Part shown: positions 1 to 64,000 of the stretch, piece after piece
Position numbering within the stretch: the first letter of the stretch is position 1
How the letters are laid out: each line of letters begins with the position of its first letter
Position numbers and translations under genes: made by a program
Assembly (NCBI GenBank): GCA_041651055.1
Contig: JBAZJW010000001.1
Location: forward strand, 627,521-691,520
Direction of reading: 5' to 3'
Length of the DNA: 64,000 nucleotides
Origin: Minisyncoccota bacterium
GTDB taxonomy: Bacteria; Patescibacteriota; Minisyncoccia; Phycocordibacterales; UBA5272
The notes under the pieces: generated by a model
Databases searched by the model: none
The model's input: only the letters and a program-made list of their open reading frames with translations
Told to the model about the DNA's origin: nothing

Positions 1-531
1 ACCAAGCGTTACGATGGTTTTGAGTTCATTAACTCACTTAAGGGAGGTGTAATTCCACAAGAATTCGTTCCTGCGGTAGAAAAGGGGCTTCGTGAATCTA
101 TGGATAGAGGAGCAGTTGCTGGATTCAAACTCGTAGACGTATCATGTGAAGTGTATGATGGATCTTTCCACGATGTCGACTCTTCAGAAATCGCCTTCAA
201 ATTGGCTGCCGGAATGGCTCTTTCTGATGCGCTCGCAAAAGCAAAGCCAGTTATCCTTGAACCAATCATGAGAGTGGAAATCGTTACGCCAGATAAGTTT
301 TATGGAGATATTACAGGAAACCTCTCATCAAAGCGTGGTCAAATCGAAGGAATGGATGAACGCGGTATGGATAAGGTTGTGAAAGCGCTTGTTCCATTGT
401 CAGAAATGTTCGGATATGTGAACTCACTCCGCTCAATGACAGAAGGACGTGCGACGTTTACGATGGAATTCGCAAAGTATGATGTGGTTCCACAGAATAT
501 TGCGAAGGAAATTGCGGAGAATAAGAAATAA
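1..531 (+). CDS. fusA: elongation factor G, C-terminal part (5' end lies outside the window)
   Basis: Frame-1 translation from nt 1 gives ...GFKLVDVSCEVYDGSFHDVDSSEIAFKLAAGMA...GRATFTMEFAKYDVVP, a conserved EF-G domain IV/V C-terminus; stop at 529-531. Confidence 0.9.
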   Translation, partial: TKRYDGFEFINSLKGGVIPQEFVPAVEKGLRESMDRGAVAGFKLVDVSCEVYDGSFHDVDSSEIAFKLAAGMALSDALAKAKPVILEPIMRVEIVTPDKFYGDITGNLSSKRGQIEGMDERGMDKVVKALVPLSEMFGYVNSLRSMTEGRATFTMEFAKYDVVPQNIAKEIAENKK

Positions 532-577
532 TACCGCTGAAAGCTAGAAGCTGGAAGCAAAAGACAGAATACAATAC

Positions 578-616
578 AAAGAGCGACGCCTACGGCGTCG
601 CTCTTTGTATTTTTCC
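578..616 (+). terminator. rho-independent terminator after fusA
   Basis: AAAGAGCGACGCC-TACG-GCGTCGCTCTTT hairpin followed by GTATTTTT. Confidence 0.7.
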
Positions 617-639
617 TAGAAAGTGAGTATCCCCACCAT

Positions 640-652
640 GTAAAAGTATAAT
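640..652 (+). promoter_or_regulatory. putative -10 (TATAAT at 647-652) for the first surface-protein gene
   Basis: TATAAT 36 nt upstream of the ATG at 688, preceded by a tatcccca motif also seen upstream of the two paralogs at 4403 and 7602. Confidence 0.35.
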
Positions 653-687
653 TCACCATGTAAGGTGTACACTGTAAAGTATTACTT

Positions 688-3600
688 ATGAAAAAATATA
701 TACTACCCGTGCTTTTATTGGCGTTGTCTTTTACAAGCGTTCAAGCACAGGCAGCGCCAACAACTTCTTCAAGTTGTACAGATCTTCCATATAACTTAGG
801 TTACGGATCTAATGATAGATATACACAAGGGGGTGTGACTCGTCTTCAGAATTTTCTTAATGCAAATGGTTTCTTGAAAGCACCCTCATCTGGATTTTTT
901 GGAAACGGAACAGTTTCTGCTGTGAAAGATTTTCAAGCAGCTAAAGGATTGAATCGTTCTGGGTATGTGGGGCAACAAACAAGAGATTTAATAAAGAGCA
1001 TGACATGTGGAGGTTCTGGGGTAGGTGCTACCTCCGGAGCTGTTTGGTCTACTTTTCTTGCAACACCAACTCTTGTCTCAACTTCTCCTGTATCTCAATT
1101 TGTAACAGGTGGTTCAAATTTCGGTATTGCAACATTTAGAGTTAGGACTGCACAATCAGGAGTACAGACGACAGTGAGAGAGCTACGCTTTTCTACAACA
1201 GGTACTGATGCAATTCAAAGCATTACTGTTGGTGGAATAACGGCTCCAGTTGTTGGTTCAGGTCTCGGTGCTACTACAACTATTTCAGGTCTCAACATTC
1301 CCGTTACTTCAAATGGTGCAGATATTCCTGTAACAGTGAAGTTTTCCGGATTTCAGAATACGACATCAGGAGGATTTCTTATTGCAGATGTTCCTGATGT
1401 AAAAGTAACCCTTGGTTATGTAGAGGCAGTAGATAGTACATCTGGTAGAGTTATTTACAATGCCTCAGCGGTTAGTTCAAATACTTTTACACTCGTTGCT
1501 TCAAAGCCTTCTGTAACAGTTGGTTCAGGCGGTCAGAATAGTCTTGTTCTTGGTGCTGAAAATAAAATAGGGGAGTTTACAGTGAGTGCTGACGCGAACG
1601 GGAAAATAGGCATGAGAACTTTAGTCCTATTACTTTCAACAATTGGAATCACAAATCCAAGCTTCTTGTCTCCAAGAATAACTGATGGAAATACAGTGGT
1701 AACGTTGTCTGATATATCTGTGTCAGGAGGTGGTACTGTAAACATAGCTTTCCCTTTTGCTTATGAAATACAAGCAGGGCAGTCAAAAACATTCTCACTT
1801 TACGCAACGGTGAAAGGTACTCAGACAAGTGGCACCATTGTGCCCTCTGTTAGTTCCCGATTTGCTCCAAGTAACTCTTTTGCTTGGACTGATATCTTGG
1901 GTGGGAACATACCACAAATGAGTGATAACATCCCAACGAATAGTTACACAACAAGTAGGAGTGGTTCAAGCGTTGCTGCTCCAACTGTTACCGCTTCAGA
2001 ACCAGTGATTAAAATAGAGGCTTCATCTGCAAATAAAACAAACAACTCAGCACTATCTGTAAACATCGGTGACACGTTTACTGTTTCAGGTGCCCCACAA
2101 AATATACAAGGATTGTCTTATTACAGTGGTAATGGATATCCAACGACAGGGTATTACAGTAGAGCTTTCTTCTTTGATCAAAACTTTGGTAACAATAATG
2201 TTTGCGGAAACAATGACGCTGCCACAAATGCGGTTTGGACAATGACATGTACAGCGAAAGTTTCTGGTTCAAGTAATTTCTACATAGAAATTTATGCAAA
2301 TGGTCAAGTATATAAATCAAATGTGGTTAATGTGACAGTGAATCCCTCCACCGCTGTTGTTACACCATCAACACCTATGGATCTTTCTGATACGACAATG
2401 TATGTCATGAGAATGTCGGCAGGATTAGTCCCTACGGATATGCGTTATGATATTGATGGTGACGGAAGAATCACATCTGCAGATGCAATTGCTTATTCTA
2501 AAGTAACTTCGATGCCAGATGTGGCGACATATAAAGATATTGCTAAATATGTTCTTAAGATGGCAGTAGGACTTTTCCCTAAAGATCTTAAGTATGACTT
2601 AAATAAGGACGGAAGAATTTCATCAGCCGATGCTTTGGCATATGAAAGATTAAGTATTCCAGTAGTTCCGACTGTTTCGCCAACAACACCTTCAGCTCAA
2701 ACACCATCCCCTGTAACATCTTATCCAACCCCAACGAATTCACCAACTGTTCCCACAACTCAAACACAGGTAATCCCTCAGTCTTCTCCAGTATCTACAC
2801 CGAGTGCGATGCCAGATCTTTATGGATACTATTACCTTGATTACAATGCCTCACGTAATGATCTAAACAGCCTTGCTTCATATACAAACTTTGGGTCTGC
2901 TCAATCCGTAGAACAAGTACCACTCCTTGTAAGTAAAGGGTTTAAGAATATTATGTATGTGGCTTTGATTTCTGATTCACTTCAAAAGTTACTTGCGAGT
3001 GAAGGCATTAATGCAAATGGGGGAGTAGGTTCAACGTATGATTTCAGAACTATTCCTAATTATGAAAGTAAAATGCTTGCGGTGTACAAGGAAGATTTGA
3101 TGGCATTGAAGAATAAACTTGCTGCAAATGGAACGCTTGGTAATGTTACGGTGTTCTTTACAGTGGACGAACCAGCACTACACAGAAACTATATCCCTAA
3201 TCAGGCTTTCTTGGAAAATGTAGAGAAGACTTTCAAGACAGTATTCCCAGATAAGAAATCAACAATGGCATTCGCAGAAGATCCTGCAAGCTCAGCATCA
3301 TTCCCATTCCGTGGAGCACATATGAATCCTCCTACTACACTTGATGTCGTAACAGTTGATCCGTATTTCTTTGGAAAGAATACTATTGGGTGTTCTCAGT
3401 CGGAAATAAAGAAATTCCTTTATACAGATAATCCAAATTCTACCATTGGATGGGCGAAGCAGTTCGGTAAGCCTGTCTATGTAGCGGCGGATGCAATGAT
3501 TATTAATGGTTCTGCACTACCAGAGTGTTATTACAAGGAAACATATAATATTGTTAAAGGTGACTCACAAATAAAAGGACTCATTTGGTTTATGTATGAT

Positions 3601-4263
3601 AGTTCATTTGGTGACGATGTTAGTAAAGGTACATCAGTAAATCCATCTTTAATTAATTTAATTAAAGGATTTACAACAGTGCCAACGGTCACCTTAAATA
3701 ATTTTGTTCCCTCTACTATTGAAGTAGGTAAGAATTCTATTATTTCATTCACTTCAACAAACGCGGACACATGTATCGGTACAGGAACAGGTCCAAATGG
3801 TCAGGCGTTATGGAATGGTAACTTAGGGGGAACATATACACCAGCAGGTGGGAAAAGTACCGCTAATCTATATCCATCAGGAATGAGTGCTGGTATCTAT
3901 TCACAAACAATTACATGTACGGGGCTTGGTGGATCAGCAACATCTGAAACAAAAGTGCTTACTGTTGTTCCAAAACTAACAATGGCAGCTGGTTCTTCAA
4001 ATTCTCGTGTTCTAGGTGCATATGCAACAGGGGTGTGTACAAATCTCCCATACAACATCCATCGTGGTAACGAGTCATCATCAACTCGTAACCTTCAGTC
4101 ATTCCTCATCACAAAAGGATTACTTGATGGTAATGCTACCGGCTTCTACGGAGATAAAACAGTAGAAGCAGTAAAAGCATATCAAGCATCAAATGACCTC
4201 CCAACTACAGGCATGGTCTACTCTTTCACACGAGAAGCTATACGAGCTGAAAGCTGCCAGTAA
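688..4263 (+). CDS. giant secreted cell-surface protein with N- and C-terminal PG-binding-like domains, Ig-like repeats, a dockerin-like module and a possible glycoside-hydrolase-like domain
   Basis: 1191-aa ORF. Signal peptide MKKYILPVLLLALSFTSVQAQA. N-terminal C...LQNFL..G.L....GFFG..T..AVKDFQ..KGL...GYVG..T domain ending in a Cys. Two 22-aa Ca-binding repeats YDIDGDGRITSADAIAY and YDLNKDGRISSADALAY. Pro/Thr-rich linker. C-terminal copy of the PG-binding-like domain ending AESCQ. Confidence 0.85.
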   Translation: MKKYILPVLLLALSFTSVQAQAAPTTSSSCTDLPYNLGYGSNDRYTQGGVTRLQNFLNANGFLKAPSSGFFGNGTVSAVKDFQAAKGLNRSGYVGQQTRDLIKSMTCGGSGVGATSGAVWSTFLATPTLVSTSPVSQFVTGGSNFGIATFRVRTAQSGVQTTVRELRFSTTGTDAIQSITVGGITAPVVGSGLGATTTISGLNIPVTSNGADIPVTVKFSGFQNTTSGGFLIADVPDVKVTLGYVEAVDSTSGRVIYNASAVSSNTFTLVASKPSVTVGSGGQNSLVLGAENKIGEFTVSADANGKIGMRTLVLLLSTIGITNPSFLSPRITDGNTVVTLSDISVSGGGTVNIAFPFAYEIQAGQSKTFSLYATVKGTQTSGTIVPSVSSRFAPSNSFAWTDILGGNIPQMSDNIPTNSYTTSRSGSSVAAPTVTASEPVIKIEASSANKTNNSALSVNIGDTFTVSGAPQNIQGLSYYSGNGYPTTGYYSRAFFFDQNFGNNNVCGNNDAATNAVWTMTCTAKVSGSSNFYIEIYANGQVYKSNVVNVTVNPSTAVVTPSTPMDLSDTTMYVMRMSAGLVPTDMRYDIDGDGRITSADAIAYSKVTSMPDVATYKDIAKYVLKMAVGLFPKDLKYDLNKDGRISSADALAYERLSIPVVPTVSPTTPSAQTPSPVTSYPTPTNSPTVPTTQTQVIPQSSPVSTPSAMPDLYGYYYLDYNASRNDLNSLASYTNFGSAQSVEQVPLLVSKGFKNIMYVALISDSLQKLLASEGINANGGVGSTYDFRTIPNYESKMLAVYKEDLMALKNKLAANGTLGNVTVFFTVDEPALHRNYIPNQAFLENVEKTFKTVFPDKKSTMAFAEDPASSASFPFRGAHMNPPTTLDVVTVDPYFFGKNTIGCSQSEIKKFLYTDNPNSTIGWAKQFGKPVYVAADAMIINGSALPECYYKETYNIVKGDSQIKGLIWFMYDSSFGDDVSKGTSVNPSLINLIKGFTTVPTVTLNNFVPSTIEVGKNSIISFTSTNADTCIGTGTGPNGQALWNGNLGGTYTPAGGKSTANLYPSGMSAGIYSQTITCTGLGGSATSETKVLTVVPKLTMAAGSSNSRVLGAYATGVCTNLPYNIHRGNESSSTRNLQSFLITKGLLDGNATGFYGDKTVEAVKAYQASNDLPTTGMVYSFTREAIRAESCQ

Positions 4264-4305
4264 CAGCTTAAAGCTAAAGGCTGGAAGCTAGAAGAAAATA
4301 CAGAG
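4205..4305 (+). repeat. ~100-nt segment identical to 11005-11105 (3' end and 3' flank of two paralogous surface-protein genes)
   Basis: Direct comparison of the two stretches ...ggcatggtctactctttcacacgagaagctatacgagctgaaagctgccagtaacagcttaaagctaaaggctggaagctagaagaaaatacag... Confidence 0.85.
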
Positions 4306-4335
4306 CGACCCCGAAGGGGTCGCTCTCTATTTTGC
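4303..4335 (+). terminator. rho-independent terminator
   Basis: AGAGCGACCCC-GAA-GGGGTCGCTCT hairpin followed by CTATTTTG. Confidence 0.7.
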
Positions 4336-4345
4336 CTTATCCCCA

Positions 4346-4351
4346 TATACT
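4346..4351 (+). promoter_or_regulatory. putative -10 (TATACT) within the conserved tatccccatatactaatcaaa upstream motif
   Basis: Motif shared with 7541-7563 upstream of the paralog at 7602. Confidence 0.3.
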
Positions 4352-4402
4352 AATCAAAAATTAGAAATAAGGAGTTATACTTACTTTATATTCTAATATC
4401 CT

Positions 4403-7400
4403 ATGAAAAAATATATACTACCTGTGCTTTTATTAGCGTTGTCTTTTACAAACGTTCAAGCACAGGCAGTGCCTACAACTTCTTCAAGTTGTACAGATCT
4501 TTCATATAACTTAGGGTATGGGTCTAATGATGGACGCACAAACGGAGAAGTCACCAAGCTTCAGACCTTTTTGAGTTCATTAGGTTACTTAAAAGATAAA
4601 CCTAATGGTTATTTTGGTAGGAGTACTTTTGGGGCTTTAAAAAGTTTTCAATTAAGCAAAGGTTTAACCAATTCTGGATATGCAGGACAGCAAACAAGGG
4701 GTGTGATTAAGAAGATGACGTGTGGTAGTATCCCGACTTCTTCTATGAATTCTTCGGACTTCAAGTTTCCCGATCAAACATCTGTACTAACAAAGTCCAG
4801 TGTGCTTCCCAAACTTGTAGTAAGTGGAACACAATCAAAACCAGGCCTCGTCTTGTGTGGTGATGGTGTAGTGGACAAACCGTCCATAGACGCTGGCCCC
4901 ATTCTCACAAGTTGTTTTCTGGCGAATAAAAATGCCGGAATTATTGAACTTTTACCTGGAAAGTATTATATAAAAAGTACTATTGATATCGGCAATCTTT
5001 CAAACATCACTATTAAAACAAAGGGTGTTTCTTCCGGGTCAGCCTGTTTACAGGTGGGTTCGGCACCATGTGCTGTTCTTTTTGCAACAGCAGATAATAA
5101 AGGGCCTGTGATTTTGAAGAGTGAGGGTGCTTCAAAGCTCAATCTTTTTTATATTGCGATTGATGGAAATCGTCTTGCAAGATGGTCGCCGGGCACTACT
5201 CCTAATTGGATAAAAAATAATGAGACTGATAAATATGGTACAGCTTACAATGCGGCAATTCGTTACTGTGATAAGTGTCATTTTACAGGGTTTGCATCGG
5301 TGCGTGCTCCAAAAGGGACAGGGTTAGAGTTTATCGGTGCTGATGCAGTTTTTGATACCACCTTGTTCAGTGATAATGGTTGGCAGTTGTCAGATTGGTT
5401 TTCGAGCAATCCAGAAGCAGGGGCTTTTGCTGATGGGTTAACAGCTCTTATTTCAGAACGTATTGTTATTCGTAATTCAGAATTTTCTAATAATTCAGAC
5501 ATAAATCTTATCTTGGGGGACGCACCAGGGGCAGTTATTGAGAATAATATAATAAAAAGTGATAATAAGTTTGTTTTTGCGGGACTTATGGTTGATAATT
5601 TTATGCGTATTAACAATGTAATCAAGGGTCGTTTTGACGGTACTGTTATTAGAAATAATACTATCAGTTGTGGTAATGGATTATGTGGAATTGGTATTGA
5701 TGTTGGTCCGTATCTTTGGTATGCAAAAAAAGGAGAAACTAATGTGGATGTTGAACGAGTAACTGGTGGAATAATTGCAAACAATACAGTTTTTGGAGCA
5801 CGTCAAGGTATTTTAGTTTCTGGGGCTTCGGGTACTACAATTAATAATAATACTGTTAATGTTGCTGGTACATTTAAGACACCTGTTGGTCATTATAAGA
5901 AATTGAATGATTATCAAACAAGAGAATGTGTTACAAACAGTATATCTGCTTCTCAAGGCGATACGGTAACTATTTCTGATAATAAAAATAGTCAAGGGCA
6001 AACTGTTGTTACTACTTCGAATGAACTACGTGAATGTCACCCGTATGATCTTTCGGATGCTGTTCTTGATCTTTCTGTTCCTACTATCCCACCAACCCCA
6101 ACAGCTGTAATAACTCCTACCGTCACAGCATCCTGGTCACCTTCTATCATTACATCAGGTCAAGCAGCCACACTCACATGGTCATCAACCAACGCAACCT
6201 ATTGTAATGTTTCTCACCCAAACAACACCAATACTTGGAACAATGCTCCAACGAGTCGCACCACCCCTTACTCAAGTGTTATTACATCAGACACTACAAC
6301 TGTTACGTGTTACAACTCTACAGGGCAGTCGGATTCTAAGACGGTAACATTAACGGTGAATCCGGTTATTCTACCAACCCCAACAGCTGTAATAACTCCT
6401 ACCGTCACAGCATCCTGGTCACCTTCTACCATTACATCAGGTCAAGCAGCCACACTCACATGGTCATCAACCAACGCAACCTATTGTAATGTTTCTCACC
6501 CGAACAATATTAATCCTTGGAACAATGCTCCAACGAGTCGCACCACCCCTTACTCAAGTGTTATTACATCAGACACTACAACCATTACGTGTTACAACCA
6601 AGCAGGGCAGTCGGATTCTGAGACTGTGACGTTGACGGTGAATCAGCCATCTTTTTGTACAGACTTTACATATTCTGATTATAGTCTTTGTCAGTCTGGT
6701 GGTATAAAAACAAGATCAGTTGTGTCTTCTTCTCCACAAGGATGCACTGGAGGGGTCCCTTTAACGTCTATTAGTTGTTCGTATGTTGTCAAGACAACTA
6801 AAGTAAATACTCTCTACAACATTTTTCTCCGCAGAAATTCTGATCCGTCAGGGGAGCTATCGTTTCAGAATCAACTTTCAAAGGGGGCTACTCTTGCTGA
6901 TGTAGCTTGGGTCCTTCTTACCTCTCCAGAAGGAATTGCTACTAACGGAGTCAATGTCCAGACCATGTCTGTTGATTCTTATGTTGAGTTTCTTTACACA
7001 GCAGTTTTGAAGCGTCCTTCAGACGTAGAAGGTAAAAGATATTGGGTTGCTACTGTTAACGCAGGAGTGACGCGTAAGTCAGCCCTTAGTTCTTTTCTTG
7101 ATTCCCCGGAATCAAAAATAACTAACTCAAATCTTTTCCTTTCATATAATTTACAAAATTCTTCATCTATTTCGGTTGACGATAAAAGTATCCCAACTGT
7201 GCTTGGTGATTATATATCCGTACCTTCGTGTATCAATCTTCCACAAAACCTTCATCGCGGAGCAGAATCTTCGTTAGTTAGGCTCCTCCAGTCATTCCTT
7301 ATTGCAAAAGGATTGCTTGCTGGTAATGCAACCGGTTTCTACGGAGACAAAACAGTAGAAGCAGTAAAAGCATATCAGTCTTCTGTGAACCTCCCAGCTA

Positions 7401-7456
7401 CTGGTATGGTGTATGACTTTACTCGTAACGCTATTAAGGTAGAGAGTTGTCAGTAA
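4403..7456 (+). CDS. giant secreted surface protein: PG-binding-like N- and C-terminal domains, right-handed beta-helix (pectate-lyase-like) repeats, two tandem Ig-like repeats, DUF4214-like segment
   Basis: 1017-aa ORF. Signal peptide MKKYILPVLLLALSFTNVQAQA; first ~130 nt nearly identical to 688-820. NN(T/I)I..N/G-rich parallel beta-helix repeats (NNTISCGNGLCGIGIDVG). LYNIFLRRNSDPSGELSFQNQL resembles DUF4214. C-terminal LQSFLIAKGLLAGNATGFYGDKTVEAVKAYQ domain. Confidence 0.85.
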   Translation: MKKYILPVLLLALSFTNVQAQAVPTTSSSCTDLSYNLGYGSNDGRTNGEVTKLQTFLSSLGYLKDKPNGYFGRSTFGALKSFQLSKGLTNSGYAGQQTRGVIKKMTCGSIPTSSMNSSDFKFPDQTSVLTKSSVLPKLVVSGTQSKPGLVLCGDGVVDKPSIDAGPILTSCFLANKNAGIIELLPGKYYIKSTIDIGNLSNITIKTKGVSSGSACLQVGSAPCAVLFATADNKGPVILKSEGASKLNLFYIAIDGNRLARWSPGTTPNWIKNNETDKYGTAYNAAIRYCDKCHFTGFASVRAPKGTGLEFIGADAVFDTTLFSDNGWQLSDWFSSNPEAGAFADGLTALISERIVIRNSEFSNNSDINLILGDAPGAVIENNIIKSDNKFVFAGLMVDNFMRINNVIKGRFDGTVIRNNTISCGNGLCGIGIDVGPYLWYAKKGETNVDVERVTGGIIANNTVFGARQGILVSGASGTTINNNTVNVAGTFKTPVGHYKKLNDYQTRECVTNSISASQGDTVTISDNKNSQGQTVVTTSNELRECHPYDLSDAVLDLSVPTIPPTPTAVITPTVTASWSPSIITSGQAATLTWSSTNATYCNVSHPNNTNTWNNAPTSRTTPYSSVITSDTTTVTCYNSTGQSDSKTVTLTVNPVILPTPTAVITPTVTASWSPSTITSGQAATLTWSSTNATYCNVSHPNNINPWNNAPTSRTTPYSSVITSDTTTITCYNQAGQSDSETVTLTVNQPSFCTDFTYSDYSLCQSGGIKTRSVVSSSPQGCTGGVPLTSISCSYVVKTTKVNTLYNIFLRRNSDPSGELSFQNQLSKGATLADVAWVLLTSPEGIATNGVNVQTMSVDSYVEFLYTAVLKRPSDVEGKRYWVATVNAGVTRKSALSSFLDSPESKITNSNLFLSYNLQNSSSISVDDKSIPTVLGDYISVPSCINLPQNLHRGAESSLVRLLQSFLIAKGLLAGNATGFYGDKTVEAVKAYQSSVNLPATGMVYDFTRNAIKVESCQ
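6092..6655 (+). repeat. tandem duplication of a 282-nt (94-aa) Ig-like domain unit inside the 4403-7456 CDS
   Basis: ccaaccccaacagctgtaataactcctaccgtcacagcatcctggtcacc... occurs at 6092 and again at 6374 with about 95% identity. Confidence 0.9.
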
Positions 7457-7513
7457 TAGGCTGTAGTTAATAGGTTTTGGTTGATGTGATACGAAATACA
7501 GAAAATATGAAAA

Positions 7514-7538
7514 GTGGCCACAAAGTGGCCGCTTTTTG
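7514..7538 (+). terminator. rho-independent terminator
   Basis: GGCCAC-AAA-GTGGCC hairpin followed by GCTTTTTGTG. Confidence 0.55.
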
Positions 7539-7553
7539 TGCCCCTATCCCCAT

Positions 7554-7559
7554 ATAATA
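7554..7559 (+). promoter_or_regulatory. putative -10 (TATAAT) in the conserved tatccccatataataatcaaa motif
   Basis: TATAAT 43 nt upstream of the ATG at 7602; ggaaggggg SD-like at 7573-7581. Confidence 0.35.
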
Positions 7560-7601
7560 ATCAAATAATGAAAGGAAGGGGGTATACTTAACTCATATCC
7601 T

Positions 7602-10600
7602 ATGAAAAAATATATTCTATCCACTCTTTTATTCGCCATATATCTTGGGTTTACAGGGGCTGAAATTGCATCAGCTGTAACGTCTTCTTATTCCATAGCT
7701 CCAGACGTAAACGTACCAGTAGTAACACTCTCTTCAAATGGAAAAAATGTTGTAAATGGTAGCACGGTTTTGATTTCTGATCGTAATGAAGCTACTCTGT
7801 CTTGGACAAGTGTGGGGGCAACGTCGTGTACCTTAAATGGTGTGGCTATACCAACTTCAGGTTCACAGTTATTTAGTAATTTCAAGATTGATTTTGGTTA
7901 TGCTGGTAACATTTTTAGTTGTACAAATGGATTTAAAAGTTCAAGGATACTATTTGACACACTCGGCCGGTCTACTAATGTAGAATCTATAAATATTAGA
8001 GTGATTCCACAATCTACATATGATGTGCGACCAGGAGAACCTGCTCAAATTGCTATCGAGGGTCAGGGTTTTAGCTCATGTACATTAGAATCTGAAGGGG
8101 CTCTTATTAAACTTGTCGAGCCATCAACTAATACAGTACACATAACGCCAGCCCTACAAAAAAATACAACATTCAAAGTTACTTGTACTAGGGGTGAATA
8201 TACTAAAGTTAAGGAGTTTACCATCGAGGTAATTCCAATTAATCCAGTTAAGTCAAAAACTTGCCCATTAGGACAAATCTATTATAGTGCTGAACCGGCC
8301 ATGGTTAATGGTACATATAATAGAGCTTATTTAGGGTGTGCCGAAGCCAAACCTTTTACATGTCTAGATGGATCCACTGTTTACACTAAGATTTTCGATA
8401 AAAGTTCTTCGTTCGCAATAAACGCTCAAGCGTGCTCATATCCAAATGTTACTGACAGTGCTTTATTCGTTAAGGTGGGAGAGGGGGAATATATAGATAG
8501 TCAAACAGAAGGAGTCGCTAATATCACCATTCCTGACAGTGCAAGCGGTAAAATTCTCGTGCTTTATAGTGATAATCCTGTGCATTGGATAATTGCCAAC
8601 CCAAATCATGTTCTCATTAAAAAAATACTTATCTTAGAATTAGAAAGTGGTCTAAATACTCAGCGTGCTGATGGGGATATTCAAAACATACCTCTAGAAA
8701 AGATAAAACTAGGTGGTCGTTTTGGGAATATTACTACTAACTTATTAGGAGGGTTCTATGGGGAGTTATCAGATGAGGTAAATACTTTTTTTAAAAATTC
8801 AGGAAATGATATCAGAGCTCTTATTGTTAGTCTTCTTAAACAAGGTATTTCTTTATCTCCTTACGACTACTATTATGCAAGCAGAGCAAGTGCTTTACCT
8901 GTTGGGGTATCTCCATCACCTACACTGTACACAAAGAAACAGAGTGAAATAGATGCAAAGAAAGCAGAAGAAGATGCAAAGAAAAAAGCAGCAGATGCTG
9001 CAATTGATCGTTTCTGGTTAGGATATAAATTTGCTTCTGGACTTAGTTTTCATAGTTATGTATACGAAAATAAAAATGTTTCAAATGATGCGATATTACA
9101 AAATAGCTATTTTTACTCAGCTGGACCTAGTCCTGTGCCTACGACAAAAGCAGAAGCGATCACTCGATGCAAGGATGACATATTGAGTAAAGTCGGCCAA
9201 GTAGCTCAATGTAAATGGAATGGAGAAGTCTTTGCTTCTTCAACTAATCCTTTACCTATGATGGATAACAAGCTTCTTTTTCCAAGTGGCGCATACAGTG
9301 AATATGATGGGTCTACGCTTATTTACTCTAAGCCTTCAATCTCTGCTATTAATGCAAAAGTTTTCTGTGACATGAGTAAGACCGTCCATCCAAATATTAA
9401 GTGTACTTTTGACGGAATTGATACATCGACACTAGATTTCGCTCGAAAAACTCCTGGATTTTTGCAGATATATGGAGATAGGTTTAGTGGATATTCTAAA
9501 TTTTTTAACTCTTTTGCTACTGGTAATGAAGGGTATAGTGCTGAAAATGACTGTATGCATTACTATACGTATCAGAAGCTTGGCTACATTATGCAAGAAC
9601 CCATTTTTACGGGGAGGTCACCAGAGAAGTACAATATAGAAAACTTTGACAAATCAAAAGCAAATGCTTTAAGAATGGCTTGTTATTGGAATGGACACTA
9701 CTTCTTTTCTTCGCCGGCAAATTACGACCCACTTAATAAACTACCTGAAAGTCTTCCCTCAATATCTTTGCCAGGAACATCATTGTTACGGGAAAGTGCG
9801 CCCTTTGTTGAGGTTAAAGCAAATAAAGGAACAATTCAACTTGGTGAATCTGTGACATTAAACTGGAACAGCATGTACACTGATTCTTGTTCTGCAAGCG
9901 GTGCTTGGAGCGGGGAATTAAGTACTTCTAGCAGTATTCGATCTGGATCTATTACTAAAACCCCAACAGCTCTTGGTGAACAAAAATATATTATTTCTTG
10001 TGCTGGGGTTGGAGGAACAGCAAGACATAGTGTGACTGTGAATGTGATATCTCAAAACGAAGTAAGTTCGTCGAATCAAACGAATACCCTTACACAGAAC
10101 ACTTCTGGTGAACGACTTATCACATCGTTAACTGCAAATCCTTCTACTATTTTTGGAAAAGGTACGACCACAATTACATTTACTTCATCTGGTACGGATT
10201 CTTGCTATATTGGAAATACCCGTTTATCGACTTCGGGAGCATACGTTACTCCTGTGCTTACTTATAATCCATCTTACTCTCCTTCGGTTATTTTTACACT
10301 TAAATGTTTTAAGGGTGAAAGTATGACTTCTAGAAATATATCAATCCTCGTCTCTTCTACTTCTTCTCCTTCTGCTGTATTACCAGCAGGTTGTACTTCT
10401 TCAACAATGTATAGTCCAACGACAGGGGTTCGTTGTCTTGCCACCTTAGCAACTACCCCTGTATGTAACTCAGAGCAGTATCTTGAAAACGGTGTTTGTA
10501 AGAATCTGACTCGTATTTGCCCTGATGGAAGAGTTATATCTGCCATGCTTAGTTGTGGTACATCAACGGTAAGCACTACTGCCACATCAAGTCTTTTGGT

Positions 10601-11063
10601 GTATCGTCAGTATTATGGACCCTCATTACAACAGCAAAGATCAAGAGTAACTAGATCTACAGCTATAAGTCTTTGTGCTGCTCGAGTACGTGCAATACAG
10701 GGACGAAAGACTTCTGGACTTACGACATACAACGATGTATCAAAGATACGATGCACCTGGGGAACAGAACAGCTTTACCCACTCAGGACTTCATCTTTAT
10801 CAGAAGGGTCTCTTGTCCTTGGTTCTTCGACAGTCTGTACCAGCCTCCCATACAACCTTCATCGTGGAGCTGAATCTCCATCAGTAGTTTCTCTTCAGAC
10901 ATTTCTTTCCTCTAAAGGATTCCTAGAAGGAGAAGCTACCGGTTTCTACGGAGACAAAACGGTAGAAGCAGTAAAAGCATATCAATCATCGGTAAATCTC
11001 CCAGCTACAGGAATGGTCTACTCTTTCACACGAGAAGCTATACGAGCTGAAAGCTGCCAGTAA
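7602..11063 (+). CDS. giant secreted surface protein with Ig-like repeats and C-terminal PG-binding-like domain
   Basis: 1153-aa ORF. Signal peptide MKKYILSTLLFAIYLGFTGAEIASA. Several L.W.S....C...G Ig-like units. Last ~75 aa almost identical to the C-terminus of the 688-4263 protein (…GMVYSFTREAIRAESCQ). Confidence 0.85.
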   Translation: MKKYILSTLLFAIYLGFTGAEIASAVTSSYSIAPDVNVPVVTLSSNGKNVVNGSTVLISDRNEATLSWTSVGATSCTLNGVAIPTSGSQLFSNFKIDFGYAGNIFSCTNGFKSSRILFDTLGRSTNVESINIRVIPQSTYDVRPGEPAQIAIEGQGFSSCTLESEGALIKLVEPSTNTVHITPALQKNTTFKVTCTRGEYTKVKEFTIEVIPINPVKSKTCPLGQIYYSAEPAMVNGTYNRAYLGCAEAKPFTCLDGSTVYTKIFDKSSSFAINAQACSYPNVTDSALFVKVGEGEYIDSQTEGVANITIPDSASGKILVLYSDNPVHWIIANPNHVLIKKILILELESGLNTQRADGDIQNIPLEKIKLGGRFGNITTNLLGGFYGELSDEVNTFFKNSGNDIRALIVSLLKQGISLSPYDYYYASRASALPVGVSPSPTLYTKKQSEIDAKKAEEDAKKKAADAAIDRFWLGYKFASGLSFHSYVYENKNVSNDAILQNSYFYSAGPSPVPTTKAEAITRCKDDILSKVGQVAQCKWNGEVFASSTNPLPMMDNKLLFPSGAYSEYDGSTLIYSKPSISAINAKVFCDMSKTVHPNIKCTFDGIDTSTLDFARKTPGFLQIYGDRFSGYSKFFNSFATGNEGYSAENDCMHYYTYQKLGYIMQEPIFTGRSPEKYNIENFDKSKANALRMACYWNGHYFFSSPANYDPLNKLPESLPSISLPGTSLLRESAPFVEVKANKGTIQLGESVTLNWNSMYTDSCSASGAWSGELSTSSSIRSGSITKTPTALGEQKYIISCAGVGGTARHSVTVNVISQNEVSSSNQTNTLTQNTSGERLITSLTANPSTIFGKGTTTITFTSSGTDSCYIGNTRLSTSGAYVTPVLTYNPSYSPSVIFTLKCFKGESMTSRNISILVSSTSSPSAVLPAGCTSSTMYSPTTGVRCLATLATTPVCNSEQYLENGVCKNLTRICPDGRVISAMLSCGTSTVSTTATSSLLVYRQYYGPSLQQQRSRVTRSTAISLCAARVRAIQGRKTSGLTTYNDVSKIRCTWGTEQLYPLRTSSLSEGSLVLGSSTVCTSLPYNLHRGAESPSVVSLQTFLSSKGFLEGEATGFYGDKTVEAVKAYQSSVNLPATGMVYSFTREAIRAESCQ

Positions 11064-11114
11064 CAGCTTAAAGCTAAAGGCTGGAAGCTAGAAGAAAATA
11101 CAGAAAATAAATAC

Positions 11115-11149
11115 AAAGAGCGGCCACTTCGTGGCCGCTCTTTGTTTTT
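11115..11149 (+). terminator. rho-independent terminator
   Basis: AAAGAGCGGCCAC-TTC-GTGGCCGCTCTTTGTTTTT. Confidence 0.75.
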
Positions 11150-11211
11150 ACTGACCTACATGATAGAGTGATTTCTTGTGTGGTAGTTCTTTTAATTGGA
11201 GGTTTAACAAG

Positions 11212-11784
11212 ATGAATAAAAGTCCTCAAGAGGCAGCTCCTCGTAAAGTGGTAGAGTACCATCAATACTTGAAAGCTGTCCAACTGTATGTCGAGGATTT
11301 CGGTGTCTCTGCCCTTAAAGATCTCGTGGAAGATACACGGGATGTTTTGGCGGGAATTGATAGAGAGAAAACTCGTATCAAACGCGAAATTTGGAAGGAA
11401 ACGAAACAGACGTTGGTGTACCAGCTTGCTACACATGGCACAGTGTCCGTGATATCCCTTGATACGCCTGCATATGGGGGAGATGATGATGTCTCTCTTG
11501 CAGAATTAGTTCCGAGCGATGCCCGGTCTCCTCACGTGTCAGTGCTGCACAAAGAAATGGCAGCACTCGTCAACATCACGCTTGAAAAAGGTGATTTCAA
11601 GAAAAGAGAGAGGTTGGTATTGAGGATGCGCTACGGCATCGGCTGTGAGGAACAAACGCTTGAAATCATCGGTGCTCTGTTCGGAATAACTCGAGAAAGG
11701 GTACGACAAATTGAAGTGAAAGCTCTTAAGAAAGCAAAGCGGGTTCTTGCTTCCTATAAGGTGTACGTAGAACATGTTCTTTGA
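11212..11784 (+). CDS. sigma-70 family protein fragment (regions 3-4 only; no region 2)
   Basis: GGAGG RBS at 11199-11203, then ATG. SLDTPAYGGDDDVSLAELVPSD resembles the region 3-4 linker of primary sigmas. LVLRMRYGIGCEEQTLEIIGALFGITRERVRQIEVKALKKAKR is a region-4.2 HTH. No -10-binding region 2 and no upstream coding potential. Confidence 0.7.
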   Translation: MNKSPQEAAPRKVVEYHQYLKAVQLYVEDFGVSALKDLVEDTRDVLAGIDREKTRIKREIWKETKQTLVYQLATHGTVSVISLDTPAYGGDDDVSLAELVPSDARSPHVSVLHKEMAALVNITLEKGDFKKRERLVLRMRYGIGCEEQTLEIIGALFGITRERVRQIEVKALKKAKRVLASYKVYVEHVL

Positions 11785-11850
11785 AAGGGTGCATGCACAA
11801 CAAAAAGGTTGCGCGGCACCCTTTTTGTTTTTACATGGTACACTTTTTAT

Positions 11851-13023
11851 ATGAAAAAACTTTTTATTGTTGCCTTTAGTTTAAGTATGATGTCTTTTGT
11901 AAATGTACAAGCGGCATCATGTGTTTCTCTTACTACAAATCTTCAAAAGGGGACAGAGTCTTCTGTTGTCCTCTCTCTCCAAACATTTTTATATGCAAAA
12001 GGAATACTCAAAGCAACACCTAATGGGTATTTCGGTCCAGCTACATTGAATGCCGTTAAAATATATCAGAAAAATAACGGATTGTCTCAGGTGGGAAATA
12101 CTGGTCCCGCAACTCGCGCTGCCATAAAGAAGGAAACATGTAATGTTCCTGTATCTAATGCTCCAACTGCTTGCACCATGGATGCAAAAATGTGCCCTGG
12201 TGGTAGTTATGTAGGTCGCACTGGACCAAATTGCGCATTTGCTGCCTGTCCACCTGTCCAAGCCACATCCTCACAATCAATAAACCAAGCAATACAAGCA
12301 CCGGTTGCCGTGCTGCCAAAACCATACATTGATTCTATTGATAAAATGACGTTTATTAGTGGAGGGATAATGACTGCATCACTTACTCTTCACGGAAATG
12401 GGTTCAGTACATCATCTAATACAATAACCTTAAGACTACAGAATGCGAACAGGACTTACACCGTTGGCTCATTTCCTTCATCAGATGGACTAACACTCGC
12501 AGCTAGTTCTACTTTTACAAATACTCCTTTATCGTGCGGTATGAATTGTTTGGAAATAATTCCGCAAGGGGTTTATGAGGTTACTGTAACGAATAAAGGA
12601 GGGGAGAGTAATATCGGTTATATTTCTATAAAAACTATCACAACACGAAGTGTTACGGGTACAACGGATTCCGCCATTAAACAGCAATCAAAACAATCTC
12701 TTCTTGGAACTATCTATTTCACAAGCCTTGCTCCTGTAACGTTGGAGACAATAAATCTTATTTTTGAAGGAGCCCCCGCTCTTACTAATATGATGCTCAA
12801 AGATGAACTAACAGGCGAAACTATTGGTGGATTGTCCTCGTTTTCTCTTGGCAAGAAATTCTTAGCCGAAGGGCAGGGAAAGACATACAGTATTTATGCG
12901 GATGTTAATACGCCTGTTTCCGCCTCAGTAACTGCCTCGGGCTCACTTGAAGTGACTGATTTTATAGGTAAAAATCTCATCAAGGTTGCCATTCCTTCAT
13001 TCCTTTTTACTATTTCTGGGTAA
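11851..13023 (+). CDS. secreted protein with N-terminal PG-binding-like domain
   Basis: MKKLFIVAFSLSMMSFVNVQAAS signal peptide; C..L..NLQKGTESSVVLSLQTFLYAKGILKATPNGYFGPATLNAVKIYQKNNGL...ETC domain. Confidence 0.75.
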   Translation: MKKLFIVAFSLSMMSFVNVQAASCVSLTTNLQKGTESSVVLSLQTFLYAKGILKATPNGYFGPATLNAVKIYQKNNGLSQVGNTGPATRAAIKKETCNVPVSNAPTACTMDAKMCPGGSYVGRTGPNCAFAACPPVQATSSQSINQAIQAPVAVLPKPYIDSIDKMTFISGGIMTASLTLHGNGFSTSSNTITLRLQNANRTYTVGSFPSSDGLTLAASSTFTNTPLSCGMNCLEIIPQGVYEVTVTNKGGESNIGYISIKTITTRSVTGTTDSAIKQQSKQSLLGTIYFTSLAPVTLETINLIFEGAPALTNMMLKDELTGETIGGLSSFSLGKKFLAEGQGKTYSIYADVNTPVSASVTASGSLEVTDFIGKNLIKVAIPSFLFTISG

Positions 13024-13047
13024 CCTTGAGCTTCGTGCGAAGAGAAG

Positions 13048-13076
13048 TTGCATAAGCCAAATAAATGTGATAGTAT
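13048..13076 (+). promoter_or_regulatory. sigma70-type promoter for tuf: TTGCAT-17-TAGTAT with TG extension (TGaTAGTAT)
   Basis: The same extended -10 TGnTAGTAT is seen upstream of the rRNA locus, rplJ and rpsN. Confidence 0.5.
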
Positions 13077-13244
13077 TGCATAACTTACTTGGCACTTACT
13101 GAATCTTGCTTGGCTAGGTAGTGTTTGCAATTAATCGTTTTAGTTTCAATTTTATTTAGATAACTTAATAGTCCAATATCCTTCGAATCTGGATAGGGCA
13201 CAAGGCCTTAGAAAGTACGAGGAGACAAGACCCAACAAAAACAT

Positions 13245-14438
13245 ATGGCAGCAGAATTTGATCGCTCAAAACCACACGTAAACGTAGGAACAATTGGTCA
13301 CGTTGACCACGGAAAGACAACCCTTACAGCAGGTATCCTTAACGTACTTCACCTAATGGACCAAACCATTAAGATTAAAGGTATTGAAGAAATTGACAAG
13401 GCCCCTGAAGAAAAGGCTCGTGGTATTACTATTTCTCTTTCACACAGTGAATATTGGACAGCTAATCGTCACTACGCTCACATCGATGCTCCTGGTCACG
13501 CTGACTACATCAAGAACATGATTACTGGTGCAGCTCAGATGGATGGTGCTATTCTCGTGGTAGCAGCAACTGACGGACCTATGCCACAAACTCGTGAACA
13601 CATCCTCCTAGCCAAGCAGGTGGGTGTACCTCGAATGGTAGTATTCCTCAACAAGTGCGATATGGTTGATGATCCAGATATGATTGAACTCGTTGAAGAA
13701 GAAATTCGTGAACTCCTTACAAAGCAAGGCTTTGATGGTGCTAATACACCTATTATCCGTGGTTCAGGTCTCAAGGCTTCTGAAGCAACTGATATCAATG
13801 ATCCATGGGCACAGAAGATTGTTGAGCTCATGACTGCTCTCGATACATACATCGAAGTTCCAGAACGTGATATTACAAAGCCATTCCTTATGCCTGTTGA
13901 AGACATCTTCACTATCGAAGGACGCGGTACTGTGGTAACAGGACGTATTGAACGTGGAGTTGTTAAGATTAACGAAGAAATCGAAATCGTTGGTCTTAAG
14001 GATACGGTTAAGACAGTGGTTACGGGTATTGAAATGTTCAACAAATCACTTCCTGAAGGACGAGCTGGAGACAACGCTGGTATTCTTATTCGTGGAATCA
14101 AGAAGGAAGATATTATGCGTGGACAGGTTCTCGCTAAGCCTGGGAGCGTGAAGCCTCACACAGACTTCGAATGTGAAGTATACATTCTTAAGAAAGAAGA
14201 AGGTGGACGTCACACTCCATTCCTAAATGGTTACAAGCCACAGTTCTACGTACGTACAACTGACGTTACTGGTGAAGTTACACTTCCAGCAGGAACTGAA
14301 ATGGTTATGCCAGGGGACACTATCAAGTTTACGGTTAAGCTTCTCGCACCTATCGCTCTTGAAGAGCAGGGACGTTTTGCTATCCGTGAAGGAGGTAAGA
14401 CAGTTGGAGCCGGAGTGGTAACAAAGATAATTGCATAA
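13245..14438 (+). CDS. tuf: elongation factor Tu
   Basis: [55 protein letters not shown] motifs; 397 aa. Confidence 0.97.
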
Positions 14439-14477
14439 TTACTGTCTCGAAAAGACAGCCCTAAAAACCTTACAAGC

Positions 14478-14861
14478 ATGACAGCAACCGAAACAGCTAC
14501 AAAGACAGCAACAAAAAAGGCTGTAAAAGCACCAAAAGCAGTGAAAGCCGCTGAAGTACAGAAGCTTCGTATTCGCGTCCGCGCATATGAAAGCAAAGTG
14601 CTTGATGCTTCAGTAAAGCAGATCATCGATACGGCTCGCCGTTTTGAGGCTGTAATACTCGGACCGATTCCTCTTCCAACAGAAATCAAGAAGTACACCG
14701 TAAACCGTTCTTCGTTCATCTACAAAGATGCACGTGAACAGTTCGAAATGCGTGTGCACAAGCGTTTGGTGGATATTGTGAACCCGAATGCAAAGCTTAT
14801 TGAGGCTCTCACAAACCTATCACTTCCATCGGGGGTTGATATTGATGTAAAGATGGCATAA
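14478..14861 (+). CDS. rpsJ: 30S ribosomal protein S10 with Lys/Ala-rich N-terminal extension
   Basis: QKLRIRVRAYESKVLD...GPIPLPT...VDIDVKMA S10 core, preceded by TATKTATKKAVKAPKAVKAA. Confidence 0.9.
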   Translation: MTATETATKTATKKAVKAPKAVKAAEVQKLRIRVRAYESKVLDASVKQIIDTARRFEAVILGPIPLPTEIKKYTVNRSSFIYKDAREQFEMRVHKRLVDIVNPNAKLIEALTNLSLPSGVDIDVKMA

Positions 14862-14873
14862 ACAGTCAAACGT

Positions 14874-15479
14874 ATGAAATTCACACTCGCAACAAAACAG
14901 CATATGACAGAATTCTTCTCAGCAGATGGGAAGGTTCATCCTGCAACACTTCTTAAAGCATCACCATTAACGGTGACCGCTCTTAAGACTGTGGCCACAG
15001 ATGGTTACAATGCTATCCAAGTAGGTCAAGGGGAACAAAAGAAGGAACGTATTTCAAAGGCTTTGCTTGGACACCTCAAAGGATCTGCATATACCGTTGT
15101 AAAAGAATTTCGTACTGAACCTGGCGATCTAGCTATTGGAGCAACAATTGCTTGCGATATTTTCTCACAAGGAGATATCGTTACTATCTCAAGTATTTCA
15201 AAAGGTAAGGGATTCCAGGGTGTTATGAAGCGTCATGGAATGAAAGGAGGATGGGGACAGCACGGACAGAAGCACTCTGCACGTGAAGTTGGATCTATTG
15301 GTTCAACAGGACAGCAGCGTGTTAACAAAGGAAAGAGAATGCCAGGACGTATGGGAAGTGACAGAATTACACAAAAGAGTGTGACTGTGCTTGATGTTGA
15401 TACCGAAAACGGATACATCCTCATCAAGGGAGCCGTAGCTGGAAAGCGAGGGACACTTGTAGAAATCAAGGCAAACTAA
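14874..15479 (+). CDS. rplC: 50S ribosomal protein L3
   Basis: Position in S10 operon; sequence pattern typical of L3 (…GKGFQGVMKRHG…). Confidence 0.9.
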   Translation: MKFTLATKQHMTEFFSADGKVHPATLLKASPLTVTALKTVATDGYNAIQVGQGEQKKERISKALLGHLKGSAYTVVKEFRTEPGDLAIGATIACDIFSQGDIVTISSISKGKGFQGVMKRHGMKGGWGQHGQKHSAREVGSIGSTGQQRVNKGKRMPGRMGSDRITQKSVTVLDVDTENGYILIKGAVAGKRGTLVEIKAN

Positions 15480-15497
15480 ACTGATAGCTAAAAATTT

Positions 15498-16163
15498 ATG
15501 CAAGTAACAATCTACACAACAGAAGGAAAGGAAGCAAAGAAGCTCGATGTACCAGAGAATATTTTTGGTGCAAAGTGGAATGCTGACCTCGTATCGCAGG
15601 TACTCTACTCACAGGCGTCAAACCGTCGCGCTGGAACTGCTCACACTAAGGACCGTTCAGAGGTTCGTGGAGGAGGAAAGAAGCCATGGGCTCAAAAGGG
15701 GACAGGACGTGCTCGTCACGGATCATCTCGTTCTCCACTATGGCGTCATGGAGGTGTAACATTCGGTCCACGTAATGACAAGAATTACAAGAAGACAATT
15801 CCTAAGGGGATGAAAGTCGCCGCGCTTTACTCTTTGCTTTCTGCAAAGTTGGCTGCTGGTAAAATCATCTTCGTTGACACTATTCCTACACAGGCAGGAA
15901 AGACAAAGGATGCTGATACAACCATGAAAGGTCTTACAACAATCGAAGGGTTCAAGACACTTTGCTACAAGAAGCCAAACAACGTCTACATGACGATTGC
16001 AAAAGGTGACGATGTAACAAAGCGTGCTTTCCGTAACCTTCCATACATGACCCTTCACAATATGGACGACCTTAACCCACTTGATATCGCTAATAGTCGT
16101 TACTTGGTGATTGCAAATCCAGAAGAGACTATTGCATATCTTTCTGCTAAGACAAATAAGTAA
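15498..16163 (+). CDS. rplD: 50S ribosomal protein L4
   Basis: Operon position; L4-like sequence. Confidence 0.85.
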   Translation: MQVTIYTTEGKEAKKLDVPENIFGAKWNADLVSQVLYSQASNRRAGTAHTKDRSEVRGGGKKPWAQKGTGRARHGSSRSPLWRHGGVTFGPRNDKNYKKTIPKGMKVAALYSLLSAKLAAGKIIFVDTIPTQAGKTKDADTTMKGLTTIEGFKTLCYKKPNNVYMTIAKGDDVTKRAFRNLPYMTLHNMDDLNPLDIANSRYLVIANPEETIAYLSAKTNK

Positions 16164-16169
16164 ACGTAT

Positions 16170-16478
16170 ATGGCCACAAAGAAAATCACAACAGAAGAAA
16201 AGAAGGTAGAAGCAAAGCAGATTTTTGCTCCTCGTATGACAGAGAAGGCTTCACGCCAATCATCTGCGAACGCGTATACGTTTGTCGTTGCAAAGGATGC
16301 AACCAAACACTCACTCTTGGCTGAAATCAAGAAGGATTACAAAGTTACTCCAGTGTCAATCAATATCACCAATATGCCTCGTAAGAATACGTTCATTCGT
16401 GGCAAGTTCGGAACGACAGCAGGAATTAAGAAGGCGATTGTCTTTCTTAAGAAAGGGGACTCAATCACACTTGCTTAA
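16170..16478 (+). CDS. rplW: 50S ribosomal protein L23
   Basis: Operon position; L23-like 102 aa. Confidence 0.85.
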   Translation: MATKKITTEEKKVEAKQIFAPRMTEKASRQSSANAYTFVVAKDATKHSLLAEIKKDYKVTPVSINITNMPRKNTFIRGKFGTTAGIKKAIVFLKKGDSITLA

Positions 16479-16496
16479 TCTTTTTACTACAGAGCT

Positions 16497-17333
16497 ATGA
16501 AAACCTACAAACCAACAACCCCATCACGACGTAAGATGTCAACGGTAACCTACCGTGGAGTTCTTACAACGAATGATCCATATAAGCCGCTTACAACAGG
16601 ATTCCGTCGTGGTTCAGGTCGTAACGCATTCGGACGTATCACGTCACAGCATCGTGGAGGAGGACACAAGCGTTCTTTCCGTGAAATCGATTTCGTGTAT
16701 GACAAGCTTGATATTCCTGCAAAGCTTCAAACTATTGAATACGATCCAAACCGTTCTGGTTTTATCGCGCTCGCGGCCTATGCTGATGGAGCAAAGCGTT
16801 ATGTTCTCGTTCCACAGTCAATGAAAGTTGGTGACAAGTTCATCGTTTCAGAAAAAGCGGACCTTGAAGTTGGTAATCGTACCATGCTCAAGAATATCGC
16901 CGTAGGTACTTTTATTTACAACCTCGAAGTAAAGCCACGTGCAGGAGCTAAGCTCGTACGTGGAGCAGGGACATACGCACAGGTGGTTGCACATGATAAT
17001 GGATACACATCGGTCAAACTTCCTTCAACAGAAGTTCGTAAAATTGTTGATATGTGTTTTGCTTCTATCGGTGAAGTTTCAAACGGCGAATATCGTCTTC
17101 GAAATATCGGTAAGGCAGGACGTTCACGTCACCTTGGTATTCGTCCAAAGACACGTGCTATGGCTAAGAACCCAGTAGACCACCCATACGGAGGAGGAGA
17201 AGGAGCTCAGCCACGAGGAACACGTCGTCCAAAGACAAAGCAAGGTAAGACTACTGGAGGACATAAGACACGATCACCGAAGAAGTACTCAAACGTACAC
17301 ATCGTCTCTCGTCGTGTTGTGCGAAAGAAGTAA
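16497..17333 (+). CDS. rplB: 50S ribosomal protein L2
   Basis: SQHRGGGHKR, PYGGGEG motifs. Confidence 0.95.
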   Translation: MKTYKPTTPSRRKMSTVTYRGVLTTNDPYKPLTTGFRRGSGRNAFGRITSQHRGGGHKRSFREIDFVYDKLDIPAKLQTIEYDPNRSGFIALAAYADGAKRYVLVPQSMKVGDKFIVSEKADLEVGNRTMLKNIAVGTFIYNLEVKPRAGAKLVRGAGTYAQVVAHDNGYTSVKLPSTEVRKIVDMCFASIGEVSNGEYRLRNIGKAGRSRHLGIRPKTRAMAKNPVDHPYGGGEGAQPRGTRRPKTKQGKTTGGHKTRSPKKYSNVHIVSRRVVRKK

Positions 17334-17396
17334 TAACTTCCAAAAAACGCTTTACTTTCAAGAAAAATCTGATATAATTAAACCCCATTAACCACC

Positions 17397-17741
17397 ATGA
17401 CACGATCACTACACAAAGGTCCATACGTCGACGAACGAGTACTCAAAAAAGTTCTCGGCAAGCGTCCTGAAACAACAGGCGTCATTAAGACATGGATTCG
17501 CCGATCGGATATCGCCCCTGAAATGGTAGGCTTCACCTTCGGTGTATACAATGGCAAGACTCATATCGAAGTTCTTGTCACTGAAGATATGGTTGGTCAC
17601 AAACTCGGCGAATTTTCTCCTACACGTAAGTTCGTTCGTCACGGAGGAAAGATGCAAAAGGAAATTGATCAGAAGAAGAAGGAATCTGAAATTACTGCTG
17701 CCAAGACTGCGAAGGCAACGACTGACACTAAGAAGAAATAA
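17397..17741 (+). CDS. rpsS: 30S ribosomal protein S19 with Lys-rich C-terminal tail
   Basis: [10 protein letters not shown]...[11 protein letters not shown]. Confidence 0.92.
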
Positions 17742-17746
17742 TCTGT

Positions 17747-18079
17747 ATGAAAGCATCCCTCAACAACTACCGCCAATCACCTCGTAAGGTCCGTCTCATC
17801 ACGGAACTCGTAAAAGGAAAGTCTGCCGACAAAGCACAGGCTATTCTTGCACACCTCATCAAGCGTGGAGCTCTTCCAATCAAGAAACTTCTTGATTCAG
17901 CAATTGCAAACGCAGGTGTTCCTGCTTCTGATCTTATGATTAAGACAGCGACCGTGGACAAGGGGGTAGTTATTAAGCGTTGGATGCCTAGAGCTATGGG
18001 ACGAGCATTTCCAATTCACAAGCACACAAGTAAGGTAGCTATCGAGCTTGTTAAGAAAACTGATATAGTAAAGAAATAA
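17747..18079 (+). CDS. rplV: 50S ribosomal protein L22
   Basis: Operon position; L22-like 110 aa. Confidence 0.85.
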   Translation: MKASLNNYRQSPRKVRLITELVKGKSADKAQAILAHLIKRGALPIKKLLDSAIANAGVPASDLMIKTATVDKGVVIKRWMPRAMGRAFPIHKHTSKVAIELVKKTDIVKK

Positions 18080-18080
18080 T

Positions 18081-18779
18081 ATGACACACGTAGTACACCC
18101 ATATGCACATAGACTTGGAATCATCCGCGACTGGAAGTCACGTTGGTTCGGCAAGAATCAGGCTCATTATGTAGACCATCTTCGCGCTGATGTTCTTGTT
18201 CGTGCATGGCTTACGAAGAAGCTTCGCGGTATGTATCTTTCACAGATCGAAATCGAACGAAGTGAAAAGCAGTATCGTATTATGATTTACACCTCACGCC
18301 CAGGTATGATTATCGGCCGTGGTGGAGACGGAATTGATAAACTTCGTGCCGCTCTCAAAAAAGAAATGGCTCGTCTTAAGATTATCGTTCCTCAGGATGT
18401 AAAGCTCGATATTATCGAAGTTGCAAACCCTGAAGCAGATGCTGCTATCGTGGCTGCCATGATTGCAGAAGGTATCGAAAAGCGTCTTCCTTTCCGTCGT
18501 GTTCTCAAAACAACAATCGAAAAGGTGATGGCCAATCGTGATGTACAAGGAGCTCGTATCGCCGTATCTGGTCGTCTCGGTGGAGCTGAAATGGCTCGCC
18601 GTGAGCAGATCAAGCGTGGAGGTATTCCTCTTCAGACGCTCCGTGCTGATATCGACTTCGCTCGTGAAAAAGCTCACATGACCTACGGTGTTGTCGGTAT
18701 TAAGGTATGGATATACCGTGGTATGAAGTTTGATCTACCAACTAGTAAGGTTGCTAAGAAAGAAGGAACCAATAATTAA
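18081..18779 (+). CDS. rpsC: 30S ribosomal protein S3
   Basis: KH domain and S3-C pattern (…GRLGGAEMAR…). Confidence 0.92.
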   Translation: MTHVVHPYAHRLGIIRDWKSRWFGKNQAHYVDHLRADVLVRAWLTKKLRGMYLSQIEIERSEKQYRIMIYTSRPGMIIGRGGDGIDKLRAALKKEMARLKIIVPQDVKLDIIEVANPEADAAIVAAMIAEGIEKRLPFRRVLKTTIEKVMANRDVQGARIAVSGRLGGAEMARREQIKRGGIPLQTLRADIDFAREKAHMTYGVVGIKVWIYRGMKFDLPTSKVAKKEGTNN

Positions 18780-18785
18780 AAACGT

Positions 18786-19205
18786 ATGTTATTCCCAAAG
18801 AAAGTAAAACACCGAAAGTGGCAAACAGCTCGTCTCTCAGAAGACAAGCTTAATCGTCCAGAAACACGCGGAGTAACCGTAGCGTTTGGTTCTTTTGGCC
18901 TTAAAGCTGAAACTCCTTCACGTATCGCCGCTAATCAAATTGAAGCTGCTCGTCGCGCAATGCAACGTCATGCCGGCAAGACTGCCAAGGTTTGGATTCG
19001 TATTTTCCCTGATCGTCCTGTTACACAGAAGGCAGCAGAAGTACCGATGGGTAAAGGAAAAGGAGATCCAGATCGATATGTATTCGAGGTTCGTCCAGGA
19101 CGAATTCTCTTTGAAGTGGACGGTATTCCAGAAGCACAGGCACGTGAAGCGCTTCGTAAAGCTGGATGTAAGCTTCCTGTTAAAACTCGCATTGTCACTC
19201 GTTAA
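18786..19205 (+). CDS. rplP: 50S ribosomal protein L16
   Basis: L16 pattern; operon position. Confidence 0.9.
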   Translation: MLFPKKVKHRKWQTARLSEDKLNRPETRGVTVAFGSFGLKAETPSRIAANQIEAARRAMQRHAGKTAKVWIRIFPDRPVTQKAAEVPMGKGKGDPDRYVFEVRPGRILFEVDGIPEAQAREALRKAGCKLPVKTRIVTR

Positions 19206-19211
19206 ATTTAT

Positions 19212-19460
19212 ATGAAAACAACACAAACAAGAAAGAAAATAACAGGGAAGGTCGTCTCAGATAAGATGGACAAGACTGTCGTCGTAAACACATCTCGTTA
19301 TGTCGCTCACAAGAAATACGGAAAGTATTTCAAGATCGACAAGAACTACAAAGCTCATGATGAAAATAATGAGTACAAGGTAGGGGATATGGTTATCATC
19401 GAAGAGTGTCGTCCACTTTCGAAGGATAAAAACTTCACCGTTCTTGGAAAGAAGGCATAG
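19212..19460 (+). CDS. rpsQ: 30S ribosomal protein S17 (immediately follows rplP; no L29 gene)
   Basis: ITGKVVSDKMDKTVVV...YKVGDMVIIEECRPLSKDKNF. Confidence 0.9.
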   Translation: MKTTQTRKKITGKVVSDKMDKTVVVNTSRYVAHKKYGKYFKIDKNYKAHDENNEYKVGDMVIIEECRPLSKDKNFTVLGKKA

Positions 19461-19496
19461 CGCATTTATTTACTACTAAGTTAATTACTAACCACC

Positions 19497-19877
19497 ATGA
19501 TACAAGCAGGCACAAACGTAATAATCACAGACAACTCCGGAGGAAAACGCGGGCGCGTGTTTAAGGTGCTTGGTGGAAGTAAGCGTCGCTATGCATCACT
19601 TGGTGATATGGTTGTGCTTTCTGTTAAGGTTGCTGAACCTCGAAAGCAGACTAAGAAGAAGGATATTGTATACGCGGTTGTCGTTCGTACAACAAAGCAG
19701 GTGCGTCGTGAAGATGGATCATACATTTCTTTTGATGATAATGCTGTTGTTATTGTGGACAAGGTAAAGAAGGAACCGAAAGCAGGACGCGTATTCGGTC
19801 CTATTCCTCGTGAACTTTCTCTCACGGGTATCGATGGTTACAAGAAAATTGCTTCACTTGCTCCAGAAATCATCTAA
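19497..19877 (+). CDS. rplN: 50S ribosomal protein L14
   Basis: MIQAGTNVIITDNSGGKRGRVFKVLGG... Confidence 0.95.
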   Translation: MIQAGTNVIITDNSGGKRGRVFKVLGGSKRRYASLGDMVVLSVKVAEPRKQTKKKDIVYAVVVRTTKQVRREDGSYISFDDNAVVIVDKVKKEPKAGRVFGPIPRELSLTGIDGYKKIASLAPEII

Positions 19878-19898
19878 TACAATTTTAATAAAAAATAT

Positions 19899-20174
19899 AT
19901 GCATCTAAAAAAAGGCGACAAAGTAATAGTGATTGCAGGAAAGGAGAAAGGAAAGTCTTCTGTAGTGACACAGGTTCTTCGTGAAGAAAACCGTGTTGTT
20001 TTGGAAGGTCTTAATATGATGAAGAAGCATATGAAGGCACCGAAGGCAGGGGAGAAAGGCGGTATCGTGAGTATTGCAATGCCGATTCATGCATCAAACG
20101 TAAAGCTTGCTGACAAAGACGCAAAGAAAGAAAAGCCAGCCGCAAAGGCAAAGAAAGCTGTTACAAAGAAGTAG
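19899..20174 (+). CDS. rplX: 50S ribosomal protein L24 with KA-rich C-terminal tail
   Basis: KKGDKVIVIAGKEKGK KOW motif; operon position. Confidence 0.9.
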   Translation: MHLKKGDKVIVIAGKEKGKSSVVTQVLREENRVVLEGLNMMKKHMKAPKAGEKGGIVSIAMPIHASNVKLADKDAKKEKPAAKAKKAVTKK

Positions 20175-20211
20175 TTAGGGGTTTGCAGTTAGGAGTTGGG
20201 AGTTGAAATAC

Positions 20212-20250
20212 AAAAGCGCGGTCTCTCGATCGCGCTTTTGTTTGCCCTTT
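20212..20250 (+). terminator. terminator hairpin; first copy of a ~40-nt direct repeat that flanks the inserted gene 20321-20974
   Basis: AAAAGCGCGgtctctcgatCGCGCTTTTGTTTGCCCTTT; compare 20978-21018. Confidence 0.6.
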
Positions 20251-20320
20251 ATGCTTGCAAAACAAGCTTCAGGTAGGTAGGATGTGATGGGTTCTTTATC
20301 ACACTGTCCTAGGAGGGCAT

Positions 20321-20974
20321 ATGAGCATTCTGAATGGCTTCACACCGCAGACAAGAATTGGTCGTGTTTATCAACCAGGATTTCAATTCGACAATCACCC
20401 TTTCTTCGTCAGGACTTTGGAGGAAAAGGATGGAAATCCTCAGTCACCCACTGTGAATTTTTTCAACGGGGAAGGTTGGGAGGAAATTTTTCGTGGCAGT
20501 CTTCCTGCGAAGGTTGTAACGCTTCTGCTTGAGTGTTCGGTCACAGAGCAAAAGCGTTATGAAAGCTACAAGAATAATCCGACAGGAGAATACCGGCCGT
20601 ACAGAGGGCATGGTCCGGCCATGCGGGCCATCTCCCTCCTTTTTATTGCTTTAGCATGCCTTCTTCTTGGGTTGATCGTCACAGCAGTTCTTCTTGGCTT
20701 CGGGCCATACAAATCAATCCTTGTTGGAGTGTTAACGCTTGCGCTTTTACTGTGGCTCCCCAGTGTTTACTTCCGTGTCACCTCAAAAATCCTCAACAAA
20801 AAATTTGCACAAATTTTCGTTGACTATATGAAGTGTGACAAGTCCTTAAGGGGTAAACAGGGGGAAGTTGTCGCCGTTTTGCGCAAGGTGGAACTTTTGT
20901 GTAAAAATCAAAAGAGAGCAAATCTTGCGACTGTTGTGGATGTGGAAAAAGAAATCCTTCGCCTTCTGAGGTGA
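20321..20974 (+). CDS. hypothetical membrane protein (two predicted TM helices); inserted between rplX and rplE
   Basis: 217-aa ORF. Hydrophobic stretches AISLLFIALACLLLGLIVTAVLLGF and ILVGVLTLALLLWLP. GC content visibly above the flanking r-protein genes. No similarity recognised. Confidence 0.55.
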   Translation: MSILNGFTPQTRIGRVYQPGFQFDNHPFFVRTLEEKDGNPQSPTVNFFNGEGWEEIFRGSLPAKVVTLLLECSVTEQKRYESYKNNPTGEYRPYRGHGPAMRAISLLFIALACLLLGLIVTAVLLGFGPYKSILVGVLTLALLLWLPSVYFRVTSKILNKKFAQIFVDYMKCDKSLRGKQGEVVAVLRKVELLCKNQKRANLATVVDVEKEILRLLR

Positions 20975-20977
20975 AGA

Positions 20978-21018
20978 AAGTGCGCGGTCGAGAGACCGCG
21001 CTTTTGTTTGCCCTTTGT
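20978..21018 (+). terminator. terminator hairpin; second copy of the flanking direct repeat
   Basis: GTGCGCGGTCgagaGACCGCGCTTTTGTTTGCCCTTTG. Confidence 0.6.
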
Positions 21019-21075
21019 TGCAGAAAAGAGTAGGATTATTGTGTCGTTCCGTTAGTTTTTTGTTTATTTCCCGAA

Positions 21076-21687
21076 ATGGGAGAAAGGTTGGTTGCAGTCA
21101 TGACTTTTATCCTACCGCCACAAAGCGACAGTGATTATCCAGTACGAATGCTCGGCGCCATTCAGTCGGCCTGCGACGCCATGTCAGACGGCAAGCAGAT
21201 TCTTTTCGAGAAGGATCTCTCTGACTACTTCACTGCGCAAGAGCTTTTCCACATGCTTTGGGATATGCAAAATAGGACTGAAGCTCCTCGCGGCGATGAT
21301 TGTCTGGCTCCTCCAGATCCTCTGTACCATAGGGCCCCTGTTCGGAAGGTTGTTGGGAAGGTTCTTCAAGGAGAATGTCCGCCTTCCTGTGAGAATGATG
21401 AGCAGCGCGCCGAATGGTTCATGGGTATTCTGAACTCCTGCGTTCTCTATGAAAAGTTTTGGACCCGGACAACCGCTTATGTCACAAGCATGAAGGAAAT
21501 CGACCTGGGTGTTGATATCGGGGGATACAGCCAACCGGTCACCGTTCTGTTCGACTCCGAGAAGACAGGCCAAAACGCTCGCCCCATCGCGGAGCGGGTG
21601 GTCAAAAAGCTTTTGGACGCGGTGACTGCTCACGTGGAGCAGTATTTGAGAGATGTGTACACCTACCCACAAAGTCCTGCGCCCTGA
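21076..21687 (+). CDS. hypothetical protein (higher GC; start may be the ATG at 21103)
   Basis: 203-aa ORF with CTG/GCG/CGG-rich codon usage unlike the neighbouring genes; no recognisable domain. Confidence 0.5.
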   Translation: MGERLVAVMTFILPPQSDSDYPVRMLGAIQSACDAMSDGKQILFEKDLSDYFTAQELFHMLWDMQNRTEAPRGDDCLAPPDPLYHRAPVRKVVGKVLQGECPPSCENDEQRAEWFMGILNSCVLYEKFWTRTTAYVTSMKEIDLGVDIGGYSQPVTVLFDSEKTGQNARPIAERVVKKLLDAVTAHVEQYLRDVYTYPQSPAP

Positions 21688-21861
21688 TTTCGGGCAGGCA
21701 TCAACAAGGCGACGTCTCACAGACGGCCGCCTTTTCATTTTGTCTTTTTTATGGTAGATTATGAGTCTATCAACTAACGCGGGAATATCCGCAAGCTAAG
21801 CAGCGTATAACGTTCCGACAGGTATATCCTCAAGAACCAATCGTACTTACAAACAAAGTAT

Positions 21862-22422
21862 ATGGCTAAAACAACAGCAATAAAAAGTATTAAAGAAGTA
21901 GAGAAGGAAGCATTCGAAACCCTTGCAAAGGAATTTGGATACAAGAACAAAATGGCTGCACCTCATCTTGTGAAGGTTACTATTTCTGTTGCGACAGGAT
22001 CAGCAATGAAGCGTGACAAGAAGTTCAATGATCTCGTTATGGATCGTCTTATGAAAATCACAGGACAGAAAGCGACTGTACGTAAAGCAAAGATGTCTGT
22101 GGCGTCATTTAAGACACGTGAAGGGGATCCAATCGGTGTCGCAGTAACACTTCGTGGTGCTCGTATGTTCGGATTCTTGGACAAGGTATTAAATGTATCA
22201 CTTCCACGTACAAAGGACTTCCGTGGTCTCAACCGTACATCGGTGGACGCTATTGGAAACATGACATTCGGTATCAAGGAACACACTATTTTCCCAGAAA
22301 TTCACGATGAAGAATTGAAGGATGTGTTCGGTATGGCTATTACAATGGGGACGACAGCTAAGACAAAAGAAGAGGCGACTAAGTTTTTCGAATTGATCGG
22401 CATCCCTTTCAAGAAACAATAA
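21862..22422 (+). CDS. rplE: 50S ribosomal protein L5
   Basis: ...GFKNKMAAPHLVKVTISV...DFRGL...GIKEHTIFPEI. Confidence 0.95.
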   Translation: MAKTTAIKSIKEVEKEAFETLAKEFGYKNKMAAPHLVKVTISVATGSAMKRDKKFNDLVMDRLMKITGQKATVRKAKMSVASFKTREGDPIGVAVTLRGARMFGFLDKVLNVSLPRTKDFRGLNRTSVDAIGNMTFGIKEHTIFPEIHDEELKDVFGMAITMGTTAKTKEEATKFFELIGIPFKKQ

Positions 22423-22423
22423 T

Positions 22424-22500
22424 TTACTTCATCTACTTCGTTGTAAAAGATTTTTTCTCCACGCAACGTACTATTCGTACGTCTTGGTCGAATTCTGACT
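22424..22500 (+). repeat. copy A of a ~90-nt hairpin repeat family (CTTCATCTACTTCGTTGT...CGTACTATTCGTACG...)
   Basis: Shares an exact 17-mer TTACTTCATCTACTT(C/T)GT and the core CGTACTAT-TGTACG with copy D inside the 23S gene; homologous to copies at 28588, 33602 and 59003. Confidence 0.7.
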
Positions 22501-22533
22501 TTTTAACAAGAAGTTCTAATAATCAGAATGAAC

Positions 22534-22570
22534 AAAAAGCATCACACGGTAGTGTGATGCTTTTTGTTTT
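22534..22570 (+). terminator. rho-independent terminator
   Basis: AAAAAGCATCACAC-GGTA-GTGTGATGCTTTTTGTTTT. Confidence 0.75.
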
Positions 22571-22634
22571 ACCCCTCCCATACTCTGGTTTAGGAGCTCT
22601 TGACAATCCATTCAAAATACTGTAGGGTTGGGGC

Positions 22635-24032
22635 ATGAAAACAGTAATTATCAAAGGCTTTGTAGCATTGGGGGTTTTGGGGATTATGGCTCAAACAGCA
22701 ACATCATCGTTTGCTGCGTATTTCAACACGGATTCAATTCCTCGTTGCGATGTTCAAATTATCAATACATTACAAGTTGGTTCTGAAAGTAAAGAGGTAT
22801 ACGTTCTTCAGTCGCTTCTTTCACGAGCAGGATACCTTTATGCAACACCAAATGGTTATTTTGGTTTTGCGACAAAGTCTGCCGTTAAAAGTTTCCAGCG
22901 AGACAACGGTGTATATGCCACCGGTTCTGTTGGTCCAATGACCTTAAATGCAATAAACGAGCGTCTTTGTGATGCTGATGTACGAGGAGACATGCTTTCA
23001 TACACTGGTTATGGATATTCTTCATACAACGGCTATTCATCAGGCGTTACGTACGTTGATGCTTTCGATCCATACGTTCGCGTCGTCTCTCCGACTCCTG
23101 CAGTCGCTACCGTATTCGGTAATCCTCCTACAACCACAACGCCTGGAACATTTACTCCTTCAGGAACGGTTCCGGTTTCTATTCCTGCACTCACAACAGG
23201 GACATATTCAAACACCACAAATTACTCAACAATTCCTGCTACCACAAATACACAGATTGCTAGTACGAATGTCATTTACAATCCTTCAGCTGGATACACC
23301 TACGGTATCGTTCCACAGTCTGGTGTATTGACTATTCTTACACCACTTGCAAACAGTGTTTACAATGAAGGTGACACTGTGACACTCTCATGGACAACAA
23401 GTAATCTTACGGTTACACAGTACCAGATTCTTCTTGAAAATAAATCAACAAATCAGTCAAAGGTTGTTGCTGTTACGTCGACAAAGAGCGCATCATTTGT
23501 TCTTACAAAAGAAGTTCTTGATGCCGTATGTTCTGGAGCGTGTGATAACAATAACGTCGGATCCTTCCGCATCGTTATTGCGACACCTATTGTTGATATA
23601 GCGGGAACTGTATCTACATTCCGTGCTGCTATTTCACCGATTACGATTAACCGTCCATATACGACATTTGCCAATGTAGGAATCACAGGAAGTAAAAACC
23701 CTGTTAATTCCGGAGAAGCTTTTAGACTCTATGTAAGTGTGCCAACACCTGTGTACAATTACACACCAAGTTACAATCAGTATTCATTCAAGATTCGTGC
23801 TGTATGCATCAACAATGTTCAGGTGAGTATTGCAGGTGTGCCATGTGGTCAGGATTTTACAATGCCTGTCACATCAGCATATTTCCAGCAAGAAATTCCT
23901 GTTATGATGACGAACACAACATGGTATCGTCAGAATATTTCCTTCGAAATTAATGCCTTCACTTCTACAGGGCAACTCGTAGGTACTGCAAGTACAACAG
24001 TAAGTGTTAACCCTGCACCATTTGCTTGGTAA
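22635..24032 (+). CDS. secreted protein with N-terminal PG-binding-like domain; inserted between rplE and rpsN
   Basis: Signal peptide MKTVIIKGFVALGVLGIMAQTATSSFA; C.VQIINTLQVGSESKEVYVLQSLLSRAGYLYATPNGYFGFATKSAVKSFQRDNGV...C. Confidence 0.75.
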   Translation: MKTVIIKGFVALGVLGIMAQTATSSFAAYFNTDSIPRCDVQIINTLQVGSESKEVYVLQSLLSRAGYLYATPNGYFGFATKSAVKSFQRDNGVYATGSVGPMTLNAINERLCDADVRGDMLSYTGYGYSSYNGYSSGVTYVDAFDPYVRVVSPTPAVATVFGNPPTTTTPGTFTPSGTVPVSIPALTTGTYSNTTNYSTIPATTNTQIASTNVIYNPSAGYTYGIVPQSGVLTILTPLANSVYNEGDTVTLSWTTSNLTVTQYQILLENKSTNQSKVVAVTSTKSASFVLTKEVLDAVCSGACDNNNVGSFRIVIATPIVDIAGTVSTFRAAISPITINRPYTTFANVGITGSKNPVNSGEAFRLYVSVPTPVYNYTPSYNQYSFKIRAVCINNVQVSIAGVPCGQDFTMPVTSAYFQQEIPVMMTNTTWYRQNISFEINAFTSTGQLVGTASTTVSVNPAPFAW

Positions 24033-24076
24033 GCGAATATAGACAAGAGGGGAGAGTGTAAAGGAGAGAGAAATAC

Positions 24077-24108
24077 AAAGAGCGGCCACTTCGTGTCCGC
24101 TCTTTGTA
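24077..24108 (+). terminator. rho-independent terminator
   Basis: AAAGAGCGGCCAC-TTCG-TGTCCGCTCTTTGTATTT. Confidence 0.7.
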
Positions 24109-24136
24109 TTTGTACCCGCTCTCTCCTCTTGACTCT

Positions 24137-24165
24137 TTGCTATAAACTGTATTTCATGGTAGTAT
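24137..24165 (+). promoter_or_regulatory. putative promoter TTGCTA-17-TAGTAT with TG extension (TGgTAGTAT) for the rpsN-rpsH-rplF-rplR-rpsE-rplO block
   Basis: Same extended -10 motif as the tuf and rRNA promoters. Confidence 0.4.
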
Positions 24166-24271
24166 TCTAGGGCTGTCCGTAATCCGTGTTTCTCCGTAAG
24201 TTTAGAGTGAAAGCTTTATATTTACGCACTCACGCGCGATATTCGGATAGTTTAATCAACAAACAAAGACA

Positions 24272-24457
24272 ATGGCAAAAACATCAACAATTGCACGTAG
24301 CAAGAAGACGCCAAAGTTCTCGTCACGAATAGTAAACCGATGCTTCAAATGTGGTCGAAAGCACGGATTCATGCGAGATTTCGGTCTATGCCGAACATGC
24401 TTCCGCGAGCTTGCGAACGAAGGTATGATTCCAGGTATTAAGAAATCGTCTTGGTAA
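24272..24457 (+). CDS. rpsN: 30S ribosomal protein S14, type Z (zinc-binding)
   Basis: 61 aa with CxxC...CxxC ([20 protein letters not shown]). Confidence 0.92.
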
Positions 24458-24464
24458 TAAACAT

Positions 24465-24848
24465 ATGGATCAAATAGCAAACATGCTCATCGCGATCAAA
24501 AACGGTGGCCTCGTAAAAAAGGCGACCGTTATCCTTCCTTCTTCAAAATTGAAGGTCGCGATTCTCGAGCTACTCAAAAAAGAAGAATATATCAAAACCT
24601 TTCATGTAACAGAAGGCGTCAAGCCGACTGTAGAGATTGTTCTTGCGTATAAGAAAGATGAACCTCGTATCACAGGAGTGGCACGAGTTTCAAAGCAGTC
24701 AAAGCGTATGTATACAGGTGTAAAAAAGATTACACCGTTTAAGTATGGACACGGTATGACAGTACTTTCGACTCCGAAAGGAATCTTAAGTGACAAAGAA
24801 GCCCGCAAAGAAATGGTCGGCGGCGAACTATTATTCACAATCTGGTAA
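24465..24848 (+). CDS. rpsH: 30S ribosomal protein S8
   Basis: MDQIANMLIAIKNG...; operon position. Confidence 0.92.
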   Translation: MDQIANMLIAIKNGGLVKKATVILPSSKLKVAILELLKKEEYIKTFHVTEGVKPTVEIVLAYKKDEPRITGVARVSKQSKRMYTGVKKITPFKYGHGMTVLSTPKGILSDKEARKEMVGGELLFTIW

Positions 24849-24855
24849 AAAACGT

Positions 24856-25389
24856 ATGAGCAGAATAGGAAAACAACAATTAAGTATTCCAGCAGGTGTC
24901 GAAGTTACCTTTGATGCCCATGCTGTACGTGTGAAGGGGCCACAAGGAGAACTTGTGCGTGATCTTCGTGACGAAGTCGCTTTCAAAAATGAAAACGGCA
25001 TCATTACGTCAGAGCCTCGTCGTAATGACAAGTTTTCACGATCTCTCTGGGGAACATACATGTCTCATGTGAAAAACATGATCACAGGTGTCGTTACTCC
25101 GTTTAGTAAAAAACTTCTTGTAGAAGGAGTGGGACTCAAGTGGGAAGTGAAAGGTCAAGACCTTGTGCTTAACCTTGGATTCTCTCACCAAATCATCAAG
25201 AAGATCCCAAGTAATGTAACGGTTGTTGCTGAAAAGAGCGCCCTTACTATTACAAGTATTGATAAAGAGGCAGTCGGACTCTTTGCGAATCAAATTCGTT
25301 CACTCAAGAAACCTGAACCATATAAGGGTAAGGGTATTCGTTATAGTGATGAAGTTGTTCGTCGAAAGCAGGGTAAGAAATCAGCATAA
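24856..25389 (+). CDS. rplF: 50S ribosomal protein L6
   Basis: MSRIGKQQLSIPAGVEV...; start chosen at the ATG at 24856, after the rpsH stop. Confidence 0.9.
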   Translation: MSRIGKQQLSIPAGVEVTFDAHAVRVKGPQGELVRDLRDEVAFKNENGIITSEPRRNDKFSRSLWGTYMSHVKNMITGVVTPFSKKLLVEGVGLKWEVKGQDLVLNLGFSHQIIKKIPSNVTVVAEKSALTITSIDKEAVGLFANQIRSLKKPEPYKGKGIRYSDEVVRRKQGKKSA

Positions 25390-25405
25390 TCTGTAAGATA
25401 CTTAT

Positions 25406-25756
25406 ATGAAAACAAACATCAAAACAGAAAAGCGAGTACGTCTTCACAAGAAGATTCGTTCTCGCGTGTCAGGGACAGCGGAACGTCCACGACTTGCTAT
25501 CTTTCGTTCAAACCGCTACATGTATGCGCAGCTTATTGACGATGTTCGTGGGATAACACTCGCGTCAGCATCTGATATTTCTTTGTCTGACAAAATGACA
25601 AAGGTGCAGCGTGCGAATACTGTCGGCAAGAAACTTGCTGAAGAAGCAAAGAAAAAAACTATTACTGCGGTCGTCTTTGATCGTGGCGGGTTCTCGTACC
25701 GTGGTCGAGTAGAGGCATTAGCAGATGGCGCACGCGAAGGTGGCCTTATGTTCTAA
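25406..25756 (+). CDS. rplR: 50S ribosomal protein L18
   Basis: [20 protein letters not shown]... Confidence 0.9.
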
Positions 25757-25769
25757 GCCAAATAACTAT

Positions 25770-26495
25770 ATGTCAGAAGAAATAATCACAACAGAAGAAG
25801 TAGTCGTGGCACCAGAAACTATAACAGAACCAGTCGTTACTCCTACATCTACCGAAACCGTAGCGACAGGAAACGTTGCTGTGGCACAAGACCGTGAGTC
25901 ACGACCAGTTCGTGGTGCTCGCGGTGGACAGTCACAAGGGCGCGGTGGTAAACCGGGAGGACGACCAGGAGCTAGACCTCGTGCTCCACGTGAGAAGCCA
26001 GAATTTGATAGTAAAACTATCAGTATTCGTCGCGTAACTCGTGTGGTTTCAGGTGGACGTCGTTTTACACTTTCAGTAGCGCTCGTTGCTGGAGATCATA
26101 ATGGACGTATTGGACTTGGAACAGGAAAGGCACTCGATACGCAAGTCGCTATCGAAAAGGCACTCAAGGCTGCAAAGAAGAACATGTTCACAATCAAGCT
26201 TTCAAAGACTAAATCACTTCCTCATGATATTGATGCGAAGTTCAAGTCTTCACAGGTGATGATTATGCCGAACAAAGGACGTGGACTCATCGCCGGATCA
26301 TCAGCTCGTACCATTTTGGCACTTGCGGGATTAAACGATGTAACTGCAAAGTTCTATTCAGGTACAAAGAACAAGCTTAACAATGCTCGTGCGACGATGG
26401 CTGCTCTACAGCAAATCGCGTACGCTCACGGTGAGGCTCCTGTTGCTGCTACAAAAATAGGGGGAGAGGAACCAGTGGTAACTCCAGTAAATTAA
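25770..26495 (+). CDS. rpsE: 30S ribosomal protein S5 with Thr/Glu/Val- and RGG-rich N-terminal extension
   Basis: RVTRVVSGGRRFTLSVALVAGDHNGRIGLGTGKA... S5 core; start at ATG 25770. Confidence 0.9.
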   Translation: MSEEIITTEEVVVAPETITEPVVTPTSTETVATGNVAVAQDRESRPVRGARGGQSQGRGGKPGGRPGARPRAPREKPEFDSKTISIRRVTRVVSGGRRFTLSVALVAGDHNGRIGLGTGKALDTQVAIEKALKAAKKNMFTIKLSKTKSLPHDIDAKFKSSQVMIMPNKGRGLIAGSSARTILALAGLNDVTAKFYSGTKNKLNNARATMAALQQIAYAHGEAPVAATKIGGEEPVVTPVN

Positions 26496-26505
26496 TTAAA
26501 CGACT

Positions 26506-27069
26506 ATGCAAATACATGAAATAAAACGCGTACACGCGAATAAGAAATCAAAGCTCGTCGGTCGTGGAGGAACACGTGGTAAGACTTCAGGTCACGGAGG
26601 AAAGGGACAGACTGCTCGTGCGGGACACCGTGTCCGCCCAGCTATGCGTGACATCATCAAGAAGCTTCCAAAGTTGCGTGGACATGGAAAGAACCGATCA
26701 GTTTCAGTATTCTACCGTGGCCCAGAAGCAGTGGTGAACGTCGGTGTGCTTAATGTCTTCAAAACAGGAGATGTGGTAACACCTACAGCACTTATTGCAA
26801 AAGGACTCATCGGTGAATCTTTTGGAAAGAATCCAAAGGTAAAGATTCTCGGAAATGGTGAACTTACTGTCGCTCTTTCATTCGAACGATGTGATGTTTC
26901 AAAGACAGCACAAGAGAAAATTGAAAAGGTGGGAGGAAAAGTAACTGTTGAAGTTAAACCAAAACCACAGTCAGATGAACAGTTGAAGAAAATTGCTGCC
27001 AAGAAAGCTGAAAAGCTTGCGAAGAAGGCAAGTAAGAAGGGAGGGAAGACTGCTCCTAAGAAGAAATAG
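26506..27069 (+). CDS. rplO: 50S ribosomal protein L15 with KA-rich C-terminal tail; follows rpsE directly (no L30)
   Basis: GRGGTRGKTSGHGGKGQTARAG pattern. Confidence 0.9.
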   Translation: MQIHEIKRVHANKKSKLVGRGGTRGKTSGHGGKGQTARAGHRVRPAMRDIIKKLPKLRGHGKNRSVSVFYRGPEAVVNVGVLNVFKTGDVVTPTALIAKGLIGESFGKNPKVKILGNGELTVALSFERCDVSKTAQEKIEKVGGKVTVEVKPKPQSDEQLKKIAAKKAEKLAKKASKKGGKTAPKKK

Positions 27070-27213
27070 TCAAAAAGTAATATTTTAGCGAATCACTTAG
27101 TTGTTACAGGATTTTTCTCAGTCGCTGCACTAAAATGTACGTCTTCTTCCAAAAATTCTTAGACTCCTTGTGTTTCATCTAAAATCTTCCTTTTTGCAAT
27201 ATAGAAATACAAC

Positions 27214-27250
27214 AAAAGAGCGGCCACGAAGTGGCCGCTCTTTTGTGTTT
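27214..27250 (+). terminator. rho-independent terminator between rplO and secY
   Basis: AAAAGAGCGGCCAC-GAA-GTGGCCGCTCTTTTGTGTTTT. Confidence 0.75.
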
Positions 27251-27269
27251 TGTGACAAGTCTTTATCTG

Positions 27270-27298
27270 TCGACCGGAGGCTGTTCCCGTGCTATAAT
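27270..27298 (+). promoter_or_regulatory. putative promoter TCGACC-17-TATAAT with TG extension (TGcTATAAT); the secY ATG lies ~10 nt downstream, so the transcript would be leaderless or nearly so
   Basis: TGCTATAATGG at 27290-27300; ATG at 27308. Confidence 0.45.
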
Positions 27299-27307
27299 GG
27301 TTCAATT

Positions 27308-28576
27308 ATGAAAACAATCAAGGCTATTTTCTCTGACCGTTCACTCCGAAACCGAATCTTTTTCGTTATCGGTATTCTTATTATTACTCGCATTCTTGCA
27401 GCTATTCCAATCCCAGGTATTGATGCATCGAACCTTGCTTCTTACCTTCAAAATCAAAACAGTAGTTTCCTTGGAATGCTAAACGTACTTTCAGGTGGAG
27501 GTATCGCTACACTTTCTATCGTGATGCTCGGTGTCGGTCCATACATTACCGCATCGATTATTATGCAGCTTATGACGGTGCTTTCTCCTCGCCTTAAGGA
27601 GATGTATCAAGAAGAAGGGGATGCGGGACGTCGTCGTTTCGTACAATACGGAAGACTTATCTCACTTCCTTTCGCAGTGCTTCAGGGGTTTGCTTTGATT
27701 ACGCTTCTTGTTCGTCAAAATGTCATTCCTGCACTTTCTATAGAAAGTATGACAACAAATATTATTATTGTGACGGCTGGAACCATGCTCATGATGTGGC
27801 TCGGTGAACAGATTAATGAAAAAGGTATTGGAAATGGAGTATCTCTTATCATTTTCGCAGGTATCGTTGCAGCTCTTCCAAAGAGTGTTGGACAATTTTT
27901 CCTTGCATTTGATGTTTCTCAAATTCCAATGCTTGTTGGACTTCTCGTGCTATCACTCGTTGTGATTGCTGGTATTGTGTATGTAACAGAAGCAGAACGA
28001 CCAGTTCCTGTAACCTATGCTCGCCAGTCACGTGTCGGTGGAGCAGCAACGCTTACGTCTTCTACATATCTGCCACTTCGCCTCAACCAGGCTGGTGTGG
28101 TTCCTATTATTTTCGCGGTTTCAATTCTTTTATTCCCACAATTAATTGGTCAGCTTTTTGCGACATCGTCTCAAGCATCTCTTCAGGCTTTTGCACGAAC
28201 AATGAATGGTCTTCTTACGAATCAGTGGATTTATGGAGGTCTCTATTTCTTCCTCGTTGTATCGTTTACCTACTTCTATACAGCGGTGATGTTTGATCCA
28301 GATCAGACAGCTGAGAATCTTCAGAAGAACGGCGCGTTCATTCCAGGATTCCGCCCAGGCTCTGCTACTGCTGAATACATTGGATATGTGCTTGCTCGTG
28401 TGACACTCTTTGGTGCAGTGTTCCTTGGTCTTATTGCAGTGCTTCCAGTTATTATTCAAGGGTTAACAGGGCTTACTGCTATACAAGTTGGAGGTACATC
28501 ACTTTTGATTGCGGTGTCAGTGGTGCTTGATTTGATTAAGAAAATCGACGCTCAACTCTCTATGCGCGAGTACTAA
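27308..28576 (+). CDS. secY: preprotein translocase subunit SecY
   Basis: 10 TM helices; IIPIIFA-like motif (AGVVPIIFAVSILLFPQ) and other SecY signatures; start at MKTIKAIFSD. Confidence 0.93.
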   Translation: MKTIKAIFSDRSLRNRIFFVIGILIITRILAAIPIPGIDASNLASYLQNQNSSFLGMLNVLSGGGIATLSIVMLGVGPYITASIIMQLMTVLSPRLKEMYQEEGDAGRRRFVQYGRLISLPFAVLQGFALITLLVRQNVIPALSIESMTTNIIIVTAGTMLMMWLGEQINEKGIGNGVSLIIFAGIVAALPKSVGQFFLAFDVSQIPMLVGLLVLSLVVIAGIVYVTEAERPVPVTYARQSRVGGAATLTSSTYLPLRLNQAGVVPIIFAVSILLFPQLIGQLFATSSQASLQAFARTMNGLLTNQWIYGGLYFFLVVSFTYFYTAVMFDPDQTAENLQKNGAFIPGFRPGSATAEYIGYVLARVTLFGAVFLGLIAVLPVIIQGLTGLTAIQVGGTSLLIAVSVVLDLIKKIDAQLSMREY

Positions 28577-28587
28577 CTAAGCTATTT

Positions 28588-28672
28588 GCGAACTGCTTTG
28601 TTACGGAGCCTCGCGTGCTCGTCACCGTACTAGTAAGTACGACTCCTCGCACGCACTCCGTGCCTCGCATTT
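28588..28672 (+). repeat. copy E of the ~90-nt hairpin repeat family
   Basis: CTTTGTTACGGAGCCTCGCGTGC...CCGTACTAGTAAGTACGAC...GCACGCACTCCGT: outer stem complementary but with a sequence different from copies B-D; conserved inner CGTAC..GTACG hairpin. Confidence 0.6.
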
Positions 28673-28700
28673 CATCAAATATCTTAGTTTAGTAATATAG

Positions 28701-28730
28701 CAAAACCGCCCTTTGGGCGGTTTTGCTTTC
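28701..28730 (+). terminator. rho-independent terminator
   Basis: AAAACCGCCC-TTT-GGGCGGTTTTGCTTTC. Confidence 0.7.
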
Positions 28731-28759
28731 ATTGGAAGAGGTGTATACTTAAGATTATT

Positions 28760-29290
28760 ATGGAACCAGAACCAAGACCGGCGCATCAAGAAAAATCAGT
28801 AAACAGATTAGAGCCAATGGAGGCGAAGAAGATAAGAGACGCAAGAAGTCGTATTTCCCATACTTATGAAACCGTTGGTTCATCTGAAGAAGATTTAGAA
28901 AAATTAACAACAGAAGAAAAGAATGTTTTTTATGAAGCAGAACTAACAGCTGCTCAAGCTGATTTAAAGTCACTCAAAGAATTTCAGGATTTCTACGTTA
29001 AAACACTTAACTATTTACCGGCAGATGATAAGAATTCTTTGCTGGCATTTGAAGAGAACCTAAAACACGGGTTATTAGATACACAAAGGAAGTGGATAGT
29101 TTCTTATCCGGAGGGAGATTTACAGGAAATGAAAGATGGTGTCGACGAAGAGATTGAGACTATTTGTAAAAACCCTTCTCAAATAAGAGCTCGTCTATTT
29201 GATAAAATAGAAGCGTATACATTTTCAGTTGATTCAATATCAAGAAGAATTGAAACGATAGAAGCTAGTCTAAAAGGTTTAAGAGGTTAA
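28760..29290 (+). CDS. hypothetical acidic protein inserted between secY and adk
   Basis: 176-aa ORF, helical/charged composition; no domain recognised. Confidence 0.5.
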   Translation: MEPEPRPAHQEKSVNRLEPMEAKKIRDARSRISHTYETVGSSEEDLEKLTTEEKNVFYEAELTAAQADLKSLKEFQDFYVKTLNYLPADDKNSLLAFEENLKHGLLDTQRKWIVSYPEGDLQEMKDGVDEEIETICKNPSQIRARLFDKIEAYTFSVDSISRRIETIEASLKGLRG

Positions 29291-29306
29291 TAAAGTAATT
29301 TCATAA

Positions 29307-29338
29307 CAAAAGCCGCCCCGTACGGGGCGGCTTTTTCT
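29307..29338 (+). terminator. rho-independent terminator
   Basis: AAAAGCCGCCCCG-TAC-GGGGCGGCTTTTTCTT. Confidence 0.75.
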
Positions 29339-29353
29339 TAATTTTGTGATAAG

Positions 29354-29977
29354 ATGGACAAACATATGGAAAAAAAGTTTTACATCATCATGGGGAGGTC
29401 AGGTGGAGGGAAAGGGACTCAGGCAGAACTTCTTAAGACTTACTTGGAAAGTAAGGGTGCTGAGAATGTTCTTCATGTGACCACAGGGGGAGCTTTTCGT
29501 GAATTTATTAAAGGGGAAGGTTTTGTTTCTAAACAAGCCAGAGAAGTTAATAATGCAGGAGGTCTTCAGCCGGAATTTTTGGCGATCTGGAATTGGACTA
29601 ATATTTTTATTAATTCCGTACAAGAAAACACGACAGTGATTTTGGATGGAGCCCCTCGAAAAGTAATTGAGATGAATGCCATGCATGCGGTTATTCCATT
29701 CTTAGGATATAGTAAGCCAATAGTTATCTATATTGAAGTTGGACGTGCATGGGCAAAAGATAGATTGAATTATCGTCAAGCGCAAAGTGAAGAAAAGCGC
29801 GCCGACACAAGTTCAGACGAGGAAATTGAAAAAAGACTCTCTCTCTTTGATGAAGATATTATTCCTTGTATAGAAAAGTTTGTTGAAGATCCTCGTTATA
29901 CGTACATTCATGTAAACGGTGAGCAAACAGTGGAAGAAGTACAAGCTGAACTGGTTGCAAAATTAAACCTTGCATAA
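29354..29977 (+). CDS. adk: adenylate kinase (divergent)
   Basis: P-loop GRSGGGKGTQAELL and DGAPR motif aligned to Adk GAPGAGKGTQA / DGFPR; spc-operon position. Confidence 0.7.
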   Translation: MDKHMEKKFYIIMGRSGGGKGTQAELLKTYLESKGAENVLHVTTGGAFREFIKGEGFVSKQAREVNNAGGLQPEFLAIWNWTNIFINSVQENTTVILDGAPRKVIEMNAMHAVIPFLGYSKPIVIYIEVGRAWAKDRLNYRQAQSEEKRADTSSDEEIEKRLSLFDEDIIPCIEKFVEDPRYTYIHVNGEQTVEEVQAELVAKLNLA

Positions 29978-29994
29978 GTGTGTAGTAAAAAAAT

Positions 29995-30762
29995 ATGAAA
30001 TACGATATCAAATTAAAAAATGAAAAGGACATAGAAAGCTTACGTGAAAGTGGTAAGCGTCTTTCGTCTGTTCTTCAAGCGGTAGCCAAAGAAGTAAAAC
30101 CGGGAGTAACTACGGGGTACCTGAATGATTTCGTATACAAAATGATTACTGACATGGGGGACAAGCCAGCTTTTCTTAATTACAAACCATTTGGCGCGTC
30201 GTATGCGTACCCTGGGAGTATTTGTATTTCTGTGAATGACGAAGTCGTACATGGTATTGGTGGGGATCGTGTGCTTAAAGAAGGAGATATTGTGGGTTTA
30301 GATGGAGGTGTGACACACAAAGGTATGATTTCTGACGCGGCCATTACGGTTCCAGTTGGTAAAATATCTGCCGAAGATGAAGAATTGTTACGCGTGACTA
30401 AGGCTGCGCTTATGGCCGGCATCAAAGCTGCTGTATGTGGTAAGTACGTGAATGATATTTCAAAAGCAATTGAAAAATCTATTCCAAAAAAGTACGGTGT
30501 TGTGAAGATTCTTTCAGGTCATGGTGTTGGCTACAAGGTTCATGAAGAGCCGTACGTGCCGAACTTCGACGATGGTGTAAAAGGTCCGAAACTTGTCCCT
30601 GGGCTCGTACTTGCGCTTGAGCCAATGGTAAATCTTGGTACCGACGAAGTGTATCTTGCAGATGATGGCTACACATTCATTACGAAGGATCATAAGAAAT
30701 CAGCGCACTTTGAGCATTCTATTTTGATTACAGAAAACGGACCAGAAATACTAACTAGTTAG
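29995..30762 (+). CDS. map: methionine aminopeptidase type I
   Basis: VVHGIGGDRVLKEGDIVGLDGG...HGVGYKVHEEP...ALEPM metal-ligand pattern. Confidence 0.9.
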   Translation: MKYDIKLKNEKDIESLRESGKRLSSVLQAVAKEVKPGVTTGYLNDFVYKMITDMGDKPAFLNYKPFGASYAYPGSICISVNDEVVHGIGGDRVLKEGDIVGLDGGVTHKGMISDAAITVPVGKISAEDEELLRVTKAALMAGIKAAVCGKYVNDISKAIEKSIPKKYGVVKILSGHGVGYKVHEEPYVPNFDDGVKGPKLVPGLVLALEPMVNLGTDEVYLADDGYTFITKDHKKSAHFEHSILITENGPEILTS

Positions 30763-30792
30763 GAGATAGTAGTTAGGAGTTAGGGGGGATAT

Positions 30793-30823
30793 AAAGAGCG
30801 GCGCCCATAGCGCCGCTCTTTAT
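30793..30823 (+). terminator. rho-independent terminator
   Basis: AAAGAGCGGCGCC-CATA-GCGCCGCTCTTTATG. Confidence 0.7.
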
Positions 30824-30870
30824 GTTCCTGTCCACTATCAACTCTAAACTAAAAACTGTAAACTGTATGT

Positions 30871-33591
30871 ATGAACACTCCGTTTACTACCCCCGAAGAA
30901 GAAATCAGTTTTCTTCGCTCACAAATTAAAGATAAAGTAGAAAAGGCAAAAGGCTTCGAAGGTCGCTTCACCGAGAAAGATCATGCACACGAAGTGGTAC
31001 GTGATTATCGCGAACTTCCTTTAGAAAAAGTAGTGGCACCGATAGCACAGGTTACAGCAGGTGAAACACATCGACTTCTCGAATGGCTCACTCCGCGAGA
31101 TACGGATGCGCAAGTACAAATGCTTTCACAGGTTATGGCAGACAAAGGAATAAAGAATGCATTTGTTATGGCAGAAAAGATGAATGATCCGCAGCTCGAA
31201 GATGACTTCGAGCGCTTTGTTGTGCAGTATCTTGTTTCAGGACATGAAATAAGAAACAATCTTTCCAAAGATGTATGGAAAGCTCTTCATATGAAGTTGT
31301 TTGAAATTGTGCTTCCAGATGCACAAGAAGGGCAAGGAAAACAGGCCAAAGAAATGATGGCGCTAATGGAACAATGGTATGCCTCGATGCAAGCGCTTGC
31401 GAGTGATGTGCTCAACAAAGAGAAGAATTATTATTCACTAGAGCTTGCGGTGGCGAATGGTTCCACGACAGCATCATTTTATTGTGCGGTGCATATCGAT
31501 TACGCGGCACTGTTTGAAAAGGTGGTACTCGGTGTATTTCCACAGGCCCAAGTCAGAGAACAGAAAGATGACTATAATATTTTCCATGCTCATGCGATCA
31601 CAGCAGCATCATACGCGACACATAGCACGCATCCGGCACTTCCTATCAAGACCTATGAGACCATGGAGGCTGATCCGATGGCACTTATCATTTCTTCCTT
31701 CACACGAATTGTAAAAGAAAATGAAGGACTTGCTCTCCAGGTGTTGGTGCGTCCAGCGGGGGATGTTTTCGCGAAGCGTTTTGGTGAAATGTTGGAAGAC
31801 TTACGTAAAGGGGAAACGCTCAAGCGTGTACTCGACAAGCAAAGCATACTTAAAGAGTCTCTCCATATTCTTGGTTTGATGTTTGAATCAACGAAAACAA
31901 AAGAAGAGATTGAAAAGAAAAAAGCAGAAGGAACGACCTTCGTGGATGAAAGCGCCCTCAAGCATGTACAAACAAAACTTTCAAAGACAATCATCGAAAC
32001 AAATATTCGTATTGTTGCTTCGGCGACGAGTTTGGTGCGGGCACAAGCGATACGCACCGATCTCGAGGCTGCTTTCTCACAGTTCACAGAAGTCGGAGGA
32101 AACAGCGTCATCTGGAAAGAAGTAGAGGGGCGTAAGCAGAAGGCGATGCTTCACCGCTTTTCATATCGTTTATGGAATGAAGACGAAAGTTATCCACTTA
32201 ACCTTGCTGAAATTGCTTCTGTTTTTCATTTCCCTTCACAGTCAAAAGATGTGGCCAATGTTCGTTCTTCCTCAGCCGCTACTGCACAAGCTCCATCTGA
32301 TATGCCTGCCGATGGAATTGTTCTCGGAATCAATAAATCCAGAGGTCAAGAACAAACTATACATTTTGGACGTGAAGATCGTATGCGTCACATGTATGTT
32401 ATCGGTCAGACGGGTACAGGAAAGACCGTGTTCATGAAGAATTTGATTATTCAGGATATAAAAAACGGCGACGGTTGTTGTTTCATTGACCCGCACGGAA
32501 ATGATATCCAAGATATTTTGGCGAACATTCCTCCAGAACGAGCGCAAGACGTTATTTATTTTGACCCAGCATATATGGCACGTCCAATGGGGCTCAACAT
32601 GCTTGAGTATGATAGGAATTACCCAGAACAAAAGACATTCGTCGTGAATGAACTCTTGGGAATATTCGATAAGCTGTTCGACATGCGAGCAACAGGGGGA
32701 CCAGGATTCGAGCAGTACTTTCGTAACGCGACATTACTCGTGATGGAGCATCCTGAAAGTGGTAACACGCTCCTTGATATTTCTCGTGTCTTTTCAGATA
32801 AAGATTATCGTGACTACAAACTTTCGAAATGTAAGAATCCACTCCTTGTACAGTTTTGGCAAAATGCAGAGAAGACAACAGGTGATCAAGGGCTTCAAAA
32901 TTGGACTCAGTACGTAAATAGTAAATTTGATGTCTTTATGTCAAACGACATTATGCGGCCAATTATTGCTCAAGAAAAGAGCGCCTTTAATTTCCGCGAC
33001 ATAATGGATAGTAAGAAAATCTTTTTGGTGAATCTTTCAAAGGGTCGTCTCGGGGATAAGAATGCAAGTTTACTCGGTCTTATTATTGTGGGAAAGTTTT
33101 CACAGGCAGCCCTCTCTCGCGTGGATATGTTCGGGAAACCGATGAATGATTTTTATTTGTACATTGATGAATTCCACAACGTCACCACAAACGCAATCGC
33201 CACCATTCTCTCTGAAGCCAGAAAATATCGTCTCTCACTTACTATCGCGCATCAGTACATTGGACAGTTGGAAGAAAGTATTAAGGGAGCAGTGTTTGGT
33301 AACGTGGGTACTATGGCTATATTCCGTGTTGGAACAGATGATGCGAAGTATTTGGAAACACAGTTTACGCCAACATTCACGTCAAACGATATTATGAAAA
33401 TAGAAAACTACCATGCGTATCTCAAGATGCTTGTCCGAGGTGAACCAAAAAAGCCTTTTGATATTGTCGCCCTTCCACCCCAAATAGGGGATGTATCACG
33501 TATCGATTCATTGAAAGAGTTGAGTTATTTGACGTACGGGCGACCGGCGGAAGAAGTTAACTCAGAGATTATGAAAAAATACTCTCTTTAA
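30871..33591 (+). CDS. large P-loop NTPase of the TraD/TraG/VirD4-HerA-FtsK-like superfamily with a ~480-aa N-terminal domain of unknown function
   Basis: Walker A MYVIGQTGTGKTVFMKN; Walker B LYIDEFHN; ARKYRLSLTIAHQYIGQL motif typical of TraG-D_C / HerA-like ATPases; no N-terminal TM segments. Confidence 0.6.
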   Translation: MNTPFTTPEEEISFLRSQIKDKVEKAKGFEGRFTEKDHAHEVVRDYRELPLEKVVAPIAQVTAGETHRLLEWLTPRDTDAQVQMLSQVMADKGIKNAFVMAEKMNDPQLEDDFERFVVQYLVSGHEIRNNLSKDVWKALHMKLFEIVLPDAQEGQGKQAKEMMALMEQWYASMQALASDVLNKEKNYYSLELAVANGSTTASFYCAVHIDYAALFEKVVLGVFPQAQVREQKDDYNIFHAHAITAASYATHSTHPALPIKTYETMEADPMALIISSFTRIVKENEGLALQVLVRPAGDVFAKRFGEMLEDLRKGETLKRVLDKQSILKESLHILGLMFESTKTKEEIEKKKAEGTTFVDESALKHVQTKLSKTIIETNIRIVASATSLVRAQAIRTDLEAAFSQFTEVGGNSVIWKEVEGRKQKAMLHRFSYRLWNEDESYPLNLAEIASVFHFPSQSKDVANVRSSSAATAQAPSDMPADGIVLGINKSRGQEQTIHFGREDRMRHMYVIGQTGTGKTVFMKNLIIQDIKNGDGCCFIDPHGNDIQDILANIPPERAQDVIYFDPAYMARPMGLNMLEYDRNYPEQKTFVVNELLGIFDKLFDMRATGGPGFEQYFRNATLLVMEHPESGNTLLDISRVFSDKDYRDYKLSKCKNPLLVQFWQNAEKTTGDQGLQNWTQYVNSKFDVFMSNDIMRPIIAQEKSAFNFRDIMDSKKIFLVNLSKGRLGDKNASLLGLIIVGKFSQAALSRVDMFGKPMNDFYLYIDEFHNVTTNAIATILSEARKYRLSLTIAHQYIGQLEESIKGAVFGNVGTMAIFRVGTDDAKYLETQFTPTFTSNDIMKIENYHAYLKMLVRGEPKKPFDIVALPPQIGDVSRIDSLKELSYLTYGRPAEEVNSEIMKKYSL

Positions 33592-33601
33592 GTCATAAAT
33601 C

Positions 33602-33705
33602 ACTTCACCCGCTTTGTTGTGAAAGATTTTTTCTCCCGCAATGTACTATTCGTACATTTTGGTCGTAAAAATCTTTCACGCCTCGCGCTTGAAGCAATTT
33701 CTGAC
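33602..33705 (+). repeat. copy B of the ~90-nt hairpin repeat family
   Basis: GCTTTGTTGTGAAAGATTTTTTctcccgcaatGTACTATTCGTACattttggtcgtAAAAATCTTTCAC: 13-bp outer stem plus conserved inner hairpin. Confidence 0.7.
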
Positions 33706-33740
33706 TTAAAGTAACCTCGTCTGATTGAAATAAGTATTCA

Positions 33741-33872
33741 CATACTCCTCACCTAACCCTTTATGTCAACTCTCGCAGGCCGACGGGCCGAGAGTGAACT
33801 GCTTTTTCAGCAGAAAAAGACAGTGTTTGATATAAAGGGTTGAGGTGAAAAAAGAGAAGAAATTTTGAATCT
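33741..33872 (+). ncRNA. copy 1 of a ~130-170-nt multi-stem repeat; candidate structured RNA
   Basis: CATACTCCTCACCTAACCCTTTATGTCAA ... internal hairpin CTCTCGCAGGCCGACGGGCCGAGAG ... CTGCTTTTTCAGCAG ... TTTGATATAAAGGGTTGAGGTGA closes a ~23-bp long-range stem; near-identical copy at 40563. Confidence 0.5.
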
Positions 33873-33948
33873 GGAAAAAGAAATTTGTAATTAAGCCCCC
33901 GTATTCACTACCCAGCATGCAATACCTGCTATATACTAAATAGTAATT

Positions 33949-34122
33949 ATGGATGCTGCTTTAATTATTTTAGCCCTCACTCTCATTGCCTACGTACCCC
34001 TCGCAGCCGTTTTACTTTTCGTGTGGTGGAAGTACGGTCAAGGTGAAGTGAAAGTTTCTATTGCTCGTGTGACGTTTCTCGCAGGATCATTTGCGTTAAT
34101 CGGTTACATGCTCATGCTATGA
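33949..34122 (+). CDS. small membrane protein (57 aa; YdbS-like partner?), overlaps the next gene by ATGA
   Basis: MDAALIILALTLIAYVPLAAVLLFVWWKYGQGEVKVSIARVTFLAGSFALIGYMLML; not in the ORF track (<60 aa); 4-nt overlap with the 34119 start. Confidence 0.5.
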   Translation: MDAALIILALTLIAYVPLAAVLLFVWWKYGQGEVKVSIARVTFLAGSFALIGYMLML

Positions 34123-34664
34123 CATTTGAACAAGAACACATGCTCGAAGAAGGAGAGGTGATACTCGAAAAAGTCCGTAAGCACTGGATTGTGTATGTGA
34201 ATGATTTTCTTATTCATTTTTTTGGATGTGCTATTTTTAGTATCGCAGCGATGTATTTGTCTTCAAAGGGTTCGCTTGTCTTTATTAGTACTTCGACGGG
34301 TTCTTATGGAGCGATGATTCTCATTATGTTCGTGCTCATTTTCTGGACAAGTTTTTTCTTCACATGGACGAAGAATTTTTTTGATGTTTGGTATGTAACG
34401 AATCAGCACATTATCGCTATTAATCAGAAGCAGATTTTGGAAAGAGAAGATGCTCATATGGAATTAAATCGCATTCAAGATATTTCTTTTGAAAAGAATG
34501 GATTTTTACAGACCATGCTCGGATATGGTGCACTTAAGGTTCAGAGTGCTGGGGCAGAGGTTGAATTCACCATAGAAGACGTGCGTGATGTAGAAGGCTC
34601 GGCTCATCGTATTATGGAATTGCGAGATGAAGCACAGAAACAGGTTACAGGTGATAGTTTATAG
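34119..34664 (+). CDS. membrane protein with bacterial PH domain (bPH_2 / YdbT-like)
   Basis: N-terminal two TM helices, then a ~100-aa segment ...VTNQHIIAINQKQILEREDAHMELNRIQDISFEKNGFLQTMLGYGALKVQSAG... resembling DUF304/bPH_2. Confidence 0.55.
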   Translation: MTFEQEHMLEEGEVILEKVRKHWIVYVNDFLIHFFGCAIFSIAAMYLSSKGSLVFISTSTGSYGAMILIMFVLIFWTSFFFTWTKNFFDVWYVTNQHIIAINQKQILEREDAHMELNRIQDISFEKNGFLQTMLGYGALKVQSAGAEVEFTIEDVRDVEGSAHRIMELRDEAQKQVTGDSL

Positions 34665-34670
34665 ACTACA

Positions 34671-34755
34671 GCAATACAAAAGCACGACACCTTCGGTGTC
34701 GTGCTTTTGTATTGCTGTTCAGATTCGGTGTCGTGCTTTTGTATTGCTGTTCAGA
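34671..34755. terminator. bidirectional terminator (21-bp perfect stem) between the bPH gene (+) and efp (-), with a 32-nt tandem duplication of its 3' arm
   Basis: gcaatacaaaagcacgacacc-ttcg-ggtgtcgtgcttttgtattgc; ttcggtgtcgtgcttttgtattgctgttcaga repeated at 34692-34723 and 34724-34755. Confidence 0.7.
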
Positions 34756-34924
34756 AAAATCAAGAAACTGTTTCAGCTACGAGGAGCCTAGAAATTTTTC
34801 AAAGAAGTCGTACACGCTAGTACGGCGACTGCGAAAAATTTCGTAGTTCGAGACGGCTTGGCCGCGAAGATATCATAAGCTAACAAGCTTGTGACAAAAA
34901 GTAGATGGAATAGTTTATTGGTTT

Positions 34925-35506
34925 TTACTTAGAACGTTCGAAATACTCACCAGTCTCTGTATTCACAATAATCTTATCTCCCACCTCGATAAAGAATGGT
35001 GTTGTAATCTGTGCGCCTGTTTCGATGGTCACCAACTTTCCTCCACCTGAAGCTGTGTTTCCTTTAATTGCAGGAGGGGCATCTTTTACTTCAAATGTCA
35101 TCTTGATAGGAAGTGTAATACCGATAACACGCTCTTCATCGTCATATTCAAACACCTTCGTATCGACAAGTGTATTATCTTTGAGATACTTCACACCATC
35201 ACCAATAACATCTGCATCGATTTCGAATCGTTCTGCACGATTGTTTGGATCACAGAACCAGTATTCACCTTTATTTGCGAAAAGGAAAAGTGCTTCTCGT
35301 TTTGATATGTCAGCTTCTTCTGCTGTGTCTGATGCATGGAATGAACTTGAAATAACCTTTCCATTGAGAAGGTTGCGCATTTTTACTTGGTTTTGTGGCT
35401 TACGCTTTTGTGTACGTGCCACATGAGATTCCAAAATTTCAAACGGTTGACCATCTACAAGAATGAACTTGCGAGGTTTGATTTCATCATAGTCGAGTGT
35501 TGCCAT
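34925..35506 (-). CDS. efp: elongation factor P
   Basis: MATLDYDEIKPRKFILVDGQPFEIL...FCDPNNRAERFEID...KGNTASGGGKLVTIETGAQI. Confidence 0.9.
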   Translation of the reverse strand: MATLDYDEIKPRKFILVDGQPFEILESHVARTQKRKPQNQVKMRNLLNGKVISSSFHASDTAEEADISKREALFLFANKGEYWFCDPNNRAERFEIDADVIGDGVKYLKDNTLVDTKVFEYDDEERVIGITLPIKMTFEVKDAPPAIKGNTASGGGKLVTIETGAQITTPFFIEVGDKIIVNTETGEYFERSK

Positions 35507-35721
35507 AGAGATAGGTTTTAGCTAGTAGGTTGTAGCTTGTAGCACAATACAAATAAATACCTTTGTATTGTGAACCAAGATACAGATAGCTTCTATCATA
35601 CCAAAAAATAGAGCAGGGAAGCAACCCGTGCAAGGGGCGTATGTACGGTTTGACATTATAGGTATAGGTTGTAGTATTGGTACTGTCAGTTCCGTAAATC
35701 AACAGCCTAAGGAGGCACATC

Positions 35722-36207
35722 ATGAGACAGGATTTTGTTATTGCAGCTATCACCATCATCATTCTTTTGATACTGTCATTTCTTTACTCACTCGGTCGTG
35801 AGGTGAGGCGTGACGCATATCGTGCCATGGTGCGTGGCGGCCCTCAGGGTTTACTCGTTGGGTTCTACAAAAAGATATACCCGACCAAGAAAACTGAGTA
35901 CTTCATGCATGGGGCGAAAGTTCCGAGTGAGTATGACCGCTTTTTCCGATCCGACACCAAAAAGATGCGAGAAATGGGTTTCAAGATTGAATCGGCGTAC
36001 CTCGATGAATACGGCCTGGTTCTTTCTGGTGACGCCTTCGAAAGAAAGCTCAACGACTACCACGAAGCCATGCATGCATGGCAAGAGACAAACCAAGGGA
36101 AGCCAGATGAAAGGGTAAGGCCGGAAGCGCCGTACCATTGCATCAAATGTTGGTATGAACCAACGGAACTCCAGCTCACTAGCCTGAGGGTTCGTGACTG
36201 GAAATGA
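35722..36207 (+). CDS. hypothetical protein with N-terminal TM anchor (elevated GC)
   Basis: 161-aa ORF; AITIIILLILSFLY TM segment; no domain recognised. Confidence 0.45.
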   Translation: MRQDFVIAAITIIILLILSFLYSLGREVRRDAYRAMVRGGPQGLLVGFYKKIYPTKKTEYFMHGAKVPSEYDRFFRSDTKKMREMGFKIESAYLDEYGLVLSGDAFERKLNDYHEAMHAWQETNQGKPDERVRPEAPYHCIKCWYEPTELQLTSLRVRDWK

Positions 36208-36227
36208 AGTAGCTCTCAGTCCTACAA

Positions 36228-36255
36228 AAAAGCGCCGCATCCGGCGCTTTTCTTT
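36228..36255 (+). terminator. rho-independent terminator
   Basis: AAAAGCGCCG-CATC-CGGCGCTTTTCTTTTT. Confidence 0.7.
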
Positions 36256-36303
36256 TTATGTATCCACATTGTCGACCATAAGCTGTCGACTGCAGGCTAT
36301 CTT

Positions 36304-37404
36304 TTACTCTGCTGGGGCATCATTTTCTTCTGGGTCCGCTGATCCAGAATAAGAAAGGGCACCAGATTCCAATTCTTTACGAATTGCTTTTTCAAGTTTA
36401 TCTCCCGCCTTTTTGTTTTCACGTAGATATGTACGCGCCGCATCATATCCTCGTCCTAGTTTCTCCTCTCCATATGAATAGCTTGTACCAGACTTTGTTA
36501 CCAATTTAAATTTCTCACCGAGTGCAAGTAATTCTCCTTCCCGAGAAATTCCTTCGTTGTACATAATGTCGAATTCAGTTGTTTTGAAAGGGGCCGCAAC
36601 TTTATTTTTCACAATCTTTACTTTTGTGCGGGCACCGACCACGTCATCTCCTTTTTTAATTTGCGCAATTTTACGAATATCGATACGAACAGAAGAATAA
36701 AACTTAAGTGCTTTTCCTCCTGGGGTTGTTTCTGGGTTGCCGAACATCACGCCGATTTGCATACGAATCTGATTGATGAAAATGATTACCGTTTGTGACT
36801 TGTGTGCGATGGCGGTGAGCTTGCGAAGCGCCTGTGACATGAGACGGGCTTGCTTGCCTACGTGTTGTGCTCCCATATCTCCTTCGATTTCATCTTTTGG
36901 TGTGAGTGCTGCCACTGAGTCAATGACAACAACATCCACCTTTCCACTTCGCACGATTGATTCTGTGATCTCGAGCGCTTGTTCACCGTTGTCTGGTTGA
37001 GAGATGAGGAGTTCGTTGATATTCACACCAAGCTTCTTGGCATACTCTGGGTCCATCGCATGTTCTGCATCGATGAATGCACAAATGCCTCCCATTTTTT
37101 GAGCCTCTGCGATGACGTGTAATGTGAGTGTCGTTTTTCCAGAAGATTCTGGGCCGAATATTTCAACGATACGTCCACGAGGAAGACCTCCAACGCCGAG
37201 AGCTGCATCAAGCCCGAGTGATCCGGTAGGGACCACGCCAACATCTACTTTCGGGGCGCTTCCCAATTTCATCATGGCACCTTCACCGAATTTATTTTGT
37301 ATTTCACGAAGAAGAGCGTCAGAATTTCCTGAACGATTTCCTTTTTCACCCTCTTCGCGCACGCCAACTGTTTTTAATGGTTTAACAACTTTTTTCTTCA
37401 TCAT
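36304..37404 (-). CDS. recA: recombinase A
   Basis: [13 protein letters not shown] Walker A; IVIDSVAAL; [22 protein letters not shown]. Confidence 0.97.
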
Positions 37405-37539
37405 AGTGATTATAGTATAGCAAGAATAGTTGAAAAGTCCGTAAAGTGGAAAGTCCGTAAAGGGGAACGCGTGACACCGAAGGTGTCACGCGTTCCGTAC
37501 CAGAAACTCCTTTTGACTTTCAACTTTATGGACTTTTGA

Positions 37540-37893
37540 CTAATTCGGTACCACTCTCAGTGTTTTCATTACTTTTGCACCATATTGATCAGTCGCAACC
37601 ATTACGATTATAGTATAAGGGGAATTTGCCACGAGAAGTTCCACGAATCGCCCTTCGGCGTCGATCGTTATTAGTTTACCTTGAAGGGTTATTTCGCGTG
37701 CGCGCACCACTTGCCCTGATATTTGAAAGGTGGAACTCGCCACCGTATCTCCATCTTGTGGTGCGTAGAGGGTGATTGTAGGCCCCATAAGGAGAGGGTA
37801 GGCACGAAAGGCTCCATAACCTAAAGCAATGAGGATAAGTATGAGCAGGGCATAGAGTTCTACTTTTTTCCGAACGTCATAGAGAGGGGTCAT
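37540..37893 (-). CDS. hypothetical small membrane-anchored protein
   Basis: 117 aa; TM helix LYALLILILIALGYGAF; unknown function. Confidence 0.45.
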   Translation of the reverse strand: MTPLYDVRKKVELYALLILILIALGYGAFRAYPLLMGPTITLYAPQDGDTVASSTFQISGQVVRAREITLQGKLITIDAEGRFVELLVANSPYTIIVMVATDQYGAKVMKTLRVVPN

Positions 37894-38010
37894 GAATGTC
37901 AGTCTAAAGTAGAAAGTTCATAAAGTCCATAAAGAAATAACGGGGAGGTCTGCCGACCTCCCCGTTATCCCGTATTTACTTTACAAACTTTATTAACTTT
38001 TTACTTCTCA

Positions 38011-40305
38011 TTAAGACCGGAATATATCATCTGTACTCGTGTCATGAGTATCATTCGGAGAGGCTGCTTCTCCTTGTGGTTGTCCAGAAAGTATTTCACG
38101 ATATCTTTCACCGGGACGAGCTCCACCGATTACATTGTAATGTTCAAGGTCATTGATGATGCGCGCAGCCTTGTTGTATCCCCAACGGAATGCTGTCTGA
38201 AGTGATGATGTCGATGCTTTACCAGTAGAAATAACATAATCTTTCGCACTCATATAATCTTCGTCGTCTTCTGGTTCCTTTCCTACATTTCCTTCCACAC
38301 CAGATTCTCCACTATGCATGATGCCCACTTTTACTTTCGCGATATCGATAACATCAGGAATAAAATCAAGGTGAGCTTTCTTGATATGTGTCACAACGTC
38401 TTTGATTTCTTCTGGTGTGATGAATGGCGCCTGAATACGTACGAGGCGAGGGTTATCAGACGCCATGTACAGCATGTCTCCATTTCCAAGAAGATCTTCT
38501 GCACCAGATGCGTCGAGAATGGTACGCGAGTCGATCTGTGATGTCGTCTTAAGCGCGATACGAGATGGAATGTTTGCCTTAATCGTTCCCGTAATAACTT
38601 TTACATCTGGTCTCTGTGTCGCCAAGATAAGATGAATACCAGCGGCACGACCTTTCTGGGTGAGTGATGTAATCAGTGGAGAAATTTCCTTTGGATACGA
38701 AAGCATGAAGTCATTGTATTCGTCGAAGATAATGACGATGTATGGAAGTTTCGGAGGAAGTCCGATGAGCTCATCTCCGATCTTTCCTTTCTTTCGTGCT
38801 TTTTCAAGTGCAGGGGATAATATTTTTTTATTGTAATCACTCACGTTCACCTGACCATTTTCGGAAAGGATTTCATAACGTCTCTCCATTTCCTGAATCG
38901 CCCAGTTGAGCGCCTTGATAGCACCTTTCGGTTCTTTAATAATAGGAGTGTAAAGATGAGGAAGATTACTGTACACCGTGAATTCTACACGCTTTGGATC
39001 AAGTACGATAAGTTTAAGGTCATACGGTGAGTTCTTGTAGAGAAGTGACATTACAAGGTTATGCAGTGTGACAGACTTTCCAGCACGCGTCGCACCGGCA
39101 ACGAGAAGGTGAGGCATCTTTTCGAGGTCTCCGAATATTGGCTTACCGATAATACTTTTTCCGATAGCAAGAGCGAGTGGTCCTGCCTCTTTGAACTCAT
39201 CGAGCTCAAGCATTGAACGAAGTCCGAGCATAGACTTTCGTTCATTTGGGATTTCGATACCAACGAGTGTCTTGCCAGGAATCGGAGCTTCGATACGCAA
39301 AAATTCGCTACCAAGTTCCATAGCGAGGTTATCATGAAGGGCTACAACCTTTGAAAGGTTCACGCCTTGTGCAGGTTTGAGGGTAAATTGTGTTACCGTT
39401 GGTCCGACAGTCACTTCCCCCATCTCTACGTGGATACGGAAATGTTCAAGTGTACGCTGAATGGTTGTCATCTTCGCACGACTGTCTCCGGCACCGGATT
39501 TTCCACTGTCTACATTAAGGAGCTCAAGTGGTGGTGGTACGAATTCTGGTGTGAGTATCACAGGTTTCGCCTTTACTTCTTTATGAAGGGTAAATGTTCC
39601 TGCCTCTTCTTCATCAAGTGGTGCGAGCTCACCAAACAATTCTTTTCGTAAATCGTCCGGCGTCTCTTCGAGTGGTTCTGGAAGAATATCATCGTAAGGA
39701 ACATCTTCTGTCATTTCTTCTATAAGTTCTGGCTCGTCATCGAAACTTCGTTCTTTACGTGCAAGAAGAAGCGCTCGTATTTGTGTGAAAGGATACATGA
39801 GGAGAGCAAGGAAAGGTGACAGTGACGGCTTACGTTCAAGGATGACGATACCACCAATAGCCGCGATGCCTCCCAAGAGCGCGATGCTCGGATAGAGTGC
39901 GAAGTATTTTACCAAAGGTGCGGTCACGAGTACGCCGAGCAATCCTCCAAACGATGGTCCGAAAAAGATAGTGCCGAGTCCTGCGACACCGAGAATGAGA
40001 AAGAGTGTTCCCGCTACACCCATGAATCGTAAGTCAGGCACTTCTTCTTTCCATAAATAGTACGCGACGTAGAGACAGAGGAGTGGTGTGAGATAAGAGA
40101 ATACACCGATGATTGAATCAATACCAGAGAAAAGTATTTCACCACCCTCACCACCGGCATGTACCATGGAGAATATGAGGAGCGCTGCGATCATCACGAA
40201 GATGACAGCGAGTACGCCGAGAATGGTTTCGGTGAGCACAGGATCTTTCACGCGACGTCTGCGTGTATGAATTACTCTATCGGTTGATGTTTCTTCTTTT
40301 GCCAT
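38011..40305 (-). CDS. ftsK: DNA translocase FtsK/SpoIIIE
   Basis: N-terminal TM helices; HLLVAGATRAGKSVTLHNLVMSLL Walker A; C-terminal gamma-like winged-helix domain. Confidence 0.92.
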   Translation of the reverse strand: MAKEETSTDRVIHTRRRRVKDPVLTETILGVLAVIFVMIAALLIFSMVHAGGEGGEILFSGIDSIIGVFSYLTPLLCLYVAYYLWKEEVPDLRFMGVAGTLFLILGVAGLGTIFFGPSFGGLLGVLVTAPLVKYFALYPSIALLGGIAAIGGIVILERKPSLSPFLALLMYPFTQIRALLLARKERSFDDEPELIEEMTEDVPYDDILPEPLEETPDDLRKELFGELAPLDEEEAGTFTLHKEVKAKPVILTPEFVPPPLELLNVDSGKSGAGDSRAKMTTIQRTLEHFRIHVEMGEVTVGPTVTQFTLKPAQGVNLSKVVALHDNLAMELGSEFLRIEAPIPGKTLVGIEIPNERKSMLGLRSMLELDEFKEAGPLALAIGKSIIGKPIFGDLEKMPHLLVAGATRAGKSVTLHNLVMSLLYKNSPYDLKLIVLDPKRVEFTVYSNLPHLYTPIIKEPKGAIKALNWAIQEMERRYEILSENGQVNVSDYNKKILSPALEKARKKGKIGDELIGLPPKLPYIVIIFDEYNDFMLSYPKEISPLITSLTQKGRAAGIHLILATQRPDVKVITGTIKANIPSRIALKTTSQIDSRTILDASGAEDLLGNGDMLYMASDNPRLVRIQAPFITPEEIKDVVTHIKKAHLDFIPDVIDIAKVKVGIMHSGESGVEGNVGKEPEDDEDYMSAKDYVISTGKASTSSLQTAFRWGYNKAARIINDLEHYNVIGGARPGERYREILSGQPQGEAASPNDTHDTSTDDIFRS

Positions 40306-40562
40306 AACAAGTAAAGGGGATTATGGTGTAAAGTATAGCAAAAGAAGGATTCTAAGATAAGGTATAACTCTATCTGTTGCTTTGACAAAAGCTTCTTCTT
40401 TAATTCTGACCCCTAACTCTTTTACTTTTTTCTTTTTCAAGTAACCCCTAAAACCAAACGATGTATTTTCTTGCTAGAAAATCATCTCACGCTCGCGCCG
40501 CCGCGCTGTGCGAGTTGGTTTGTAGGGGTTACTTGAGGATAGTGAATACGGATACGCATCCC

Positions 40563-40710
40563 CATACTCCTCACCTAACCCTTTATATCAACTCTCGGAA
40601 GACGGCGGTCTGAGAGTGAACTGCTTTTTCAGCAGAAAAAGACAGTGTTTGATATAAAGGGTTGAGGTGAAAAAGAAAAAAGAAACCTTGAATTTTATTC
40701 AAATCTGACT
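40563..40710 (+). ncRNA. copy 2 of the ~130-170-nt multi-stem repeat; candidate structured RNA
   Basis: CATACTCCTCACCTAACCCTTTATATCAACTCTCGGAAGACGGCGGTCTGAGAGTGAACTGCTTTTTCAGCAGAAAAAGACAGTGTTTGATATAAAGGGTTGAGGTGA: same outer sequence as 33741-33872, with the internal hairpin changed in a compensatory way. Confidence 0.5.
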
Positions 40711-40912
40711 TTAGGGGATAGCTAATAATTGTGGTTAATAAAGACACTAATTTTTCTATTAGACAAGTCTTTACATCAGAGATAAAAGGCATAGAATGGA
40801 CACCATATAGACGGGCGTGCATGAAGTTGTGGACAAGGACAATAGTGTGATGAGACACAAGAGACATCAAGAACAACAACGGTGACTATATAAAAGACAA
40901 ACAAAAGACAAA

Positions 40913-41785
40913 ATGCAAGAAGAAAATAAAAAAGAATACGGAACGCTCGTAGCAAAGAAGTCCGAAAGACTTGTAACTGCACTCTATTTGGTGACCGATT
41001 TGATGTCTGATAATGACCCCATTAAACATGGCCTACGAAAGAATTCTGTTGCACTTTTGTCCTCGATGAACTCCCTTGCGCAGCTTGATGTAAAAGACAG
41101 GGTAATAGAAATGAAAATGTCTTTGAGGGCTGTGACCGAGATCATCTCTCTTTTACATGTCGCAGTGACGACAGGAATTGTCTCAGAAATGAATGGTGGG
41201 ATCTTAATGGAAGGTTTCCGTGCCCTGCAACTTGTCCTTGAAAAGAAGCAGCCGATTATCACAAAAGAAATGCTTACTGTCGAGCATGAAGACGCACTCG
41301 GAACTGATGCGTCTTTTTCATCCGCGATCACATCAAGTTCATACGATGTTATGACACCACTTTCACTCGCACGTCTCCACGATAATGATCGCGATTTGAG
41401 ACTCACCCAAGAGTCACTCAAGCAGTCGCACCTCCTCGCCAAGTTAGGTGCGCGTGAAAGTAAAGGACAACATAACACGGTGGATTTGTCCGACACAATA
41501 GGAGACAAACAAAAGGACATCACTTCTGTACGTTCGTCCTTGATAGAACATACGACTCGCCCAGCCTCAAATCTCGCCTCATCATTCCAAGTCCGAAAAC
41601 AGTCCAGACGTGAGCAAATATTAGCACTTTTCGTAAAGGGCGTAGATGTCAGTATAAAGGACATCGCTGCTCGTATTCGTGGTTGTAGTGAGAAGACTAT
41701 ACAGCGTGAACTGAACGCTCTCCTGTATGACAACATGATAGAGCGCATAGGGGAGAAAAGATGGAGTAGATATGTTCTACGATAG
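40913..41785 (+). CDS. hypothetical protein with C-terminal DeoR-like winged-helix HTH
   Basis: C-terminus REQILALFVKGVDVSIKDIAARIRGCSEKTIQRELNALLYDNMIERIGEKRWSRYVL. Confidence 0.5.
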   Translation: MQEENKKEYGTLVAKKSERLVTALYLVTDLMSDNDPIKHGLRKNSVALLSSMNSLAQLDVKDRVIEMKMSLRAVTEIISLLHVAVTTGIVSEMNGGILMEGFRALQLVLEKKQPIITKEMLTVEHEDALGTDASFSSAITSSSYDVMTPLSLARLHDNDRDLRLTQESLKQSHLLAKLGARESKGQHNTVDLSDTIGDKQKDITSVRSSLIEHTTRPASNLASSFQVRKQSRREQILALFVKGVDVSIKDIAARIRGCSEKTIQRELNALLYDNMIERIGEKRWSRYVLR

Positions 41786-42309
41786 TTTGCAGTTGAGAGC
41801 TATAAGCTTACAGGAAAGAAGAGGAAAGAGGACTTGAAACTTAGAGTTTCGGGTCCTATTTCTGTAAGCTGTAAGCTGCTGACTGTGAGCTGGTTTTCAT
41901 TGACTTTTCTTCCAATTTATGCAATACTTACCCCTAGTACAGTAATGTACTTCAAGCAGTATTTATCCACATATTGATGCAGTGAATAATTGCATTTATA
42001 TGGGGAATCACTATACTGTTTGTAGACGTCTCTGTTTGAGAGCGTCCTCTGGTATTTGAGATACAATTTATAAGGTATCTTGAAGACAGGTTAAGATCGT
42101 TGACAACAGAATAGTGACGCAGATTAAATATCTGAAATGACAAGCGAAAGTTTGTTATCTCACATGTTGTTTTTCGAATCGCCATTCGGTCGTCAATTGA
42201 TCGTCTGTCATTAAAAGCATTGCGTTTAGTTATGTCGAAACTAAATAAACGCCATGCGATGAAGTGCATTAATAAGCACATCATTTAAAATCTTATAAAC
42301 ATAAAGTTT

Positions 42310-45300
42310 ATGCGTAATTTCTCAATGAAGGCTGCTACATCAGTAGCTGTCCTCGGAGGTATCGTAGTTAGTGCAGTTTCTGCATCAGCTGCTCTCAACC
42401 TTCCAACACAGAGCTGTTCATATTCGTTCAACACGAATATGAAGCTTGGCTCACGTGGCACAAGTGTTATGGATCTTCAAAAGGTTCTTAACATGTACCC
42501 ACAAACACAGGTATCTGCATCAGGTGCTGGATCTCCAGGAATGGAATCTTCATACTTCGGTGCTGCTACTCGTACAGCTGTTAACAAGTTTCAGGCTCTA
42601 CACCTTGTAGAACTTGGAATCTCAGCTCCTACAGGTAACGTGTTCGCAGGAACACGTGGTCTTCTAAATCAGGTTTGTGGTGGTTCAACAGGTAGTGTTT
42701 CAACACTTCCAGCTGGATGTACATCAACAGCAGGATTTAGTCCTGTAACAGGTGCATCATGTGCAACTGGTACAGTTACAAACCCAGGTACAGTAGTATC
42801 TGGTCCAGTTTCAGCAATGCTTGCAGGCTCACAGCCAACAGGTATGATCGTTTCTGGTCAGTCAGGTGCTCGTCTAGCAGACATCACATTCACTGGAAAC
42901 GGAACAGTTACATCTGTTCAGCTACAGCGTACTGGTGTTTCAGCAGACACAACAATTAACAATGTCTACCTATACGAAGGAAATACTCGAATCACTGATT
43001 CAGCTTCTGTAGTAACAGGTGGTTACATCAACTTCAACGCTTCTAATGGTCTCTTCACTGTTAATGGCTCACGTACAATCACTGTACGCGCTGACATTGC
43101 ATCAAGTATCACTGGACAGTCAGTTGGTGTAAAGCTTAACAGTGTAACTGCAGGTGGTTCCGTATCTACATTCACAAATGTAAACGGTAATCAGCTAACA
43201 GTTGCTTCTGTTGATACATCTCATGTTAACTTTGCAGCTCTTACACAGTCTGCACTTACTCCAGCAGCTGGAACTTCAAACTACATCGTTTGGTCAGGCT
43301 CAGCTTCAGTAAGTACACGTAGTGTTAACTTCAAGGCAGCAACATTCAAGTTCGTTGGTTCAGCTCCAGTTGACGCTATCCAGAATCTTAACCTCTTCGT
43401 AGATGGTTCTAAGGTTTCAGGTCCAGTGGCAATCAACGCTGCAAACAACAACAAGGTGACGTTTGACCTAGGAGCTACTCCTTACCTTCTAACAACAGGA
43501 ACACACACAATCGAAGTTCGTGGTGATATCGTAAAAGGATCATTCCGTACAGCGACTTTCTCAGTTGAGAATGTGTCAGACCTTATGTTCGAAGATTCAA
43601 ACCTAGCTGGTGTTAACGTTTCAGCTACAATCCCTAACTCAAGTACAGCGTTCACACAGAGTGCTGCTACTTATGGAACAATTACTGTACAGAAAGGTTC
43701 TGTAACAGTAAACGTTGACCCAGCTTTCACTGCATCAAAGGTGACAGGTGGAGCAACTAACGTTCCAGTAGGACAGTTCACAATGAAGGCATACGGTGAA
43801 GATGTTAAGGTTTCAACACTCCGTGTTGCTATCGCTACATCATCAAATGCATCATTGACTACGTTCAACAACGTATCATTGTATGCAAACGGTGGCCAGA
43901 TTGGAACTTCACAGAACTTCACAGTGGCTGCTCGTCAGTCACCTGGATACCTTACATTCACTCTAGGTTCATCACTTATTATCCCAGCTGGTACAACTGT
44001 AACTCTTACAGTTAAAGCTGATATCGTAGACAGCTCATCTGCTGCATACACATCAGGTACAATGACTGCGACAATCAGTGGTCCTACAGGAAATGCACAG
44101 GGACAGAGTTCATACGAAGCTGTTGACGTTGCAACAGGTGGTGTTGCCGGTAACGTTCTTACTATCTCATCAGGTGTAGGAACATTCGGACGCACATCAG
44201 GATTCACAGCAGTAACTGTGGCTCCTAACACATCAGCTGCAGTGAAGATTGCATCATTCACACTACAGGCAAACTCAGCGGAAGCTGTACGTGTCTCAAG
44301 TGTAAGTATCAATCCAACTATTGCTAACGGTGATATCACTAACTATAGTAATTTCACTCTAAAGAATGGTTCAACAAACCTTGCTAATCCAATCGGAAAC
44401 CCAGCAGCAGGAACATCAACATTCTCACTTCTTAATGACATTACAATTCCAGCAAGTGGAACAATGACATTCGATGTGTACGCTAATGTTGGTGGAGACG
44501 TTAATGCAACAATTACAACAGATATGGCCGTAACAAGTCGTGGCGTTGTAAGTAACACATCAACAGTTTCATCAGCTGCAGGAACAGGGGCAACAGTTAC
44601 ATCAGCACTTTCTACTCTTGCTGCTTCAACACTAACGTCATCATCACCAGTAGCACAGTATGTGGTTGGTGGTTCAACATTCGGTGTTGCAACATACAAG
44701 ATCAAGACAGCTGTTGCTGGAACAGTAGCAAATGTTACTGATCTTAGTTTCGGAACTACAGGAGCAGATGCTATCCAGAGCATCACTGTAACTTGGGCGG
44801 GAGGAACATCAGTATCTACACCAGTCGCTGGTTCTGGCGATACTGCTACTACAACCGTTTCAGGTCTTAGTATCCCAGTTACATCAAACGGTACAGACGT
44901 AACTGTTGTTGCTAAGTTCTCAGGATTCCAGAATACCGTTGCCGCAGGTAATCTTTCTGCAAGTATTGCCACAGTTAAGGTTACTCTAAGTAACGTTAAG
45001 GCAACTGCTGGAACAGGGTCACCTATCGAAGACGCTACTCAGGTTCCTTCAAACACAATGTCACTTGTTTCTTCAAAGCCTATCGTAGAAATGAGTGCTG
45101 GTAACACAGATACACTCGTTCTTGGTTCTGAAAACAAGGTTGGTGAATTCAAAGTAACTGCAGATCTAAATGGAAGTATCTCTGTCTCAACGACATCACT
45201 TTCAGTTTCAACTGTAGGTATCACAAACCCAGAATTCACTGCATATCGTATTGCTGATGGAAACACAACAATCACGAGCGGTGTGTACGTATCTGCATCT

Positions 45301-45537
45301 TCAACGCCAGTGTTTACATTCACTCCAGCGTATGAAATTGCAGCCGGACAGACAAAGACATTCTCAGTGTATGCAAACGTTGCTGGTGCAGCACAGGCAA
45401 GTATCACACCATATGTGACATCTCGTCTTACATCAGCTTCATCATTCACTTGGAAGGATGTTAACGGTGGTAGTTCAACTCAGACTGGAGCTGCTATCTA
45501 TAACTTCCCAACATCAAGCTTCTCAACAAAGCGATAA
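42310..45537 (+). CDS. giant secreted surface protein: N-terminal PG-binding-like domain plus many Thr/Val/Ser-rich Ig-like repeats; C-terminal domains homologous to the N-terminal region of the 688-4263 protein
   Basis: Signal peptide MRNFSMKAATSVAVLGGIVVSAVSASAA; SCSYSFNTNMKLGSRGTSVMDLQKVLN...YFGAATRTAVNKFQALHLV...VCGG domain. ...SPVAQYVVGGSTFGVATYKIKTAVAG...GADAIQSITV...PVTSNGTDVTVVAKFSGFQNT aligns to 688-ORF residues ~120-230. Confidence 0.8.
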   Translation: MRNFSMKAATSVAVLGGIVVSAVSASAALNLPTQSCSYSFNTNMKLGSRGTSVMDLQKVLNMYPQTQVSASGAGSPGMESSYFGAATRTAVNKFQALHLVELGISAPTGNVFAGTRGLLNQVCGGSTGSVSTLPAGCTSTAGFSPVTGASCATGTVTNPGTVVSGPVSAMLAGSQPTGMIVSGQSGARLADITFTGNGTVTSVQLQRTGVSADTTINNVYLYEGNTRITDSASVVTGGYINFNASNGLFTVNGSRTITVRADIASSITGQSVGVKLNSVTAGGSVSTFTNVNGNQLTVASVDTSHVNFAALTQSALTPAAGTSNYIVWSGSASVSTRSVNFKAATFKFVGSAPVDAIQNLNLFVDGSKVSGPVAINAANNNKVTFDLGATPYLLTTGTHTIEVRGDIVKGSFRTATFSVENVSDLMFEDSNLAGVNVSATIPNSSTAFTQSAATYGTITVQKGSVTVNVDPAFTASKVTGGATNVPVGQFTMKAYGEDVKVSTLRVAIATSSNASLTTFNNVSLYANGGQIGTSQNFTVAARQSPGYLTFTLGSSLIIPAGTTVTLTVKADIVDSSSAAYTSGTMTATISGPTGNAQGQSSYEAVDVATGGVAGNVLTISSGVGTFGRTSGFTAVTVAPNTSAAVKIASFTLQANSAEAVRVSSVSINPTIANGDITNYSNFTLKNGSTNLANPIGNPAAGTSTFSLLNDITIPASGTMTFDVYANVGGDVNATITTDMAVTSRGVVSNTSTVSSAAGTGATVTSALSTLAASTLTSSSPVAQYVVGGSTFGVATYKIKTAVAGTVANVTDLSFGTTGADAIQSITVTWAGGTSVSTPVAGSGDTATTTVSGLSIPVTSNGTDVTVVAKFSGFQNTVAAGNLSASIATVKVTLSNVKATAGTGSPIEDATQVPSNTMSLVSSKPIVEMSAGNTDTLVLGSENKVGEFKVTADLNGSISVSTTSLSVSTVGITNPEFTAYRIADGNTTITSGVYVSASSTPVFTFTPAYEIAAGQTKTFSVYANVAGAAQASITPYVTSRLTSASSFTWKDVNGGSSTQTGAAIYNFPTSSFSTKR

Positions 45538-45624
45538 TCTGCGCCACGAAATTCTGTCTATCAGACACGAGAACGTAAGTTCACATGCATGATAAAACAA
45601 GTTTCTAACGCAAGTTAGATGAAG

Positions 45625-45658
45625 CAAAACCGCCCCGAAAGGGGCGGTTTTGTTATTT
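45625..45658 (+). terminator. rho-independent terminator
   Basis: AAAACCGCCCC-GAAA-GGGGCGGTTTTGTTATTT. Confidence 0.75.
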
Positions 45659-45759
45659 CCGACCATTTACATAGGGCCACCCTATGTAAATTACAAAATG
45701 CTTGTTTTGTAAGGGGGTAAAGGCGTTGTCAGATTCGTTTTTCTACAGCCTATCGGCTG

Positions 45760-45788
45760 TGGACTCTCGACTATTTTTGTGGTAGTAT
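45760..45788 (+). promoter_or_regulatory. putative promoter TGGACT-17-TAGTAT with TG extension (TGgTAGTAT) for rplJL; ~230-nt leader follows
   Basis: Spacer ctcgactatttttgtgg is 17 nt; same extended -10 as tuf and rRNA. Confidence 0.45.
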
Positions 45789-46016
45789 TGCTCCATAAGC
45801 CAAAGAAGTGGGTGGGAATAGTTTCAGGGTTCAAGGTGTTAGTTTCCAGAAAATGCTTATTGTATTTACTGAAAACTAAAAACTGAAGACTAAAAACTGC
45901 CCCATAATTCCTGCGGAGGTTCACAGTCAGTAATGACTGTCTACTCTAATTTGCGTTTATCTCCCTCATGCGCAAGCGTACAAGGGTGTTCATTACTCAT
46001 TAATCGATACAGTTCT

Positions 46017-46505
46017 ATGGCACTACAAAAAGCTAAAAAAGCAGAACTTATCGATAGCTATACAGATGCTCTTAAAGCTTCTAAATCAGCTGTGTACGTG
46101 AAGTTCAGAGGCCTTCCTGTAAAGGAGACTATGGAACTCCGCGACGCACTTTTCACAGAAAATATTCACTACACAGTAGTGAAGAAAACTCTTTGGACAC
46201 GTGCAACAGAAGCTGTTGGAATCAAAGGGGAAGCGCCTGTTGTAGGCGAAGAACTTGCTGTTGTTTGGGGAGATGATCTCCTTTCACCTGCACGTCTTTC
46301 GTATGAATTCGGAAAGACCCACAAGGATACTTTCGGAATTCTAGGTGGAATTTTCGATGGAGAATACAAGGATGCGAAAGCTATGATGGCGATTGCAACT
46401 ATTCCTCCACGTGAAGTTCTTCTTTCACAACTTGCATATCTTCTTAAGTCTCCAATGCAAAGACTAGCTATCGGTATTAACGCGGTTGCGACAAAGAAGG
46501 GGTAA
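46017..46505 (+). CDS. rplJ: 50S ribosomal protein L10
   Basis: MALQKAKKAELIDSYTDALKASKSAVYVKFRGLPVKETMELR...; start at ATG 46017. Confidence 0.9.
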   Translation: MALQKAKKAELIDSYTDALKASKSAVYVKFRGLPVKETMELRDALFTENIHYTVVKKTLWTRATEAVGIKGEAPVVGEELAVVWGDDLLSPARLSYEFGKTHKDTFGILGGIFDGEYKDAKAMMAIATIPPREVLLSQLAYLLKSPMQRLAIGINAVATKKG

Positions 46506-46585
46506 TAATTTTTAATTTGTAATTTCTAGTTTTTAATTAGAAATTCATTAAAAATTTAAAATTAAAAATTTAAAATTAACACAAT

Positions 46586-46948
46586 ATGGAAAAATTCAAA
46601 GATTTGCTAGACAAAATCGAAGGCATGTCAGTTCTCGATCTTAACGAACTCGTTAAGGCTATCGAAGAAAAGTTCGGCGTTTCTGCAGCAGCAGTTTCAG
46701 CAGCACCAGCAGCTGGAGCAGCAGTTGAAGAAGGAAAGGATGCGTACACTGTTCACCTAGCATCAGCTGGAGAGCAGAAGATCGCTGTTATGAAGGTAGT
46801 TAAGGAAGTTCTAGCACTTGGACTCAAGGAAGCTAAGGACCTCGTTGACGGAGCACCTGTTGACCTTAAGGCTAATGTTAAGAAGGCAGAAGCTGAAGAG
46901 TTCAAGAAGAAACTTGAGGAAGCCGGAGCAAAAGTAGAATTGAAGTAA
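46586..46948 (+). CDS. rplL: 50S ribosomal protein L7/L12
   Basis: N-terminal dimerisation helix, Ala-rich hinge ([16 protein letters not shown]), C-terminal [22 protein letters not shown]...[21 protein letters not shown]. Confidence 0.95.
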
Positions 46949-46965
46949 TACAATACTTGATTCAA

Positions 46966-46998
46966 AACAAAAACCATCCGAAAGGGTGGTTTTTGTTT
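46966..46998 (+). terminator. rho-independent terminator
   Basis: AAAACCATCC-GAAA-GGGTGGTTTTTGTTTTG. Confidence 0.75.
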
Positions 46999-47118
46999 TG
47001 TTCTGAACTATCAACGAAGAACGACTAACGAATAACGATTTGCACCCCATCATTTCGTCACGTTTTTGCTATAAGCACAAGTGTTGCAATCCCTTTTTTC
47101 TTGCTAAAATAGGGACAT

Positions 47119-47748
47119 ATGGAACTCCTGATACGATTGCTCGGTGGCCCTGAGAGGGTAAAGATAATGAGATTCTTTCTTCATCATGAAGATATGATTG
47201 TTCCTCTTTCGGATGTTTCAGAAAAGACAAAATCAAAAAGTGCACTCGCACGAAAAGAATTAACCGCACTCTGTGCCATTGGCTTCTTGGAAAAGAAACG
47301 TACACGCACGGTCATCAATTCTTCCACAGGAAAGAAAGCTTCTTCAAAAGTAAAAGAAGTTATTGGTTTCAAATTAAATCAAGAGTTCCCACACAATGAA
47401 GCGTTGCGTGCACTTCTTTTTGATTTTCAGTTGCTCGACAAACGTGAGCTCGCTGCTCGTTTCAAACCGATTGGACGTATCAAGATATTTCTTGTTTCCG
47501 GTGTGTTTACTGGTCATGAAAAAACCCGTGTTGATATTCTTATTGTCGGTGAAGCGATTAAACGACCAAAGGCGGAGAAGCTTTTTGAGGTTCTTTCTGC
47601 AGAGCTCGGCCGTGAGGTGACGTATTCCATTATGGATGTTGAAGAATATGAATATCGCTACAAGATGTATGACAAGTTTGTGCGGGATATTATCGACGGT
47701 CCACATGAGACGGTTATTGATAAACTGAAAGAGAGATTGACAGCGTAG
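47119..47748 (+). CDS. hypothetical protein; possible N-terminal winged-helix and degenerate nucleotidyltransferase-like segment
   Basis: 209 aa; ERVKIMRFFLHHEDMIVPLSDVSEK...LTALCAIGFLEKK looks wHTH-like; KIFLVSGVFTGHEKTRVDILIV weakly resembles the minimal NTase fold hGS..G...D.D (second acidic residue missing). Confidence 0.4.
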   Translation: MELLIRLLGGPERVKIMRFFLHHEDMIVPLSDVSEKTKSKSALARKELTALCAIGFLEKKRTRTVINSSTGKKASSKVKEVIGFKLNQEFPHNEALRALLFDFQLLDKRELAARFKPIGRIKIFLVSGVFTGHEKTRVDILIVGEAIKRPKAEKLFEVLSAELGREVTYSIMDVEEYEYRYKMYDKFVRDIIDGPHETVIDKLKERLTA

Positions 47749-47787
47749 AGGCTAGATTTTAGGTGTTGGATTTTAGACTTTAGATAC

Positions 47788-47822
47788 ACAAAGAGCGGCG
47801 CCTATGGCGCCGCTCTTTGTGT
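47788..47822 (+). terminator. rho-independent terminator
   Basis: AAAGAGCGGCGCC-TATG-GCGCCGCTCTTTGTG. Confidence 0.7.
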
Positions 47823-47853
47823 TGGTATTGCATTAACTCACAACCCCTAACTG

Positions 47854-48762
47854 TTAACCCCTAACTTGGCCCACTAGTAGGTACGATTTATAGGTCTCGA
47901 TATATTTCATGAAGCGTTCATAATCTTCCGGCGTTGTCATGGCATCATGTGTCGTATCAGTGAATGTTGTATTCGTGAGTCCGATGATGTGAGCTTTCTT
48001 ATTCATTTGTTCTGTAAAAGCTTTCTCACCAAGTGCTTGTGCATACAGTTTGTTTACCTCGGTATCACCAGAAAATAATTGCGGTATAAGTGTTTTTCTT
48101 GTCGTCGTGCTTATACCGTCCATGCTTAGTATCTCATTATCTTGTGTTAAAAATTCAAGCGAGATAGTGGCAACCATAAGCCTTGTCATTACGTCACTTG
48201 AAATCGTAGGAGTTGTGGTGGCAGAAGGGGAAAAATCATCATCACCTCCGCGCGTAATAATAATGGGCATACCTCTTGTGATGAAGTCATACACTCGACG
48301 GGCGTCATCATCTTCGAGACGGATACACCCTCCACTGTAAGTGCTTGAGACTTTTGTTCCGTCTGGATAGTATGGAATACCGTGAATAAAGTAATTGCCA
48401 AAGAGATGCACACTATAAGGCATATAGACATGGCCAATAGAACTAAAATGAAGAGCTTCTTTGTAGTCGCTCACATAGCTCCCCCCAATAGTTTCATAGT
48501 AGCTACCAGGTTTTCCTTGAGAGACAAGAGGAATGGTTGCGAGTGTTGTTGTTCCATCGCGAAGATCAAGGGTCATACTATCTAAATGAATCAATACGTA
48601 ATTCCCTACGTGTTGTGGAGCTGGTATTATTACTTCGCTCTGAGGCTCTGTGTGTATTTCTGCTTCTCCTATATTCGGAGTAAAGAGGTACCAGGCGCTA
48701 CTTATGAAAAGAAGAACGAAGAGAAATGAGAGGGTGATGTATCCGGGAGTGAAATGCTTCAT
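47854..48762 (-). CDS. L,D-transpeptidase (YkuD domain) with N-terminal membrane anchor
   Basis: Catalytic signature FIHGIPYYPDGTKVSSTYSGGCIRLEDDDA (HG...S.GC.R); start placed at MKHFTPGYITLSFLFVLLF (internal Met of the longer 47854-48873 ORF). Confidence 0.75.
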   Translation of the reverse strand: MKHFTPGYITLSFLFVLLFISSAWYLFTPNIGEAEIHTEPQSEVIIPAPQHVGNYVLIHLDSMTLDLRDGTTTLATIPLVSQGKPGSYYETIGGSYVSDYKEALHFSSIGHVYMPYSVHLFGNYFIHGIPYYPDGTKVSSTYSGGCIRLEDDDARRVYDFITRGMPIIITRGGDDDFSPSATTTPTISSDVMTRLMVATISLEFLTQDNEILSMDGISTTTRKTLIPQLFSGDTEVNKLYAQALGEKAFTEQMNKKAHIIGLTNTTFTDTTHDAMTTPEDYERFMKYIETYKSYLLVGQVRG

Positions 48763-48898
48763 AAGAGCTTCGACTATACCATAAAAGTGGATAATCCTCC
48801 ATCTGTGAGGTGTAGAAGGCTGTATACTAAAGGTACCTTTATATGTCGAATATAAAGGTGTATATATACACACTTTATTTCTAGTTTAGAACTCTCTT

Positions 48899-49567
48899 AT
48901 GTTATTAAATCCAGTCGATATTTTGGGGAATGCACTTGTAGATACAAGTCTTACGCTTGCAGCCTTTCTTCCTAATGTCATCATCGCAGTTATCATCTTC
49001 GCTCTTGGATGGGCGTTTGGTTCTGTATTAGGACGTGCAGTTTCTCATCTTATTACCGTTCTTCGTATTGATAATGCGCTTCACAAAGCTGGAATGGATG
49101 CAGTGAGTGAACGTGCCGGTGTAAAGGTTAGTCTCGCAGGTTTCTTGGGTGGCGTTATCAAGTGGCTTGTTATCGTGGCATTCACGGTTGCATCAGCTGA
49201 GATACTTGGACTCACACAGGTTACGCAACTTCTTCGTGATATTCTCATGTACATTCCGCAAGTGATCATTGCGTCTATTGTCCTTGTTATTGCGATGCTT
49301 GTTGGAGACTTCGTCGCTCGTCTCGTGAAGCATTCAGTGAAGGCGACAGGAATGAAAGGGGATTTCGCGGCCCAGGTTGCAAAGTGGGCAATCATCATCG
49401 TAGGTGGTGTATTCCCAGCGCTTACACAGCTACGTATTGCTTCAGGTCTCGTGGAAGTTCTTTTCACTGGTGTGGTGTTCGCTATTTCGCTTGCTCTCGG
49501 TCTTTCATTTGGACTAGGAGGACGTGACGCAGCAGCTCGTGCTATTGAGAAAATGAAGGCACAGTAG
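48899..49567 (+). CDS. integral membrane protein with repeated TM_helix-like units (MscS-N-terminal-like)
   Basis: 222 aa, 5-6 hydrophobic helices; repeated ...A..G..L..V..L.....I.. units. Confidence 0.45.
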   Translation: MLLNPVDILGNALVDTSLTLAAFLPNVIIAVIIFALGWAFGSVLGRAVSHLITVLRIDNALHKAGMDAVSERAGVKVSLAGFLGGVIKWLVIVAFTVASAEILGLTQVTQLLRDILMYIPQVIIASIVLVIAMLVGDFVARLVKHSVKATGMKGDFAAQVAKWAIIIVGGVFPALTQLRIASGLVEVLFTGVVFAISLALGLSFGLGGRDAAARAIEKMKAQ

Positions 49568-49621
49568 TTGGGGACAGTGTAAAGGCGAGAGTGTAAAGTT
49601 TAGAGGAAACACCAACACTAG

Positions 49622-49652
49622 AGAAAAGCGCCCTGCCGGGCGCTTTTCTCTT
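49622..49652 (+). terminator. rho-independent terminator
   Basis: GAAAAGCGCCC-TGCC-GGGCGCTTTTCTCTTTG. Confidence 0.7.
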
Positions 49653-49783
49653 TGCTTTTTCACCTATTGACAAATATCCCCAGTATGGTATACTGGAAAC
49701 TGTCGACGGTGGCTAATTAGCTTATGGGGCACGGGTTCGTGTTCTGGGGTTAAGGTGCACTGTATCTTTACGAGGAGATCGAC

Positions 49784-50257
49784 ATGAAGCTCTTGAAAAA
49801 CATTTTGTTGGCTGTCATGGCCATCGCGTTGGTTTCGTTGTTGGCCGCTTGCGGTGAACAGAAGTTCACGACTGATGAAGTCTTGCGGGTCAGTGAAAGC
49901 GCGGCCACCCGTGCGGCTGCGGACGCCAAAGCTCTCGAAGCCTCCAAGGCCGATGCAAAGTGGGTCCGCGCGCGCTCCGAGCTCCGGCAAATGGGTGCTG
50001 TCACGGCAGTCACTGGCAAGTTTTTGATCACCGACAACTGCAAGGTGAAACCGGACGGCTTCACGCAGTTGCAAGCGAACAAGGACTTTCCGAGCACCGC
50101 CTTCACCGAGTTCAACGCCGGCTGCACCAGCAAGGTGTACGCCATGAAGGCCGAACGTGATAAGGCGAAAAATCGCAACGTTCCGGCCGAGCGCAGGACT
50201 GTCGCTAAAAAAGCCGCCGCCAAGCAGCACGTGGCCCAGGCCAATCTGCGGCGGTGA
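49784..50257 (+). CDS. GC-rich lipoprotein (likely horizontally acquired)
   Basis: Signal peptide with lipobox MKLLKNILLAVMAIALVSLLAACGE. Local GC far above the window average (GCG/GCC/CGC/CTG codons). Precedes the rRNA promoter. Confidence 0.6.
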   Translation: MKLLKNILLAVMAIALVSLLAACGEQKFTTDEVLRVSESAATRAAADAKALEASKADAKWVRARSELRQMGAVTAVTGKFLITDNCKVKPDGFTQLQANKDFPSTAFTEFNAGCTSKVYAMKAERDKAKNRNVPAERRTVAKKAAAKQHVAQANLRR

Positions 50258-50412
50258 CTCAACCGCCCCGTGCCGCATACGCGGCACCCCAAGACCCCAA
50301 AGATTAACCATCTGCGGGGCCTTTTTTATTGTCTATTTTCAGTATTCATAGTAGGTATTTGTATGAACCTCCTAACTCCTAACAGTAAGCCTCTAACTTG
50401 TGCTTAAAGTGC

Positions 50413-50441
50413 TTGACTTTCAATTCTCATTTTGATAGTAT
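50413..50441 (+). promoter_or_regulatory. rRNA promoter TTGACT-17-TAGTAT with TG extension
   Basis: ttgact ttcaattctcattttga tagtat; ~290 nt upstream of the 23S 5' end. Confidence 0.55.
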
Positions 50442-51228
50442 GTGAATCACTGCTTGATGATAAAAAACGAAACTATAACCAACTAACCCGGAGGCCAAGT
50501 AACGTTTCGTTACTAGCCGCCGATAAGGCGGATTTTATTTTCTCAAAATTGTTAAGCAGATTGCAGTTCTCTGACAACAGAATCCCGTGCACAACACGCG
50601 CAACAGTACTGTTATCCAGTAGTAGAATTTGATTCACTGGGGTCTAGCGGAGTTTGTGACACGGACACATGAAAAAAGACAATACATGTAGAGAGCGGAG
50701 CGGTCCAATCTCTACAGTGATAGTTATGTTTCCTAATAGGAACATAAGAGCACACGGTGGATGCCTAGGCTCTAAAGAGCGATGAAAGACGTTGTCAGGC
50801 TGCGATAAGTTTCGGGGAGGCGCCTAACAGCCCGCGATCCGGAAATTTCTGAATGAGGAAACTCAATGCGAGTAATGTTGCATTGTCATAGCAAGCATTT
50901 GCATGACGCTCACCCAGGGAAGTGAAACATCTCAGTACCTGGAGGAAAAGAAAATAAAAATTATTCTGCAAGTAGCGGCGAGCGAAAACAGAGAAGCCCA
51001 AACCGACAGTAGTAATACTGTGCGGGGTAGTAAGATAGAAACGTAGTTTACTAGAAGAGTTACAAAAGGTATGTATAGATAAAGTTGTTGGAAAGCAACG
51101 CCAAAGAAAGTGATAGCCTTGTTATCGAAATGCATACCCCTCTTTTGTTTCTAATCTTGAGTAATTCGAGACACGAATAGCTCGGATGAATCAACCGGAA
51201 CTAACCGGTAAGGCTAAATATCTTTAGA

Positions 51229-51274
<46 letters not shown>

Positions 51275-52690
51275 GGAAGGGGAGTGAAATAGAACTGAAA
51301 CCGTGTGTTTACAAGGAGTAGAAGAGGGCGCATCACACTGTGTGTGATGCCTTTAAACATTTAAATATTTAAATGTGCATCACGCTTAGCGTGATGCGTC
51401 CTCGACTGCGTGCCTATTGAAGAATGAGCCAACGAGTTATAGGTTACTGCAGGCTAAGTGGTATAAAGTCACGGAGCCATAGCGAAAGCAAGTGTGAATA
51501 GCGCGAACAAATTGTAGTAGCTTATAGACCCGAAGCCGAGTGAGCTTACCATGAGCAGGGTGAAGTTTATCGAAAGGTAAATGGAGGCCCGAACCAGTAG
51601 GTTGTACGACTCCTTTGGATGACTTGTGGTAAGGAGTGAAAAGCTAATCGAACTCGGTAATAGCTGGTTCTCTCCGAAATAGTTTTTGGACTAGCGTCGC
51701 GTGTTCCCTTTGGGGGTAGAGCACTGGAAGGTTTTGACTAGTAGCAATACGGCAACACCTATCAAACTCCGAATACCAAAGGTTAAAAATGCGGCAGTAA
51801 GACCACGGGGGCGAAGCTCCGTCGGTCAAAAGGGAAACAGCCCAGATCTCAAGTTAAGGCCCCAAAGTATATATTAAGTGTAAGCGAGGAGGTGGAGTTT
51901 CATTGACAATGAGGATGTTGGCTTAGAAGCAGCCATCATTGAAAGAAAGCGTAACAGCTCACCCATCGAGAGACTCTGCGCCACAAATAATCGGGACTCA
52001 AATATATCGCCGAAACTGAGGGCTTCATTGGTGTCACAACCATTGGAGCGGTAGGAGAGTGTTCCACTCTGCGTTGAAGCTAAAGGGGTAACCCATAGTG
52101 GAGCGTGTGGAAGTACGAATGTTGGCACAAGTAACCGCAATGGGGGTGAGATCCCCCCACGCCGAAAGAATAAGGTTTCCTATTCAATGATTGTCAGAGT
52201 AGGGTTAGTCGGGCCTAAGGAGATGGCGAATGCCGGATCCGATGGACATAATGTTAATATTCATTAACTCGGTACTAATGTGATGGGATGACGGAGTGTA
52301 GTATATAGAGCGACTTATTGGATTGTCGTTTATTGCGTAAGGGTGAGGTACAGGGAAATCCGTACTTCTGGTTTTAATGCCGACTCCAAGCGTTGTATGA
52401 AGATGATGGGCAACCTGATTCAACTCTATAAAGCACGCTTCCGAGAAAAGTCTCTACATCTGATGCATATCAGACGTGCGCATCGCAGAGCGATGCTTGA
52501 AATTTAAATATGTAAATATTTAAATTTCACATCACTAGGTGATGTGCATGCTTAAGTTAGTATTGATCCGTACCGCAAACCGACACAGGTATTCAGGTCG
52601 AGTAGACCAAGGCGAACGAGTGATATCTCCCTAAGGAACTAGGCAAAAAAGCGGCCGTAAGTTAGCGATAAGGCCTGCCCTCACCACTTT

Positions 52691-53143
52691 GCGTTTAAAG
52701 TCGCAGTGACAAAATTACTTCATCTACTTTGTCGCAGCATCGTTTTTGTCAGTCGCCGTACTATATGTACGACTTCTTCCAAAAGCTCGCTGCTTCTCGT
52801 AGCTAAAGCAATTTTCTCACTGCTTGCAAAAGTGGAGAGTTCTAGGAAATTAGATAAAATATTGAGACAAATCGTAATTACAGTAGAGCTACTGTAATTA
52901 CAAAAACATGTGTAATACGTAAGTAATTGTGGATTTCGTGAAGGAAATGTATGGACCGCGGTAGGTCTGCATCGAGATTTAAGAATCCGATGTGGTGGTG
53001 GCGTTCGACTCGCTATTATTTCATACGTGGACTTCCGGGAAGGTGACTTCCCGTCTTTCACGAAATTCATAATTACAAACTAATTACATACAAAATAGTG
53101 TGATGGAAATCAGTTTCCTCGAGCTCTTCATTACTTTGAAAAT
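52691..53143 (+). other. ~453-nt insertion at the tip of 23S helix 63 (IVS/expansion; non-coding)
   Basis: Flanking stem ctgccctcaccacttt (52675-52690) pairs with aaagtggtgggggc (53144-53157). E. coli has ~40 nt here. No credible ORF. Contains copy D of the 90-nt hairpin repeat. Confidence 0.7.
52715..52820 (+). repeat. copy D of the ~90-nt hairpin repeat family, embedded in the 23S helix-63 insertion
   Basis: TTACTTCATCTACTTTGTCGCAGCATCGTTTTtgtcagtcgCCGTACTATATGTACGACttcttccAAAAGCTCGCTGC... Confidence 0.65.
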
Positions 53144-53303
53144 AAAGTGGTGGGGGCCGCAGCGAAAGTTTCCCTAGCGACTGTTTACCAAAAACACAGC
53201 TTCCTGCGAACACGTAAGTGGATGTATAGGAGGTGACGCCTGACCAATGCGGGAAGGTTAAATATCGGTGGTAATTTATTGCTGGATGATATAAGCCCCC
53301 GTC

Positions 53304-53536
<233 letters not shown>

Positions 53537-54201
53537 AGCGAAATTCCTTGTCTGGTAAGTTCAGACGTGCACGAATGGCGTAACGACTGGGGAACTGTCT
53601 CAGGGAGTAGCTCGGTGAAAATACAGTACCGGTGAAGATGCCGGTTACCCGCAGATAGACGAAAAGACCCCGTGAGCTTTACTCTAGCTTGATATTGAGT
53701 ATGTTCAATTACTGCGTAGCATAGTGACGAGAGGTTTGATGTGTATGGTTTCGGCTGTACTCTACTCGACAGTGAAATAGTCATCTGTAATTGGGCATAC
53801 TCTAACGTGAACGGAAAAAACGTTCGCAGACAGTATCTGGTGGGGAGTTTAACTGGGGCGGTTTCCTCCTAAAAGGTAACGGAGGAGTTTATTAAGGTCA
53901 TCTAGGCGCGAATGGAAACCGTGCCGATAGCGTAAGGGCATAAGATGGCTTGACTGTAAGACGGGCATGTCGAGCAGACACGAAAGTGGGACCTAGTGAA
54001 CCTACACTACGCTTTAGACGCGGGTGCAGATTAACGGATAGAAGCTACCACGGGGATAACAGGCTAGTTGTGCCCAAGAGTTCATATCGACGGCACAGTT
54101 CGGCACCTCGATGTCGGCTCATCTTATCCTGGTGGTGGAGAAGCTACCAAGGGTATGGCTGTTCGCCATTTAAAAAGATACGTGAGCTGGGTTCAAACCG
54201 T

Positions 54202-54683
54202 GGAGGAGTGAATTATACAGAACGATTACTAACGTTATTTTCTCAAATAACATCAGTTAGCAATCAATTCAGTTTTGTATAATTGACTTCTCCTAGTTTG
54301 AACCCGAGGAGTTAAGACTAAACTTAACAAAAAGACATTAATCACGGCGGCATATATCAGTAATGGTATATGGCAAGCCAACTAATATCGGAAGAATCTT
54401 ACTCGAGCAATCGAAAGACAATTCCGAGGGAAGTATTATAGATTTTTTTGGTGAGGGGAGATTGGAATATGAGTGGATCCTCTGCGCGAGCAGTCAGGGT
54501 AACCTCGACCATAACTAATGGTCCTTCCTACCTTTCCTCACCTCTCCTAAAGAATCTAGAATACACCCGTAGAGACTATACGTTGGCAGTCTTGTTAAAA
54601 ACAAGATGAAGCTCTAGTCCGATCCCTTTAGAAATAAAGGTTCTCATGGTTTGGAAACCACAATGAGATGTAAAACACTAATG
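54202..54683 (+). other. 482-nt insertion in 23S domain V near E. coli position ~2590-2595 (GAACGU^CGUGAGACAG); putative ORF-less group I intron
   Basis: Removing 54202-54683 restores gttcaaaccgt|cgtgagacaggttggt. 5' exon ends in U, insert ends in G. No ORF inside. Confidence 0.55.
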
Positions 54684-54736
54684 CGTGAGACAGGTTGGTT
54701 TCCTATCTTCTGCGGGCGTTCGAATATTGAAAAGAT

Positions 54737-54767
<31 letters not shown>

Positions 54768-55208
54768 TGACCTCTGGTGTGTGGGCTCTGACGCCAGTCG
54801 GAGCGCCCAGTAGCTATGTCGGGAATGGATAACTTCTGAAAGCATCTAAGAAGGAAGCCAACTTTAAGATAAGTATTCGTTGAAGGGTCGTAAGAGATTA
54901 TTACGTTGATAGGAGCTAGGTGTACGCACAGTAATGTGTTTAGCCAAGGCTTACTAATTACCCGAATCCTATTAGGAAACATGACTAGCACAAAAGGCTA
55001 GTTAGCGTATGGAGCACTAGTTGTCTACTAGAAAGTTTCATACTGTATTGTCTTTCATGTGGTGTGTGGAGGTTGCATGTTCTTACATTAATACTTCGGT
55101 ATTAATATAAGTCACGTGACTTCCACACACCACAGGAAAGAGTTCTTTTTTCATGTGTTTGATTCTGTATGGCTTGTAAAAGCGATACAAATAACTTGAA
55201 TGGTATAT

Positions 55209-55314
55209 GGAACCGTAGCTCAGCTGGTAGAGCCCTAAACTAGTCTTGAATAAAGATGAGTTTCTTGGGATTCTTAATCCAGGTGCGCAAGTTCGAATCT
55301 TGCCGGTTCTGCCA
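55209..55314 (+). tRNA. tRNA-like gene between 23S and 5S with ~30 extra nt in the anticodon/variable region (anticodon unresolved; possible short intervening sequence or class-II-like arm); CCA encoded
   Basis: GGAACCG-TA-GCTCAGCTGGTAGAGC (acceptor + D arm) ... GCAAGTTCGAATCTTGC (T arm) ... CGGTTCT-G-CCA. The 50 nt between the D and T arms cannot be folded into a canonical 17-nt anticodon arm. Confidence 0.5.
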
Positions 55315-55332
55315 TATACCTTTTGAGGTTTT

Positions 55333-55444
55333 TGTTCTCCTGATTTGGCCCTGGGGTCACACCTTTTCCCATTCCGAACAGAGAAGTTAAGCCCATGTGC
55401 AGCGATGATACTGACATTGTCGGGAAAGTAGCTTGTCGGGAGAA
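55333..55444 (+). rRNA. rrf: 5S rRNA
   Basis: …CCCATTCCGAACAGAGAAGTTAAGCCC…GGGAAAGTAGCTTGTCGGGAGAAC; helix I formed by GTTCTCC/GGGAGAAC. Confidence 0.85.
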
Positions 55445-55457
55445 CAAAGATCTTAAA

Positions 55458-55492
55458 ATACAAAAGCGCGTCGTAAGACGCGCTTTTGTATT
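55458..55492 (+). terminator. rho-independent terminator after the rRNA locus
   Basis: AAAAGCGCGTC-GTAA-GACGCGCTTTTGTATTT. Confidence 0.75.
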
Positions 55493-55547
55493 TCTCTAAA
55501 CTGTACACTGTCGACTCTAAACTAGTTATGTAGTAGTATTTAATGAT

Positions 55548-56927
55548 ATGAATATCACCATTTCTAAAGTAAATAAAAAACAAGCCGTTTCGATTTCTTT
55601 TACTCATGAATTCTCTGTTGATCAGATTTCTCTCACGGGAGCGAATCCTATGATTACTCTCGGTATGAAAGAAGGGTTCACCAAGTTCACACTTGCTCGC
55701 ACGGTGCGTAAAATCGCACGTCTCGCGAAAGGAAGTAAAGAGAAAGATTTTGAAGTGACATTCGACACATGGTACACGCTTGTGTCTGATACGTATACCA
55801 AAGAAGCGTTTGCAGAAATGTTTGCTTATGAGCTTGCGAACGCCGCGTACGAATTTACTACGTACAAGAAGGAGACACTTTCTCAAACGCTCGCCATCAT
55901 TGCTACCGATAAAGTCGTCGTTGATGCATTAAAGAGAGGGATGATCATCGCAGAAGAGTTGAATGCTGCACGTGAACTTATCAATATCCCTGGATCACAT
56001 CTTACACCAGAAGATTTAGCGAATCATGCTAAGAAAGCTGCCGCAGGTGTGAAAAAAGTAATAGTAACTATTCTTGATTCCAAAAAGATGAAAGCGCTTC
56101 GCATGAATGCGGTGCTTGCGGTCGGAGAGAGCTCGCCACATAAGCCGAAGTTTATTTGTATGGAATATAAAGGTGGTGCAGTAAAAGATGCACCGATCGT
56201 ATTTGTCGGAAAAGGGGTGACATTCGACACTGGTGGAAGTAATTTGAAACCAGACGACTACATGAACGGCATGCACATGGATATGGCAGGCGGTGCCATC
56301 GCCATTCACACACTCCTTGCACTTGCTAAGCTGGGTCTTCACAAGAATATTGTCTGCCTCGTACCTGCTGTTGAAAATAGAATCACAGGAGACAGCTATC
56401 TTCCCGGGGATGTTATCGTCGGTATGAGTGGTCTGGCTATTGAAGTGATGAATACCGATGCTGAAGGCCGTGTAATACTTTCTGATGCACTCACCTATGC
56501 TGGCACCTACAAGCCACGAGTGGTCATCGATCTTGCGACCCTCACGGGGGCCGCTGTGGTCGCTCTCGGAACACGTGCATCTGCTGTTTTTTCACCGAGT
56601 GAAGCACTCACGGATACCTTGAAAGCGCTCGGAGAAGATGTGAAGAATTTCATGTGGCCCATGCCTCTCTATGATGAATACAAAGAAGATATTAAGGGTG
56701 ATCTTGGTGGTATTACGAATACCCACAACAAAATGAAACGAAACGGTGGAGCGATAACCGGTGCTATGTTTTTGTATCAATTTGCAAAAGACTATCCATG
56801 GGCACATATCGATATCGCTCCACGTATGGAAAGTATAGAGGGGGATAATCTTGCCACAGGGGCAACGGCAGAACCTCTCTATGCTCTCGTAAAATTCGCA
56901 GAGTCTGTCGATATTTCTTTTCTCTAA
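55548..56927 (+). CDS. pepA: leucyl aminopeptidase (M17 family)
   Basis: M17 signature NTDAEGRV (EVMNTDAEGRVILSDALTYAG); conserved K..D..D..E metal-ligand layout. Confidence 0.85.
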   Translation: MNITISKVNKKQAVSISFTHEFSVDQISLTGANPMITLGMKEGFTKFTLARTVRKIARLAKGSKEKDFEVTFDTWYTLVSDTYTKEAFAEMFAYELANAAYEFTTYKKETLSQTLAIIATDKVVVDALKRGMIIAEELNAARELINIPGSHLTPEDLANHAKKAAAGVKKVIVTILDSKKMKALRMNAVLAVGESSPHKPKFICMEYKGGAVKDAPIVFVGKGVTFDTGGSNLKPDDYMNGMHMDMAGGAIAIHTLLALAKLGLHKNIVCLVPAVENRITGDSYLPGDVIVGMSGLAIEVMNTDAEGRVILSDALTYAGTYKPRVVIDLATLTGAAVVALGTRASAVFSPSEALTDTLKALGEDVKNFMWPMPLYDEYKEDIKGDLGGITNTHNKMKRNGGAITGAMFLYQFAKDYPWAHIDIAPRMESIEGDNLATGATAEPLYALVKFAESVDISFL

Positions 56928-57086
56928 TCCCATCCATAAGCATCCTGCTTCTTGTGTCATTCCAAACTTGATTTGGAATCCAGTGGACACTGGACCCCAA
57001 TTGTCATTGGGGTGACAAATACAAGGGGGGTAGTAAATAGAGATGGTACAATCTGTTCCTTTCCGTATGTGTGATAAACTGAAACC

Positions 57087-57854
57087 ATGAATTGGTATAC
57101 ACGTCGAAGACTTTTATATGCATTTGTTACGCTCGTAACACTTTCTGCGGCTGTGGTGTATTTTACGCGGGATATATTATTTCCTGTGCCGACATGCACT
57201 GATACAAAGCAAAATGGCTATGAGACAGGGGTTGATTGTGGCGGGTCTTGTGCTCTTCGCTGTCGCGAGGAAGTTTCACCTCTTACTGTTACGTGGTCGC
57301 GAGCGCTTAGGACAGCATCCTCGACATATGATTTCGTGGCAATGGTCTCAAACAGAAATCTCAACAATGCGTCTCACATACTTGGGTATTCATTCACTGC
57401 ATATGATACACAAGGTGGTGTCATAAAACAGCTCTTCGGCACTTCTACAGCGCCTGTTGATGGTGATTTTCCTGTGATCATTCAAAATGTACAATTACCT
57501 ATTGCTCCGGCTTCGGTCACTACTCAGCTATTTGATGGGTCCCATTTTTCTACACAAGAAAAACCTTCTTCACCGACGGTTCGTACTGCAGGTATTCGGT
57601 ATGAAGCAGGATCAATTCCTCGTGTGTACGCTACGATCATTAATACAAAACGTGTGACGGTTTCCAATCTCCGTGTCCGCGTTCTTTTATATGATTCTTA
57701 TGACAACGTGTACGGAGCAGGAGAGACACTTATTCCTTTTCTGGATAAAGAGGCTTCTCGTTCCATTTCCTTTACGTGGAATATGCCGTTTAAGGAATCA
57801 CCGACAAATATTCGCATCTATCCAATCTTCGATCCATTCTCACCGGTTCAGTAA
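57087..57854 (+). CDS. hypothetical membrane-anchored protein
   Basis: 255 aa; N-terminal TM LLYAFVTLVTLSAAVVYF; no domain recognised. Confidence 0.45.
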   Translation: MNWYTRRRLLYAFVTLVTLSAAVVYFTRDILFPVPTCTDTKQNGYETGVDCGGSCALRCREEVSPLTVTWSRALRTASSTYDFVAMVSNRNLNNASHILGYSFTAYDTQGGVIKQLFGTSTAPVDGDFPVIIQNVQLPIAPASVTTQLFDGSHFSTQEKPSSPTVRTAGIRYEAGSIPRVYATIINTKRVTVSNLRVRVLLYDSYDNVYGAGETLIPFLDKEASRSISFTWNMPFKESPTNIRIYPIFDPFSPVQ

Positions 57855-57859
57855 TCTCT

Positions 57860-58993
57860 ATGTCTCGAAACATTCTTTCTTCATTACGCATCTATGATGT
57901 AACCCTTTTTGTTGCGATGCTTTCCGTGCTCATCGCAGGACTTTTTACCATGAGTTCATTTGAGGGGCATGATAGTTATTTTTGGAAACAAGGACTTTGG
58001 ATTATTGTGACATTGTCGGCATTTCTTTTTGTTTCACAGTTTGAATACCGTTTCCTCAAGCAGACACGCACCGTTCTCACACTTTATTTTTTTGTACTGG
58101 CTATCCTCACCCTTCTTTTTGTTTTAGGTCACGTTTCAAAAGGAGCGCAGAGTTGGTTTCAATTTGCCGGTGTCGCCTTTCAGCCAGCGGACTTAATGAA
58201 GCTCTCGCTTATTATTGTTTTGGCAAAATATTTTTCACGACGCCACATCGAAATTGCGAACATTCGCCATATTATTATTTCTGGCGTGTATGCTTTTATT
58301 CCATTTGTACTTGTTGTTCTTCAGCCCGACTTTGGTTCTGCGATGGTGCTTTTTGCGATCTGGCTTGGCATGGTTCTCGTATCTGGGATATCAAAAAAGC
58401 ACCTCTTTGCTGTTTTTGCTATCGGGGTTATTTCGTTTAGTTTGGCGTGGAAATTAGTGTTTAAGCCATATCAAAAAGCTCGCATTATGAACTTCGTCTA
58501 CCCGCTGCAGGATATACGTGGCACGGGCTATAATGCCTACCAATCAACGATTGCCGTCGGTTCTGGAGGATTGCTCGGAAAGGGTATTGGGTACGGCACA
58601 CAGTCAAGACTTAACTTTCTCCCTGAATACAAGACTGACTTTATTTTTGCGGCCTATGCAGAAGAGTGGGGTTTTATTGGGACGATATTGCTCCTCATTT
58701 TTTATTCTATTATTCTCTACAAATTAGCGCTCTACGCGCTTGTTGCAGACTCAACATTTGAAGCGCTCTTTACCTATGGTGTGCTCATCTGGTTGCTTAC
58801 GCACATCGCTATTAATATTGGTATGAACTTAGGGGTGATGCCTGTGACGGGTATTCCACTTCCACTCATGAGTTATGGCGGGTCGCACTTACTCGCGGAA
58901 TGTTTGGCCTTAGGGATTTGTGTGGGAATGCATCGGTATGCGAGGTCGGGTCATAAGTATCAAATGGCCAACGAATTCGTGGGTCTCGAGTAA
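57860..58993 (+). CDS. SEDS-family peptidoglycan polymerase (RodA/FtsW)
   Basis: 10 TM helices; PADLMKLSLIIVLAKYF; GVMPVTGIPLPLMSYGGSHLL. Confidence 0.88.
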   Translation: MSRNILSSLRIYDVTLFVAMLSVLIAGLFTMSSFEGHDSYFWKQGLWIIVTLSAFLFVSQFEYRFLKQTRTVLTLYFFVLAILTLLFVLGHVSKGAQSWFQFAGVAFQPADLMKLSLIIVLAKYFSRRHIEIANIRHIIISGVYAFIPFVLVVLQPDFGSAMVLFAIWLGMVLVSGISKKHLFAVFAIGVISFSLAWKLVFKPYQKARIMNFVYPLQDIRGTGYNAYQSTIAVGSGGLLGKGIGYGTQSRLNFLPEYKTDFIFAAYAEEWGFIGTILLLIFYSIILYKLALYALVADSTFEALFTYGVLIWLLTHIAINIGMNLGVMPVTGIPLPLMSYGGSHLLAECLALGICVGMHRYARSGHKYQMANEFVGLE

Positions 58994-59002
58994 AATCGAG
59001 CG

Positions 59003-59123
59003 ACTACTTCGTTGTGAAGAATTTTTGTGTTTCTGCGCTTGCTAGCTATGGAACTCTTCGAAGCCGAGCTTCTCGACATGCGCCGTACTATGTGTACGAC
59101 TTAGTCGAAAAAAACTTCACGCC
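59003..59123 (+). repeat. copy C of the ~90-nt hairpin repeat family (longer variant)
   Basis: CTACTTCGTTGTGAAGAATTTTTgtgtttc...GCGCCGTACTATGTGTACGACttagtcgAAAAAAACTTCACGCC. Confidence 0.65.
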
Positions 59124-59173
59124 TTGTATTCATCTCAATTTTACTCGAGGCCAAATACCTGTATACTTCAAAT

Positions 59174-59842
59174 ATGAAAATACTTCTCACATCTTCTGGT
59201 TTGACTAACGATAGTATCGCTAGGGCCTTATCTGATTTGGCAGGAAAATCTTTATCAGAATTAAATCTGCTGTTTATACCAACTGCGGCAAATACTGAAG
59301 GTGGAGATAAAGGTTGGTTGATAAACAATTTAACTGATTTTCAGAAGTTTCAATTTAAATCCATAGACATATTAGACATTGCTGCGGTTTCCTCTGATAT
59401 CTGGAAGAAGAGATTTGAAGAGAAAGACATTATTTGTTTTGGGGGAGGAAATGAAAAGTATCTGGCAGAAATATTTAGTCACGTCGGCATGAAGGAATAT
59501 CTGTTGTCCTCTTTTGGAGAAAGAGTGTACATGGGAATTAGTGCTGGTAGTATGTCTGCTGGTAATTTTATATCAAACGAACTATACAGAGAAGTATTTC
59601 CGGAAGAGGATTTTGGAGAAATTACAGAAAAAGGAATGGGGTTGTATGATTTTTGTTTTATACCTCATCTTAACAATTCTTTTTTCGCGCACATAAGAAA
59701 AGAAAACCTAGAAAAAGTGAAGGGTCTCTTTGTTAAATCTGTTTACTCTACAGATGATGAAACTGCAATAAAAATTAATGGAGATACAATAGAAATTGTT
59801 GGCACTGGAGAAAGCTGGGTTTACAATGCCTCTAGCCTCTAG
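59174..59842 (+). CDS. peptidase S51 family (dipeptidase E / cyanophycinase-like)
   Basis: IICFGGGNEKYL and YMGISAGSMSAG motifs. Confidence 0.65.
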   Translation: MKILLTSSGLTNDSIARALSDLAGKSLSELNLLFIPTAANTEGGDKGWLINNLTDFQKFQFKSIDILDIAAVSSDIWKKRFEEKDIICFGGGNEKYLAEIFSHVGMKEYLLSSFGERVYMGISAGSMSAGNFISNELYREVFPEEDFGEITEKGMGLYDFCFIPHLNNSFFAHIRKENLEKVKGLFVKSVYSTDDETAIKINGDTIEIVGTGESWVYNASSL

Positions 59843-59852
59843 CCTCGCCATC

Positions 59853-61034
59853 CTATTCCCCATACACTTCGTAAATTCTTGACCGCATCTTCTTGATATC
59901 GGTAAATGGTTCGAGGTCTGTGGCCGCCTGCGCACCGAACTTTTCTCGCAGTTCTTTGTTCTCGACGCAGGTGATGAGTGCAAGTGCAAGCGCGTGTGCA
60001 TTTTCTTTTGGAACGAGAAGTCCTGTCACACCACTCCGGACTATTTCTGGCAGGCCTCCGACGTCTGTCGCCACACGAGCAACCGACGCGAGACCAGCTT
60101 CAAGAGGGGCGTATCCAAGTGCTTCAGTGTATGAGGTTGTTACCACCACATCAAACGCTTTCATAAAAATAGCAGCATCGTTTAGATTGTGAATCCATCC
60201 AATCGCGGCATCGATTTCAAGCTCTCGTGCAAGTGTATGAAGATCCGGAAGTAAATTCCCATTTCCTATGACAATAAGTCTCGTCTGTGGATACTGCTCA
60301 TGTACTTCTTTAAAGGCGCGAAAGAGTGTTGCATGGTCTTTATTCTCTGTAAGCTCTCCGATGATTCCAAAAAGAATGAGATCTTCATTCTTAGGAAATG
60401 CCGTTTTTCGAAGAAGTACTTCTCGTGCTTTTTCTCTCGCTTTATATTTTGGCTCCTGTAAGGCGAGGTATATATGTGTAATTTTTTTACCCATCAAACC
60501 AAAAGGTCTTGTGCGTACCACTGCTTGTGATACAGCGATTGCTTCGTGAACACAAAGAAGGGTGACAACATTAAGTGCTTTAAAAATAAAACGTATAACA
60601 GAGGTTCTTTTTTCATTGTGTGGCCAGCCGTGAATTGTAAATATTATTCTTTTAATACCAGCGATGCGACATGCTATGCCGCCCAAGACCCCCATCTTCG
60701 AACTGTGAAGATGTACGATATCAGGCTTCACACGGCGAAGAAGATGGACGATATCAAAGAGTGTACGCATATCGTGAAGTGGTAGCAGTGCTGACCGTCT
60801 GGCATACGAGAGCGGATATACCGTTACACCTTGGGCTCGCAGCTCATCTACAAGCGTTCCGTTTGATTCTGTGGCTACTGCTTGAATGTATTCCTTGGTG
60901 TCGGTAGCAATATCATACACGTAGCGCTGAGCACCTCCCCATGACGCGCGAGTGATGATGTGAAGCACAAAAGGCTTCTTGTGAAGCTTCTTGACTTCCT
61001 TATTTTCTATTGTAGAATTGGTAGTAGCATCCAT
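59853..61034 (-). CDS. glycosyltransferase family 4 (GT-B fold)
   Basis: C-terminal E..G...EA.A.G.PV motif (SYTEALGYAPLEAGLASVARVATDVGGLPEIV); start placed at the internal Met MDATTNST. Confidence 0.75.
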   Translation of the reverse strand: MDATTNSTIENKEVKKLHKKPFVLHIITRASWGGAQRYVYDIATDTKEYIQAVATESNGTLVDELRAQGVTVYPLSYARRSALLPLHDMRTLFDIVHLLRRVKPDIVHLHSSKMGVLGGIACRIAGIKRIIFTIHGWPHNEKRTSVIRFIFKALNVVTLLCVHEAIAVSQAVVRTRPFGLMGKKITHIYLALQEPKYKAREKAREVLLRKTAFPKNEDLILFGIIGELTENKDHATLFRAFKEVHEQYPQTRLIVIGNGNLLPDLHTLARELEIDAAIGWIHNLNDAAIFMKAFDVVVTTSYTEALGYAPLEAGLASVARVATDVGGLPEIVRSGVTGLLVPKENAHALALALITCVENKELREKFGAQAATDLEPFTDIKKMRSRIYEVYGE

Positions 61035-61061
61035 ATACGTATCTAGTATACTGGTCACTAT

Positions 61062-62393
61062 ATGAAACTCCAAAAGAATCTCCATACAAGCCTGATTATC
61101 CTTGTCGACGCTCTCATTCTCATTCTTTCTCTCTACGTATCACTCGTCATACGTTATTTTTTTGATGCTTCACGGTTCGGTATCGGCGACCTCTTTGTGG
61201 GTCATCTTGTATACTTTGTTCCACTTTTTATTCTCACGATTTCAATTCTGTACATCTCTCTTGCCTACAGCGATACGACACTTGCGTACTTAAAGCGAAG
61301 CCTTCCGAAATTGGCAGAAGCGCTTACTGTTTCAGGGGTTTTGGGTGTAACGTACTTTTACATCTTCGCGACGTACCTTCCTATTAGCCCGAAGATTACC
61401 TATATTATTTTCTTCAGCGTGAGTTTTTGTCTCCTTGCGCTTTCGCGTATTGCATATGCGAAGTTGCCGCTTCTTGGCGCACATATCAACGCTCTTCTTC
61501 TCATGAAAGAAGGAAGTGTCTATGAAAAAGTGCATCACGAGATGCGTGCTCATGCGCCACGAGCAACGTTCACTAGACCTGATAGTCTTACTGTCGAAGC
61601 TGTAATGAATAAGCTTGAGGAAAGCGGGGTTTCAGTTATTGTGTACGACAATACTGACGGAGACATTGTTCGACTTATTTCTATGTTGCCGACACACGTT
61701 ATCCGAAAGACATCAGTGCTCGCGAAAGATTCTTTGTATGAGGATTTATTCGGCAAGATTTTTCTTCCGACATTTACAGAAGAATCATTGCTCAGGGATT
61801 ACTTGAATCAAAAGCCATTGTATGAATTTATGAAGAGAGTGTTTGATTTGGTTGTTGCTATTCCGTTTTTTATATTTACGATTCCATTTATTCTTGCTGG
61901 CGCTATTCTGGTGTACCTAGAATCTGGTCGCCCTATATTTATCTTTCAAGAGCGTCTCGGCCTTGGTCGTCGTGTTATGCGTATCCCAAAACTACGCACG
62001 ATGTCACATGATGTAAATGGTGCATGGGTTGGTGAAGGGGAAAACAAAGTGACAAAAATTGGTGCTGTTTTGCGAAAGACTCGTATCGATGAATTCCCAC
62101 AACTATGGTCTGTTATTAAAGGTGACCTGTCACTTATCGGTCCACGACCAGATATGACAGGACTTGAAGAACGTCTTCGTAATGAAATAGATTTTTATCA
62201 TGCACGCTATACCGTGCCACCAGGAGTTTCGGGATGGGCTCAGGTTACACAAGAAGGTGTTCCTCAAAGTGTTGAAGAGACGCGTGAGCGATTCGCTTAT
62301 GATATGTATTACATTAAGAACAGGTCTATCTTTCTTGATTTCACGACAGCATTAAAGACTGTGAGAATTTTACTTTCTCGAGTAGGACATTAA
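61062..62393 (+). CDS. undecaprenyl-phosphate sugar phosphotransferase (bacterial sugar transferase, WbaP/PglC-like)
   Basis: C-terminal RPIFIFQERLGLGRRVMRIPKLRTM...DEFPQLWSVIKGDLSLIGPRP; N-terminal TM helices. Confidence 0.85.
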   Translation: MKLQKNLHTSLIILVDALILILSLYVSLVIRYFFDASRFGIGDLFVGHLVYFVPLFILTISILYISLAYSDTTLAYLKRSLPKLAEALTVSGVLGVTYFYIFATYLPISPKITYIIFFSVSFCLLALSRIAYAKLPLLGAHINALLLMKEGSVYEKVHHEMRAHAPRATFTRPDSLTVEAVMNKLEESGVSVIVYDNTDGDIVRLISMLPTHVIRKTSVLAKDSLYEDLFGKIFLPTFTEESLLRDYLNQKPLYEFMKRVFDLVVAIPFFIFTIPFILAGAILVYLESGRPIFIFQERLGLGRRVMRIPKLRTMSHDVNGAWVGEGENKVTKIGAVLRKTRIDEFPQLWSVIKGDLSLIGPRPDMTGLEERLRNEIDFYHARYTVPPGVSGWAQVTQEGVPQSVEETRERFAYDMYYIKNRSIFLDFTTALKTVRILLSRVGH

Positions 62394-62459
62394 GGACAGT
62401 CAATAGTCAATAGGAATACGGATACGGAAAGTAATTATTATTTGGTATACTATAATACT

Positions 62460-63515
62460 ATGAAAATCTTTATCACAGGAGGGGCGGGGTATGTGGGGGC
62501 AATGCTTGTGGATCAGTTCGCGCGTCGTAGTGACGTTTCAGGTATTATCACGCTTGATAAAGAGCCAGAGACAGATATCACAAAGAATCACCCACAGCAA
62601 GGTAAAATAACGTATCTCGAAATGAACACGTCAGATGACGCATGGGCGGAAAAAGTAAAAGCCTTCGCTCCGGACGTGGTTATTCACACTGCGTGGCAGA
62701 TTCGTCACATGTACAACGATGAGAAGACAGAATGGAAATGGAACATCGATGGCTCTGATGCAATTTTTGATTTCGCGTTCAGCACGCCTTCTGTAAAGAA
62801 GCTTATTCATTTCTCGACTGTTTCATCATATGGTGCCTTTCCAGATAATTCTATCGAGCATTTTTACAAAGAATCGGAAGCGTTCAGAAAGTCAGGATAC
62901 TTATACGCAGAAGAGAAGCGTATTTGTGAAGAGCATCTTGAAGAGAGATACAAGCAAGCAAAGGAATCCGGTTGGAATGGACAAGTGTTCGTTGTCCGTC
63001 CGGCAGCTATCACTGGTCCACGAGGGCGTTATGATCGTATTCGCTTCGGATTACAATCAGCGTTATCGGGGAATTTGAAACGCGGTTTTGTGAACAATAT
63101 CGTGATGCTACTCACGTCCTATGTACCGGTGACAAAAGGTTGGCTTCGTCAATATATTCATGAAGATGATGTTACGGACATTGTTGCACTTTTTACTTTC
63201 AATGATTTGGAAGGAAGTTACGAGGTATTTAATATTTCTCCACCAGGAGCATGTGTGTTCGGTAAAGATATGGCAGAAGCTGTTGGTAAGAAGACGCTTC
63301 CAATACAGCCATGGATGGCGCGGATGGCATTCTTTTTTTTCTGGCATGCGACACGAGGCAAGATCCCTACATCACCTGGAAGCTGGAGAGGGTATTCATA
63401 TCCGATTGCAGTGGATGGCTCAAAGCTTACCAAGCAGTATGGGTATCAGTATAAACATCAGTCAAAGGAAGCTTTTGCAAAGAATGAGGGGAGGTATAAG
63501 GTTACACTGTCGTAG
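62460..63515 (+). CDS. NAD-dependent epimerase/dehydratase (SDR family)
   Basis: MKIFITGGAGYVGAML Rossmann GxxGxxG at the N-terminus. Confidence 0.75.
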   Translation: MKIFITGGAGYVGAMLVDQFARRSDVSGIITLDKEPETDITKNHPQQGKITYLEMNTSDDAWAEKVKAFAPDVVIHTAWQIRHMYNDEKTEWKWNIDGSDAIFDFAFSTPSVKKLIHFSTVSSYGAFPDNSIEHFYKESEAFRKSGYLYAEEKRICEEHLEERYKQAKESGWNGQVFVVRPAAITGPRGRYDRIRFGLQSALSGNLKRGFVNNIVMLLTSYVPVTKGWLRQYIHEDDVTDIVALFTFNDLEGSYEVFNISPPGACVFGKDMAEAVGKKTLPIQPWMARMAFFFFWHATRGKIPTSPGSWRGYSYPIAVDGSKLTKQYGYQYKHQSKEAFAKNEGRYKVTLS

Positions 63516-63630
63516 TCAAAAGTCCATAAAGTTCAAAGTCTATAAAGTGAATGCGGCTGCATTCACTTTTGACTTTATGGACTTTAAAGACTTTTAACTA
63601 TAACAGGGCTTGATTAAAGGTCTATTCTAA

Positions 63631-63638
63631 GGTATAAT
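63631..63638 (+). promoter_or_regulatory. putative -10 (GGTATAAT) ~10 nt before the rplY ATG (leaderless-type)
   Basis: aaggtataatcactcaactATG. Confidence 0.35.
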
Positions 63639-63647
63639 CACTCAACT

Positions 63648-64000
63648 ATGATGCAGATAACTACAGCGCCACGCGCACCAAAAGAGACTAAAAAAGACGG
63701 TTTTATCCCAGCTGTCTATTACGGCGCACACCAGGCTGCGACATCAATTTTCATTGATGCGATTGAATTTAAGAAAATTCTTGCTTCTGCAGGAGAATCA
63801 AGTTCTATTACCCTTGTTACAGAACACGGTAATGAAACTGCCATGATTCAGGATGTACAGGTTCATCCAGTAAAGAGTCACATTATTCACGTAGACTTTT
63901 ATGTTCTTGAAAAAGGTCAGAAGGTTCACGTTAAGACTCCTATTGTATTCGTTGGTGAATCTCAGGCTGTGAAAGAAGGGGCTATGCTTGTAAAAGTAAT
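63648..64000 (+). CDS. rplY: 50S ribosomal protein L25 / general stress protein Ctc (3' end outside window)
   Basis: MMQITTAPRAPKETKKDGFIPAVYYGAHQAATSIFIDAIEFKKIL...HVDFYVLEKGQKVHVKTPIVFVGES. Confidence 0.8.
   Translation, partial: MMQITTAPRAPKETKKDGFIPAVYYGAHQAATSIFIDAIEFKKILASAGESSSITLVTEHGNETAMIQDVQVHPVKSHIIHVDFYVLEKGQKVHVKTPIVFVGESQAVKEGAMLVKV

Follow-up and report, generated by a model that had tools for sequence, protein, structure and literature searches.

A putative half sigma factor encoded in the variable fusA–tuf island of a few Paceibacteria lineages

The gene, its signals and its flanks

In this work we analysed a 64-kb stretch of DNA, hereafter the window, in which an intact frame with an ATG start encodes a 190-amino-acid (AA) protein related to the C-terminal half of sigma-70. 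The protein, called here the half sigma, is MFA5132332.1 in NCBI (source: a Candidatus Paceibacterota MAG, contig of 775,158 bp), where PGAP names it 'sigma factor-like helix-turn-helix DNA-binding protein'. The features of the locus are collected in Table 1. The order in the window is fusA, three PG_binding_1 genes, the half sigma gene, a PG_binding_1 gene and tuf, and the three large PG_binding_1 genes share 5' and 3' repeat modules. The half sigma gene thus lies among four PG_binding_1 surface-protein genes, as stated in the preliminary description, which had placed it within a surface-protein array.

The same description held that a terminator lies just upstream and that no coding sequence there could supply a region 2, and both points were borne out. 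Upstream coding stops at 11063, the stop codon of a 1153-AA PG_binding_1 protein, and a region 2 that would be in frame or frameshifted was looked for in the upstream DNA and is absent. An in-frame stop at 11164–11166 limits any N-terminal extension of the half sigma to 12 codons (from a TTG). The upstream terminator is strong (−29.1 kcal/mol, z about −8.9). The promoters assigned to the half sigma gene in the window and in its homologues are consensus matches read from the sequence; a TTGnnn-N16/17-TAGAGT arrangement (TAGAAT in locus L011) is common to five loci, the window and four homologues, at a conserved position. Of the four homologous loci, three carry GGAGG 5–7 nt upstream of the aligned start; the motif in L011 is AAGGA. 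With its own promoter match and a terminator on each side, the half sigma gene would form a monocistronic unit in the window genome. Its base composition (GC 0.46, GC3 0.43) is similar to that of core genes, so that horizontal acquisition is not indicated by this measure.

Table 1. Coordinates of the half sigma gene, its predicted signals and domains, and the flanking genes in the window
Feature	Position	Strand	Remarks
fusA (EF-G) 3' end, left island border	1–531	+	88–96% identical to related EF-G C-termini
Three paralogous large secreted PG_binding_1 proteins	688–4263, 4403–7456, 7602–11063	+	Pfam; own terminator each
Intrinsic terminator of the upstream surface-protein gene	11113–11150	+	Hairpin 11113–11145, 15-bp GC-rich stem, T-run
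Predicted sigma-A-type promoter	11142–11169	+	−35 TTGTTT 11142–11147, 16-nt spacer, −10 TAGAGT 11164–11169
Shine–Dalgarno GGAGG	11198–11202	+	9 nt 5' of ATG
Half sigma coding sequence	11212–11784	+	190 AA
N-terminal domain, AA 1–78	11212–11445	+	Family-specific, helical: helices 16–30, 32–65, 68–74
Region 3.2 'sigma finger' linker, AA 79–110 (SLDTPAYGGDDDVSLAELVPSD)	11446–11541	+	Aligned to sigma-70 505–530
Region 4.1–4.2 HTH, AA 128–178	11593–11745	+	
Recognition helix TRERVRQIE	11689–11715	+	Inside region 4.1–4.2 HTH
Intrinsic terminator 3' of the half sigma gene	11783–11832	+	−24.2 kcal/mol, z −4.3, then U-tract
390-AA secreted PG_binding_1 + IPT/TIG-like protein	11851–13023	+	Pfam
tuf (EF-Tu), right island border, then S10 operon	13245–14438	+	

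Domain architecture and conservation of the family

Of the features of the sigma-70 family, the half sigma has domain 4 and region 3.2, while domain 2 is absent. Sigma70_r4 is the only Pfam domain in the 190-AA frame (AA 131–174, E 8.2e-14, 51 bits for a cut-off of 24), which confirms the region-4.2 helix–turn–helix reported earlier; the segment then quoted, GITRERVRQIEVKALKKAK, is located at AA 158–176. The NCBIfam models for RpoD, RpoS and SigA align AA ~77–178 to their region 3.2 and region 4 only, far under their full-length cut-offs, and when the protein is compared with a profile built from 21 full-length sigmas, the match is confined to C-terminal profile positions 161–282 (136–282 with a full-sigma HMM). 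Among the five family members scanned, Sigma70_r4 is significant in all five, Sigma70_r3 gives a weak match in two (E 0.015), and Sigma70_r2 matches none, even at E≤1. By sequence as well as by structure, the protein is matched best by RpoD and SigA chains. With primary (group 1) sigma-70 the half sigma shares 40–47% identity over region 4, the recognition helix, the (V)LRMR(F/Y)GI motif of region 4.1 and the SL(D/E)xP...D finger. It differs from these proteins in having no region 1.1, 1.2 or 2, in its small size, in the family-specific nature of its first 78 residues, and in being non-essential and patchily distributed.

The N-terminal domain is more difficult to assign. The AF2 model has a pLDDT of 84.7 (81–95 over AA 11–70), and in structural comparison it is matched best by primary sigmas, over 150–187 alignment columns. 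Compared on its own with the full-length sigma profile, the segment AA 1–78 has no similarity to any region (hhalign probability 0.3%); a colinear placement on region 3.0/3.1 emerges only if the alignment is anchored by the remainder of the protein, and in inconsistent registers. A cryptic region 2 of the ECF type was considered, as some motifs look alike by eye, and was rejected: the profile–profile comparison is null, and every anchored alignment sets this domain colinear with region 3. As judged from these comparisons, the N-terminal domain is sigma-3-like by position only and is not demonstrably sigma domain 3. Earlier the protein was described as consisting of regions 3 and 4 only, without region 2. 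Region 2 is indeed lacking, and the matches to regions 3.2 and 4 are significant, but residues 1–78 have no independent similarity to sigma factors. The half sigma is best described as a sigma-70-derived protein that starts with a helical domain where domain 3 would be expected and continues with a region 3.2 finger and domain 4, these last two being assigned by homology and the first by position.

The family was delimited by an exhaustive HMMER search of 1.84 billion representative proteins and by word-indexed searches of 5.8 billion clusters. The full architecture was found in six clusters (P0001, P0002, P0139, P0142, P0155 and P0285), whose members have 187–202 AA, are 26–56% identical and keep the architecture throughout; scores drop sharply, from 180 to 101 bits, before ordinary sigmas start. 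No member was found in IMG/VR, metagenome contigs searched with the N-terminal alignment of the family gave no match, and our literature searches yielded no description of the family. A scan of genome contigs with the pattern GI[GD]C-N14-TRERxRQ returned Bacteroidales rpoD among the matches listed. A 'GIGC' motif was rejected as a phage signature, since it is also present in Bacteroidales primary sigmas.

Twenty positions of the half sigma are invariant in the family, including equivalents of sigma-70 residues in the finger and in regions 4.1 and 4.2. Residues S82, P86 and D93 correspond to S506, P510 and D516 of sigma-70, in the region 3.2 finger; the invariant region 4.1 residues are the equivalents of R554, V558, R562, G564 and I565, and those of the −35 recognition helix (region 4.2) are the equivalents of T583, E585, R586, R588, Q589 and E591. 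Region 4 is as close to E. coli sigma-70 (identity 0.47) as family members are to each other (0.46). As far as the alignments tell, everything outside this sigma-functional core has diverged among family members, most pairs being 26–38% identical while their EF-Tu proteins are >90% identical. Strain variants of P0002 differ by 8–9 synonymous and 1–3 non-synonymous changes (dN/dS 0.03–0.12, a value based on ~11 substitutions), which indicates that the gene is functional and under purifying selection. That the gene could be a pseudogene remnant of rpoD had been raised in the preliminary description. The family-wide length and architecture, the functional invariants, the conserved promoter and ribosome-binding site and the low dN/dS all argue against a decaying rpoD, and with no upstream frame at the locus we rejected both a pseudogene and a split rpoD there.

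A patchy gene of the fusA–tuf island

In every family member with a recovered upstream flank the half sigma gene sits in the interval between fusA and tuf; the P0002 contigs start just 5' of the gene, so that a fusA, if present, would lie outside them, and all homologous contigs are at most 5.3 kb long except one, the 76-kb P0139 contig. The content of the interval varies. The order is fusA, a 176-AA ORF, DUF378, a PG_binding_1 gene, the half sigma gene and tuf in P0139; fusA, half sigma and a PG_binding_1 gene in P0155; fusA, half sigma, a 358-AA ORF, DUF378 and a PG_binding_1 gene in P0142; and fusA, half sigma and tuf in P0285. One lineage, locus L014, thus has the half sigma gene between fusA and tuf with no surface gene.

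The clade was sampled via its characteristic fusA 3' end, which gave 20 further loci, and none of these has the half sigma gene or any sigma-like ORF. Several loci that lack the gene are closer to the window, as judged by EF-Tu, than L014, which has it: EF-Tu is 96.2% identical to that of the window in L223, 95.7% in L229, 94.7% in L225 and 93.7% in L234, all four without the half sigma, and 91.7% in L014. Cargo found in the interval of related loci includes DUF378, PG_binding_1 proteins, an MGMT-like protein or a Phd/YefM-type toxin–antitoxin pair with an IS30-like ORF, or there is none. These varied or absent contents define the fusA–tuf interval as a variable island, and the absence of the half sigma gene from 20 related loci, closer relatives included, makes it a rare and patchy accessory gene. 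Comparison of the orthologous loci, which the preliminary description had called for, thus shows a gene that is kept in six clusters and is accessory cargo of the fusA–tuf island in a few Paceibacteria lineages. The interval is a site where surface-protein and accessory genes accumulate, a hotspot inside the operon region that these genomes conserve most.

The preliminary description had proposed that the half sigma may regulate the adjacent adhesin genes. This proposal is unsupported. PG_binding_1 genes occur in the fusA–tuf interval without the half sigma in relatives closer by EF-Tu, L014 has the half sigma without them, and the window contains additional PG_binding_1 genes at 22635 (within the ribosomal-protein region) and 42310; together these observations undercut the role of a dedicated adhesin regulator. 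The half sigma probably does not serve as a switch devoted to the surface-protein genes beside it, and the large PG_binding_1 proteins (688–11063) are island cargo for which a dependence on the half sigma is unsupported. The motif TATCCCCA is enriched 5' of the three large surface genes (6 found versus 1.1 expected), but it is not evidence of a regulon, because it sits in the leaders of duplicated paralogues and is missing from the half sigma gene and its neighbour.

The smaller neighbour deserves separate mention. An orthologue of the 390-AA protein adjoins the half sigma gene in four of the six lineages; the protein of the window is 35–39% identical over its full length to the neighbours in L003 and L013, and in the P0139 contig the orthologue lies upstream, not downstream, of the half sigma. 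According to the gene calls in L004–L008, the ~370-AA PG_binding_1 neighbour overlaps the half sigma gene by 4 nt. The recurrent neighbourhood and this overlap could reflect a local regulatory link. An anti-sigma function of the 390-AA protein was rejected, as only a signal peptide precedes PG_binding_1 and there is no cytoplasmic domain.

Possible action at RNA polymerase and alternatives

A sigma factor needs domain 2 to bind the beta-prime clamp helices and to melt the −10 element; domain 4 is able by itself to bind −35 DNA and the beta flap, and region 3.2 is located in the RNA exit channel. Given these established roles and the absence of domain 2, the half sigma would be unable to bind the clamp helices or to melt a −10 element. 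The conserved residues suggest that it may bind −35 DNA of the TTGnnn type and may also contact core RNA polymerase, docking at its beta flap and RNA exit channel. Alone, it would then be a competitor or mimic of the C-terminal half of sigma-A that modulates, most likely dampens or redirects, −35-dependent initiation; it would not be able to serve as a sigma by itself, nor would it be devoted to controlling the adhesin genes nearby. We favour tentatively this reading, in which the half sigma engages −35 DNA and core polymerase and acts on its own as a competitor, while estimating that it falls somewhat short of being probable. In its favour is the nature of the residues that are kept, those of the finger and those that read the −35 element, which argues that the protein still works on or with RNA polymerase; the conserved finger is the main argument against a plain helix–turn–helix regulator, which would gain nothing from retaining it. 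On the other side, one might expect harm from a free domain 4 that has a housekeeping-type helix and is produced from a good promoter. If the half sigma does dock on polymerase, it would be a case of mimicry-based tuning of initiation, with a bearing on similar phage proteins, and would add one more regulator to those of the Candidate Phyla Radiation (CPR) bacteria, whose transcription factors are, to our knowledge, sparse and unstudied.

A further reading, which we consider doubtful, is that of a free-standing sigma 3.2–4 module acting at the beta-flap and RNA-exit-channel sites, where it would either plug or retarget polymerase through mimicry of the C-terminal half of sigma-A, or complete a two-piece sigma together with an unlinked region-2 protein. 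If this were true, such modules would form a natural class of 'half sigmas' to which, in principle, the many phage proteins that consist of regions 3.2–4 only would also belong; in the present case the module would be optional cargo of a hotspot in the genome of an ultra-small CPR bacterium.

The alternative of an ordinary transcription factor supposes that the sigma-4 helix–turn–helix binds DNA and that the N-terminal helices oligomerise, with no docking on RNA polymerase, and that the targets are the gene's own promoter and/or the ~370-AA PG_binding_1 neighbour. We judge it unlikely: it leaves the invariant finger residues S82, P86 and D93 without a role, and the recognition helix has the same sequence as in housekeeping sigmas and shows no specialisation. 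Moreover, PG_binding_1 genes are present in the island of relatives that lack the half sigma, the half sigma is kept without PG_binding_1 in L014, and in the window a strong terminator separates the half sigma gene from the downstream gene. Were the half sigma nonetheless a plain DNA-binding regulator, it would be a routine lineage-specific factor.

The sigO and rsoA genes of Bacillus subtilis are adjacent. SigO is reported by MacLellan et al. (2009) to bind the beta flap and to recognise the −35 element, but to be unable to melt DNA. By analogy, the half sigma could be one subunit of a two-subunit sigma, reading the −35 element and binding the flap, with an unlinked small region-2 protein as a partner that would bind the clamp helices, melt the −10 element and contact the family-specific N-terminal domain. 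Like SigO, the half sigma has a region 4 without a functional region 2, and a retained 3.2 finger and region 4 with region 2 missing is what such a subunit needs. Its N-terminal domain is conserved in the family but, compared on its own, resembles no sigma region, and could be a partner interface. There is precedent for sigma-2 and sigma-4 on separate polypeptides, as the sigma functions are divided between two polypeptides in SigO (YvrI)–RsoA (PMC7826278). When the stop-to-stop ORFs of the 64-kb window (all those with 50 AA or more) were compared with full-length sigmas and with the 21-sigma profile, the half sigma ORF was the only match, and the outcome was the same in every homologous locus. 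No region-2 ORF was found in the window, in any of the short homologous loci (L011–L014, L003, L004, L239 and L241) or in the gene list covering ±10 kb in the 76-kb P0139 contig. An operon in the manner of SigO/RsoA is weakened by this lack of a region-2 partner, adjacent or nearby, in six genomic contexts; the half sigma also differs from SigO in that its recognition helix is of the housekeeping type, not specialised, and in L014 the gene is alone between fusA and tuf. A partner of such a patchy island gene would, in addition, have to travel along with it. We therefore regard a two-subunit sigma as improbable, somewhat more so than the ordinary transcription factor. A split housekeeping sigma is also unlikely, as the half sigma is patchily distributed island cargo; ordinary rpoD adjoins dnaG in Parcubacteria, and an apparent split rpoD in Parcubacteria GW2011_GWA1_45_7 (L018) turned out to be a frameshift in region 2.3 at an ordinary dnaG–rpoD locus.

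A decoy function would be analogous to that of PhyR, a sigma mimic of the general stress response whose sigma-like domain titrates NepR, although the half sigma has no receiver domain and its DNA-contact residues are invariant, unlike the degenerate ones of a PhyR-type sigma mimic. According to this hypothesis, a mimic of sigma-A regions 3.2–4 would sequester proteins directed at domain 4 of the host sigma or at the flap, for instance anti-sigma or appropriation factors of phages or a cellular anti-sigma. Several observations are compatible with it: in other loci the variable island carries a toxin–antitoxin pair and an IS-like ORF, the distribution is patchy, divergence is high outside the sigma-like core compared with EF-Tu, and many kinds of phages encode similar proteins consisting of regions 3.2–4 only. 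Such ORFs, of which P0311 (132 AA, in a replication module) and members of phrog_351 are examples, are frequent in phages and resemble the half sigma in being small complete ORFs with a finger and region 4, without region 2, and with a similar C-terminal tail pattern. They differ from it in lacking the 78-AA N-terminal domain (none of the IMG/VR matches covers AA 1–31 of the half sigma) and in being phage-borne, not chromosomal. MzaA, the sigma associated with the MZA anti-phage system (~700 AA), is the second-best NCBIfam match of the half sigma (67 bits for a cut-off of 800) and its only PADLOC match (39.7 bits, AA 116–177); both matches are limited to region 4, and the PADLOC match reflects generic region 4 similarity. 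No Mza neighbours of the half sigma gene were found, no defence genes adjoin it, and the low strain-level dN/dS gives no sign of diversifying selection. A decoy thus has a small chance of being correct, slightly smaller than that of a two-subunit sigma. Finally, a sigma gene that was duplicated or came from a phage, has lost its function and is by chance still open would agree with the rarity, patchiness and low identity between lineages, but such a relic is very improbable in view of a frame kept open over 187–202 AA in six lineages, five loci in which the promoter position is conserved and a Shine–Dalgarno match accompanies the aligned start, invariant residues at sigma-functional positions, and an excess of synonymous changes where neutrality predicts roughly three non-synonymous changes for each synonymous one.

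The half sigma family is set apart from related proteins by its 78-AA N-terminal domain and the strict retention of finger and −35-reading residues, as predicted from the alignments, and by its fixed location in the fusA–tuf island and its patchy spread in a narrow Paceibacteria clade. Proteins of the 'sigma factor-like HTH' type are, as far as we know, very common and almost never studied, and the family lends itself well to the question of what a sigma without domain 2 can do. The half sigma falls in the PGAP class of this name, in that Sigma70_r4 is its sole significant domain, the class being one of naming and not a functional family. Cyanobacterial sigma-70 homologues that miss an essential domain have been catalogued (clans without r2 or r4), and the authors of that study, a domain census without genomic context or mechanism, question whether partial homologues act as polymerase subunits (PMC11119718). 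These proteins belong to another phylum and share with the half sigma no shown homology beyond the common domains.

ECF (group 4) sigmas have a size that fits (~170–200 AA), but their sigma-2 plus sigma-4 architecture is not that of the half sigma, whose N-terminal domain has no sigma-2 similarity and whose linker is of the group-1 3.2 type; model TIGR02937 gives 34.8 where its cut-off is 42.9, aligning only AA 54–178 to model positions 76–164. With YlxM/p13 (UPF0122, ffh operon), which has neither a region 3.2 nor the recognition helix of primary sigmas, the half sigma has the fold alone in common.

The fusA–tuf interval in a Paceibacteria clade

In this Paceibacteria clade a variable island occupies the interval between fusA and tuf, which lies within the conserved str/S10 operon region (window 1–14438; related loci L219–L238). 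Among the relatives sampled in L219–L238, some have no cargo between the two genes, and others carry DUF378, PG_binding_1 surface proteins, an MGMT-like protein, a Phd/YefM-type toxin–antitoxin pair or an IS30-like ORF. The sigma-fragment genes of the two loci L003 and L241 differ at 11 nucleotide positions, whereas the neighbouring PG_binding_1 genes are identical, an observation that suggests recombination between strains inside the island.

Duplicated modules and promoters of the PG_binding_1 genes

The three large PG_binding_1 genes upstream of the sigma fragment are paralogues. Two sets of duplicated modules are common to all three, the leader with the signal peptide at one end, and the C-terminal PG_binding_1 domain with the 3′-UTR and the terminator at the other. 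In addition, a stretch of about 280 nt is duplicated in tandem within the second gene, the copies being 93% identical (window 6085–6644).

The motif TATCCCCA is found six times in the window for 1.1 expected. It is directly adjoined by a TATAAT or TATACT box at two of the three large surface-protein genes, and lies 11 nt farther upstream at the third. A recognisable –35 element is absent from these three promoters. TATCCCCA may be a regulatory site, or simply duplicated leader. Counting the 465-aa and 1075-aa proteins listed in the table, PG_binding_1 genes total six within the 64 kb. FtsK and RecA genes lie close to the gene of the 906-aa protein, on the opposite strand.

Positions of the repeats, motif copies and genes discussed
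Feature	Sequence	Position	Remarks
Repeat families D1, D3–D7	window	573–612, 687–880, 4033–4437, 7226–7636, 10833–11149	shared modules of large PG_binding_1 genes
TATCCCCA	window	628–635, 4338–4345, 7545–7552	immediately 5′ of each large surface-protein gene
PG_binding_1 protein, 465 aa	window	22635–24032	inserted in ribosomal-protein region, 5′ of secY
906-aa protein	window	30871–33591	weak match to type IV secretion coupling protein family (T4SS-DNA_transf, E 8e-6)
PG_binding_1 protein, 1075 aa	window	42310–45537	
Bacteroidales primary sigma	L112	1177–2052(–)	
Bacteroidales primary sigma	L102	5898–7907	
Phage sigma-region-4 protein, 257 aa	L009	10001–10774	additional N-terminal HTH-like segment
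Phage sigma-region-4 protein, 132 aa	L015	4679–5077	also region 3.2 finger; in replication/nucleotide-metabolism module

Sigma proteins compared with the fragment

Between regions 4.1 and 4.2, the primary sigmas of Bacteroidales (286–308 aa; L099–L178) share the YGIGC turn of the sigma-fragment family; in some of these genomes the gene is present as two tandem copies. Complete small proteins with sigma region 4 and without region 2 are encoded by two phage contigs.

In Parcubacteria GW2011_GWA1_45_7 (LCLC01000041.1; L018, 3008–4380), rpoD lies 3′ of dnaG, and its annotation comprises two ORFs, one with regions 1.2 and 2 and the next with regions 3 and 4. A frameshift in region 2.3 separates them, most probably a sequencing error or the mark of a recent pseudogene; the gene is not a true split sigma. 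P0041, a 309-aa JGI protein from a 996-bp contig, is built from sigma regions 3–4 present twice in tandem, the two copies being nearly identical; this structure is probably artefactual, from the assembly of a short repeated contig.

Follow-up and report, generated by a model that had tools for sequence, protein, structure and literature searches.

The rplX-rplE locus

The window, i.e. the whole 64-kb stretch of DNA analysed here, contains a ribosomal protein (r-protein) gene cluster in which rplX and rplE are 1687 bp apart; the features described below lie on the forward strand unless stated otherwise. rplX (uL24; 19899-20174; Pfam ribosomal_L24 and KOW) appears to end the upstream r-protein transcription unit and is 57-88% identical to its counterparts in relatives. 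rplE (uL5; 21862-22422; Pfam Ribosomal_L5 and L5_C) would head the downstream unit, which includes rpsH (S8). The spacer harbors two genes, ORF1 and ORF2, and two copies of a 35-nt terminator repeat. A sequence-only reading of this DNA had already proposed that non-ribosomal DNA with a two-TM protein and a 203-aa protein separates the two r-protein genes, and that a duplicated rplX terminator brackets the first of them. This description of the layout proved accurate, with the second protein now assigned a length of 195 aa.

ORF1 (20321-20974) encodes an orphan protein of 217 aa, for which two TM helices are predicted (hydrophobic segments at approximately aa 97-125 and 130-153 in the hydropathy profile), and the gene is preceded by the Shine-Dalgarno sequence AGGAGG, 6 nt upstream of its ATG. 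A search among 5.8 billion proteins returned the self match alone, no credible match was obtained in Pfam, PHROGs, PADLOC, NCBIfam, PDB sequences, or phages, and the gene is absent from all 90 related loci. One viral match (L092) spanned 36 aa of a TM segment, arose from a single 8-mer seed, and was discarded as meaningless. An origin of ORF1 and ORF2 by tandem duplication was likewise rejected, the two proteins showing no mutual similarity.

Three predicted intrinsic terminators punctuate the locus. T1 (20210-20250; -21.8 kcal/mol) follows rplX and contains repeat copy 1 (20216-20250); its hairpin consists of GCGCGGTC-TCTC-GATCGCGC, followed by TTTTGTTTGCCCTTT. T1' (20982-21016; -20.1 kcal/mol), the predicted terminator of ORF1, corresponds to repeat copy 2, forms the hairpin GCGCGGTC-GAGA-GACCGCGC with the same 15-nt tail as T1, and was also picked up by a terminator consensus scan. 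A terminator-like hairpin with a T-tract, T2 (21706-21745; -14.3 kcal/mol), is located 3' of ORF2 and overlaps the -35 element of the putative rplE promoter. The hairpins start 42 nt (rplX), 8 nt (ORF1), and 19 nt (ORF2) past the respective stop codons, and the T-tracts read TTTTGTTTG after T1 and T1' and TTTTCATTTTG after T2. All three resemble Rho-independent terminators in displaying a stable GC-rich hairpin and a T/U-tract 3' of the stem, close to a stop codon. T1 and T1' differ from the usual terminators of this type in being near-identical 766 bp apart, with inverted loops. The two repeat copies agree at 30/35 positions, their 3'-most 20 nt are identical, and the 4-nt loops, TCTC and GAGA, are mutual reverse complements. 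Since near-identity combined with inverted loops argues for duplication rather than independent origin, the predicted rplX terminator is regarded as duplicated, its copies enclosing ORF1 as the only gene in a 731-bp segment.

The duplication seems to be private to this locus. Outside the 35 nt the copies share no significant similarity; a third copy with up to three mismatches was not found in the 64-kb window (chance expectation 0), and neither the 90 related loci nor a metagenome scan contained a further one. The sole metagenome match to the 20-nt repeat tail falls within an unrelated coding region of high GC content. Stems of the GCGCGAC type, like that of T1, occur in the rplX terminators of L005, L008, and L034 (L numbers denote related loci), and a comparable terminator duplication was observed in 0/14 relatives. 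An Rfam match to MicX at 20201-20299 reached 24 bits, the gathering score being 75, and is due to the terminator alone.

The ORF2 family

ORF2 (21100-21687) encodes 195 aa when translated from the ATG at 21100 and 203 aa if translation begins at the ATG at 21076; the former start is used in the NCBI annotation, and the homologs (alignments A1 and A2) begin there as well. Among 1.84 billion representative proteins seven homologs were detected (P0003-5 and P0007-10), the best being just 43% identical, and a profile search with A1 against 5.8 billion proteins recovered just the window protein and those of L009 and L007. Further ORFs of the family are present at L004, L007, L009, and L027. P0006 (820 aa, six matching stretches) was rejected as a homolog, being a low-complexity tandem-repeat protein. 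Comparisons with PHROGs, PADLOC, NCBIfam, and PDB sequences and a phage tblastn search gave nothing credible for ORF1 or ORF2; a match to Hax3 is a repeat-sum artefact in which no stretch passes. An antisense ORF of 184 aa within ORF2 (21184-21738) is unconserved in the homologs and is considered a by-product of high GC content.

The position of the family is conserved. Its members are situated immediately upstream of rplE or the rplE leader at L004, L007, L009, L027, L082, L085/86, L087/88, and L090, so that at least eight other lineages have an ORF2 homolog at this site. At L090 the order rplX, terminator, ORF2 homolog, and leader equals that of the window without ORF1. A hairpin with a T-tract, just ahead of the rplE promoter, follows the homologs at L007, L009, L027, and L082 and the ORF at L008. 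The last-mentioned is one of three ORFs of 159-168 aa found upstream of rplE (L008, L017, L024); it is a borderline member of the family (E 0.006 against a database of 48 sequences), and for those of L017 and L024 a relationship is not demonstrable. Members at L081, L083/84, and L089 lie away from rplE and the leader in the DNA examined. Identity within the family is 24-57% where that of rplE is 83-92%, and the most similar ORF2 pair coincides with the most similar rplE pair. AlphaFold2 modelling from a nine-sequence alignment gave a pLDDT of 77 and a pTM of 0.73 (pLDDT 40 without the alignment). ORF2 is a member of a small, fast-evolving family of predicted cytoplasmic helical-bundle proteins.

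Base composition and codon usage

The region between the two r-protein genes has a GC content of 48.7% compared with a window mean of 42.6%, a value within the highest 1.5% of 1.5-kb windows. For ORF2, GC3 reaches 0.57 (z of about 3 relative to 54 other ORFs), and its synonymous codon usage is the most atypical of 53 genes compared. The codons CTG, CGG, and AGG do not occur in 17 r-protein genes and are present in both ORF1 and ORF2. For ORF1, GC3 is 0.46 (z of about 1.3-1.4), which is not significant alone, and its composition by itself is no argument for foreign origin. The GC-rich, biased codon usage noted initially is upheld by these statistics for the region and for ORF2; for ORF1 the deviation is not significant.

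Raised GC3 of the ORF2 family recurs in most host genomes, and in several of them it is far above that of neighbouring genes. As the family is GC3-rich in most hosts, the atypical composition of ORF2 can be understood as a family trait. A gene inherited vertically over a long residence should have ameliorated; thus, ORF2 may also have been exchanged repeatedly between lineages.

The putative rplE promoter and leader RNA

Downstream of ORF2 a putative promoter of rplE is recognized at 21733-21761, with a -35 element TTTTCA (21733-21738), a 17-nt spacer, and a TG-extended -10 element TAGATT (21756-21761). We infer its function from its alignment with TTTACA-N17-TAGAGT, a motif conserved upstream of rplE throughout the clade. 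It is followed by a conserved structured 5' leader (21762-21861; alignment A3, RNAalifold), in which 96% of cells are paired compared with 25-44% in slid controls and 5/10 pairs are changed on both sides; its score was reached in 0/500 shuffles. A covariance model, R1, scored 92.5 bits in the window (match 21750-21864) and matched once at each close-clade locus, in every case immediately 5' of rplE and nowhere else. No Rfam family matched at E up to 1 or at the gathering score. A conserved, covarying secondary structure within the 5' UTR of an r-protein operon is what an autoregulatory leader would display, and the element is proposed as a candidate new ribosomal leader RNA.

The rplX|rplE junction in related genomes

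The junction was compared among Paceibacterota relatives, divided into close (rplE at least 78% identical, n=31) and distant (rplE at most 67%, n=33) ones. The rplX-rplE spacer measures 128-5263 bp in the former and -3 to 267 bp in the latter, lengths that are uncertain by approximately 100 nt owing to tblastn alignment ends and that stem from MAGs of different species. Nearly every close relative has a predicted terminator straight after rplX, and at L038, L040, L041, L043, L046, and L050 rplX is located beyond about 6 kb from rplE. The genes in the relatives' spacers encode PG_binding_1 surface proteins (seven loci), NrdR (three), T2SSE ATPases (two), one AAA_28 ATPase, and many uncharacterised proteins; the spacer ORFs of at least 60 aa from 46 relatives form more than 20 clusters that are little shared. 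Identical core flanks with differing genes in between, across related genomes, are the defining arrangement of a turnover hotspot. Pfam searches revealed no integrase or transposase in the window spacer, and none was present among the scanned spacer ORFs of the relatives.

Judging from the predicted terminator of rplX and the conserved promoter and leader of rplE, the junction is a clade-wide transcription-unit boundary. Because species-specific genes lie at such a boundary, their presence would reflect ordinary gene turnover and not the breach of an operon. The earlier proposal that a highly conserved operon had been interrupted here by a one-off insertion of two genes is not sustained: the boundary is shared by the clade, and spacer length and content vary throughout the 31 close relatives.

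Origin of ORF1 and ORF2

The explanation that we consider probable starts from a ribosomal gene cluster that was cut after rplX into two transcription units in a Paceibacterota clade. The rplX unit would close at its own intrinsic terminator, and the rplE unit would open with its own promoter and structured leader. DNA between terminator and promoter would be insulated from both units and could serve as a gene-turnover slot, the length and content of which are specific to the species. In the window the slot would comprise two independent single-gene units, each with its own terminator. The ORF2 family would be a long-standing resident, in many relatives located immediately ahead of the rplE promoter, and ORF1 a lineage-specific addition between the rplX terminator and ORF2. 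The arrival of ORF1 is supposed to have duplicated the 35-nt terminator, so that every gene retained a terminator, and the hairpin loop of one repeat copy would have flipped afterwards. We infer this order of events, and the mode of ORF1 insertion, from the present-day arrangement. A length of 35 nt is long for a target-site duplication, a point that speaks against this explanation.

Alternatively, ORF1 might be of local origin, arising de novo or by extreme divergence of slot DNA, with the second terminator generated by local duplication or gene conversion. Such an origin would account for a gene with no homolog in the protein, related-locus, and phage/viral collections searched, with GC3 and codon usage inside the spread of host genes, and with a repeat found at this locus alone. 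With 217 codons, a pair of clean TM helices, a strong Shine-Dalgarno sequence, and a coding-like GC1>GC3>GC2 order, ORF1 has the look of a mature gene, however, and a related non-coding precursor was seen in no relative. The missing homologs are moreover weak evidence, as CPR diversity is poorly sampled. Overall, a local origin is judged unlikely, and the preferred explanation retains ORF1 as the sole candidate for a recent, lineage-specific insertion.

A more speculative proposal, to which we give somewhat less credence, concerns the function of the site. The clade-specific terminator, the new promoter, and a feedback leader for an r-protein (e.g. S8/L5) would form an insulated module, to which the ORF2 family (at least nine lineages) would be functionally tied, e.g. 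as a regulator or ribosome-associated factor.

The sequence-only reading had favored a single recent horizontal transfer, in which a higher-GC two-gene cassette entered an otherwise intact operon of rplX and rplE, either at the rplX terminator or by duplicating it. The GC content of the region, the codon usage of ORF2, the codons that both ORFs use and r-protein genes lack, and the direct repeat would all suit such an event. The repeat, however, encloses ORF1 alone, the homologs of ORF2 are syntenic in at least eight other lineages, the junction is a predicted terminator/promoter boundary throughout the clade, and the composition of ORF1 is not significantly atypical. The properties expected of a horizontally acquired islet are thus split: absence from the relatives' site holds for ORF1 and fails for ORF2, and significant compositional deviation holds for ORF2 and fails for ORF1. 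Neither a donor nor a mobility gene was found, i.e. no phage or viral relatives and no integrase or transposase. Joint transfer of both genes is therefore very unlikely. Relatives carrying the same two genes at this place with equivalent composition had been named beforehand as grounds for abandoning the idea, and this is what synteny revealed for ORF2, whose co-located homologs show raised GC3 in most hosts. What persists of the proposed horizontal footprint is ORF1, an orphan that still fits a lineage-specific insertion, and protein searches divide the pair in the same way, ORF2 belonging to a family.

Equally doubtful is the notion that the 35-nt repeats are attL/attR scars of a decayed element targeting terminator hairpins, with ORF1 as leftover cargo. 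Direct repeats around a single-ORF segment, a repeated unit that is itself a hairpin, and reverse-complement loops, suggestive of recombination or template switching within a palindrome, would be in accordance with it. Against it, neither the spacer nor the scanned spacer ORFs of relatives encode an integrase or transposase, no extra copy of the unit turned up in the window, the related loci, or the metagenome scan, and such brackets are present in none of the 14 relatives. The 8-bp stem is too small for an integron attC site, the loop has 4 nt, and a GTTRRRY core is lacking, so the segment does not qualify as an integron cassette. Nor does it resemble a transposon or IS element: ORF1 has no transposase domain, terminal inverted repeats do not occur beyond the hairpins, and the duplication spans 35 nt.

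An assembly chimera joined at a short common repeat, conceivable for a MAG in which a repeat borders the insert, can practically be dismissed, as two further, independent assemblies, a 212-kb ENA contig built with MEGAHIT and a Logan contig of 9 kb, reproduce the order rplX-ORF1-ORF2-rplE-PG_binding at 100% identity, the exact repeat stretch is just 20 nt, and relatives corroborate the position of ORF2. An exact repeat of 20 nt is probably below the final k-mer length of such assemblers.

Significance and comparison with known systems

The preferred explanation, a turnover slot between two units, implies that disruption of an almost universal gene order is not necessarily a sign of recent foreign insertion. 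The spc cluster of this CPR clade would have been re-cut into two units, with a seam at which the gain and loss of genes is tolerated. GC and codon anomalies beside r-protein genes accordingly call for a synteny check before horizontal transfer is claimed. The locus adds a small ORF2-like protein family and an orphan membrane protein, ORF1, to the annotation of CPR genomes and brings to light a candidate new ribosomal leader RNA from a phylum with essentially uncharted gene regulation, although current understanding is not altered in a major way by these findings.

As in the published breakup of r-protein gene clusters, a few unrelated genes separate two cluster parts, and the two-step pattern described there, insertion followed by full disconnection, is matched by the six loci with rplX far from rplE (L038, L040, L041, L043, L046, and L050). 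In contrast to that work, the break is positioned inside the equivalent of the Escherichia coli spc operon (rplN-rplX | rplE...) and not between canonical operons, the junction carries a clade-specific terminator, promoter, and leader as predicted here, and the organisms are CPR bacteria, which are outside the coverage of that study.

Gene-turnover (HGT) hotspots are defined within the pan-genomes of species by their core-gene flanks (Oliveira et al., 2017; PMC5635113). The slot resembles them in that core flanks surround rapidly changing genes of at least 20 families and in lacking a recognisable mobile element; the difference is that those hotspots were delineated within species, whereas the comparison here relies on species-level MAGs with one genome per species.

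The spc operon of E. coli is autoregulated by S8 at an mRNA structure overlapping the start of rplE (PMC3616713), and a conserved RNA structure is also found immediately 5' of rplE here. The leader differs from that site in having no Rfam match and, as far as tested, in its unrelated sequence and fold; it is a 5' UTR leader, whereas the E. coli element is an internal operon site.

Layout of the rplX-rplE junction

The source genome is a metagenome-assembled genome of Candidatus Paceibacterota (CPR), and the window lies on a 775-kb contig. On its plus strand, rplX (19899-20174) and rplE (21862-22422), both assigned by Pfam, are separated by a spacer of 1687 bp with five features. A hairpin followed by a T-tract (T1, 20210-20250, -21.8 kcal/mol) lies directly 3' of rplX and precedes ORF1 (20321-20974), which encodes 217 aa with two hydrophobic helices and has AGGAGG 6 nt 5' of its ATG. 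A second copy of hairpin and tail (T1', 20982-21016, -20.1 kcal/mol) separates it from ORF2, which starts at 21076 or, more likely, 21100 and ends at 21687, and a third terminator-like hairpin (T2, 21706-21745, -14.3 kcal/mol) follows. Two further contigs, one from ENA (MEGAHIT, 212 kb) and one from Logan (9 kb), reproduce this gene order at 100% identity and so rule out an assembly artefact. The additional DNA and the repeat described in the sequence-only reading are confirmed; its interpretation, a horizontally acquired two-gene insertion of higher GC at, or with duplication of, the rplX terminator, is supported in part.

A variable slot in related genomes

An rplE-anchored scan with one genome per species yielded 80 loci, mapped by tblastn; close relatives were those with rplE at least 78% identical, distant ones those with at most 67%. 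In the 31 close relatives carrying both genes, the spacer is between 128 and 5263 bp long: in 11 it measures at most about 400 bp and lacks any ORF reaching 60 aa, and in 19 it measures 0.8-5.3 kb and contains between one and five ORFs, which may lie on either strand. Thirty-three distant relatives have rplX next to rplE (-3 to 267 bp), and in several intermediate ones the upstream sequence retrieved does not include rplX. The spacer ORFs of close relatives form more than 20 clusters, including PG_binding_1 surface proteins of varied architecture (seven loci), NrdR (three), T2SSE ATPase (two), an AAA_28 ATPase, and many unknowns, and no integrase or transposase was found among 20 representative spacer ORFs. 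Such variation in length and content argues for a clade-wide variable slot and against a single disturbance of a conserved gene pair in the window's genome, as had been proposed. Local duplication seems to shape the slot as well, as exemplified by one relative (L006, 1808-4114) with a plain tandem duplication of a gene of ~300 aa, in which the 63-nt region downstream is 95% identical between copies.

Further downstream, a 465-aa PG_binding_1 protein (22635-24032) is encoded between rplE and rpsZ (24272-24457), and nearly all close relatives have a homolog of it (45-63% identical) in the corresponding position. Even so, rplE and rpsH lie anywhere from 2.2 to 5.6 kb apart across relatives, so this interval may be a second variable seam of the cluster.

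Probable transcriptional boundary and rplE leader

A canonical hairpin with T-tract immediately follows rplX in nearly all close relatives, and a conserved block precedes rplE in all of them and in the window. This block consists of TTTACA-N17-(TG)-TAGAGT, GTCTAYTA, an optional variable hairpin, AAGCGACGTATAACGT, a second hairpin, and CCAATCGTGCTTAC; the window counterparts of its first element are TTTTCA (21733-21738) and TAGATT (21756-21761). In the RNAalifold consensus of 30 distinct sequences, AAGCG.CG pairs with CGTGCTT and encloses an inner helix; pair counting gave 96% of cells paired (25-44% in slid controls), double-sided changes in five of ten pairs, and a covariation score reached by none of 500 shuffles. 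A covariance model (R1) of the leader (21762-21861) finds exactly one match per locus, always immediately 5' of rplE, in essentially every close-clade locus with that DNA present, including loci outside the training set; relatives with rplE below ~75% identity gave no match except a marginal one (L039, rplE 72%). No Rfam family matches the leader. The predicted promoter and the ~100-nt structured leader (together 21733-21861) occur just 5' of rplE in loci L001-L037, L082, L085-L088, and L090, and the leader is confined to the clade with separated rplX and rplE. Together with the rplX terminator, this arrangement suggests that rplX ends one transcription unit and rplE starts another, judging by predicted promoter and terminator activity; genes placed between the two units would be insulated. 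The leader may represent a new r-protein autoregulatory RNA. Only this candidate and the ORF2 family merit follow-up.

Composition and descent of ORF2

The region has 48.7% GC compared to 42.6% for the window (top 1.5% of 1.5-kb windows), and the rise comes mainly from ORF2, which has a GC3 of 0.57 (z ~3) and, among 53 genes compared, the most unusual choice of synonymous codons. ORF1 (GC3 0.46, z ~1.3-1.4) is not an outlier, so that the deviating composition ascribed to both genes holds for the region and ORF2. Both ORFs show a coding-like pattern (GC1 > GC2) and use CTG, CGG, and AGG, codons absent from 17 r-protein genes, a contrast inflated by the strong bias of the latter. A 184-aa antisense ORF within ORF2 is not conserved in homologs and was rejected.

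A word-indexed protein search with ORF2 returned the window protein itself only. Exhaustive HMMER against 1.84 billion representatives yielded seven genuine homologs of 179-205 aa at 24-43% identity; P0006, a repetitive false match, was discarded. The family profile, with conserved motifs DxxYP, RxPVW, E(E/Q)RAEWFQ, and DxExTGKxA, also recognises ORFs in L004, L009, L027, and L007, and L008 is borderline. In L004, L007, L009, L027, L082, L085/86, L087/88, and L090, the homolog is the direct upstream neighbour of rplE or of its leader; in L081, L083/84, and L089, the member either sits at another position or is on a contig of insufficient length to judge. L090, with the order rplX, terminator, ORF2 homolog, leader, equals the window minus ORF1, which speaks against ORF2 as part of a recent two-gene insertion. 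Members of the family share 27-57% identity, against 83-92% for the neighbouring rplE, and the closest pair (L004-L085, 57%) also ranks first in rplE identity (92%), consistent with vertical descent and very rapid divergence. Since family GC3 exceeds that of host neighbours in most hosts (z 3.0, 4.3, 3.6, 1.9, 1.4, and 1.2; ~0 in two), repeated exchange or recombination-linked GC bias at the slot is also possible.

The member in L089 (935-1852), outside the rplE context, adjoins a gene for HMUDK_hel (5-hmdU DNA kinase helical domain). As this domain is linked with phage DNA hypermodification, that context may be mobile or phage-like.

ORF1 and the duplicated terminator

ORF1 has no homolog among 5.8 billion proteins or in 90 related loci, and no match in four HMM libraries, PDB sequences, or phages; a 36-aa viral match confined to the TM part was rejected. 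The notion of two newcomers thus still fits ORF1, apparently lineage-specific, and falls for ORF2 with its homologs.

The 35-nt repeat does bracket the first gene, and that gene only. Its copies share 30 of 35 positions, the last 20 nt being identical. A scan of the window with up to three mismatches revealed no further copy (0 expected by chance), nor did any related locus scanned, and none of 14 relatives checked has a duplicated terminator in the slot. A lone metagenome match, inside a GC-rich ORF, was dismissed as chance. T1 resembles the rplX terminators of L005, L008, and L034 (AAAAGCGCGAC...GTCGCGCTTTTG), for which reason copy 1 looks like the ancestral one. The 4-nt loops (TCTC, GAGA) are reverse complements, and the hairpins differ at one position if read as an inversion and at five if read directly, a pattern suggesting that, after the duplication, the loop flipped inside the palindrome. 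In the simplest reading, ORF1 is a lineage-specific addition between the rplX terminator and ORF2 that would have copied the terminator, leaving each gene with one. Near-normal composition and the total lack of relatives are compatible with either an outside or a local origin of ORF1.

Other features of the window

Only one further stretch of the window (48700-50700, up to 52%) is as rich in GC as the spacer. It contains a mechanosensitive-channel-like gene (48899-49567) and, immediately 5' of the 23S rRNA, a 215-aa minus-strand ORF (49664-50311, GC 0.57) with no Pfam match. The 23S rRNA match (50734-54976) spans 4243 nt compared to a 2925-nt model, implying insertion(s) of ~1.3 kb; ORFs of 110-136 aa in this region have no Pfam match. 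Between 23S and 5S, Rfam calls a tRNA of 103 nt (55209-55311), far longer than normal, which may be intron-containing or otherwise unusual; ARAGORN detects no tRNA anywhere in the window, and the window has no 16S rRNA. In the ORF list, rpmC (L29) is apparently absent between rplP and rpsQ (6 nt apart; 18786-19460), and rpmD (L30) is missing between rpsE and rplO (25725-27069). The lack of L30 agrees with what is known of CPR.

Comparison with known systems

In E. coli, the mRNA structure through which S8 represses the spc operon overlaps the rplE start (PMC3616713), and the rplE leader described here is, hypothetically, a candidate functional analogue of this site. In the published history of the conserved r-protein cluster, a few genes were first inserted between operons, followed by full operon separation (PMC8046335). 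The slot matches this pattern of insertion and later separation, and it likewise resembles turnover hotspots flanked by core genes and free of mobile elements (PMC5635113). It differs in that the seam of the window's clade lies inside an E. coli-type spc operon, with its own terminator and promoter/leader.

Follow-up and report, generated by a model that had tools for sequence, protein, structure and literature searches.

Apparent splitting of the spc operon in Paceibacteria, with a cargo gap between rplE and rpsN, a probable wall-binding protein and a candidate S8-responsive leader

The rplE-rpsN interval and its predicted transcription units

The window, which here means the whole stretch of 64 kb of DNA that was analysed, belongs to a genome of the Paceibacterota (candidate phyla radiation) and contains a part of the spc operon in which the ribosomal protein genes rplE and rpsN are separated by the gene of a 465-residue protein (PGB465) and by several regulatory elements. 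A preliminary description had listed rplE, a repeat, a terminator, the gene of the 465-aa protein, a second terminator, a promoter and rpsN for positions 22424-24110, and all of these are present there or nearby, with the TGnTAGTAT promoter before rpsN lying slightly past 24110. The features of the locus are as follows.

21752-21760, plus strand: putative extended -10 promoter TGgTAGATT of the rplE unit, read from the sequence
21790-21854, plus strand: structured 5' leader of rplE (covariance model R2 and pair counting)
21862-22422, plus strand: rplE, ribosomal protein L5, 186 aa (Pfam Ribosomal_L5 and Ribosomal_L5_C)
22424-22530, plus strand: copy, truncated at its 3' end, of a repeated long-hairpin element found behind stop codons (90% identity over 51 nt to 33616-33665)
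22531-22568, plus strand: terminator-like hairpin at the end of the rplE unit, with a GC stem between A-tract and U-tract (17-bp perfect inverted repeat)
22600-22628, plus strand: sigma-70-type promoter of PGB465 (TTGACA at 22600-22605, 17-nt spacer, TAGGGT at 22623-22628, 6 nt to the ATG at 22635)
22635-24032, plus strand: PGB465, 465 aa (PG_binding_1, E = 3.4e-15)
24073-24108, plus strand: terminator-like hairpin ending the PGB465 unit (-25.7 kcal/mol, z = -7.2)
24157-24165, plus strand: extended -10 promoter TGgTAGTAT of the rpsN-rpsH-... unit (conserved motif)
24171-24252, plus strand: structured 5' leader of rpsN, 82 nt (covariation, model R1)
24272-24457, plus strand: rpsN, S14 of the 61-aa zinc-ribbon type (Pfam Ribosomal_S14)
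24465-24848, plus strand: rpsH, encoding S8, the protein proposed to act on the leader; second gene in the unit (Pfam Ribosomal_S8)

In the proposed arrangement, rplE would form a unit by itself, with an extended -10 promoter, a structured leader region of about 95 nt and a terminator. Elements related to its putative promoter, TAGTAGAGT and TGGTAGAGT, are found 5' of the rplE leader in relatives. The leader is composed of an outer stem (AAGCxxCG/CGUxCUU), an internal loop (UAUAAC/YAAU) and a variable hairpin, a structure that was drawn by hand and then tested by pair counting and with a covariance model. In the counting, 87.7-90.9% of the cells are paired, as compared to 23-48% when the partners are slid, and model R2 matches only once per locus, each time immediately upstream of rplE (46 loci). 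RNAalifold, run on a MAFFT alignment of this leader, predicted zero pairs. Neither the rplE leader nor the rpsN leader has a match among the 4227 families of Rfam 15, even at E values up to 10. The Rfam scans covered positions 11000-31000 at E up to 1, positions 21690-24290 at E up to 10 and the whole window at the gathering thresholds, and they left both leaders and the repeat element unmatched, giving hairpin noise only.

The repeat element after rplE has a fuller copy at 33594-33715, and further copies in the window lie at 27070-27200, 34778-34846 (minus strand) and 52725-52801. In an alignment of 16 copies (A5), 13 of 21 pairs show compensatory changes. Orthologous copies follow rplE in eight relatives, and the element is found also at other operon junctions, namely after rplO, after the PGB465 ortholog (two relatives) and after rplX (one relative). 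As a multi-copy element that lies behind stop codons where several of the units end, it may belong to a novel type of 3'-UTR or mobile RNA element.

The terminator-like hairpin of rplE folds into 18 bp with -26.5 kcal/mol (z = -9.2) and has a U-run on its 3' side. That of PGB465 is enclosed by a longer hairpin (24033-24139, -55.5 kcal/mol), and its 31-nt core is seen again at 11115-11145 and 27213-27243. By a strict definition, terminator-like hairpins are found 3' of rplE in 20/38 relatives and 3' of the PGB465 ortholog in 21/29, as compared to 0/60 coding control windows. As the promoters and terminators of the locus are conserved in relatives and the controls gave none, these elements are beyond chance.

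The promoter of PGB465 is especially well kept, as 29 of 31 orthologs have TTGACA (one TTGACT), a spacer of exactly 17 nt, a -10 hexamer TAGGGT, TAGGAT or TATAAT, and only 6-10 nt to the ATG. With its consensus hexamers at 17-nt spacing and a stable 3' hairpin with a U-tract, PGB465 has the sequence features of an independent unit. Its mRNA is probably leaderless, which fits a genome without Shine-Dalgarno sequences: in the window, such a sequence is absent upstream of every gene, and this matches the loss of the anti-Shine-Dalgarno motif reported for about half of the Parcubacteria (PMC9297842).

The view of the preliminary description that the ribosomal protein cluster is split at this place thus holds, insofar as there are separate-looking transcription units whose promoters and terminators are conserved across relatives; the transcript ends drawn here are those predicted from promoters and hairpins. 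It could also be that the hairpins are leaky and that PGB465 is co-transcribed by read-through with the super-operon, by which an abundant envelope protein would be tied to the growth rate, the internal promoters merely adding to this. All genes in question are on the same strand, the linkage of PGB465 to rpsN is kept even in a relative in which rplE has moved away, two relatives with small gaps have no terminator after rplE, and the strict definition finds the hairpins in no more than about one half to three quarters of the relatives, which is compatible with read-through. However, nearly all orthologs have the perfect promoter directly in front of the ATG, both hairpins in the window are very stable (about -26 kcal/mol, with U-tracts), and a minus-strand DUF2177 gene separates the PGB465 ortholog from rpsN in 11/22 relatives, which argues against one obligatory transcript. 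Such a coupling by read-through is unlikely, and separate units are the preferred reading.

PGB465 and the history of the gap

The protein encoded in the interval has the following predicted parts.

aa 1-27: signal-peptide-like sequence
aa 52-107: PG_binding_1, between the invariant cysteines C38 and C112
aa 121-203: disordered Thr/Pro/Ser/Tyr linker
aa ~205-340 and ~345-465: two Ig-like beta-sandwich domains

The N-terminus, MKTVIIKGFVALGVLGIMAQTATSSFA/AYF, has the makeup of a Sec signal peptide, with basic n-region, hydrophobic core and AxA cleavage motif; across 56 homologs A27 never varies, and Y29 and F30 reach a conservation of at least 90%. The match to PF01471 scores 56.4 bits (cut-off 23) and covers profile positions 2-57 of 57, and in the predicted model the three-helix fold superposes on solved PG-binding domains. 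The invariant cysteine pairs would fit an extracytoplasmic location. Outside of PG_binding_1, there are only weak Pfam matches to the Ig-like folds of SusE and Kre9, and the model beyond this domain matches only Ig-like, FN3, pilin and invasin folds. The C-terminal module is rare: among 1.84 billion representative proteins it was found in 38 clusters only, and nearly all of these share the architecture of PGB465.

PG_binding_1 domains are known from enzymes such as the spore cortex-lytic enzyme SleB, where the domain is N-terminal, and one could imagine that PGB465 is a peptidoglycan hydrolase that attacks the walls of hosts or prey. This is very improbable, as no Pfam family of amidases, muramidases, transglycosylases or peptidases is detected in PGB465 at E up to 0.01, the remainder of the model consists of two beta-sandwiches like those of pilins, invasins and FN3 domains, and in the homolog alignment no conserved residues of catalytic type stand out, only cysteines and structural glycines and prolines. 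PGB465 also differs from SleB-type proteins by the two cysteines that bracket the domain and by the lineage-restricted Ig-like pair that follows. PGB465 is thus probably a secreted, non-enzymatic protein that attaches to peptidoglycan via its N-terminal PG_binding_1 domain, and the Ig-like pair on a flexible linker suggests an envelope or adhesion protein. In the JGI annotation, several PGB465 homologs carry the label 'peptidoglycan hydrolase-like protein'.

Proteins of a similar architecture, with signal sequence, PG-binding domain and Ig-like domains, have been described by Kuroda et al. 2024 in the same class, the Paceibacteria, where they are among the most highly expressed unknown genes of cultured Paceibacteria (PMC10936435). 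The likeness is one of architecture; to the high expression reported there corresponds a strong consensus promoter in the case of PGB465. The role of such proteins in host attachment of archaea-parasitising Paceibacteria was itself inferred in that study.

The preliminary description had also linked PGB465 with other PG-binding genes of the window as one surface-protein type. What these proteins have in common is the domain, with a shared stretch of 55-114 residues that contains PG_binding_1 and is 36-47% identical; the remainder of the proteins is unrelated, and a paralogy with PGB465 was rejected for this reason.

PGB465 had furthermore been considered an independent insertion, with ancestral presence of the gene in relatives named as the observation that would speak against it. 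Comparative synteny found exactly this presence: a PGB465 ortholog lies between rplE and rpsN in all of the 22 Paceibacteria relatives with an L5 of at least 78% identity and both flanking genes on the locus, and in 9 additional loci an ortholog is found 3' of rplE. The same rplE-PGB-rpsN arrangement is seen in independent metagenome contigs. Two loci have no PGB465 match and no rpsN within 4-6 kb downstream of rplE, and one has a weak, partial match (38%) and no rpsN downstream of rplE. With dN/dS ratios of 0.05-0.21, PGB465 is under purifying selection; its dS amounts to 0.9-2.7 times the value for rplE next to it, and its GC content of 0.40-0.44 is close to that of the window (0.426). Identities of PGB465 and of ribosomal proteins show only a weak Mantel correlation (rho 0.24, reached by 46/2000 permutations), which is why a strict co-phylogeny is not claimed, and some homologous replacement of PGB465 among relatives would be possible.

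The interval itself is nevertheless a hotspot of gene gain and loss, and in this respect the idea of insertions had a sound basis, only that PGB465 is neither a recent nor an independent one. Across 48 genomes, the distance from rplE to rpsN ranges from 87 nt to more than 5 kb, the other cargo being mostly genes of single genomes, and in remoter Paceibacteria the interval contains unrelated cargo or is empty. A 1314-nt gene directly 5' of the rpsN promoter is present in one and absent from the other of two contigs whose shared flanks have an identity of 99.1-99.8%. This variability down to the strain level, the repeated hairpin element at several operon junctions and the terminator core that occurs three times in the window could all be taken to indicate that PGB465, too, has been acquired recently and independently, by horizontal transfer or with a mobile element at a terminator-associated hotspot. 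For PGB465 itself, however, such an origin is already largely refuted by the orthologs in the slot of all 22 relatives with their conserved promoter, by a dS in the range of that of rplE together with low dN/dS and average GC, and by the lack of mobility traces: flanking direct repeats occur at chance level only, integrase and transposase genes are absent, and searches of phage and IMG/VR proteins gave no phage or viral relatives of PGB465. A recent acquisition is thus very improbable.

For a preferred insertion mechanism at operon terminators, as had been proposed, no evidence was found, and a promoter that was there before offers a simpler explanation. The internal promoter of rpsN is present also where the gap between rplE and rpsN comprises only 87-156 nt, and in one such relative (156 nt) it is accompanied by the leader. 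The simpler reading is therefore that the promoter predates the cargo, and by virtue of this internal promoter the interval may be regarded as a transcriptionally insulated, permissive site. The gap itself is probably a consequence of the clade having split the spc operon into autonomous units. Genes added there, behind the rplE terminator and ahead of the rpsN promoter, would spare the stoichiometry of the ribosomal proteins, so that the gap would gather variable cargo across Paceibacteria, and in the subclade of the window PGB465 would have become fixed long ago.

The rpsN leader and helix 21 of 16S rRNA

The genes rpsN, rpsH, rplF and those following would be transcribed anew from the conserved TGnTAGTAT promoter and begin with the 82-nt structured leader. 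A TGnTAnnnT element precedes 30 of the 33 rpsN leaders and mostly ends 5-7 nt ahead of the first leader position. Covariance model R1 has 33 plus-strand matches in 915 kb, all of them immediately upstream of rpsN. In the leader alignment (A2), 16/22 pairs have compensatory changes and 91.5% of the cells are paired, as compared to 23-50% with slid partners, and the observed covariation was reached by 0/500 shuffles. Also conserved in the structure are a P3 stem (CGUAAG/UUUACG) and a UUUCUC loop. The leader lies 14-144 nt ahead of the ATG, and with such a spread a simple occlusion mechanism does not suggest itself. In the window, rpsH starts 8 nt after rpsN, and in every locus whose sequence includes rpsH this gene follows rpsN; the rpsH product has the C-terminal ...VLSTPKG... 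motif. In being clade-restricted structured 5' UTRs before a ribosomal protein gene, recognizable by covariation, this leader and that of rplE resemble the r-leaders in Rfam (Eckert and Weinberg 2020, PMC7247131). In the part of that article that is covered by term matching, no leader of S14, S8 or L5 was found (S14 occurs once, on L31, and uS8, uL5, Parcubacteria and 'candidate phyla' not at all).

The internal loop of the leader is formed by 5'-UAAUC (24180-24184) and 5'-GAUAUU (24238-24243), and together with its closing positions it reads G-U-A-A-U-C / G-A-U-A-U-U-C, the flanking helices being backed by covariation. It can be compared with the S8 core of 16S rRNA helix 21 as defined in PMC4176348: there is a 1-nt bulge at 595, Watson-Crick pairs at 596-644 and 597-643, a 1x3 loop with U598 opposite A640, U641 and A642, and then C599-G639. 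U598, A640, U641 and A642 of helix 21 are all kept. Of the alignment columns concerned, 13, 93 and 95 are invariant among 29 sequences, and column 94 has U throughout A2 apart from a C in L052; L055, which is outside of A2, likewise has C. The 597-643 pair is A-U in 29/29 sequences, a Watson-Crick pair in place of the G597-C643 that in helix 21 forms a base triple with U641, the 596-644 pair changes from A-U to G-C in L052, L054 and L055, and position 595 is U, in place of the A595 of E. coli.

As its internal loop has the architecture of the S8 site in helix 21, the leader is most likely a candidate S8 autoregulatory RNA that is absent from Rfam. Excess S8 would bind the leader and lower the expression of its own unit. 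It may also be that the leader is real and responds to another ligand, such as S14, L6, L18, S5, L15, L5 or a signal other than a protein, and that the likeness to helix 21 is a coincidence. G597-C643 and A595 of E. coli are not retained, the best conserved loop positions do not vary at all, so that covariation cannot confirm the proposed non-canonical geometry, the only covarying loop pair (A-U to G-C) stems from one related group of three genomes, and the rplE leader has a YAAUC half-motif without the GAUAUU half. Against a coincidence speaks that the helix 21 architecture is matched in full, with the bulge, the two pairs and the 1x3 loop U/AUA, that in E. coli these genes are under the classical control of S8 (PMC3616713), and that a natural SSU rRNA has the exact core at its S8 site. 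This core was found on a mitochondrial contig, where UAAUC/GAUAUU forms positions 595-599 and 639-644 of a true SSU rRNA, likewise with A-U at 597-643; it has no bearing on the 16S rRNA of Paceibacteria. It came from a metagenome scan for 16S genes with this core in helix 21, in which nearly all of the 80 loci examined were non-rRNA noise and two further loci were weak-scoring SSU rRNA genes; the 64-kb window has no 16S rRNA gene in the Rfam gathering scan. Another ligand is a real possibility, at well under even odds, and S8 is the preferred candidate.

The loop of the rplE leader was also considered as an S8 core and dismissed, as its YAAUC strand fits and the opposing UAUAAC strand does not. 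Mimicry of rRNA by the leaders was in addition looked for in the window's own 23S and 5S rRNA, which gave short chance matches only. A leader-like TATAACG in the window's rRNA, at 53319, belongs to a stretch that we take to be conserved 23S sequence near helix 69 and not the L5 site.

The S8-binding spc RNA of E. coli is confined to Gammaproteobacteria (PMC3616713). Both systems concern the same genes (rpsN, rpsH, rplF and following), the proposed effector S8 is encoded within the regulated unit, and both have the helix 21 loop with the bulged 595, the pairs 596-644 and 597-643, and U598 facing A640, U641 and A642. The E. coli operator, however, overlaps the start of rplE, whereas the Paceibacteria leader lies entirely in the 5' UTR of rpsN behind its own promoter. 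It also deviates by the A-U pair at 597-643 in place of G-C, by U at 595, and by the additional P3 stem and UUUCUC loop, and it has no sequence homology to that operator and no Rfam match, S8 binding being proposed here only. If functional, the leader is an independent invention outside of the E. coli spc operator family.

What the locus may mean for Paceibacteria

Taken together, we consider it likely, with a probability of roughly 65%, that the spc operon in this clade is split into an rplE unit and an rpsN unit, that the gap between them is insulated and takes up cargo, that the wall-binding protein PGB465 has been fixed there for long, and that the rpsN leader is regulated by S8. A farther-reaching version must be called tentative, at somewhat less than even odds: the spc operon would be dismantled into self-regulated modules with two undescribed leaders, that of rpsN being a second, independently evolved mimic of helix 21 through which S8 controls its own unit, the gap would be a site of gene capture, and PGB465 would be a major wall-anchored surface protein of episymbiont-like bacteria.

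Few gene orders in bacteria are as conserved as that of the S10-spc-alpha cluster, and the locus may illustrate one route by which it erodes in the candidate phyla radiation. Internal promoters and autoregulatory leaders would arise first, and the junctions would thereby become safe for unrelated genes. To our knowledge, an S8 control of spc genes is known only from Gammaproteobacteria, and a helix 21 mimic elsewhere, in a distant phylum, would, if true, be a clean case of convergent evolution of a regulatory RNA. For the annotation of metagenome-assembled genomes it follows that non-ribosomal genes within the ribosomal cluster of this clade are not assembly errors. The surface biology of CPR organisms is almost unknown, and PGB465, which is clade-specific, has a perfect consensus promoter and is kept beside ribosomal genes, may well be one of the abundant envelope or attachment proteins of these bacteria.

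The interval between rplE and rpsN

The ribosomal cluster of the window (GC 42.6%) runs fusA, tuf, S10-L3-L4-L23-L2-S19-L22-S3-L16-S17-L14-L24, rplE, rpsN, rpsH, L6, L18, S5, L15, secY, adk and map, a gene content typical of a candidate phyla radiation genome, and the 80 closest genomes, found with L5, are labelled Paceibacterota, Parcubacteria or Nomurabacteria. The preliminary description had read the order rplE, repeat, terminator, PG-binding ORF, terminator, TGnTAGTAT promoter and rpsN, and every one of these elements was found. Also the ribosomal protein operon is indeed split here: the rplE and rpsN units have their own promoters and leaders, and terminator-like hairpins follow rplE and the PG-binding ORF.

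Elements of the rplE-rpsN interval and the leaders of both units
21752-21760: extended -10 element of rplE
21790-21854: structured 5' leader of rplE, AAGCGACG-UAUAAC...YAAU-CGUGCUU
22422: end of rplE
22424-22530: copy of the repeat element, 3' half lost
22531-22568: first terminator-like hairpin, a 17-bp perfect inverted repeat, folding as 18-bp hairpin with U-run (-26.5 kcal/mol, z = -9.2)
22600 and 22623: promoter of PGB465, TTGACA and TAGGGT, 17 nt spacing, with the ATG (22635) 6 nt on
22635-24032, plus strand: ORF of the secreted PG-binding protein PGB465, 465 residues, PG_binding_1 E = 3.4e-15
24073-24108: second strong hairpin (-25.7 kcal/mol), nested inside a 107-nt hairpin
24157-24165: extended -10 element of rpsN, TGgTAGTAT
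24171-24252: structured 5' leader of rpsN, 82 nt, conserved in 33 genomes
24272: start of rpsN

The element directly behind rplE had been called a hairpin repeat, which is borne out by family copies in the window and in relatives. The elements are roughly 125 nt long. Each begins 0-15 nt downstream of a stop codon, is always oriented like the gene that ends there, and is in most cases followed by a terminator. The window has five (22424-22530, 27070-27200, 33594-33715, 34778-34846 on the minus strand, and 52725-52801); in the compared loci of related genomes (L001, L023 and so on), copies follow rplE (L001, L004, L005, L006, L010, L012, L024, L027), the PGB465 ortholog (L008:8051-8142, L016:10026-10134) or rplX (L029:5715-5840). 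The family forms a long covarying hairpin, with compensatory changes in 13 of 21 pairs and an invariant GUAC-loop-GUAC tip, and has no match in Rfam; it may serve as a stabiliser or processing site in the 3' UTR, or else be MITE-like.

A nearly identical 31-nt terminator hairpin core, AAAGAGCGGCCAC-TTCG-GTGnCCGCTCTTT, is found at three unit boundaries (11115-11145, 24077-24107, 27213-27243), and the form AAAGAGCG...CGCTCTTT is shared by terminators of relatives, which points to a terminator design typical of the clade or to local copying. The rplO-secY junction (27070-27320) is likewise cut: it contains a hairpin element, a TGcTATAAT promoter and, at 27213-27243, a strong hairpin of terminator type (-29.7 kcal/mol). 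For secY, the GTG at 27170 of the ORF list is probably not the true start; the ATG at 27309 (MKTIKAIFSDR...) is the most likely one. In the 23S rRNA gene (within 50734-55444), a span of 4243 nt compared to a 2925-nt model indicates about 1.3 kb of insertions; a tRNA match of 103 nt, possibly intron-bearing, lies between the 23S and 5S genes, and no 16S gene linked to them was found.

None of 35 genes of the window, the whole ribosomal cluster included, has a visible Shine-Dalgarno-like sequence before its start, in keeping with a report that about half of Parcubacteria lack the anti-SD motif (PMC9297842). As -10-like elements lie only 6-25 nt before the ATG of PGB465, secY, the large PG-binding proteins and orf176, widespread leaderless or short-leader mRNAs are suggested.

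PGB465 and its place in the cluster

PGB465 had been regarded as a third independent insertion of an accessory gene, and this view has to be given up. Neighbouring genes were mapped in 80 species-level genomes retrieved with L5, and an ortholog of PGB465 (441-496 aa, 45-63% identical) lies between rplE and rpsN in every one of the 22 relatives whose L5 is identical to 78% or more and whose locus includes both of these genes. The gene is thus ancestral among relatives in this clade, the very finding that the preliminary description had named as speaking against its claim. In nine more loci the ortholog lies downstream of rplE on a sequence that ends before rpsN, and in L023, where rplE has been rearranged away, it still lies directly upstream of rpsN. 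The rplE gene of that locus lies 2.7 kb downstream of rplF. In an independent look-up, a 52%-identical family member was found in the same gene order on three metagenome contigs. Neither ortholog nor rpsN was found within 4-6 kb downstream of rplE in L006 and L009, and L019 has only a weak, partial match (38%) downstream of rplE and no rpsN there.

The gene also has the GC content of the window mean, no meaningful flanking direct repeats, and no relatives found in GenBank phages or IMG/VR. In close pairs its dN/dS is 0.05-0.21, and the ratio of its dS to that of rplE next to it is 0.9-2.7. Its dS is the higher one in three of the four closest pairs, as a stronger codon bias in the ribosomal gene could produce. 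Between the pairwise divergence of PGB465 and that of the ribosomal proteins encoded next to it, the correlation is only weak (rho 0.24, a value reached by 46 of 2000 permutations), and therefore no strict co-phylogeny is claimed. PGB465 is an old resident of its slot.

An alignment of 56 family members, with a mean column identity of 56%, begins with a signal peptide that ends AxA|AYF, after which come PG_binding_1 between the invariant C38 and C112, a linker of variable, low-complexity sequence, and a well-conserved C-terminal part of 260 residues that has two more invariant pairs of cysteines. AlphaFold models the PG-binding domain and two beta-sandwich domains with confidence, and residues 1-34 and most of 121-203 as disordered. 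The C-terminal module is lineage-restricted: among 1.84 billion representative proteins, just 38 clusters match it, nearly all of the same architecture. Of 31 orthologs, 29 keep the promoter, a perfect TTGACA-17-TAGGGT, and as it ends only 6-10 nt short of the ATG, the mRNA should have no leader or almost none. Among genes of unknown function in cultured Paceibacteria, those for proteins that combine PG-binding domains and Ig-like folds rank with the most highly expressed, and a role in attachment has been proposed for them (PMC10936435); PGB465 has the same combination of domains. We read PGB465 as a secreted, wall-anchored, non-catalytic surface protein, and its precise role we infer.

PGB465 resembles the window's four other PG-binding proteins only in the PG-binding region. 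These PG_binding_1 proteins (1191, 1017, 1153 and 404 aa) lie between fusA and tuf (688-13023) together with a small sigma-70 region 4 protein. The three large ones each start with MKKYIL and have C-terminal PG-binding modules that are 68-77% identical; the N-termini of the first two are 70% identical.

Leaders of the rpsN and rplE units

Two undescribed ribosomal leaders are predicted just outside the stretch covered by the preliminary description, one of them with the anatomy of an S8 operator. In a MAFFT alignment of 29 sequences, the rpsN leader has compensatory changes in 16 of 22 pairs, and 91.5% of the cells are paired as compared to 23-50% with partners slid, values that none of 500 shuffles reached. 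A covariance model built from this alignment and run over 915 kb gave exactly one match on the plus strand of each genome, in every case directly upstream of rpsN, and none anywhere else. A TGnTAnnnT extended -10 element precedes the leader in 30 of 33 genomes, in most of which 5-7 nt separate its end from the first paired position, and the rpsN transcript is therefore predicted to start at the leader, which ends at a variable distance (14-144 nt) from the start codon.

Between two covarying helices, the rpsN leader has an invariant loop, 5'-G-UAAUC-3' / 5'-G-AUAUU-C-3'. In the S8 site in helix 21 of 16S rRNA, the 596-644 pair and the bulged nucleotide 595 make up a triple, U641 goes with the G597-C643 pair, U598 lies opposite A640, and A642 is invariant and flipped out (PMC4176348). 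The leader can be mapped on this site one-to-one: U (595), A-U (596-644), A-U (597-643), U (598), and A, U, A (640-642), with C-G (599-639) as closing pair. It differs from helix 21 of E. coli by a Watson-Crick swap from G-C to A-U and by another base in the bulge, a position that is naturally variable (G in Thermus; PMC4176348), and in L052, L054 and L055 G-C stands in place of A-U at the equivalent of the 596-644 pair. A metagenome scan found exactly UAAUC/GAUAUU at positions 595-599 / 639-644 of the Rfam model in a genuine SSU rRNA (L105:5230-5450, minus strand). As this contig is mitochondrial (cox2, nad1, nad11), it shows only that the variant is tolerated in nature at the S8 site, and says nothing on its use by Paceibacteria.

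S8 is encoded by rpsH, the second gene of the rpsN unit. No Rfam 15 family matches the leader, even at E up to 10, and in a catalogue of new ribosomal leaders published in 2020, a search by terms gave no S14, S8 or L5 leader (PMC7247131). Together with the helix 21 mapping, this makes the rpsN leader a candidate for a new S8 leader of independent origin. In E. coli, S8 is the classical repressor of these genes, but there the operator overlaps the start of rplE and is confined to Gammaproteobacteria (PMC3616713), whereas the candidate operator lies upstream of rpsN.

In closer relatives, rplE is organised like rpsN, with an extended -10 element and a leader, and terminator-like hairpins follow it. 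Its leader has 87.7-90.9% paired cells (23-48% with partners slid), no match in Rfam, and one model match per genome in 46 related genomes, each upstream of rplE. It shares the YAAUC strand with the S8 core, but the opposite strand differs, and therefore no effector is proposed. In a sister group (L038, L040, L041, L043, also L039, L044, L045), rplE stands alone with its leader; on the 9-12.5-kb loci of the first four, no other ribosomal protein gene was mapped.

Gene turnover and the split

Apart from PGB465, the interval is a place of turnover. A minus-strand gene of a DUF2177 membrane protein (134-151 aa) adjoins the ortholog in 11 of the 22 relatives, the remaining ORFs in the gap are nearly all singletons, and in more distant Paceibacteria (L5 52-67% identical) gaps of 87 nt to 3.6 kb carry unrelated genes. 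Between two loci with shared flanks 99.1-99.8% identical and an identical PGB465 ortholog, 37 nt (L081:5806-5842) are replaced by a 1314-nt segment (L082:5808-7121) just upstream of the -10 element of rpsN, a strain-level presence/absence polymorphism. The segment encodes a 391-aa P-loop ORF, a homolog of which is at the same place in L025, and has its own terminator. The singleton cargo, the variable gaps and the strain-level indel thus uphold the idea of a preferred site, but not that of a terminator-directed insertion mechanism, as no recombinase, repeat or target motif pointing to it was found.

The gap between rplX and rplE (20321-21687) is filled by two ORFs (217 and 203 aa) without Pfam match, and GC climbs to 0.50 over orf203. 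Since close relatives have 128 nt to 5.3 kb here, against only 12-140 nt in most more distant Paceibacteria, this split looks younger than that between rplE and rpsN.

In L056 the rplE-rpsN gap is only 156 nt long and has no cargo, yet promoter and rpsN leader are present, and still more distant genomes with gaps of 87-118 nt possess an internal promoter (TTGACA/TAGTAT) and a short leader of another kind. The internal rpsN promoter is therefore older than the cargo. More distant Paceibacteria (L059, L062-L065, L069, L073, L078) are without a helix 21-like leader upstream of rpsN; they have TTGACA-17-TAGTAT and then, immediately before the ATG, a short hairpin with U-run (AGCUU-loop-AAGCUUUUUU), which may be a different leader or an attenuator.

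Operon split and hotspot are thus real, and pre-existing autonomous regulation explains the split better than a mechanism that targets terminators: with the spc operon already cut into autonomous units, the site between rplE and rpsN would have been permissive.

Follow-up and report, generated by a model that had tools for sequence, protein, structure and literature searches.

How does one and the same kind of hairpin come to stand directly behind a series of genes and, in addition, inside the 23S rRNA? The question is raised by a 64-kb stretch of DNA, referred to below as the window, in which a first-pass annotation described five copies of a hairpin element of about 90 nt: behind rplE, secY, the gene of a big ATPase and rodA, and within the helix-63 insertion of the 23S rRNA. 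All five copies lie where they were reported; the four outer-stem pairs quoted for them are complementary as written, and the inner CGTAC-loop-GTACG hairpin is present and common to the copies. Their shared motif GTACTANNNGTAC, with at most one mismatch allowed, is found 12 times in the window where 2.5 occurrences are expected; 0 of 100 shuffled sequences reach 12, and the rRNA copy and the copy behind rplE both contain the exact TTACTTCATCTACTT followed by C or T and then by GT. Size and number needed revision. The flanks pair too, which makes the real unit ~121-126 nt long, or 171-187 nt in two longer copies (D and G), and a covariance model raises the number of copies in the window to seven by adding F and G.

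The first covariance model was built from copies B, C and E together with D (minus its extra module), and the window was scanned with filters off. RNAalifold applied to this four-sequence seed alignment yielded 19 base pairs, 11 of which carry a compensatory change. A second model, built from 56 sequences, recovered the same seven window copies as the first, and their E-values range from 2e-26 to 2e-5. The seven are mutually 30-69% identical, the element units have a GC content of 30-46%, and the rods of B, C, D and E have folding energies of -41 to -60 kcal/mol. An eighth candidate (19835-19897, E 0.08-0.11) overlaps the end of rplN, is followed by a spacer of only 21 nt, and was set aside as a chance match.

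Copy A (22423-22501, plus strand; 43 bits, E 1.4e-7) starts 1 nt past the rplE stop codon (22420-22422) and is a truncated copy of the C type, which keeps its 5' arm and apical hairpin whole but has lost ~31 nt of the 3' arm; the string AATT(T)CTGACTT, which follows the rod in copy C, comes directly after the apical part in copy A. The newly recognised copy F (27069-27197, plus strand; 53 bits and E 4e-10 with the first model, 70 bits with the second) lies between rplO and secY, its first base being the last base of the rplO stop codon, and has an ortholog in locus L072 (3694-3820). It is followed by a terminator (27212-27246), a promoter-like site (27270-27298) and the secY ATG at 27308, and this matters for annotation: the ORF list has secY reach back through copy F as far as a GTG at 27170, although the gene really begins at that ATG. 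The predicted rods of copy B (28571-28694, plus strand; -48.7 kcal/mol) and copy C (33586-33711, plus strand; fold z -7.6) close over the stop codons of secY (28574-28576) and of a 906-aa gene (33589-33591) whose product is a VirD4-like/DUF8128 protein. Copy G (34749-34935, minus strand; 35 bits with the first model, 44 with the second), also new, is of the long form and sense to efp, itself on the minus strand; the efp stop codon (34925-34927) falls inside its basal stem, and orthologs stand behind efp in L076, L072 and L069. Copy E (52703-52823, plus strand; 120 bits) forms the first arm of the helix-63 insertion and is sense to the 23S rRNA. Finally, copy D (58982-59152, plus strand; -59.9 kcal/mol) is a long form behind rodA with an extra two-hairpin module at ~59020-59082; the extra modules of D and G comprise ~50 nt each and are similar to one another.

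Each copy is a single long imperfect hairpin, or rod, of ~125 nt. Its base is a basal stem with a different sequence at each site. A conserved junction sets 5' ..AUCU-RC-KUUGU.. opposite 3' ..CGCCUMG-YAUCU.., with pyrimidine-rich mismatches and one conserved U.G; two rod stems require pairing and leave the sequence free, and the apical hairpin has the form UCRNC-GUAC-loop-GUAC-GNCUY. The compensatory stem change proposed on first reading is borne out well beyond the window copies. In a set of 51 sequences selected by the search pattern, 90.7% of cells are paired (65% when shuffled, 29-54% when the partners are slid), and in a set of 25 retrieved by synteny, independent of that pattern, 92.8% are paired (69% and 28-53%, respectively), figures that are somewhat inflated because both alignments were fitted to the model and the smaller set includes the four seeds. 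Changes on both sides occur in 16 of the 19 pairs in either set, and several pairs show all four Watson-Crick types, a diversity that a model-fitted alignment leaves unexplained. The covariation score is 0.57 for the 51 sequences (0.14 shuffled) and 0.60 for the 25 (0.18 shuffled), and 0 of 500 shuffles match it in either set, in agreement with the earlier reading of a structure under constraint. Three compensatory double changes separate the orthologous post-secY copies of one subtype in L070, L074 and L075. What is conserved is the fold rather than the sequence, and compensatory change upholds it at orthologous sites too. In palindromes such change can also come about without selection, via templated quasi-palindrome correction.

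The conserved letters lie where the rod is unpaired or mismatched: the loops read U.CUU.GU on the 5' side and CCU.G.A on the 3' side, UC..C and G.CU border the apical stem, and the 3' strand of the basal stem has CAA..U. At one position 39 of 56 sequences have U.G and only a single one has a Watson-Crick pair. This pattern means that it is a folded single strand that is recognised, and sense orientation, fixed stop-codon position and loop conservation across classes (see below) likewise point to its recognition by something. The wobbles apart from the conserved U.G comprise 17 G.U and 16 A.C, neither strand being favoured, and therefore do not decide between RNA and single-stranded DNA.

A scan of 185,579 species genomes with the exact apical-hairpin pattern gave 66 loci, among which the covariance model found 51 hits in 37 loci, from ~30 assemblies; 23 further hits came from syntenic loci. 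The search of further genomes that the first-pass annotation had proposed thus returned many more copies, and these do not lie within any longer duplicated segment. The assemblies are labelled Saccharibacteria, Paceibacteria, Nomurabacteria, Zambryskibacteria, Parcubacteria, Peregrinibacteria and Peribacteria. Labels outside the CPR call for caution: L059 ('Acidimicrobiales') encodes Paceibacteria-like S12 and S7 proteins 79-82% identical to those of L012, L051, from a MAG labelled outside the CPR, looks CPR-like too, and the hit in L013 (Tahibacter, 27 bits) proved false. The pattern also matched three times in viral contigs (L150-152), but these matches are not elements. One non-CPR lineage may nevertheless carry a copy, since the orthologous loci L033 and L056 adjoin a Desulfobacterales-type gene. 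As regards the window, its S5 gene is followed directly by that of L15 and there is no L30 gene, an absence typical of CPR bacteria; the leucyl aminopeptidase encoded at 55548-56927 matches without difference an NCBI protein of a 'Candidatus Paceibacterota bacterium' MAG, and the nearest relatives are labelled Nomurabacteria.

Searching the window with Rfam 15 at gathering thresholds returned only 23S rRNA, 5S rRNA and a tRNA, and no element family; relaxing the threshold to E 10 for copies B and C and to E 1 for copy E produced generic miRNA-hairpin noise only. No description of the element was found in the literature searched, and the words 'hairpin', 'intergenic' and 'repeat' are absent from the text of a survey of CPR rRNA insertions (PMC11270868). 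The family, its breadth in the CPR, the stop-codon rule and the nesting in rRNA insertions appear to be undescribed; co-transcribed interspersed palindromic repeats as a kind are already known.

The position of the element follows a rule. It is placed between a stop codon and a terminator or the next gene, sense to the upstream gene. In 53 of the 66 locus hits its 5' edge coincides with the end of a sense ORF of 70 codons or more, a situation rare in the antisense control, and in 50 of 54 cases the stop codon precedes the conserved junction, or core, by 10-27 nt. The upstream genes are housekeeping genes of varied function, encoding L5, L6, L10, L15, S7, S8, S12, S15, EF-P and SecY, and further PBPs, MreB, FtsZ, GyrB, AlaRS, NDK, MurG and RNase J. 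Downstream, 39 cases have a co-directional gene, often beginning 5-40 nt past the rod, 20 have a convergent one and 7 have none. Stop-codon identity (TAA/TAG/TGA 70/24/6%, background 57/26/17%) shows no significant bias (p = 0.07). Sequestration of a downstream Shine-Dalgarno sequence in the 3' arm was discarded as an explanation, there being no SD motifs.

Two further observations bear on what the orientation and position mean. Separate canonical terminators stand 2-32 nt past copies A, F, B and G (after A at 22531-22568, after B at 28700-28726, and after G as a hairpin at 34669-34717), from which it follows that the rod itself is not the terminator; the idea of an intrinsic terminator also founders on the lack of a U tract after the rod. 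Although the GC skew stays positive over all of the window, copy G and efp share the minus strand, and the same holds for the orthologs of G in three relatives, so that the orientation is that of transcription and not of replication. The antisense exceptions are L040, in a 23S-5S spacer, and L015, upstream of a 23S gene; all copies inside 23S genes are sense. Taken together, the elements persist almost only in the sense strand of transcribed, dispensable places, which are either directly behind a stop codon or inside lineage-specific insertions of the 23S rRNA.

How far the rod reaches into the coding region was addressed with a flank-swap control. With swapped flanks 9.0 coding nt still pair, against 12.6 observed, so that most of the deep pairing between 3' flank and coding region is an artefact of folding. 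Enrichment is confined to the stop codon itself, of whose 3 nt 1.24 are paired against 0.45 in the control. The modelled fold suggests that the rod closes over the stop codon. Individual sites illustrate how closely the two arms may be matched. In the basal stem of copy D, the last three rodA codons and the stop codon (GGTCTCGAGTAAAAT) pair with ATTTTACTCGAGGCC; the rod after rodA in L154 has a perfect 20-bp base (GGGCCTCGAATAAATTGCCT with AGGCAATTTATTCGAGGCCC) covering the last three to four codons, where the matching stem in the window has 14/15 plus one U.G, and a synonymous GAG/GAA difference in the last rodA codon has its counterpart in a C/T difference in the 3' arm. The secY rod in L076 has a 21-bp base that includes AATATTAG. 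The RodA C-terminus NEF(V/L)GLE* is unchanged in L153, a relative without the element, and SecY ends in ..REY* at filled and empty sites alike; the element therefore did not replace the coding end. It was the 3' arm that was later fitted to the coding end, whether through selection or through templated correction inside the palindrome.

The copy in the 23S rRNA gene can be dissected by comparison. The gene measures 4243 nt against 2925 in the model, and its two-armed helix-63 insertion (52691-53144, plus strand; ~454 nt, between GCCCUCACCACUUU and AAAGUGGUGGGGGC), inside which the hairpin had been placed correctly, has a predicted folding energy of -193 kcal/mol (z -12.4). Copy E is the first arm; the second (~52826-53144) is unique sequence and, although considered as one, not a repeat. 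In the rRNA-pepA-rodA syntenic loci of two relatives (PepA 67-70% identical), the insertion has different contents. In L154 (Nomurabacteria, GCA_037134695.1) the insertion holds an element at the exact position of the window copy, with an orthologous outer stem that differs by compensatory change (GCAGTGA/TCACTGC versus GCATCGA/TCGATGC) and a core of the C subtype; L154 also carries the element after rodA and a second sense copy in another 23S insertion that is absent from the window. L153 (GCA_040384045.1) has the insertion without an element, and none after rodA, and in L015 the helix-63 insertion is absent altogether. These comparisons identify the hairpin as a passenger nested in a pre-existing rRNA expansion and not as a conserved rRNA feature imitated by mRNAs. 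The empty site in L153 reads TTTAAA^CAAAGCGGGG, and no direct repeat is seen at the filled junctions of the window and L154, the one site pair that could be aligned. A group I intron as carrier of the 23S copy was rejected, all group-I-like matches (54329-54641 at 41 bits, below the gathering score, and 53332-53535 at 17 bits) lying outside 52691-53144. rRNA insertions can thus grow by the nested entry of a mobile hairpin into an existing expansion, and for annotation it should be noted that such long hairpins inflate the length of 23S genes.

Orthologous protein-coding loci tell a similar story of gain and loss. Among 14 relatives with SecY proteins 68-83% identical, the post-secY site is filled in 7, as it is in the window, and empty in 7, where 30-60 nt separate the stop codon from a terminator; it is empty in all ~66 more distant loci. 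The number of copies in close relatives varies from 0 to 3 per 11-17 kb. In the pattern-independent set about one-fifth of the copies are visibly broken (A, L069, L074, L081): A and L081 have lost an arm, the copy at L069:14303 its apex, and that in L074 is degenerate. JAYSUD01 harbours six copies at different loci that are 75-97% identical to one another, whereas the nearest relatives of the window copies stand at unrelated sites in other genomes, copy E being 86% identical to a copy after rplJ in L060 and copy C 77% identical to the helix-63 copy of L154. Genomes also differ in core subtype at orthologous post-secY, post-efp, post-rodA and helix-63 sites. These data establish both proliferation and loss of the elements.

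Filled and empty orthologous sites, decayed copies and the close similarity of copies within a genome make the last of the possibilities first raised, a small mobile element that found its way into the rRNA gene as well, the best-fitting reading. By analogy, the observations fit what would be a proliferating, non-coding, self-folding repeat of CPR bacteria (Patescibacteria), of the same kind as ERIC, RPE or Correia elements. On balance we regard it as probable that a selfish element is copied, or its core exchanged, by a putative activity that reads the loops, that it is transcribed and looped out by its fold, and that the terminating ribosome has to open its base; such a repeat would survive only where a transcript is able to bear an inert rod. 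The relevant single strand would be the transcript, and a putative trans-acting activity would recognise the conserved loops and copy or exchange the core. The element would be transcribed with its host gene; in the mRNA, the rod may close over the stop codon, leaving the insertion structurally looped out, and the terminating ribosome would have to open the basal stem and thereby free the conserved CAAUUU strand on the 3' side. An opened stem could change how stable the upstream cistron's 3' end is or how it is processed, much as has been proposed for ERIC elements in Yersinia (PMC2229807). The 23S copy would simply be one more tolerated insertion, enlarging the existing expansion of helix 63. 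As to the machinery, Pfam scans of the window found no transposase, reverse transcriptase or integrase, and none of 51 ORFs that surround JAYSUD01's recently multiplied copies encodes one. The lack of target-site duplications (TSDs) and of a conserved terminal sequence at the helix-63 sites does not support the usual mechanism of MITEs; a MITE was rejected also in view of self-complementary ends that differ at every site, conserved blocks that are internal, and no IS or transposase nearby. Loop conservation across classes and the near-exclusive sense orientation exceed the needs of a purely selfish DNA repeat, and both fit a host function equally well.

The main rival reading, possible albeit rather unlikely, is that the element is such a host function, namely a cis-acting RNA signal at the 3' ends of genes, a putative processing or stability site for a conserved RNA-binding protein or an RNase III-type enzyme, which would punctuate transcripts, trim the 23S insertion and be duplicated only occasionally. 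An RNase processing site, one of the possibilities first raised, is plausible. A precedent exists in phage T7, where intercistronic hairpins with internal loops are RNase III sites; RNase III also matures rRNA, one enzyme serving rRNA and mRNA alike. A signal of this type would account well for the strong covariation and the loops and U.G conserved across CPR classes, for the strict sense orientation (including all 23S copies) and the fixed place at the stop codon, for upstream genes that are housekeeping and probably highly expressed, for the recurrence behind secY, efp, rpsL and rodA in several genomes, and for the compensatory change that keeps the stems in place. It accounts poorly for close relatives that do without the element at the same sites with no visible replacement, for a copy number that varies greatly between related genomes, and for the share of broken copies; moreover, canonical terminators of their own already make the 3' ends, and trimming cannot depend on the element because L153 keeps its large helix-63 insertion without one. 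A host signal and a selfish element are compatible, and a domesticated repeat would show both sets of features.

The sense-only orientation, independent of replication, and the stop-codon position could, together with the exchange of cores, be explained jointly if the element were a CPR-specific 'gene-end' RNA module, either self-processing or copied by a factor into abundant transcripts at mRNA 3' ends and rRNA expansions. This we consider quite improbable; if true, it would make the rod a structured RNA of a new class, one that functions, or is mobilised, at the RNA level. A related view, for which we see only a slim chance, has a small structured RNA, possibly catalytic or else handled by a ligase or reverse transcriptase, entering abundant transcripts and becoming fixed in the genome via cDNA. 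The orientation, which is sense in mRNAs and rRNA and independent of the direction of replication, the abundance of the host transcripts, the absence of a DNA transposase, TIR consensus or TSD among the features found, and a general resemblance of the conserved internal loops to the cores of small ribozymes are all in keeping with mobility at the RNA level; the antisense copies in two rRNA spacers are not, nor is the lack of a ribozyme or intron match in Rfam, even to E 10, or of a reverse transcriptase nearby.

Slighter still is the chance that the element is a recombination site of folded single-stranded DNA, like attC or the hairpins of HUH (Y1) enzymes (REP/RAYT, IS200/IS605), which would be recognised by its structure, with mismatches marking the active strand. 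It shares with attC a similar length and a place immediately 3' of ORFs in uniform orientation; structure is better conserved than sequence, conserved mismatches are kept, and core subtypes are exchanged at a constant site as recombination would allow. The upstream genes, however, are core genes in conserved operon order rather than cassettes; no arrays and no integrase or Y1 transposase nearby were seen; orientation tracks transcription rather than replication; and conservation is apical and internal, not in basal R boxes, no RYYYAAC/GTTRRRY ends being present in the sequences read. An integron attC site was rejected on similar grounds, rplE, rplO, secY, efp and rodA standing upstream in conserved synteny, with no arrays and with variable bases.

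Least credible, and largely refuted, is the autoregulatory rRNA mimicry first suggested, in which a protein, ribosomal or other, that binds the 23S helix-63 hairpin would also bind the mRNA copies for feedback: the same hairpin does occur in 23S rRNA and in the 3' UTRs of ribosomal-protein genes, but the 23S copy sits in a lineage-specific insertion and is missing in L153, where the insertion is present, and in L015, which has none, L154 has a second copy in a different 23S insertion, the core subtype at the 23S site differs between relatives, the upstream genes are of many kinds and mostly non-ribosomal, and the 23S copy is an ordinary family member with its nearest relative after rplJ elsewhere.

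A structured element present in many lineages of the largely uncultivated CPR offers a handle on their RNA metabolism, and it invites comparison with known repeats and structured sites. REP/BIME sequences are GC-rich palindromes of 20-40 nt with a GTAG or CGTC head and a RAYT transposase, and were rejected as a match because the element is 121-187 nt long with 30-46% GC, has no GTAG/CGTC head, and is accompanied by no Y1 transposase in the Pfam scans. Integron attC sites stand directly 3' of an ORF in fixed orientation, are 57-141 nt long, and conserve their fold with specific mismatches; the element differs in having core genes upstream, single copies, no integrase, a conserved apex and copies in rRNA. 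Intervening sequences (IVSs) of 23S rRNA are, like the element, extra extended hairpins at the tips of 23S helices, and copy E, a stem-loop that extends the tip of helix 63, is structurally one of them. The known 23S IVSs occupy helices 25 and 45, with no repeats of them known behind genes, and the helix-63 insertion exists without the element in L153.

The closer parallels are with palindromic repeats. Correia elements (NEMIS) of Neisseria are hairpin repeats of 100-155 bp that are co-transcribed with genes, and their RNA hairpin has been proposed to be cleaved by RNase III and to regulate neighbouring mRNAs (PMC2229807); they have 24-bp TIRs, a TA duplication and IHF or promoter motifs, none of which is seen in the element. 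Rickettsia palindromic elements (RPEs) are palindromic repeats of 105-146 bp in reduced genomes, without a known transposase, that are tolerated in essential genes including protein-coding ones (PMC2229807). They lie in frame inside ORFs and are translated, whereas the element is found behind stop codons or in rRNA insertions and leaves coding ends untouched, the C-termini of SecY and RodA being the same at filled and empty sites. ERIC elements are non-coding, intergenic imperfect palindromes of 127 bp that are co-transcribed with flanking genes, and their effect on the upstream mRNA depends on orientation and has been ascribed to the ribosome opening a hairpin near the stop codon (PMC2229807). 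Likened to the description of ERIC/IRU elements in enterobacteria, the CPR element is of similar size and is likewise a single long imperfect hairpin. ERIC occurs in both orientations, with TA ends and TSDs; the element is almost only sense, shows no TSD at helix 63, has a site-specific basal stem and spans several classes of a different taxon. It is unusual among bacterial repeats in that it lies in sense right after the stop codon and has a basal stem co-evolving with the final codons.

Copies D (58982-59152, + strand, after rodA) and G (34749-34935, - strand, after efp), the two long forms of the hairpin repeat discussed here, each carry an extra two-hairpin module, at 59020-59082 (+) and 34830-34892 (-), respectively. 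The modules are about 50 nt long and approximately 72% identical. They interrupt the rod at one position in D and at another in G, so the module may represent another small element nested within the first. Extra branches also occur in matches from other genomes (L081 and L066:7414), and a further locus, L067 (5625-5885), holds a head-to-tail pair of complete elements that belong to different subtypes, separated by 6 nt and each having a basal stem of its own. A 33-nt tandem duplication (TCTGAACAGCAATACAAAAGCACGACACCGAA x2; 34690-34755, minus strand) was also observed next to copy G, where it links the final 7 nt of the copy with the 5′ half of a terminator hairpin (34669-34717).

Element-like matches of about 40 bits (covariance-model scores) are present at two orthologous loci, L033 (1525-1651) and L056 (3747-3871), 280-390 nt upstream of a gene for an ADP-forming acyl-CoA synthetase. 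Since the relatives of this gene are labelled Deltaproteobacteria or Desulfobacterales, the two loci may represent a copy of the element outside CPR (Patescibacteria).

The secY ATG (27308) is closely preceded by two transcription signals. The first, at 27212-27246, is an intrinsic terminator of the strong type, and the second, at 27270-27298, resembles a promoter (TCGACC-17-TATAAT, including a TG); further sites listed with these signals lie at 59160-59176 and 28735-28762. For many downstream genes, both in the window and at related loci, a TATAAT-like box lies 7-12 nt 5′ of the ATG and there is no Shine-Dalgarno motif, a combination that suggests leaderless mRNAs. The ribosomal-protein operon is broken up by non-ribosomal ORFs (20321-24032 and 28760-29290): two unknown ORFs of 217 and 203 aa between rplX and rplE, a PG_binding_1 protein of 465 aa between rplE and rpsH, and an unknown ORF of 176 aa between secY and adk. 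Elsewhere in the window, three very large ORFs (1191, 1017 and 1153 aa) follow one another at 688-11063; all three encode PG_binding_1 domains, and one additionally DUF4214 and beta-helix domains.

The spacer between 23S and 5S contains a tRNA-like gene (55209-55311, +; Rfam tRNA, 42.8 bits) that is not called by ARAGORN. Its 103 nt include normal acceptor, D and T arms, and the D arm is separated from the anticodon arm by an additional hairpin, roughly 31 nt long; the same spacer of the Nomurabacteria relative L154 holds a tRNA-like gene of 124 nt (6022-6145).

The 23S gene itself has additional insertions beyond helix 63 (regions 54202-54683 and 53332-53535). An almost perfect, AU-rich long hairpin is also inserted in 23S domain III (52476-52549); miRNA-family matches to both of its strands are spurious products of this AU-rich hairpin. 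At the equivalent of window position 54108/54109, L154 (4695-5293) and a second relative, L153 (2239-2612), carry a different 23S insertion, and neither has the 482-nt insertion of the plus-strand window gene (54202-54683). Within the latter lies a group-I-intron-like match (54329-54641) of 41 bits, below the gathering score; according to a survey of rRNA insertions, group-I-type introns are mostly missing from Saccharibacteria (PMC11270868).
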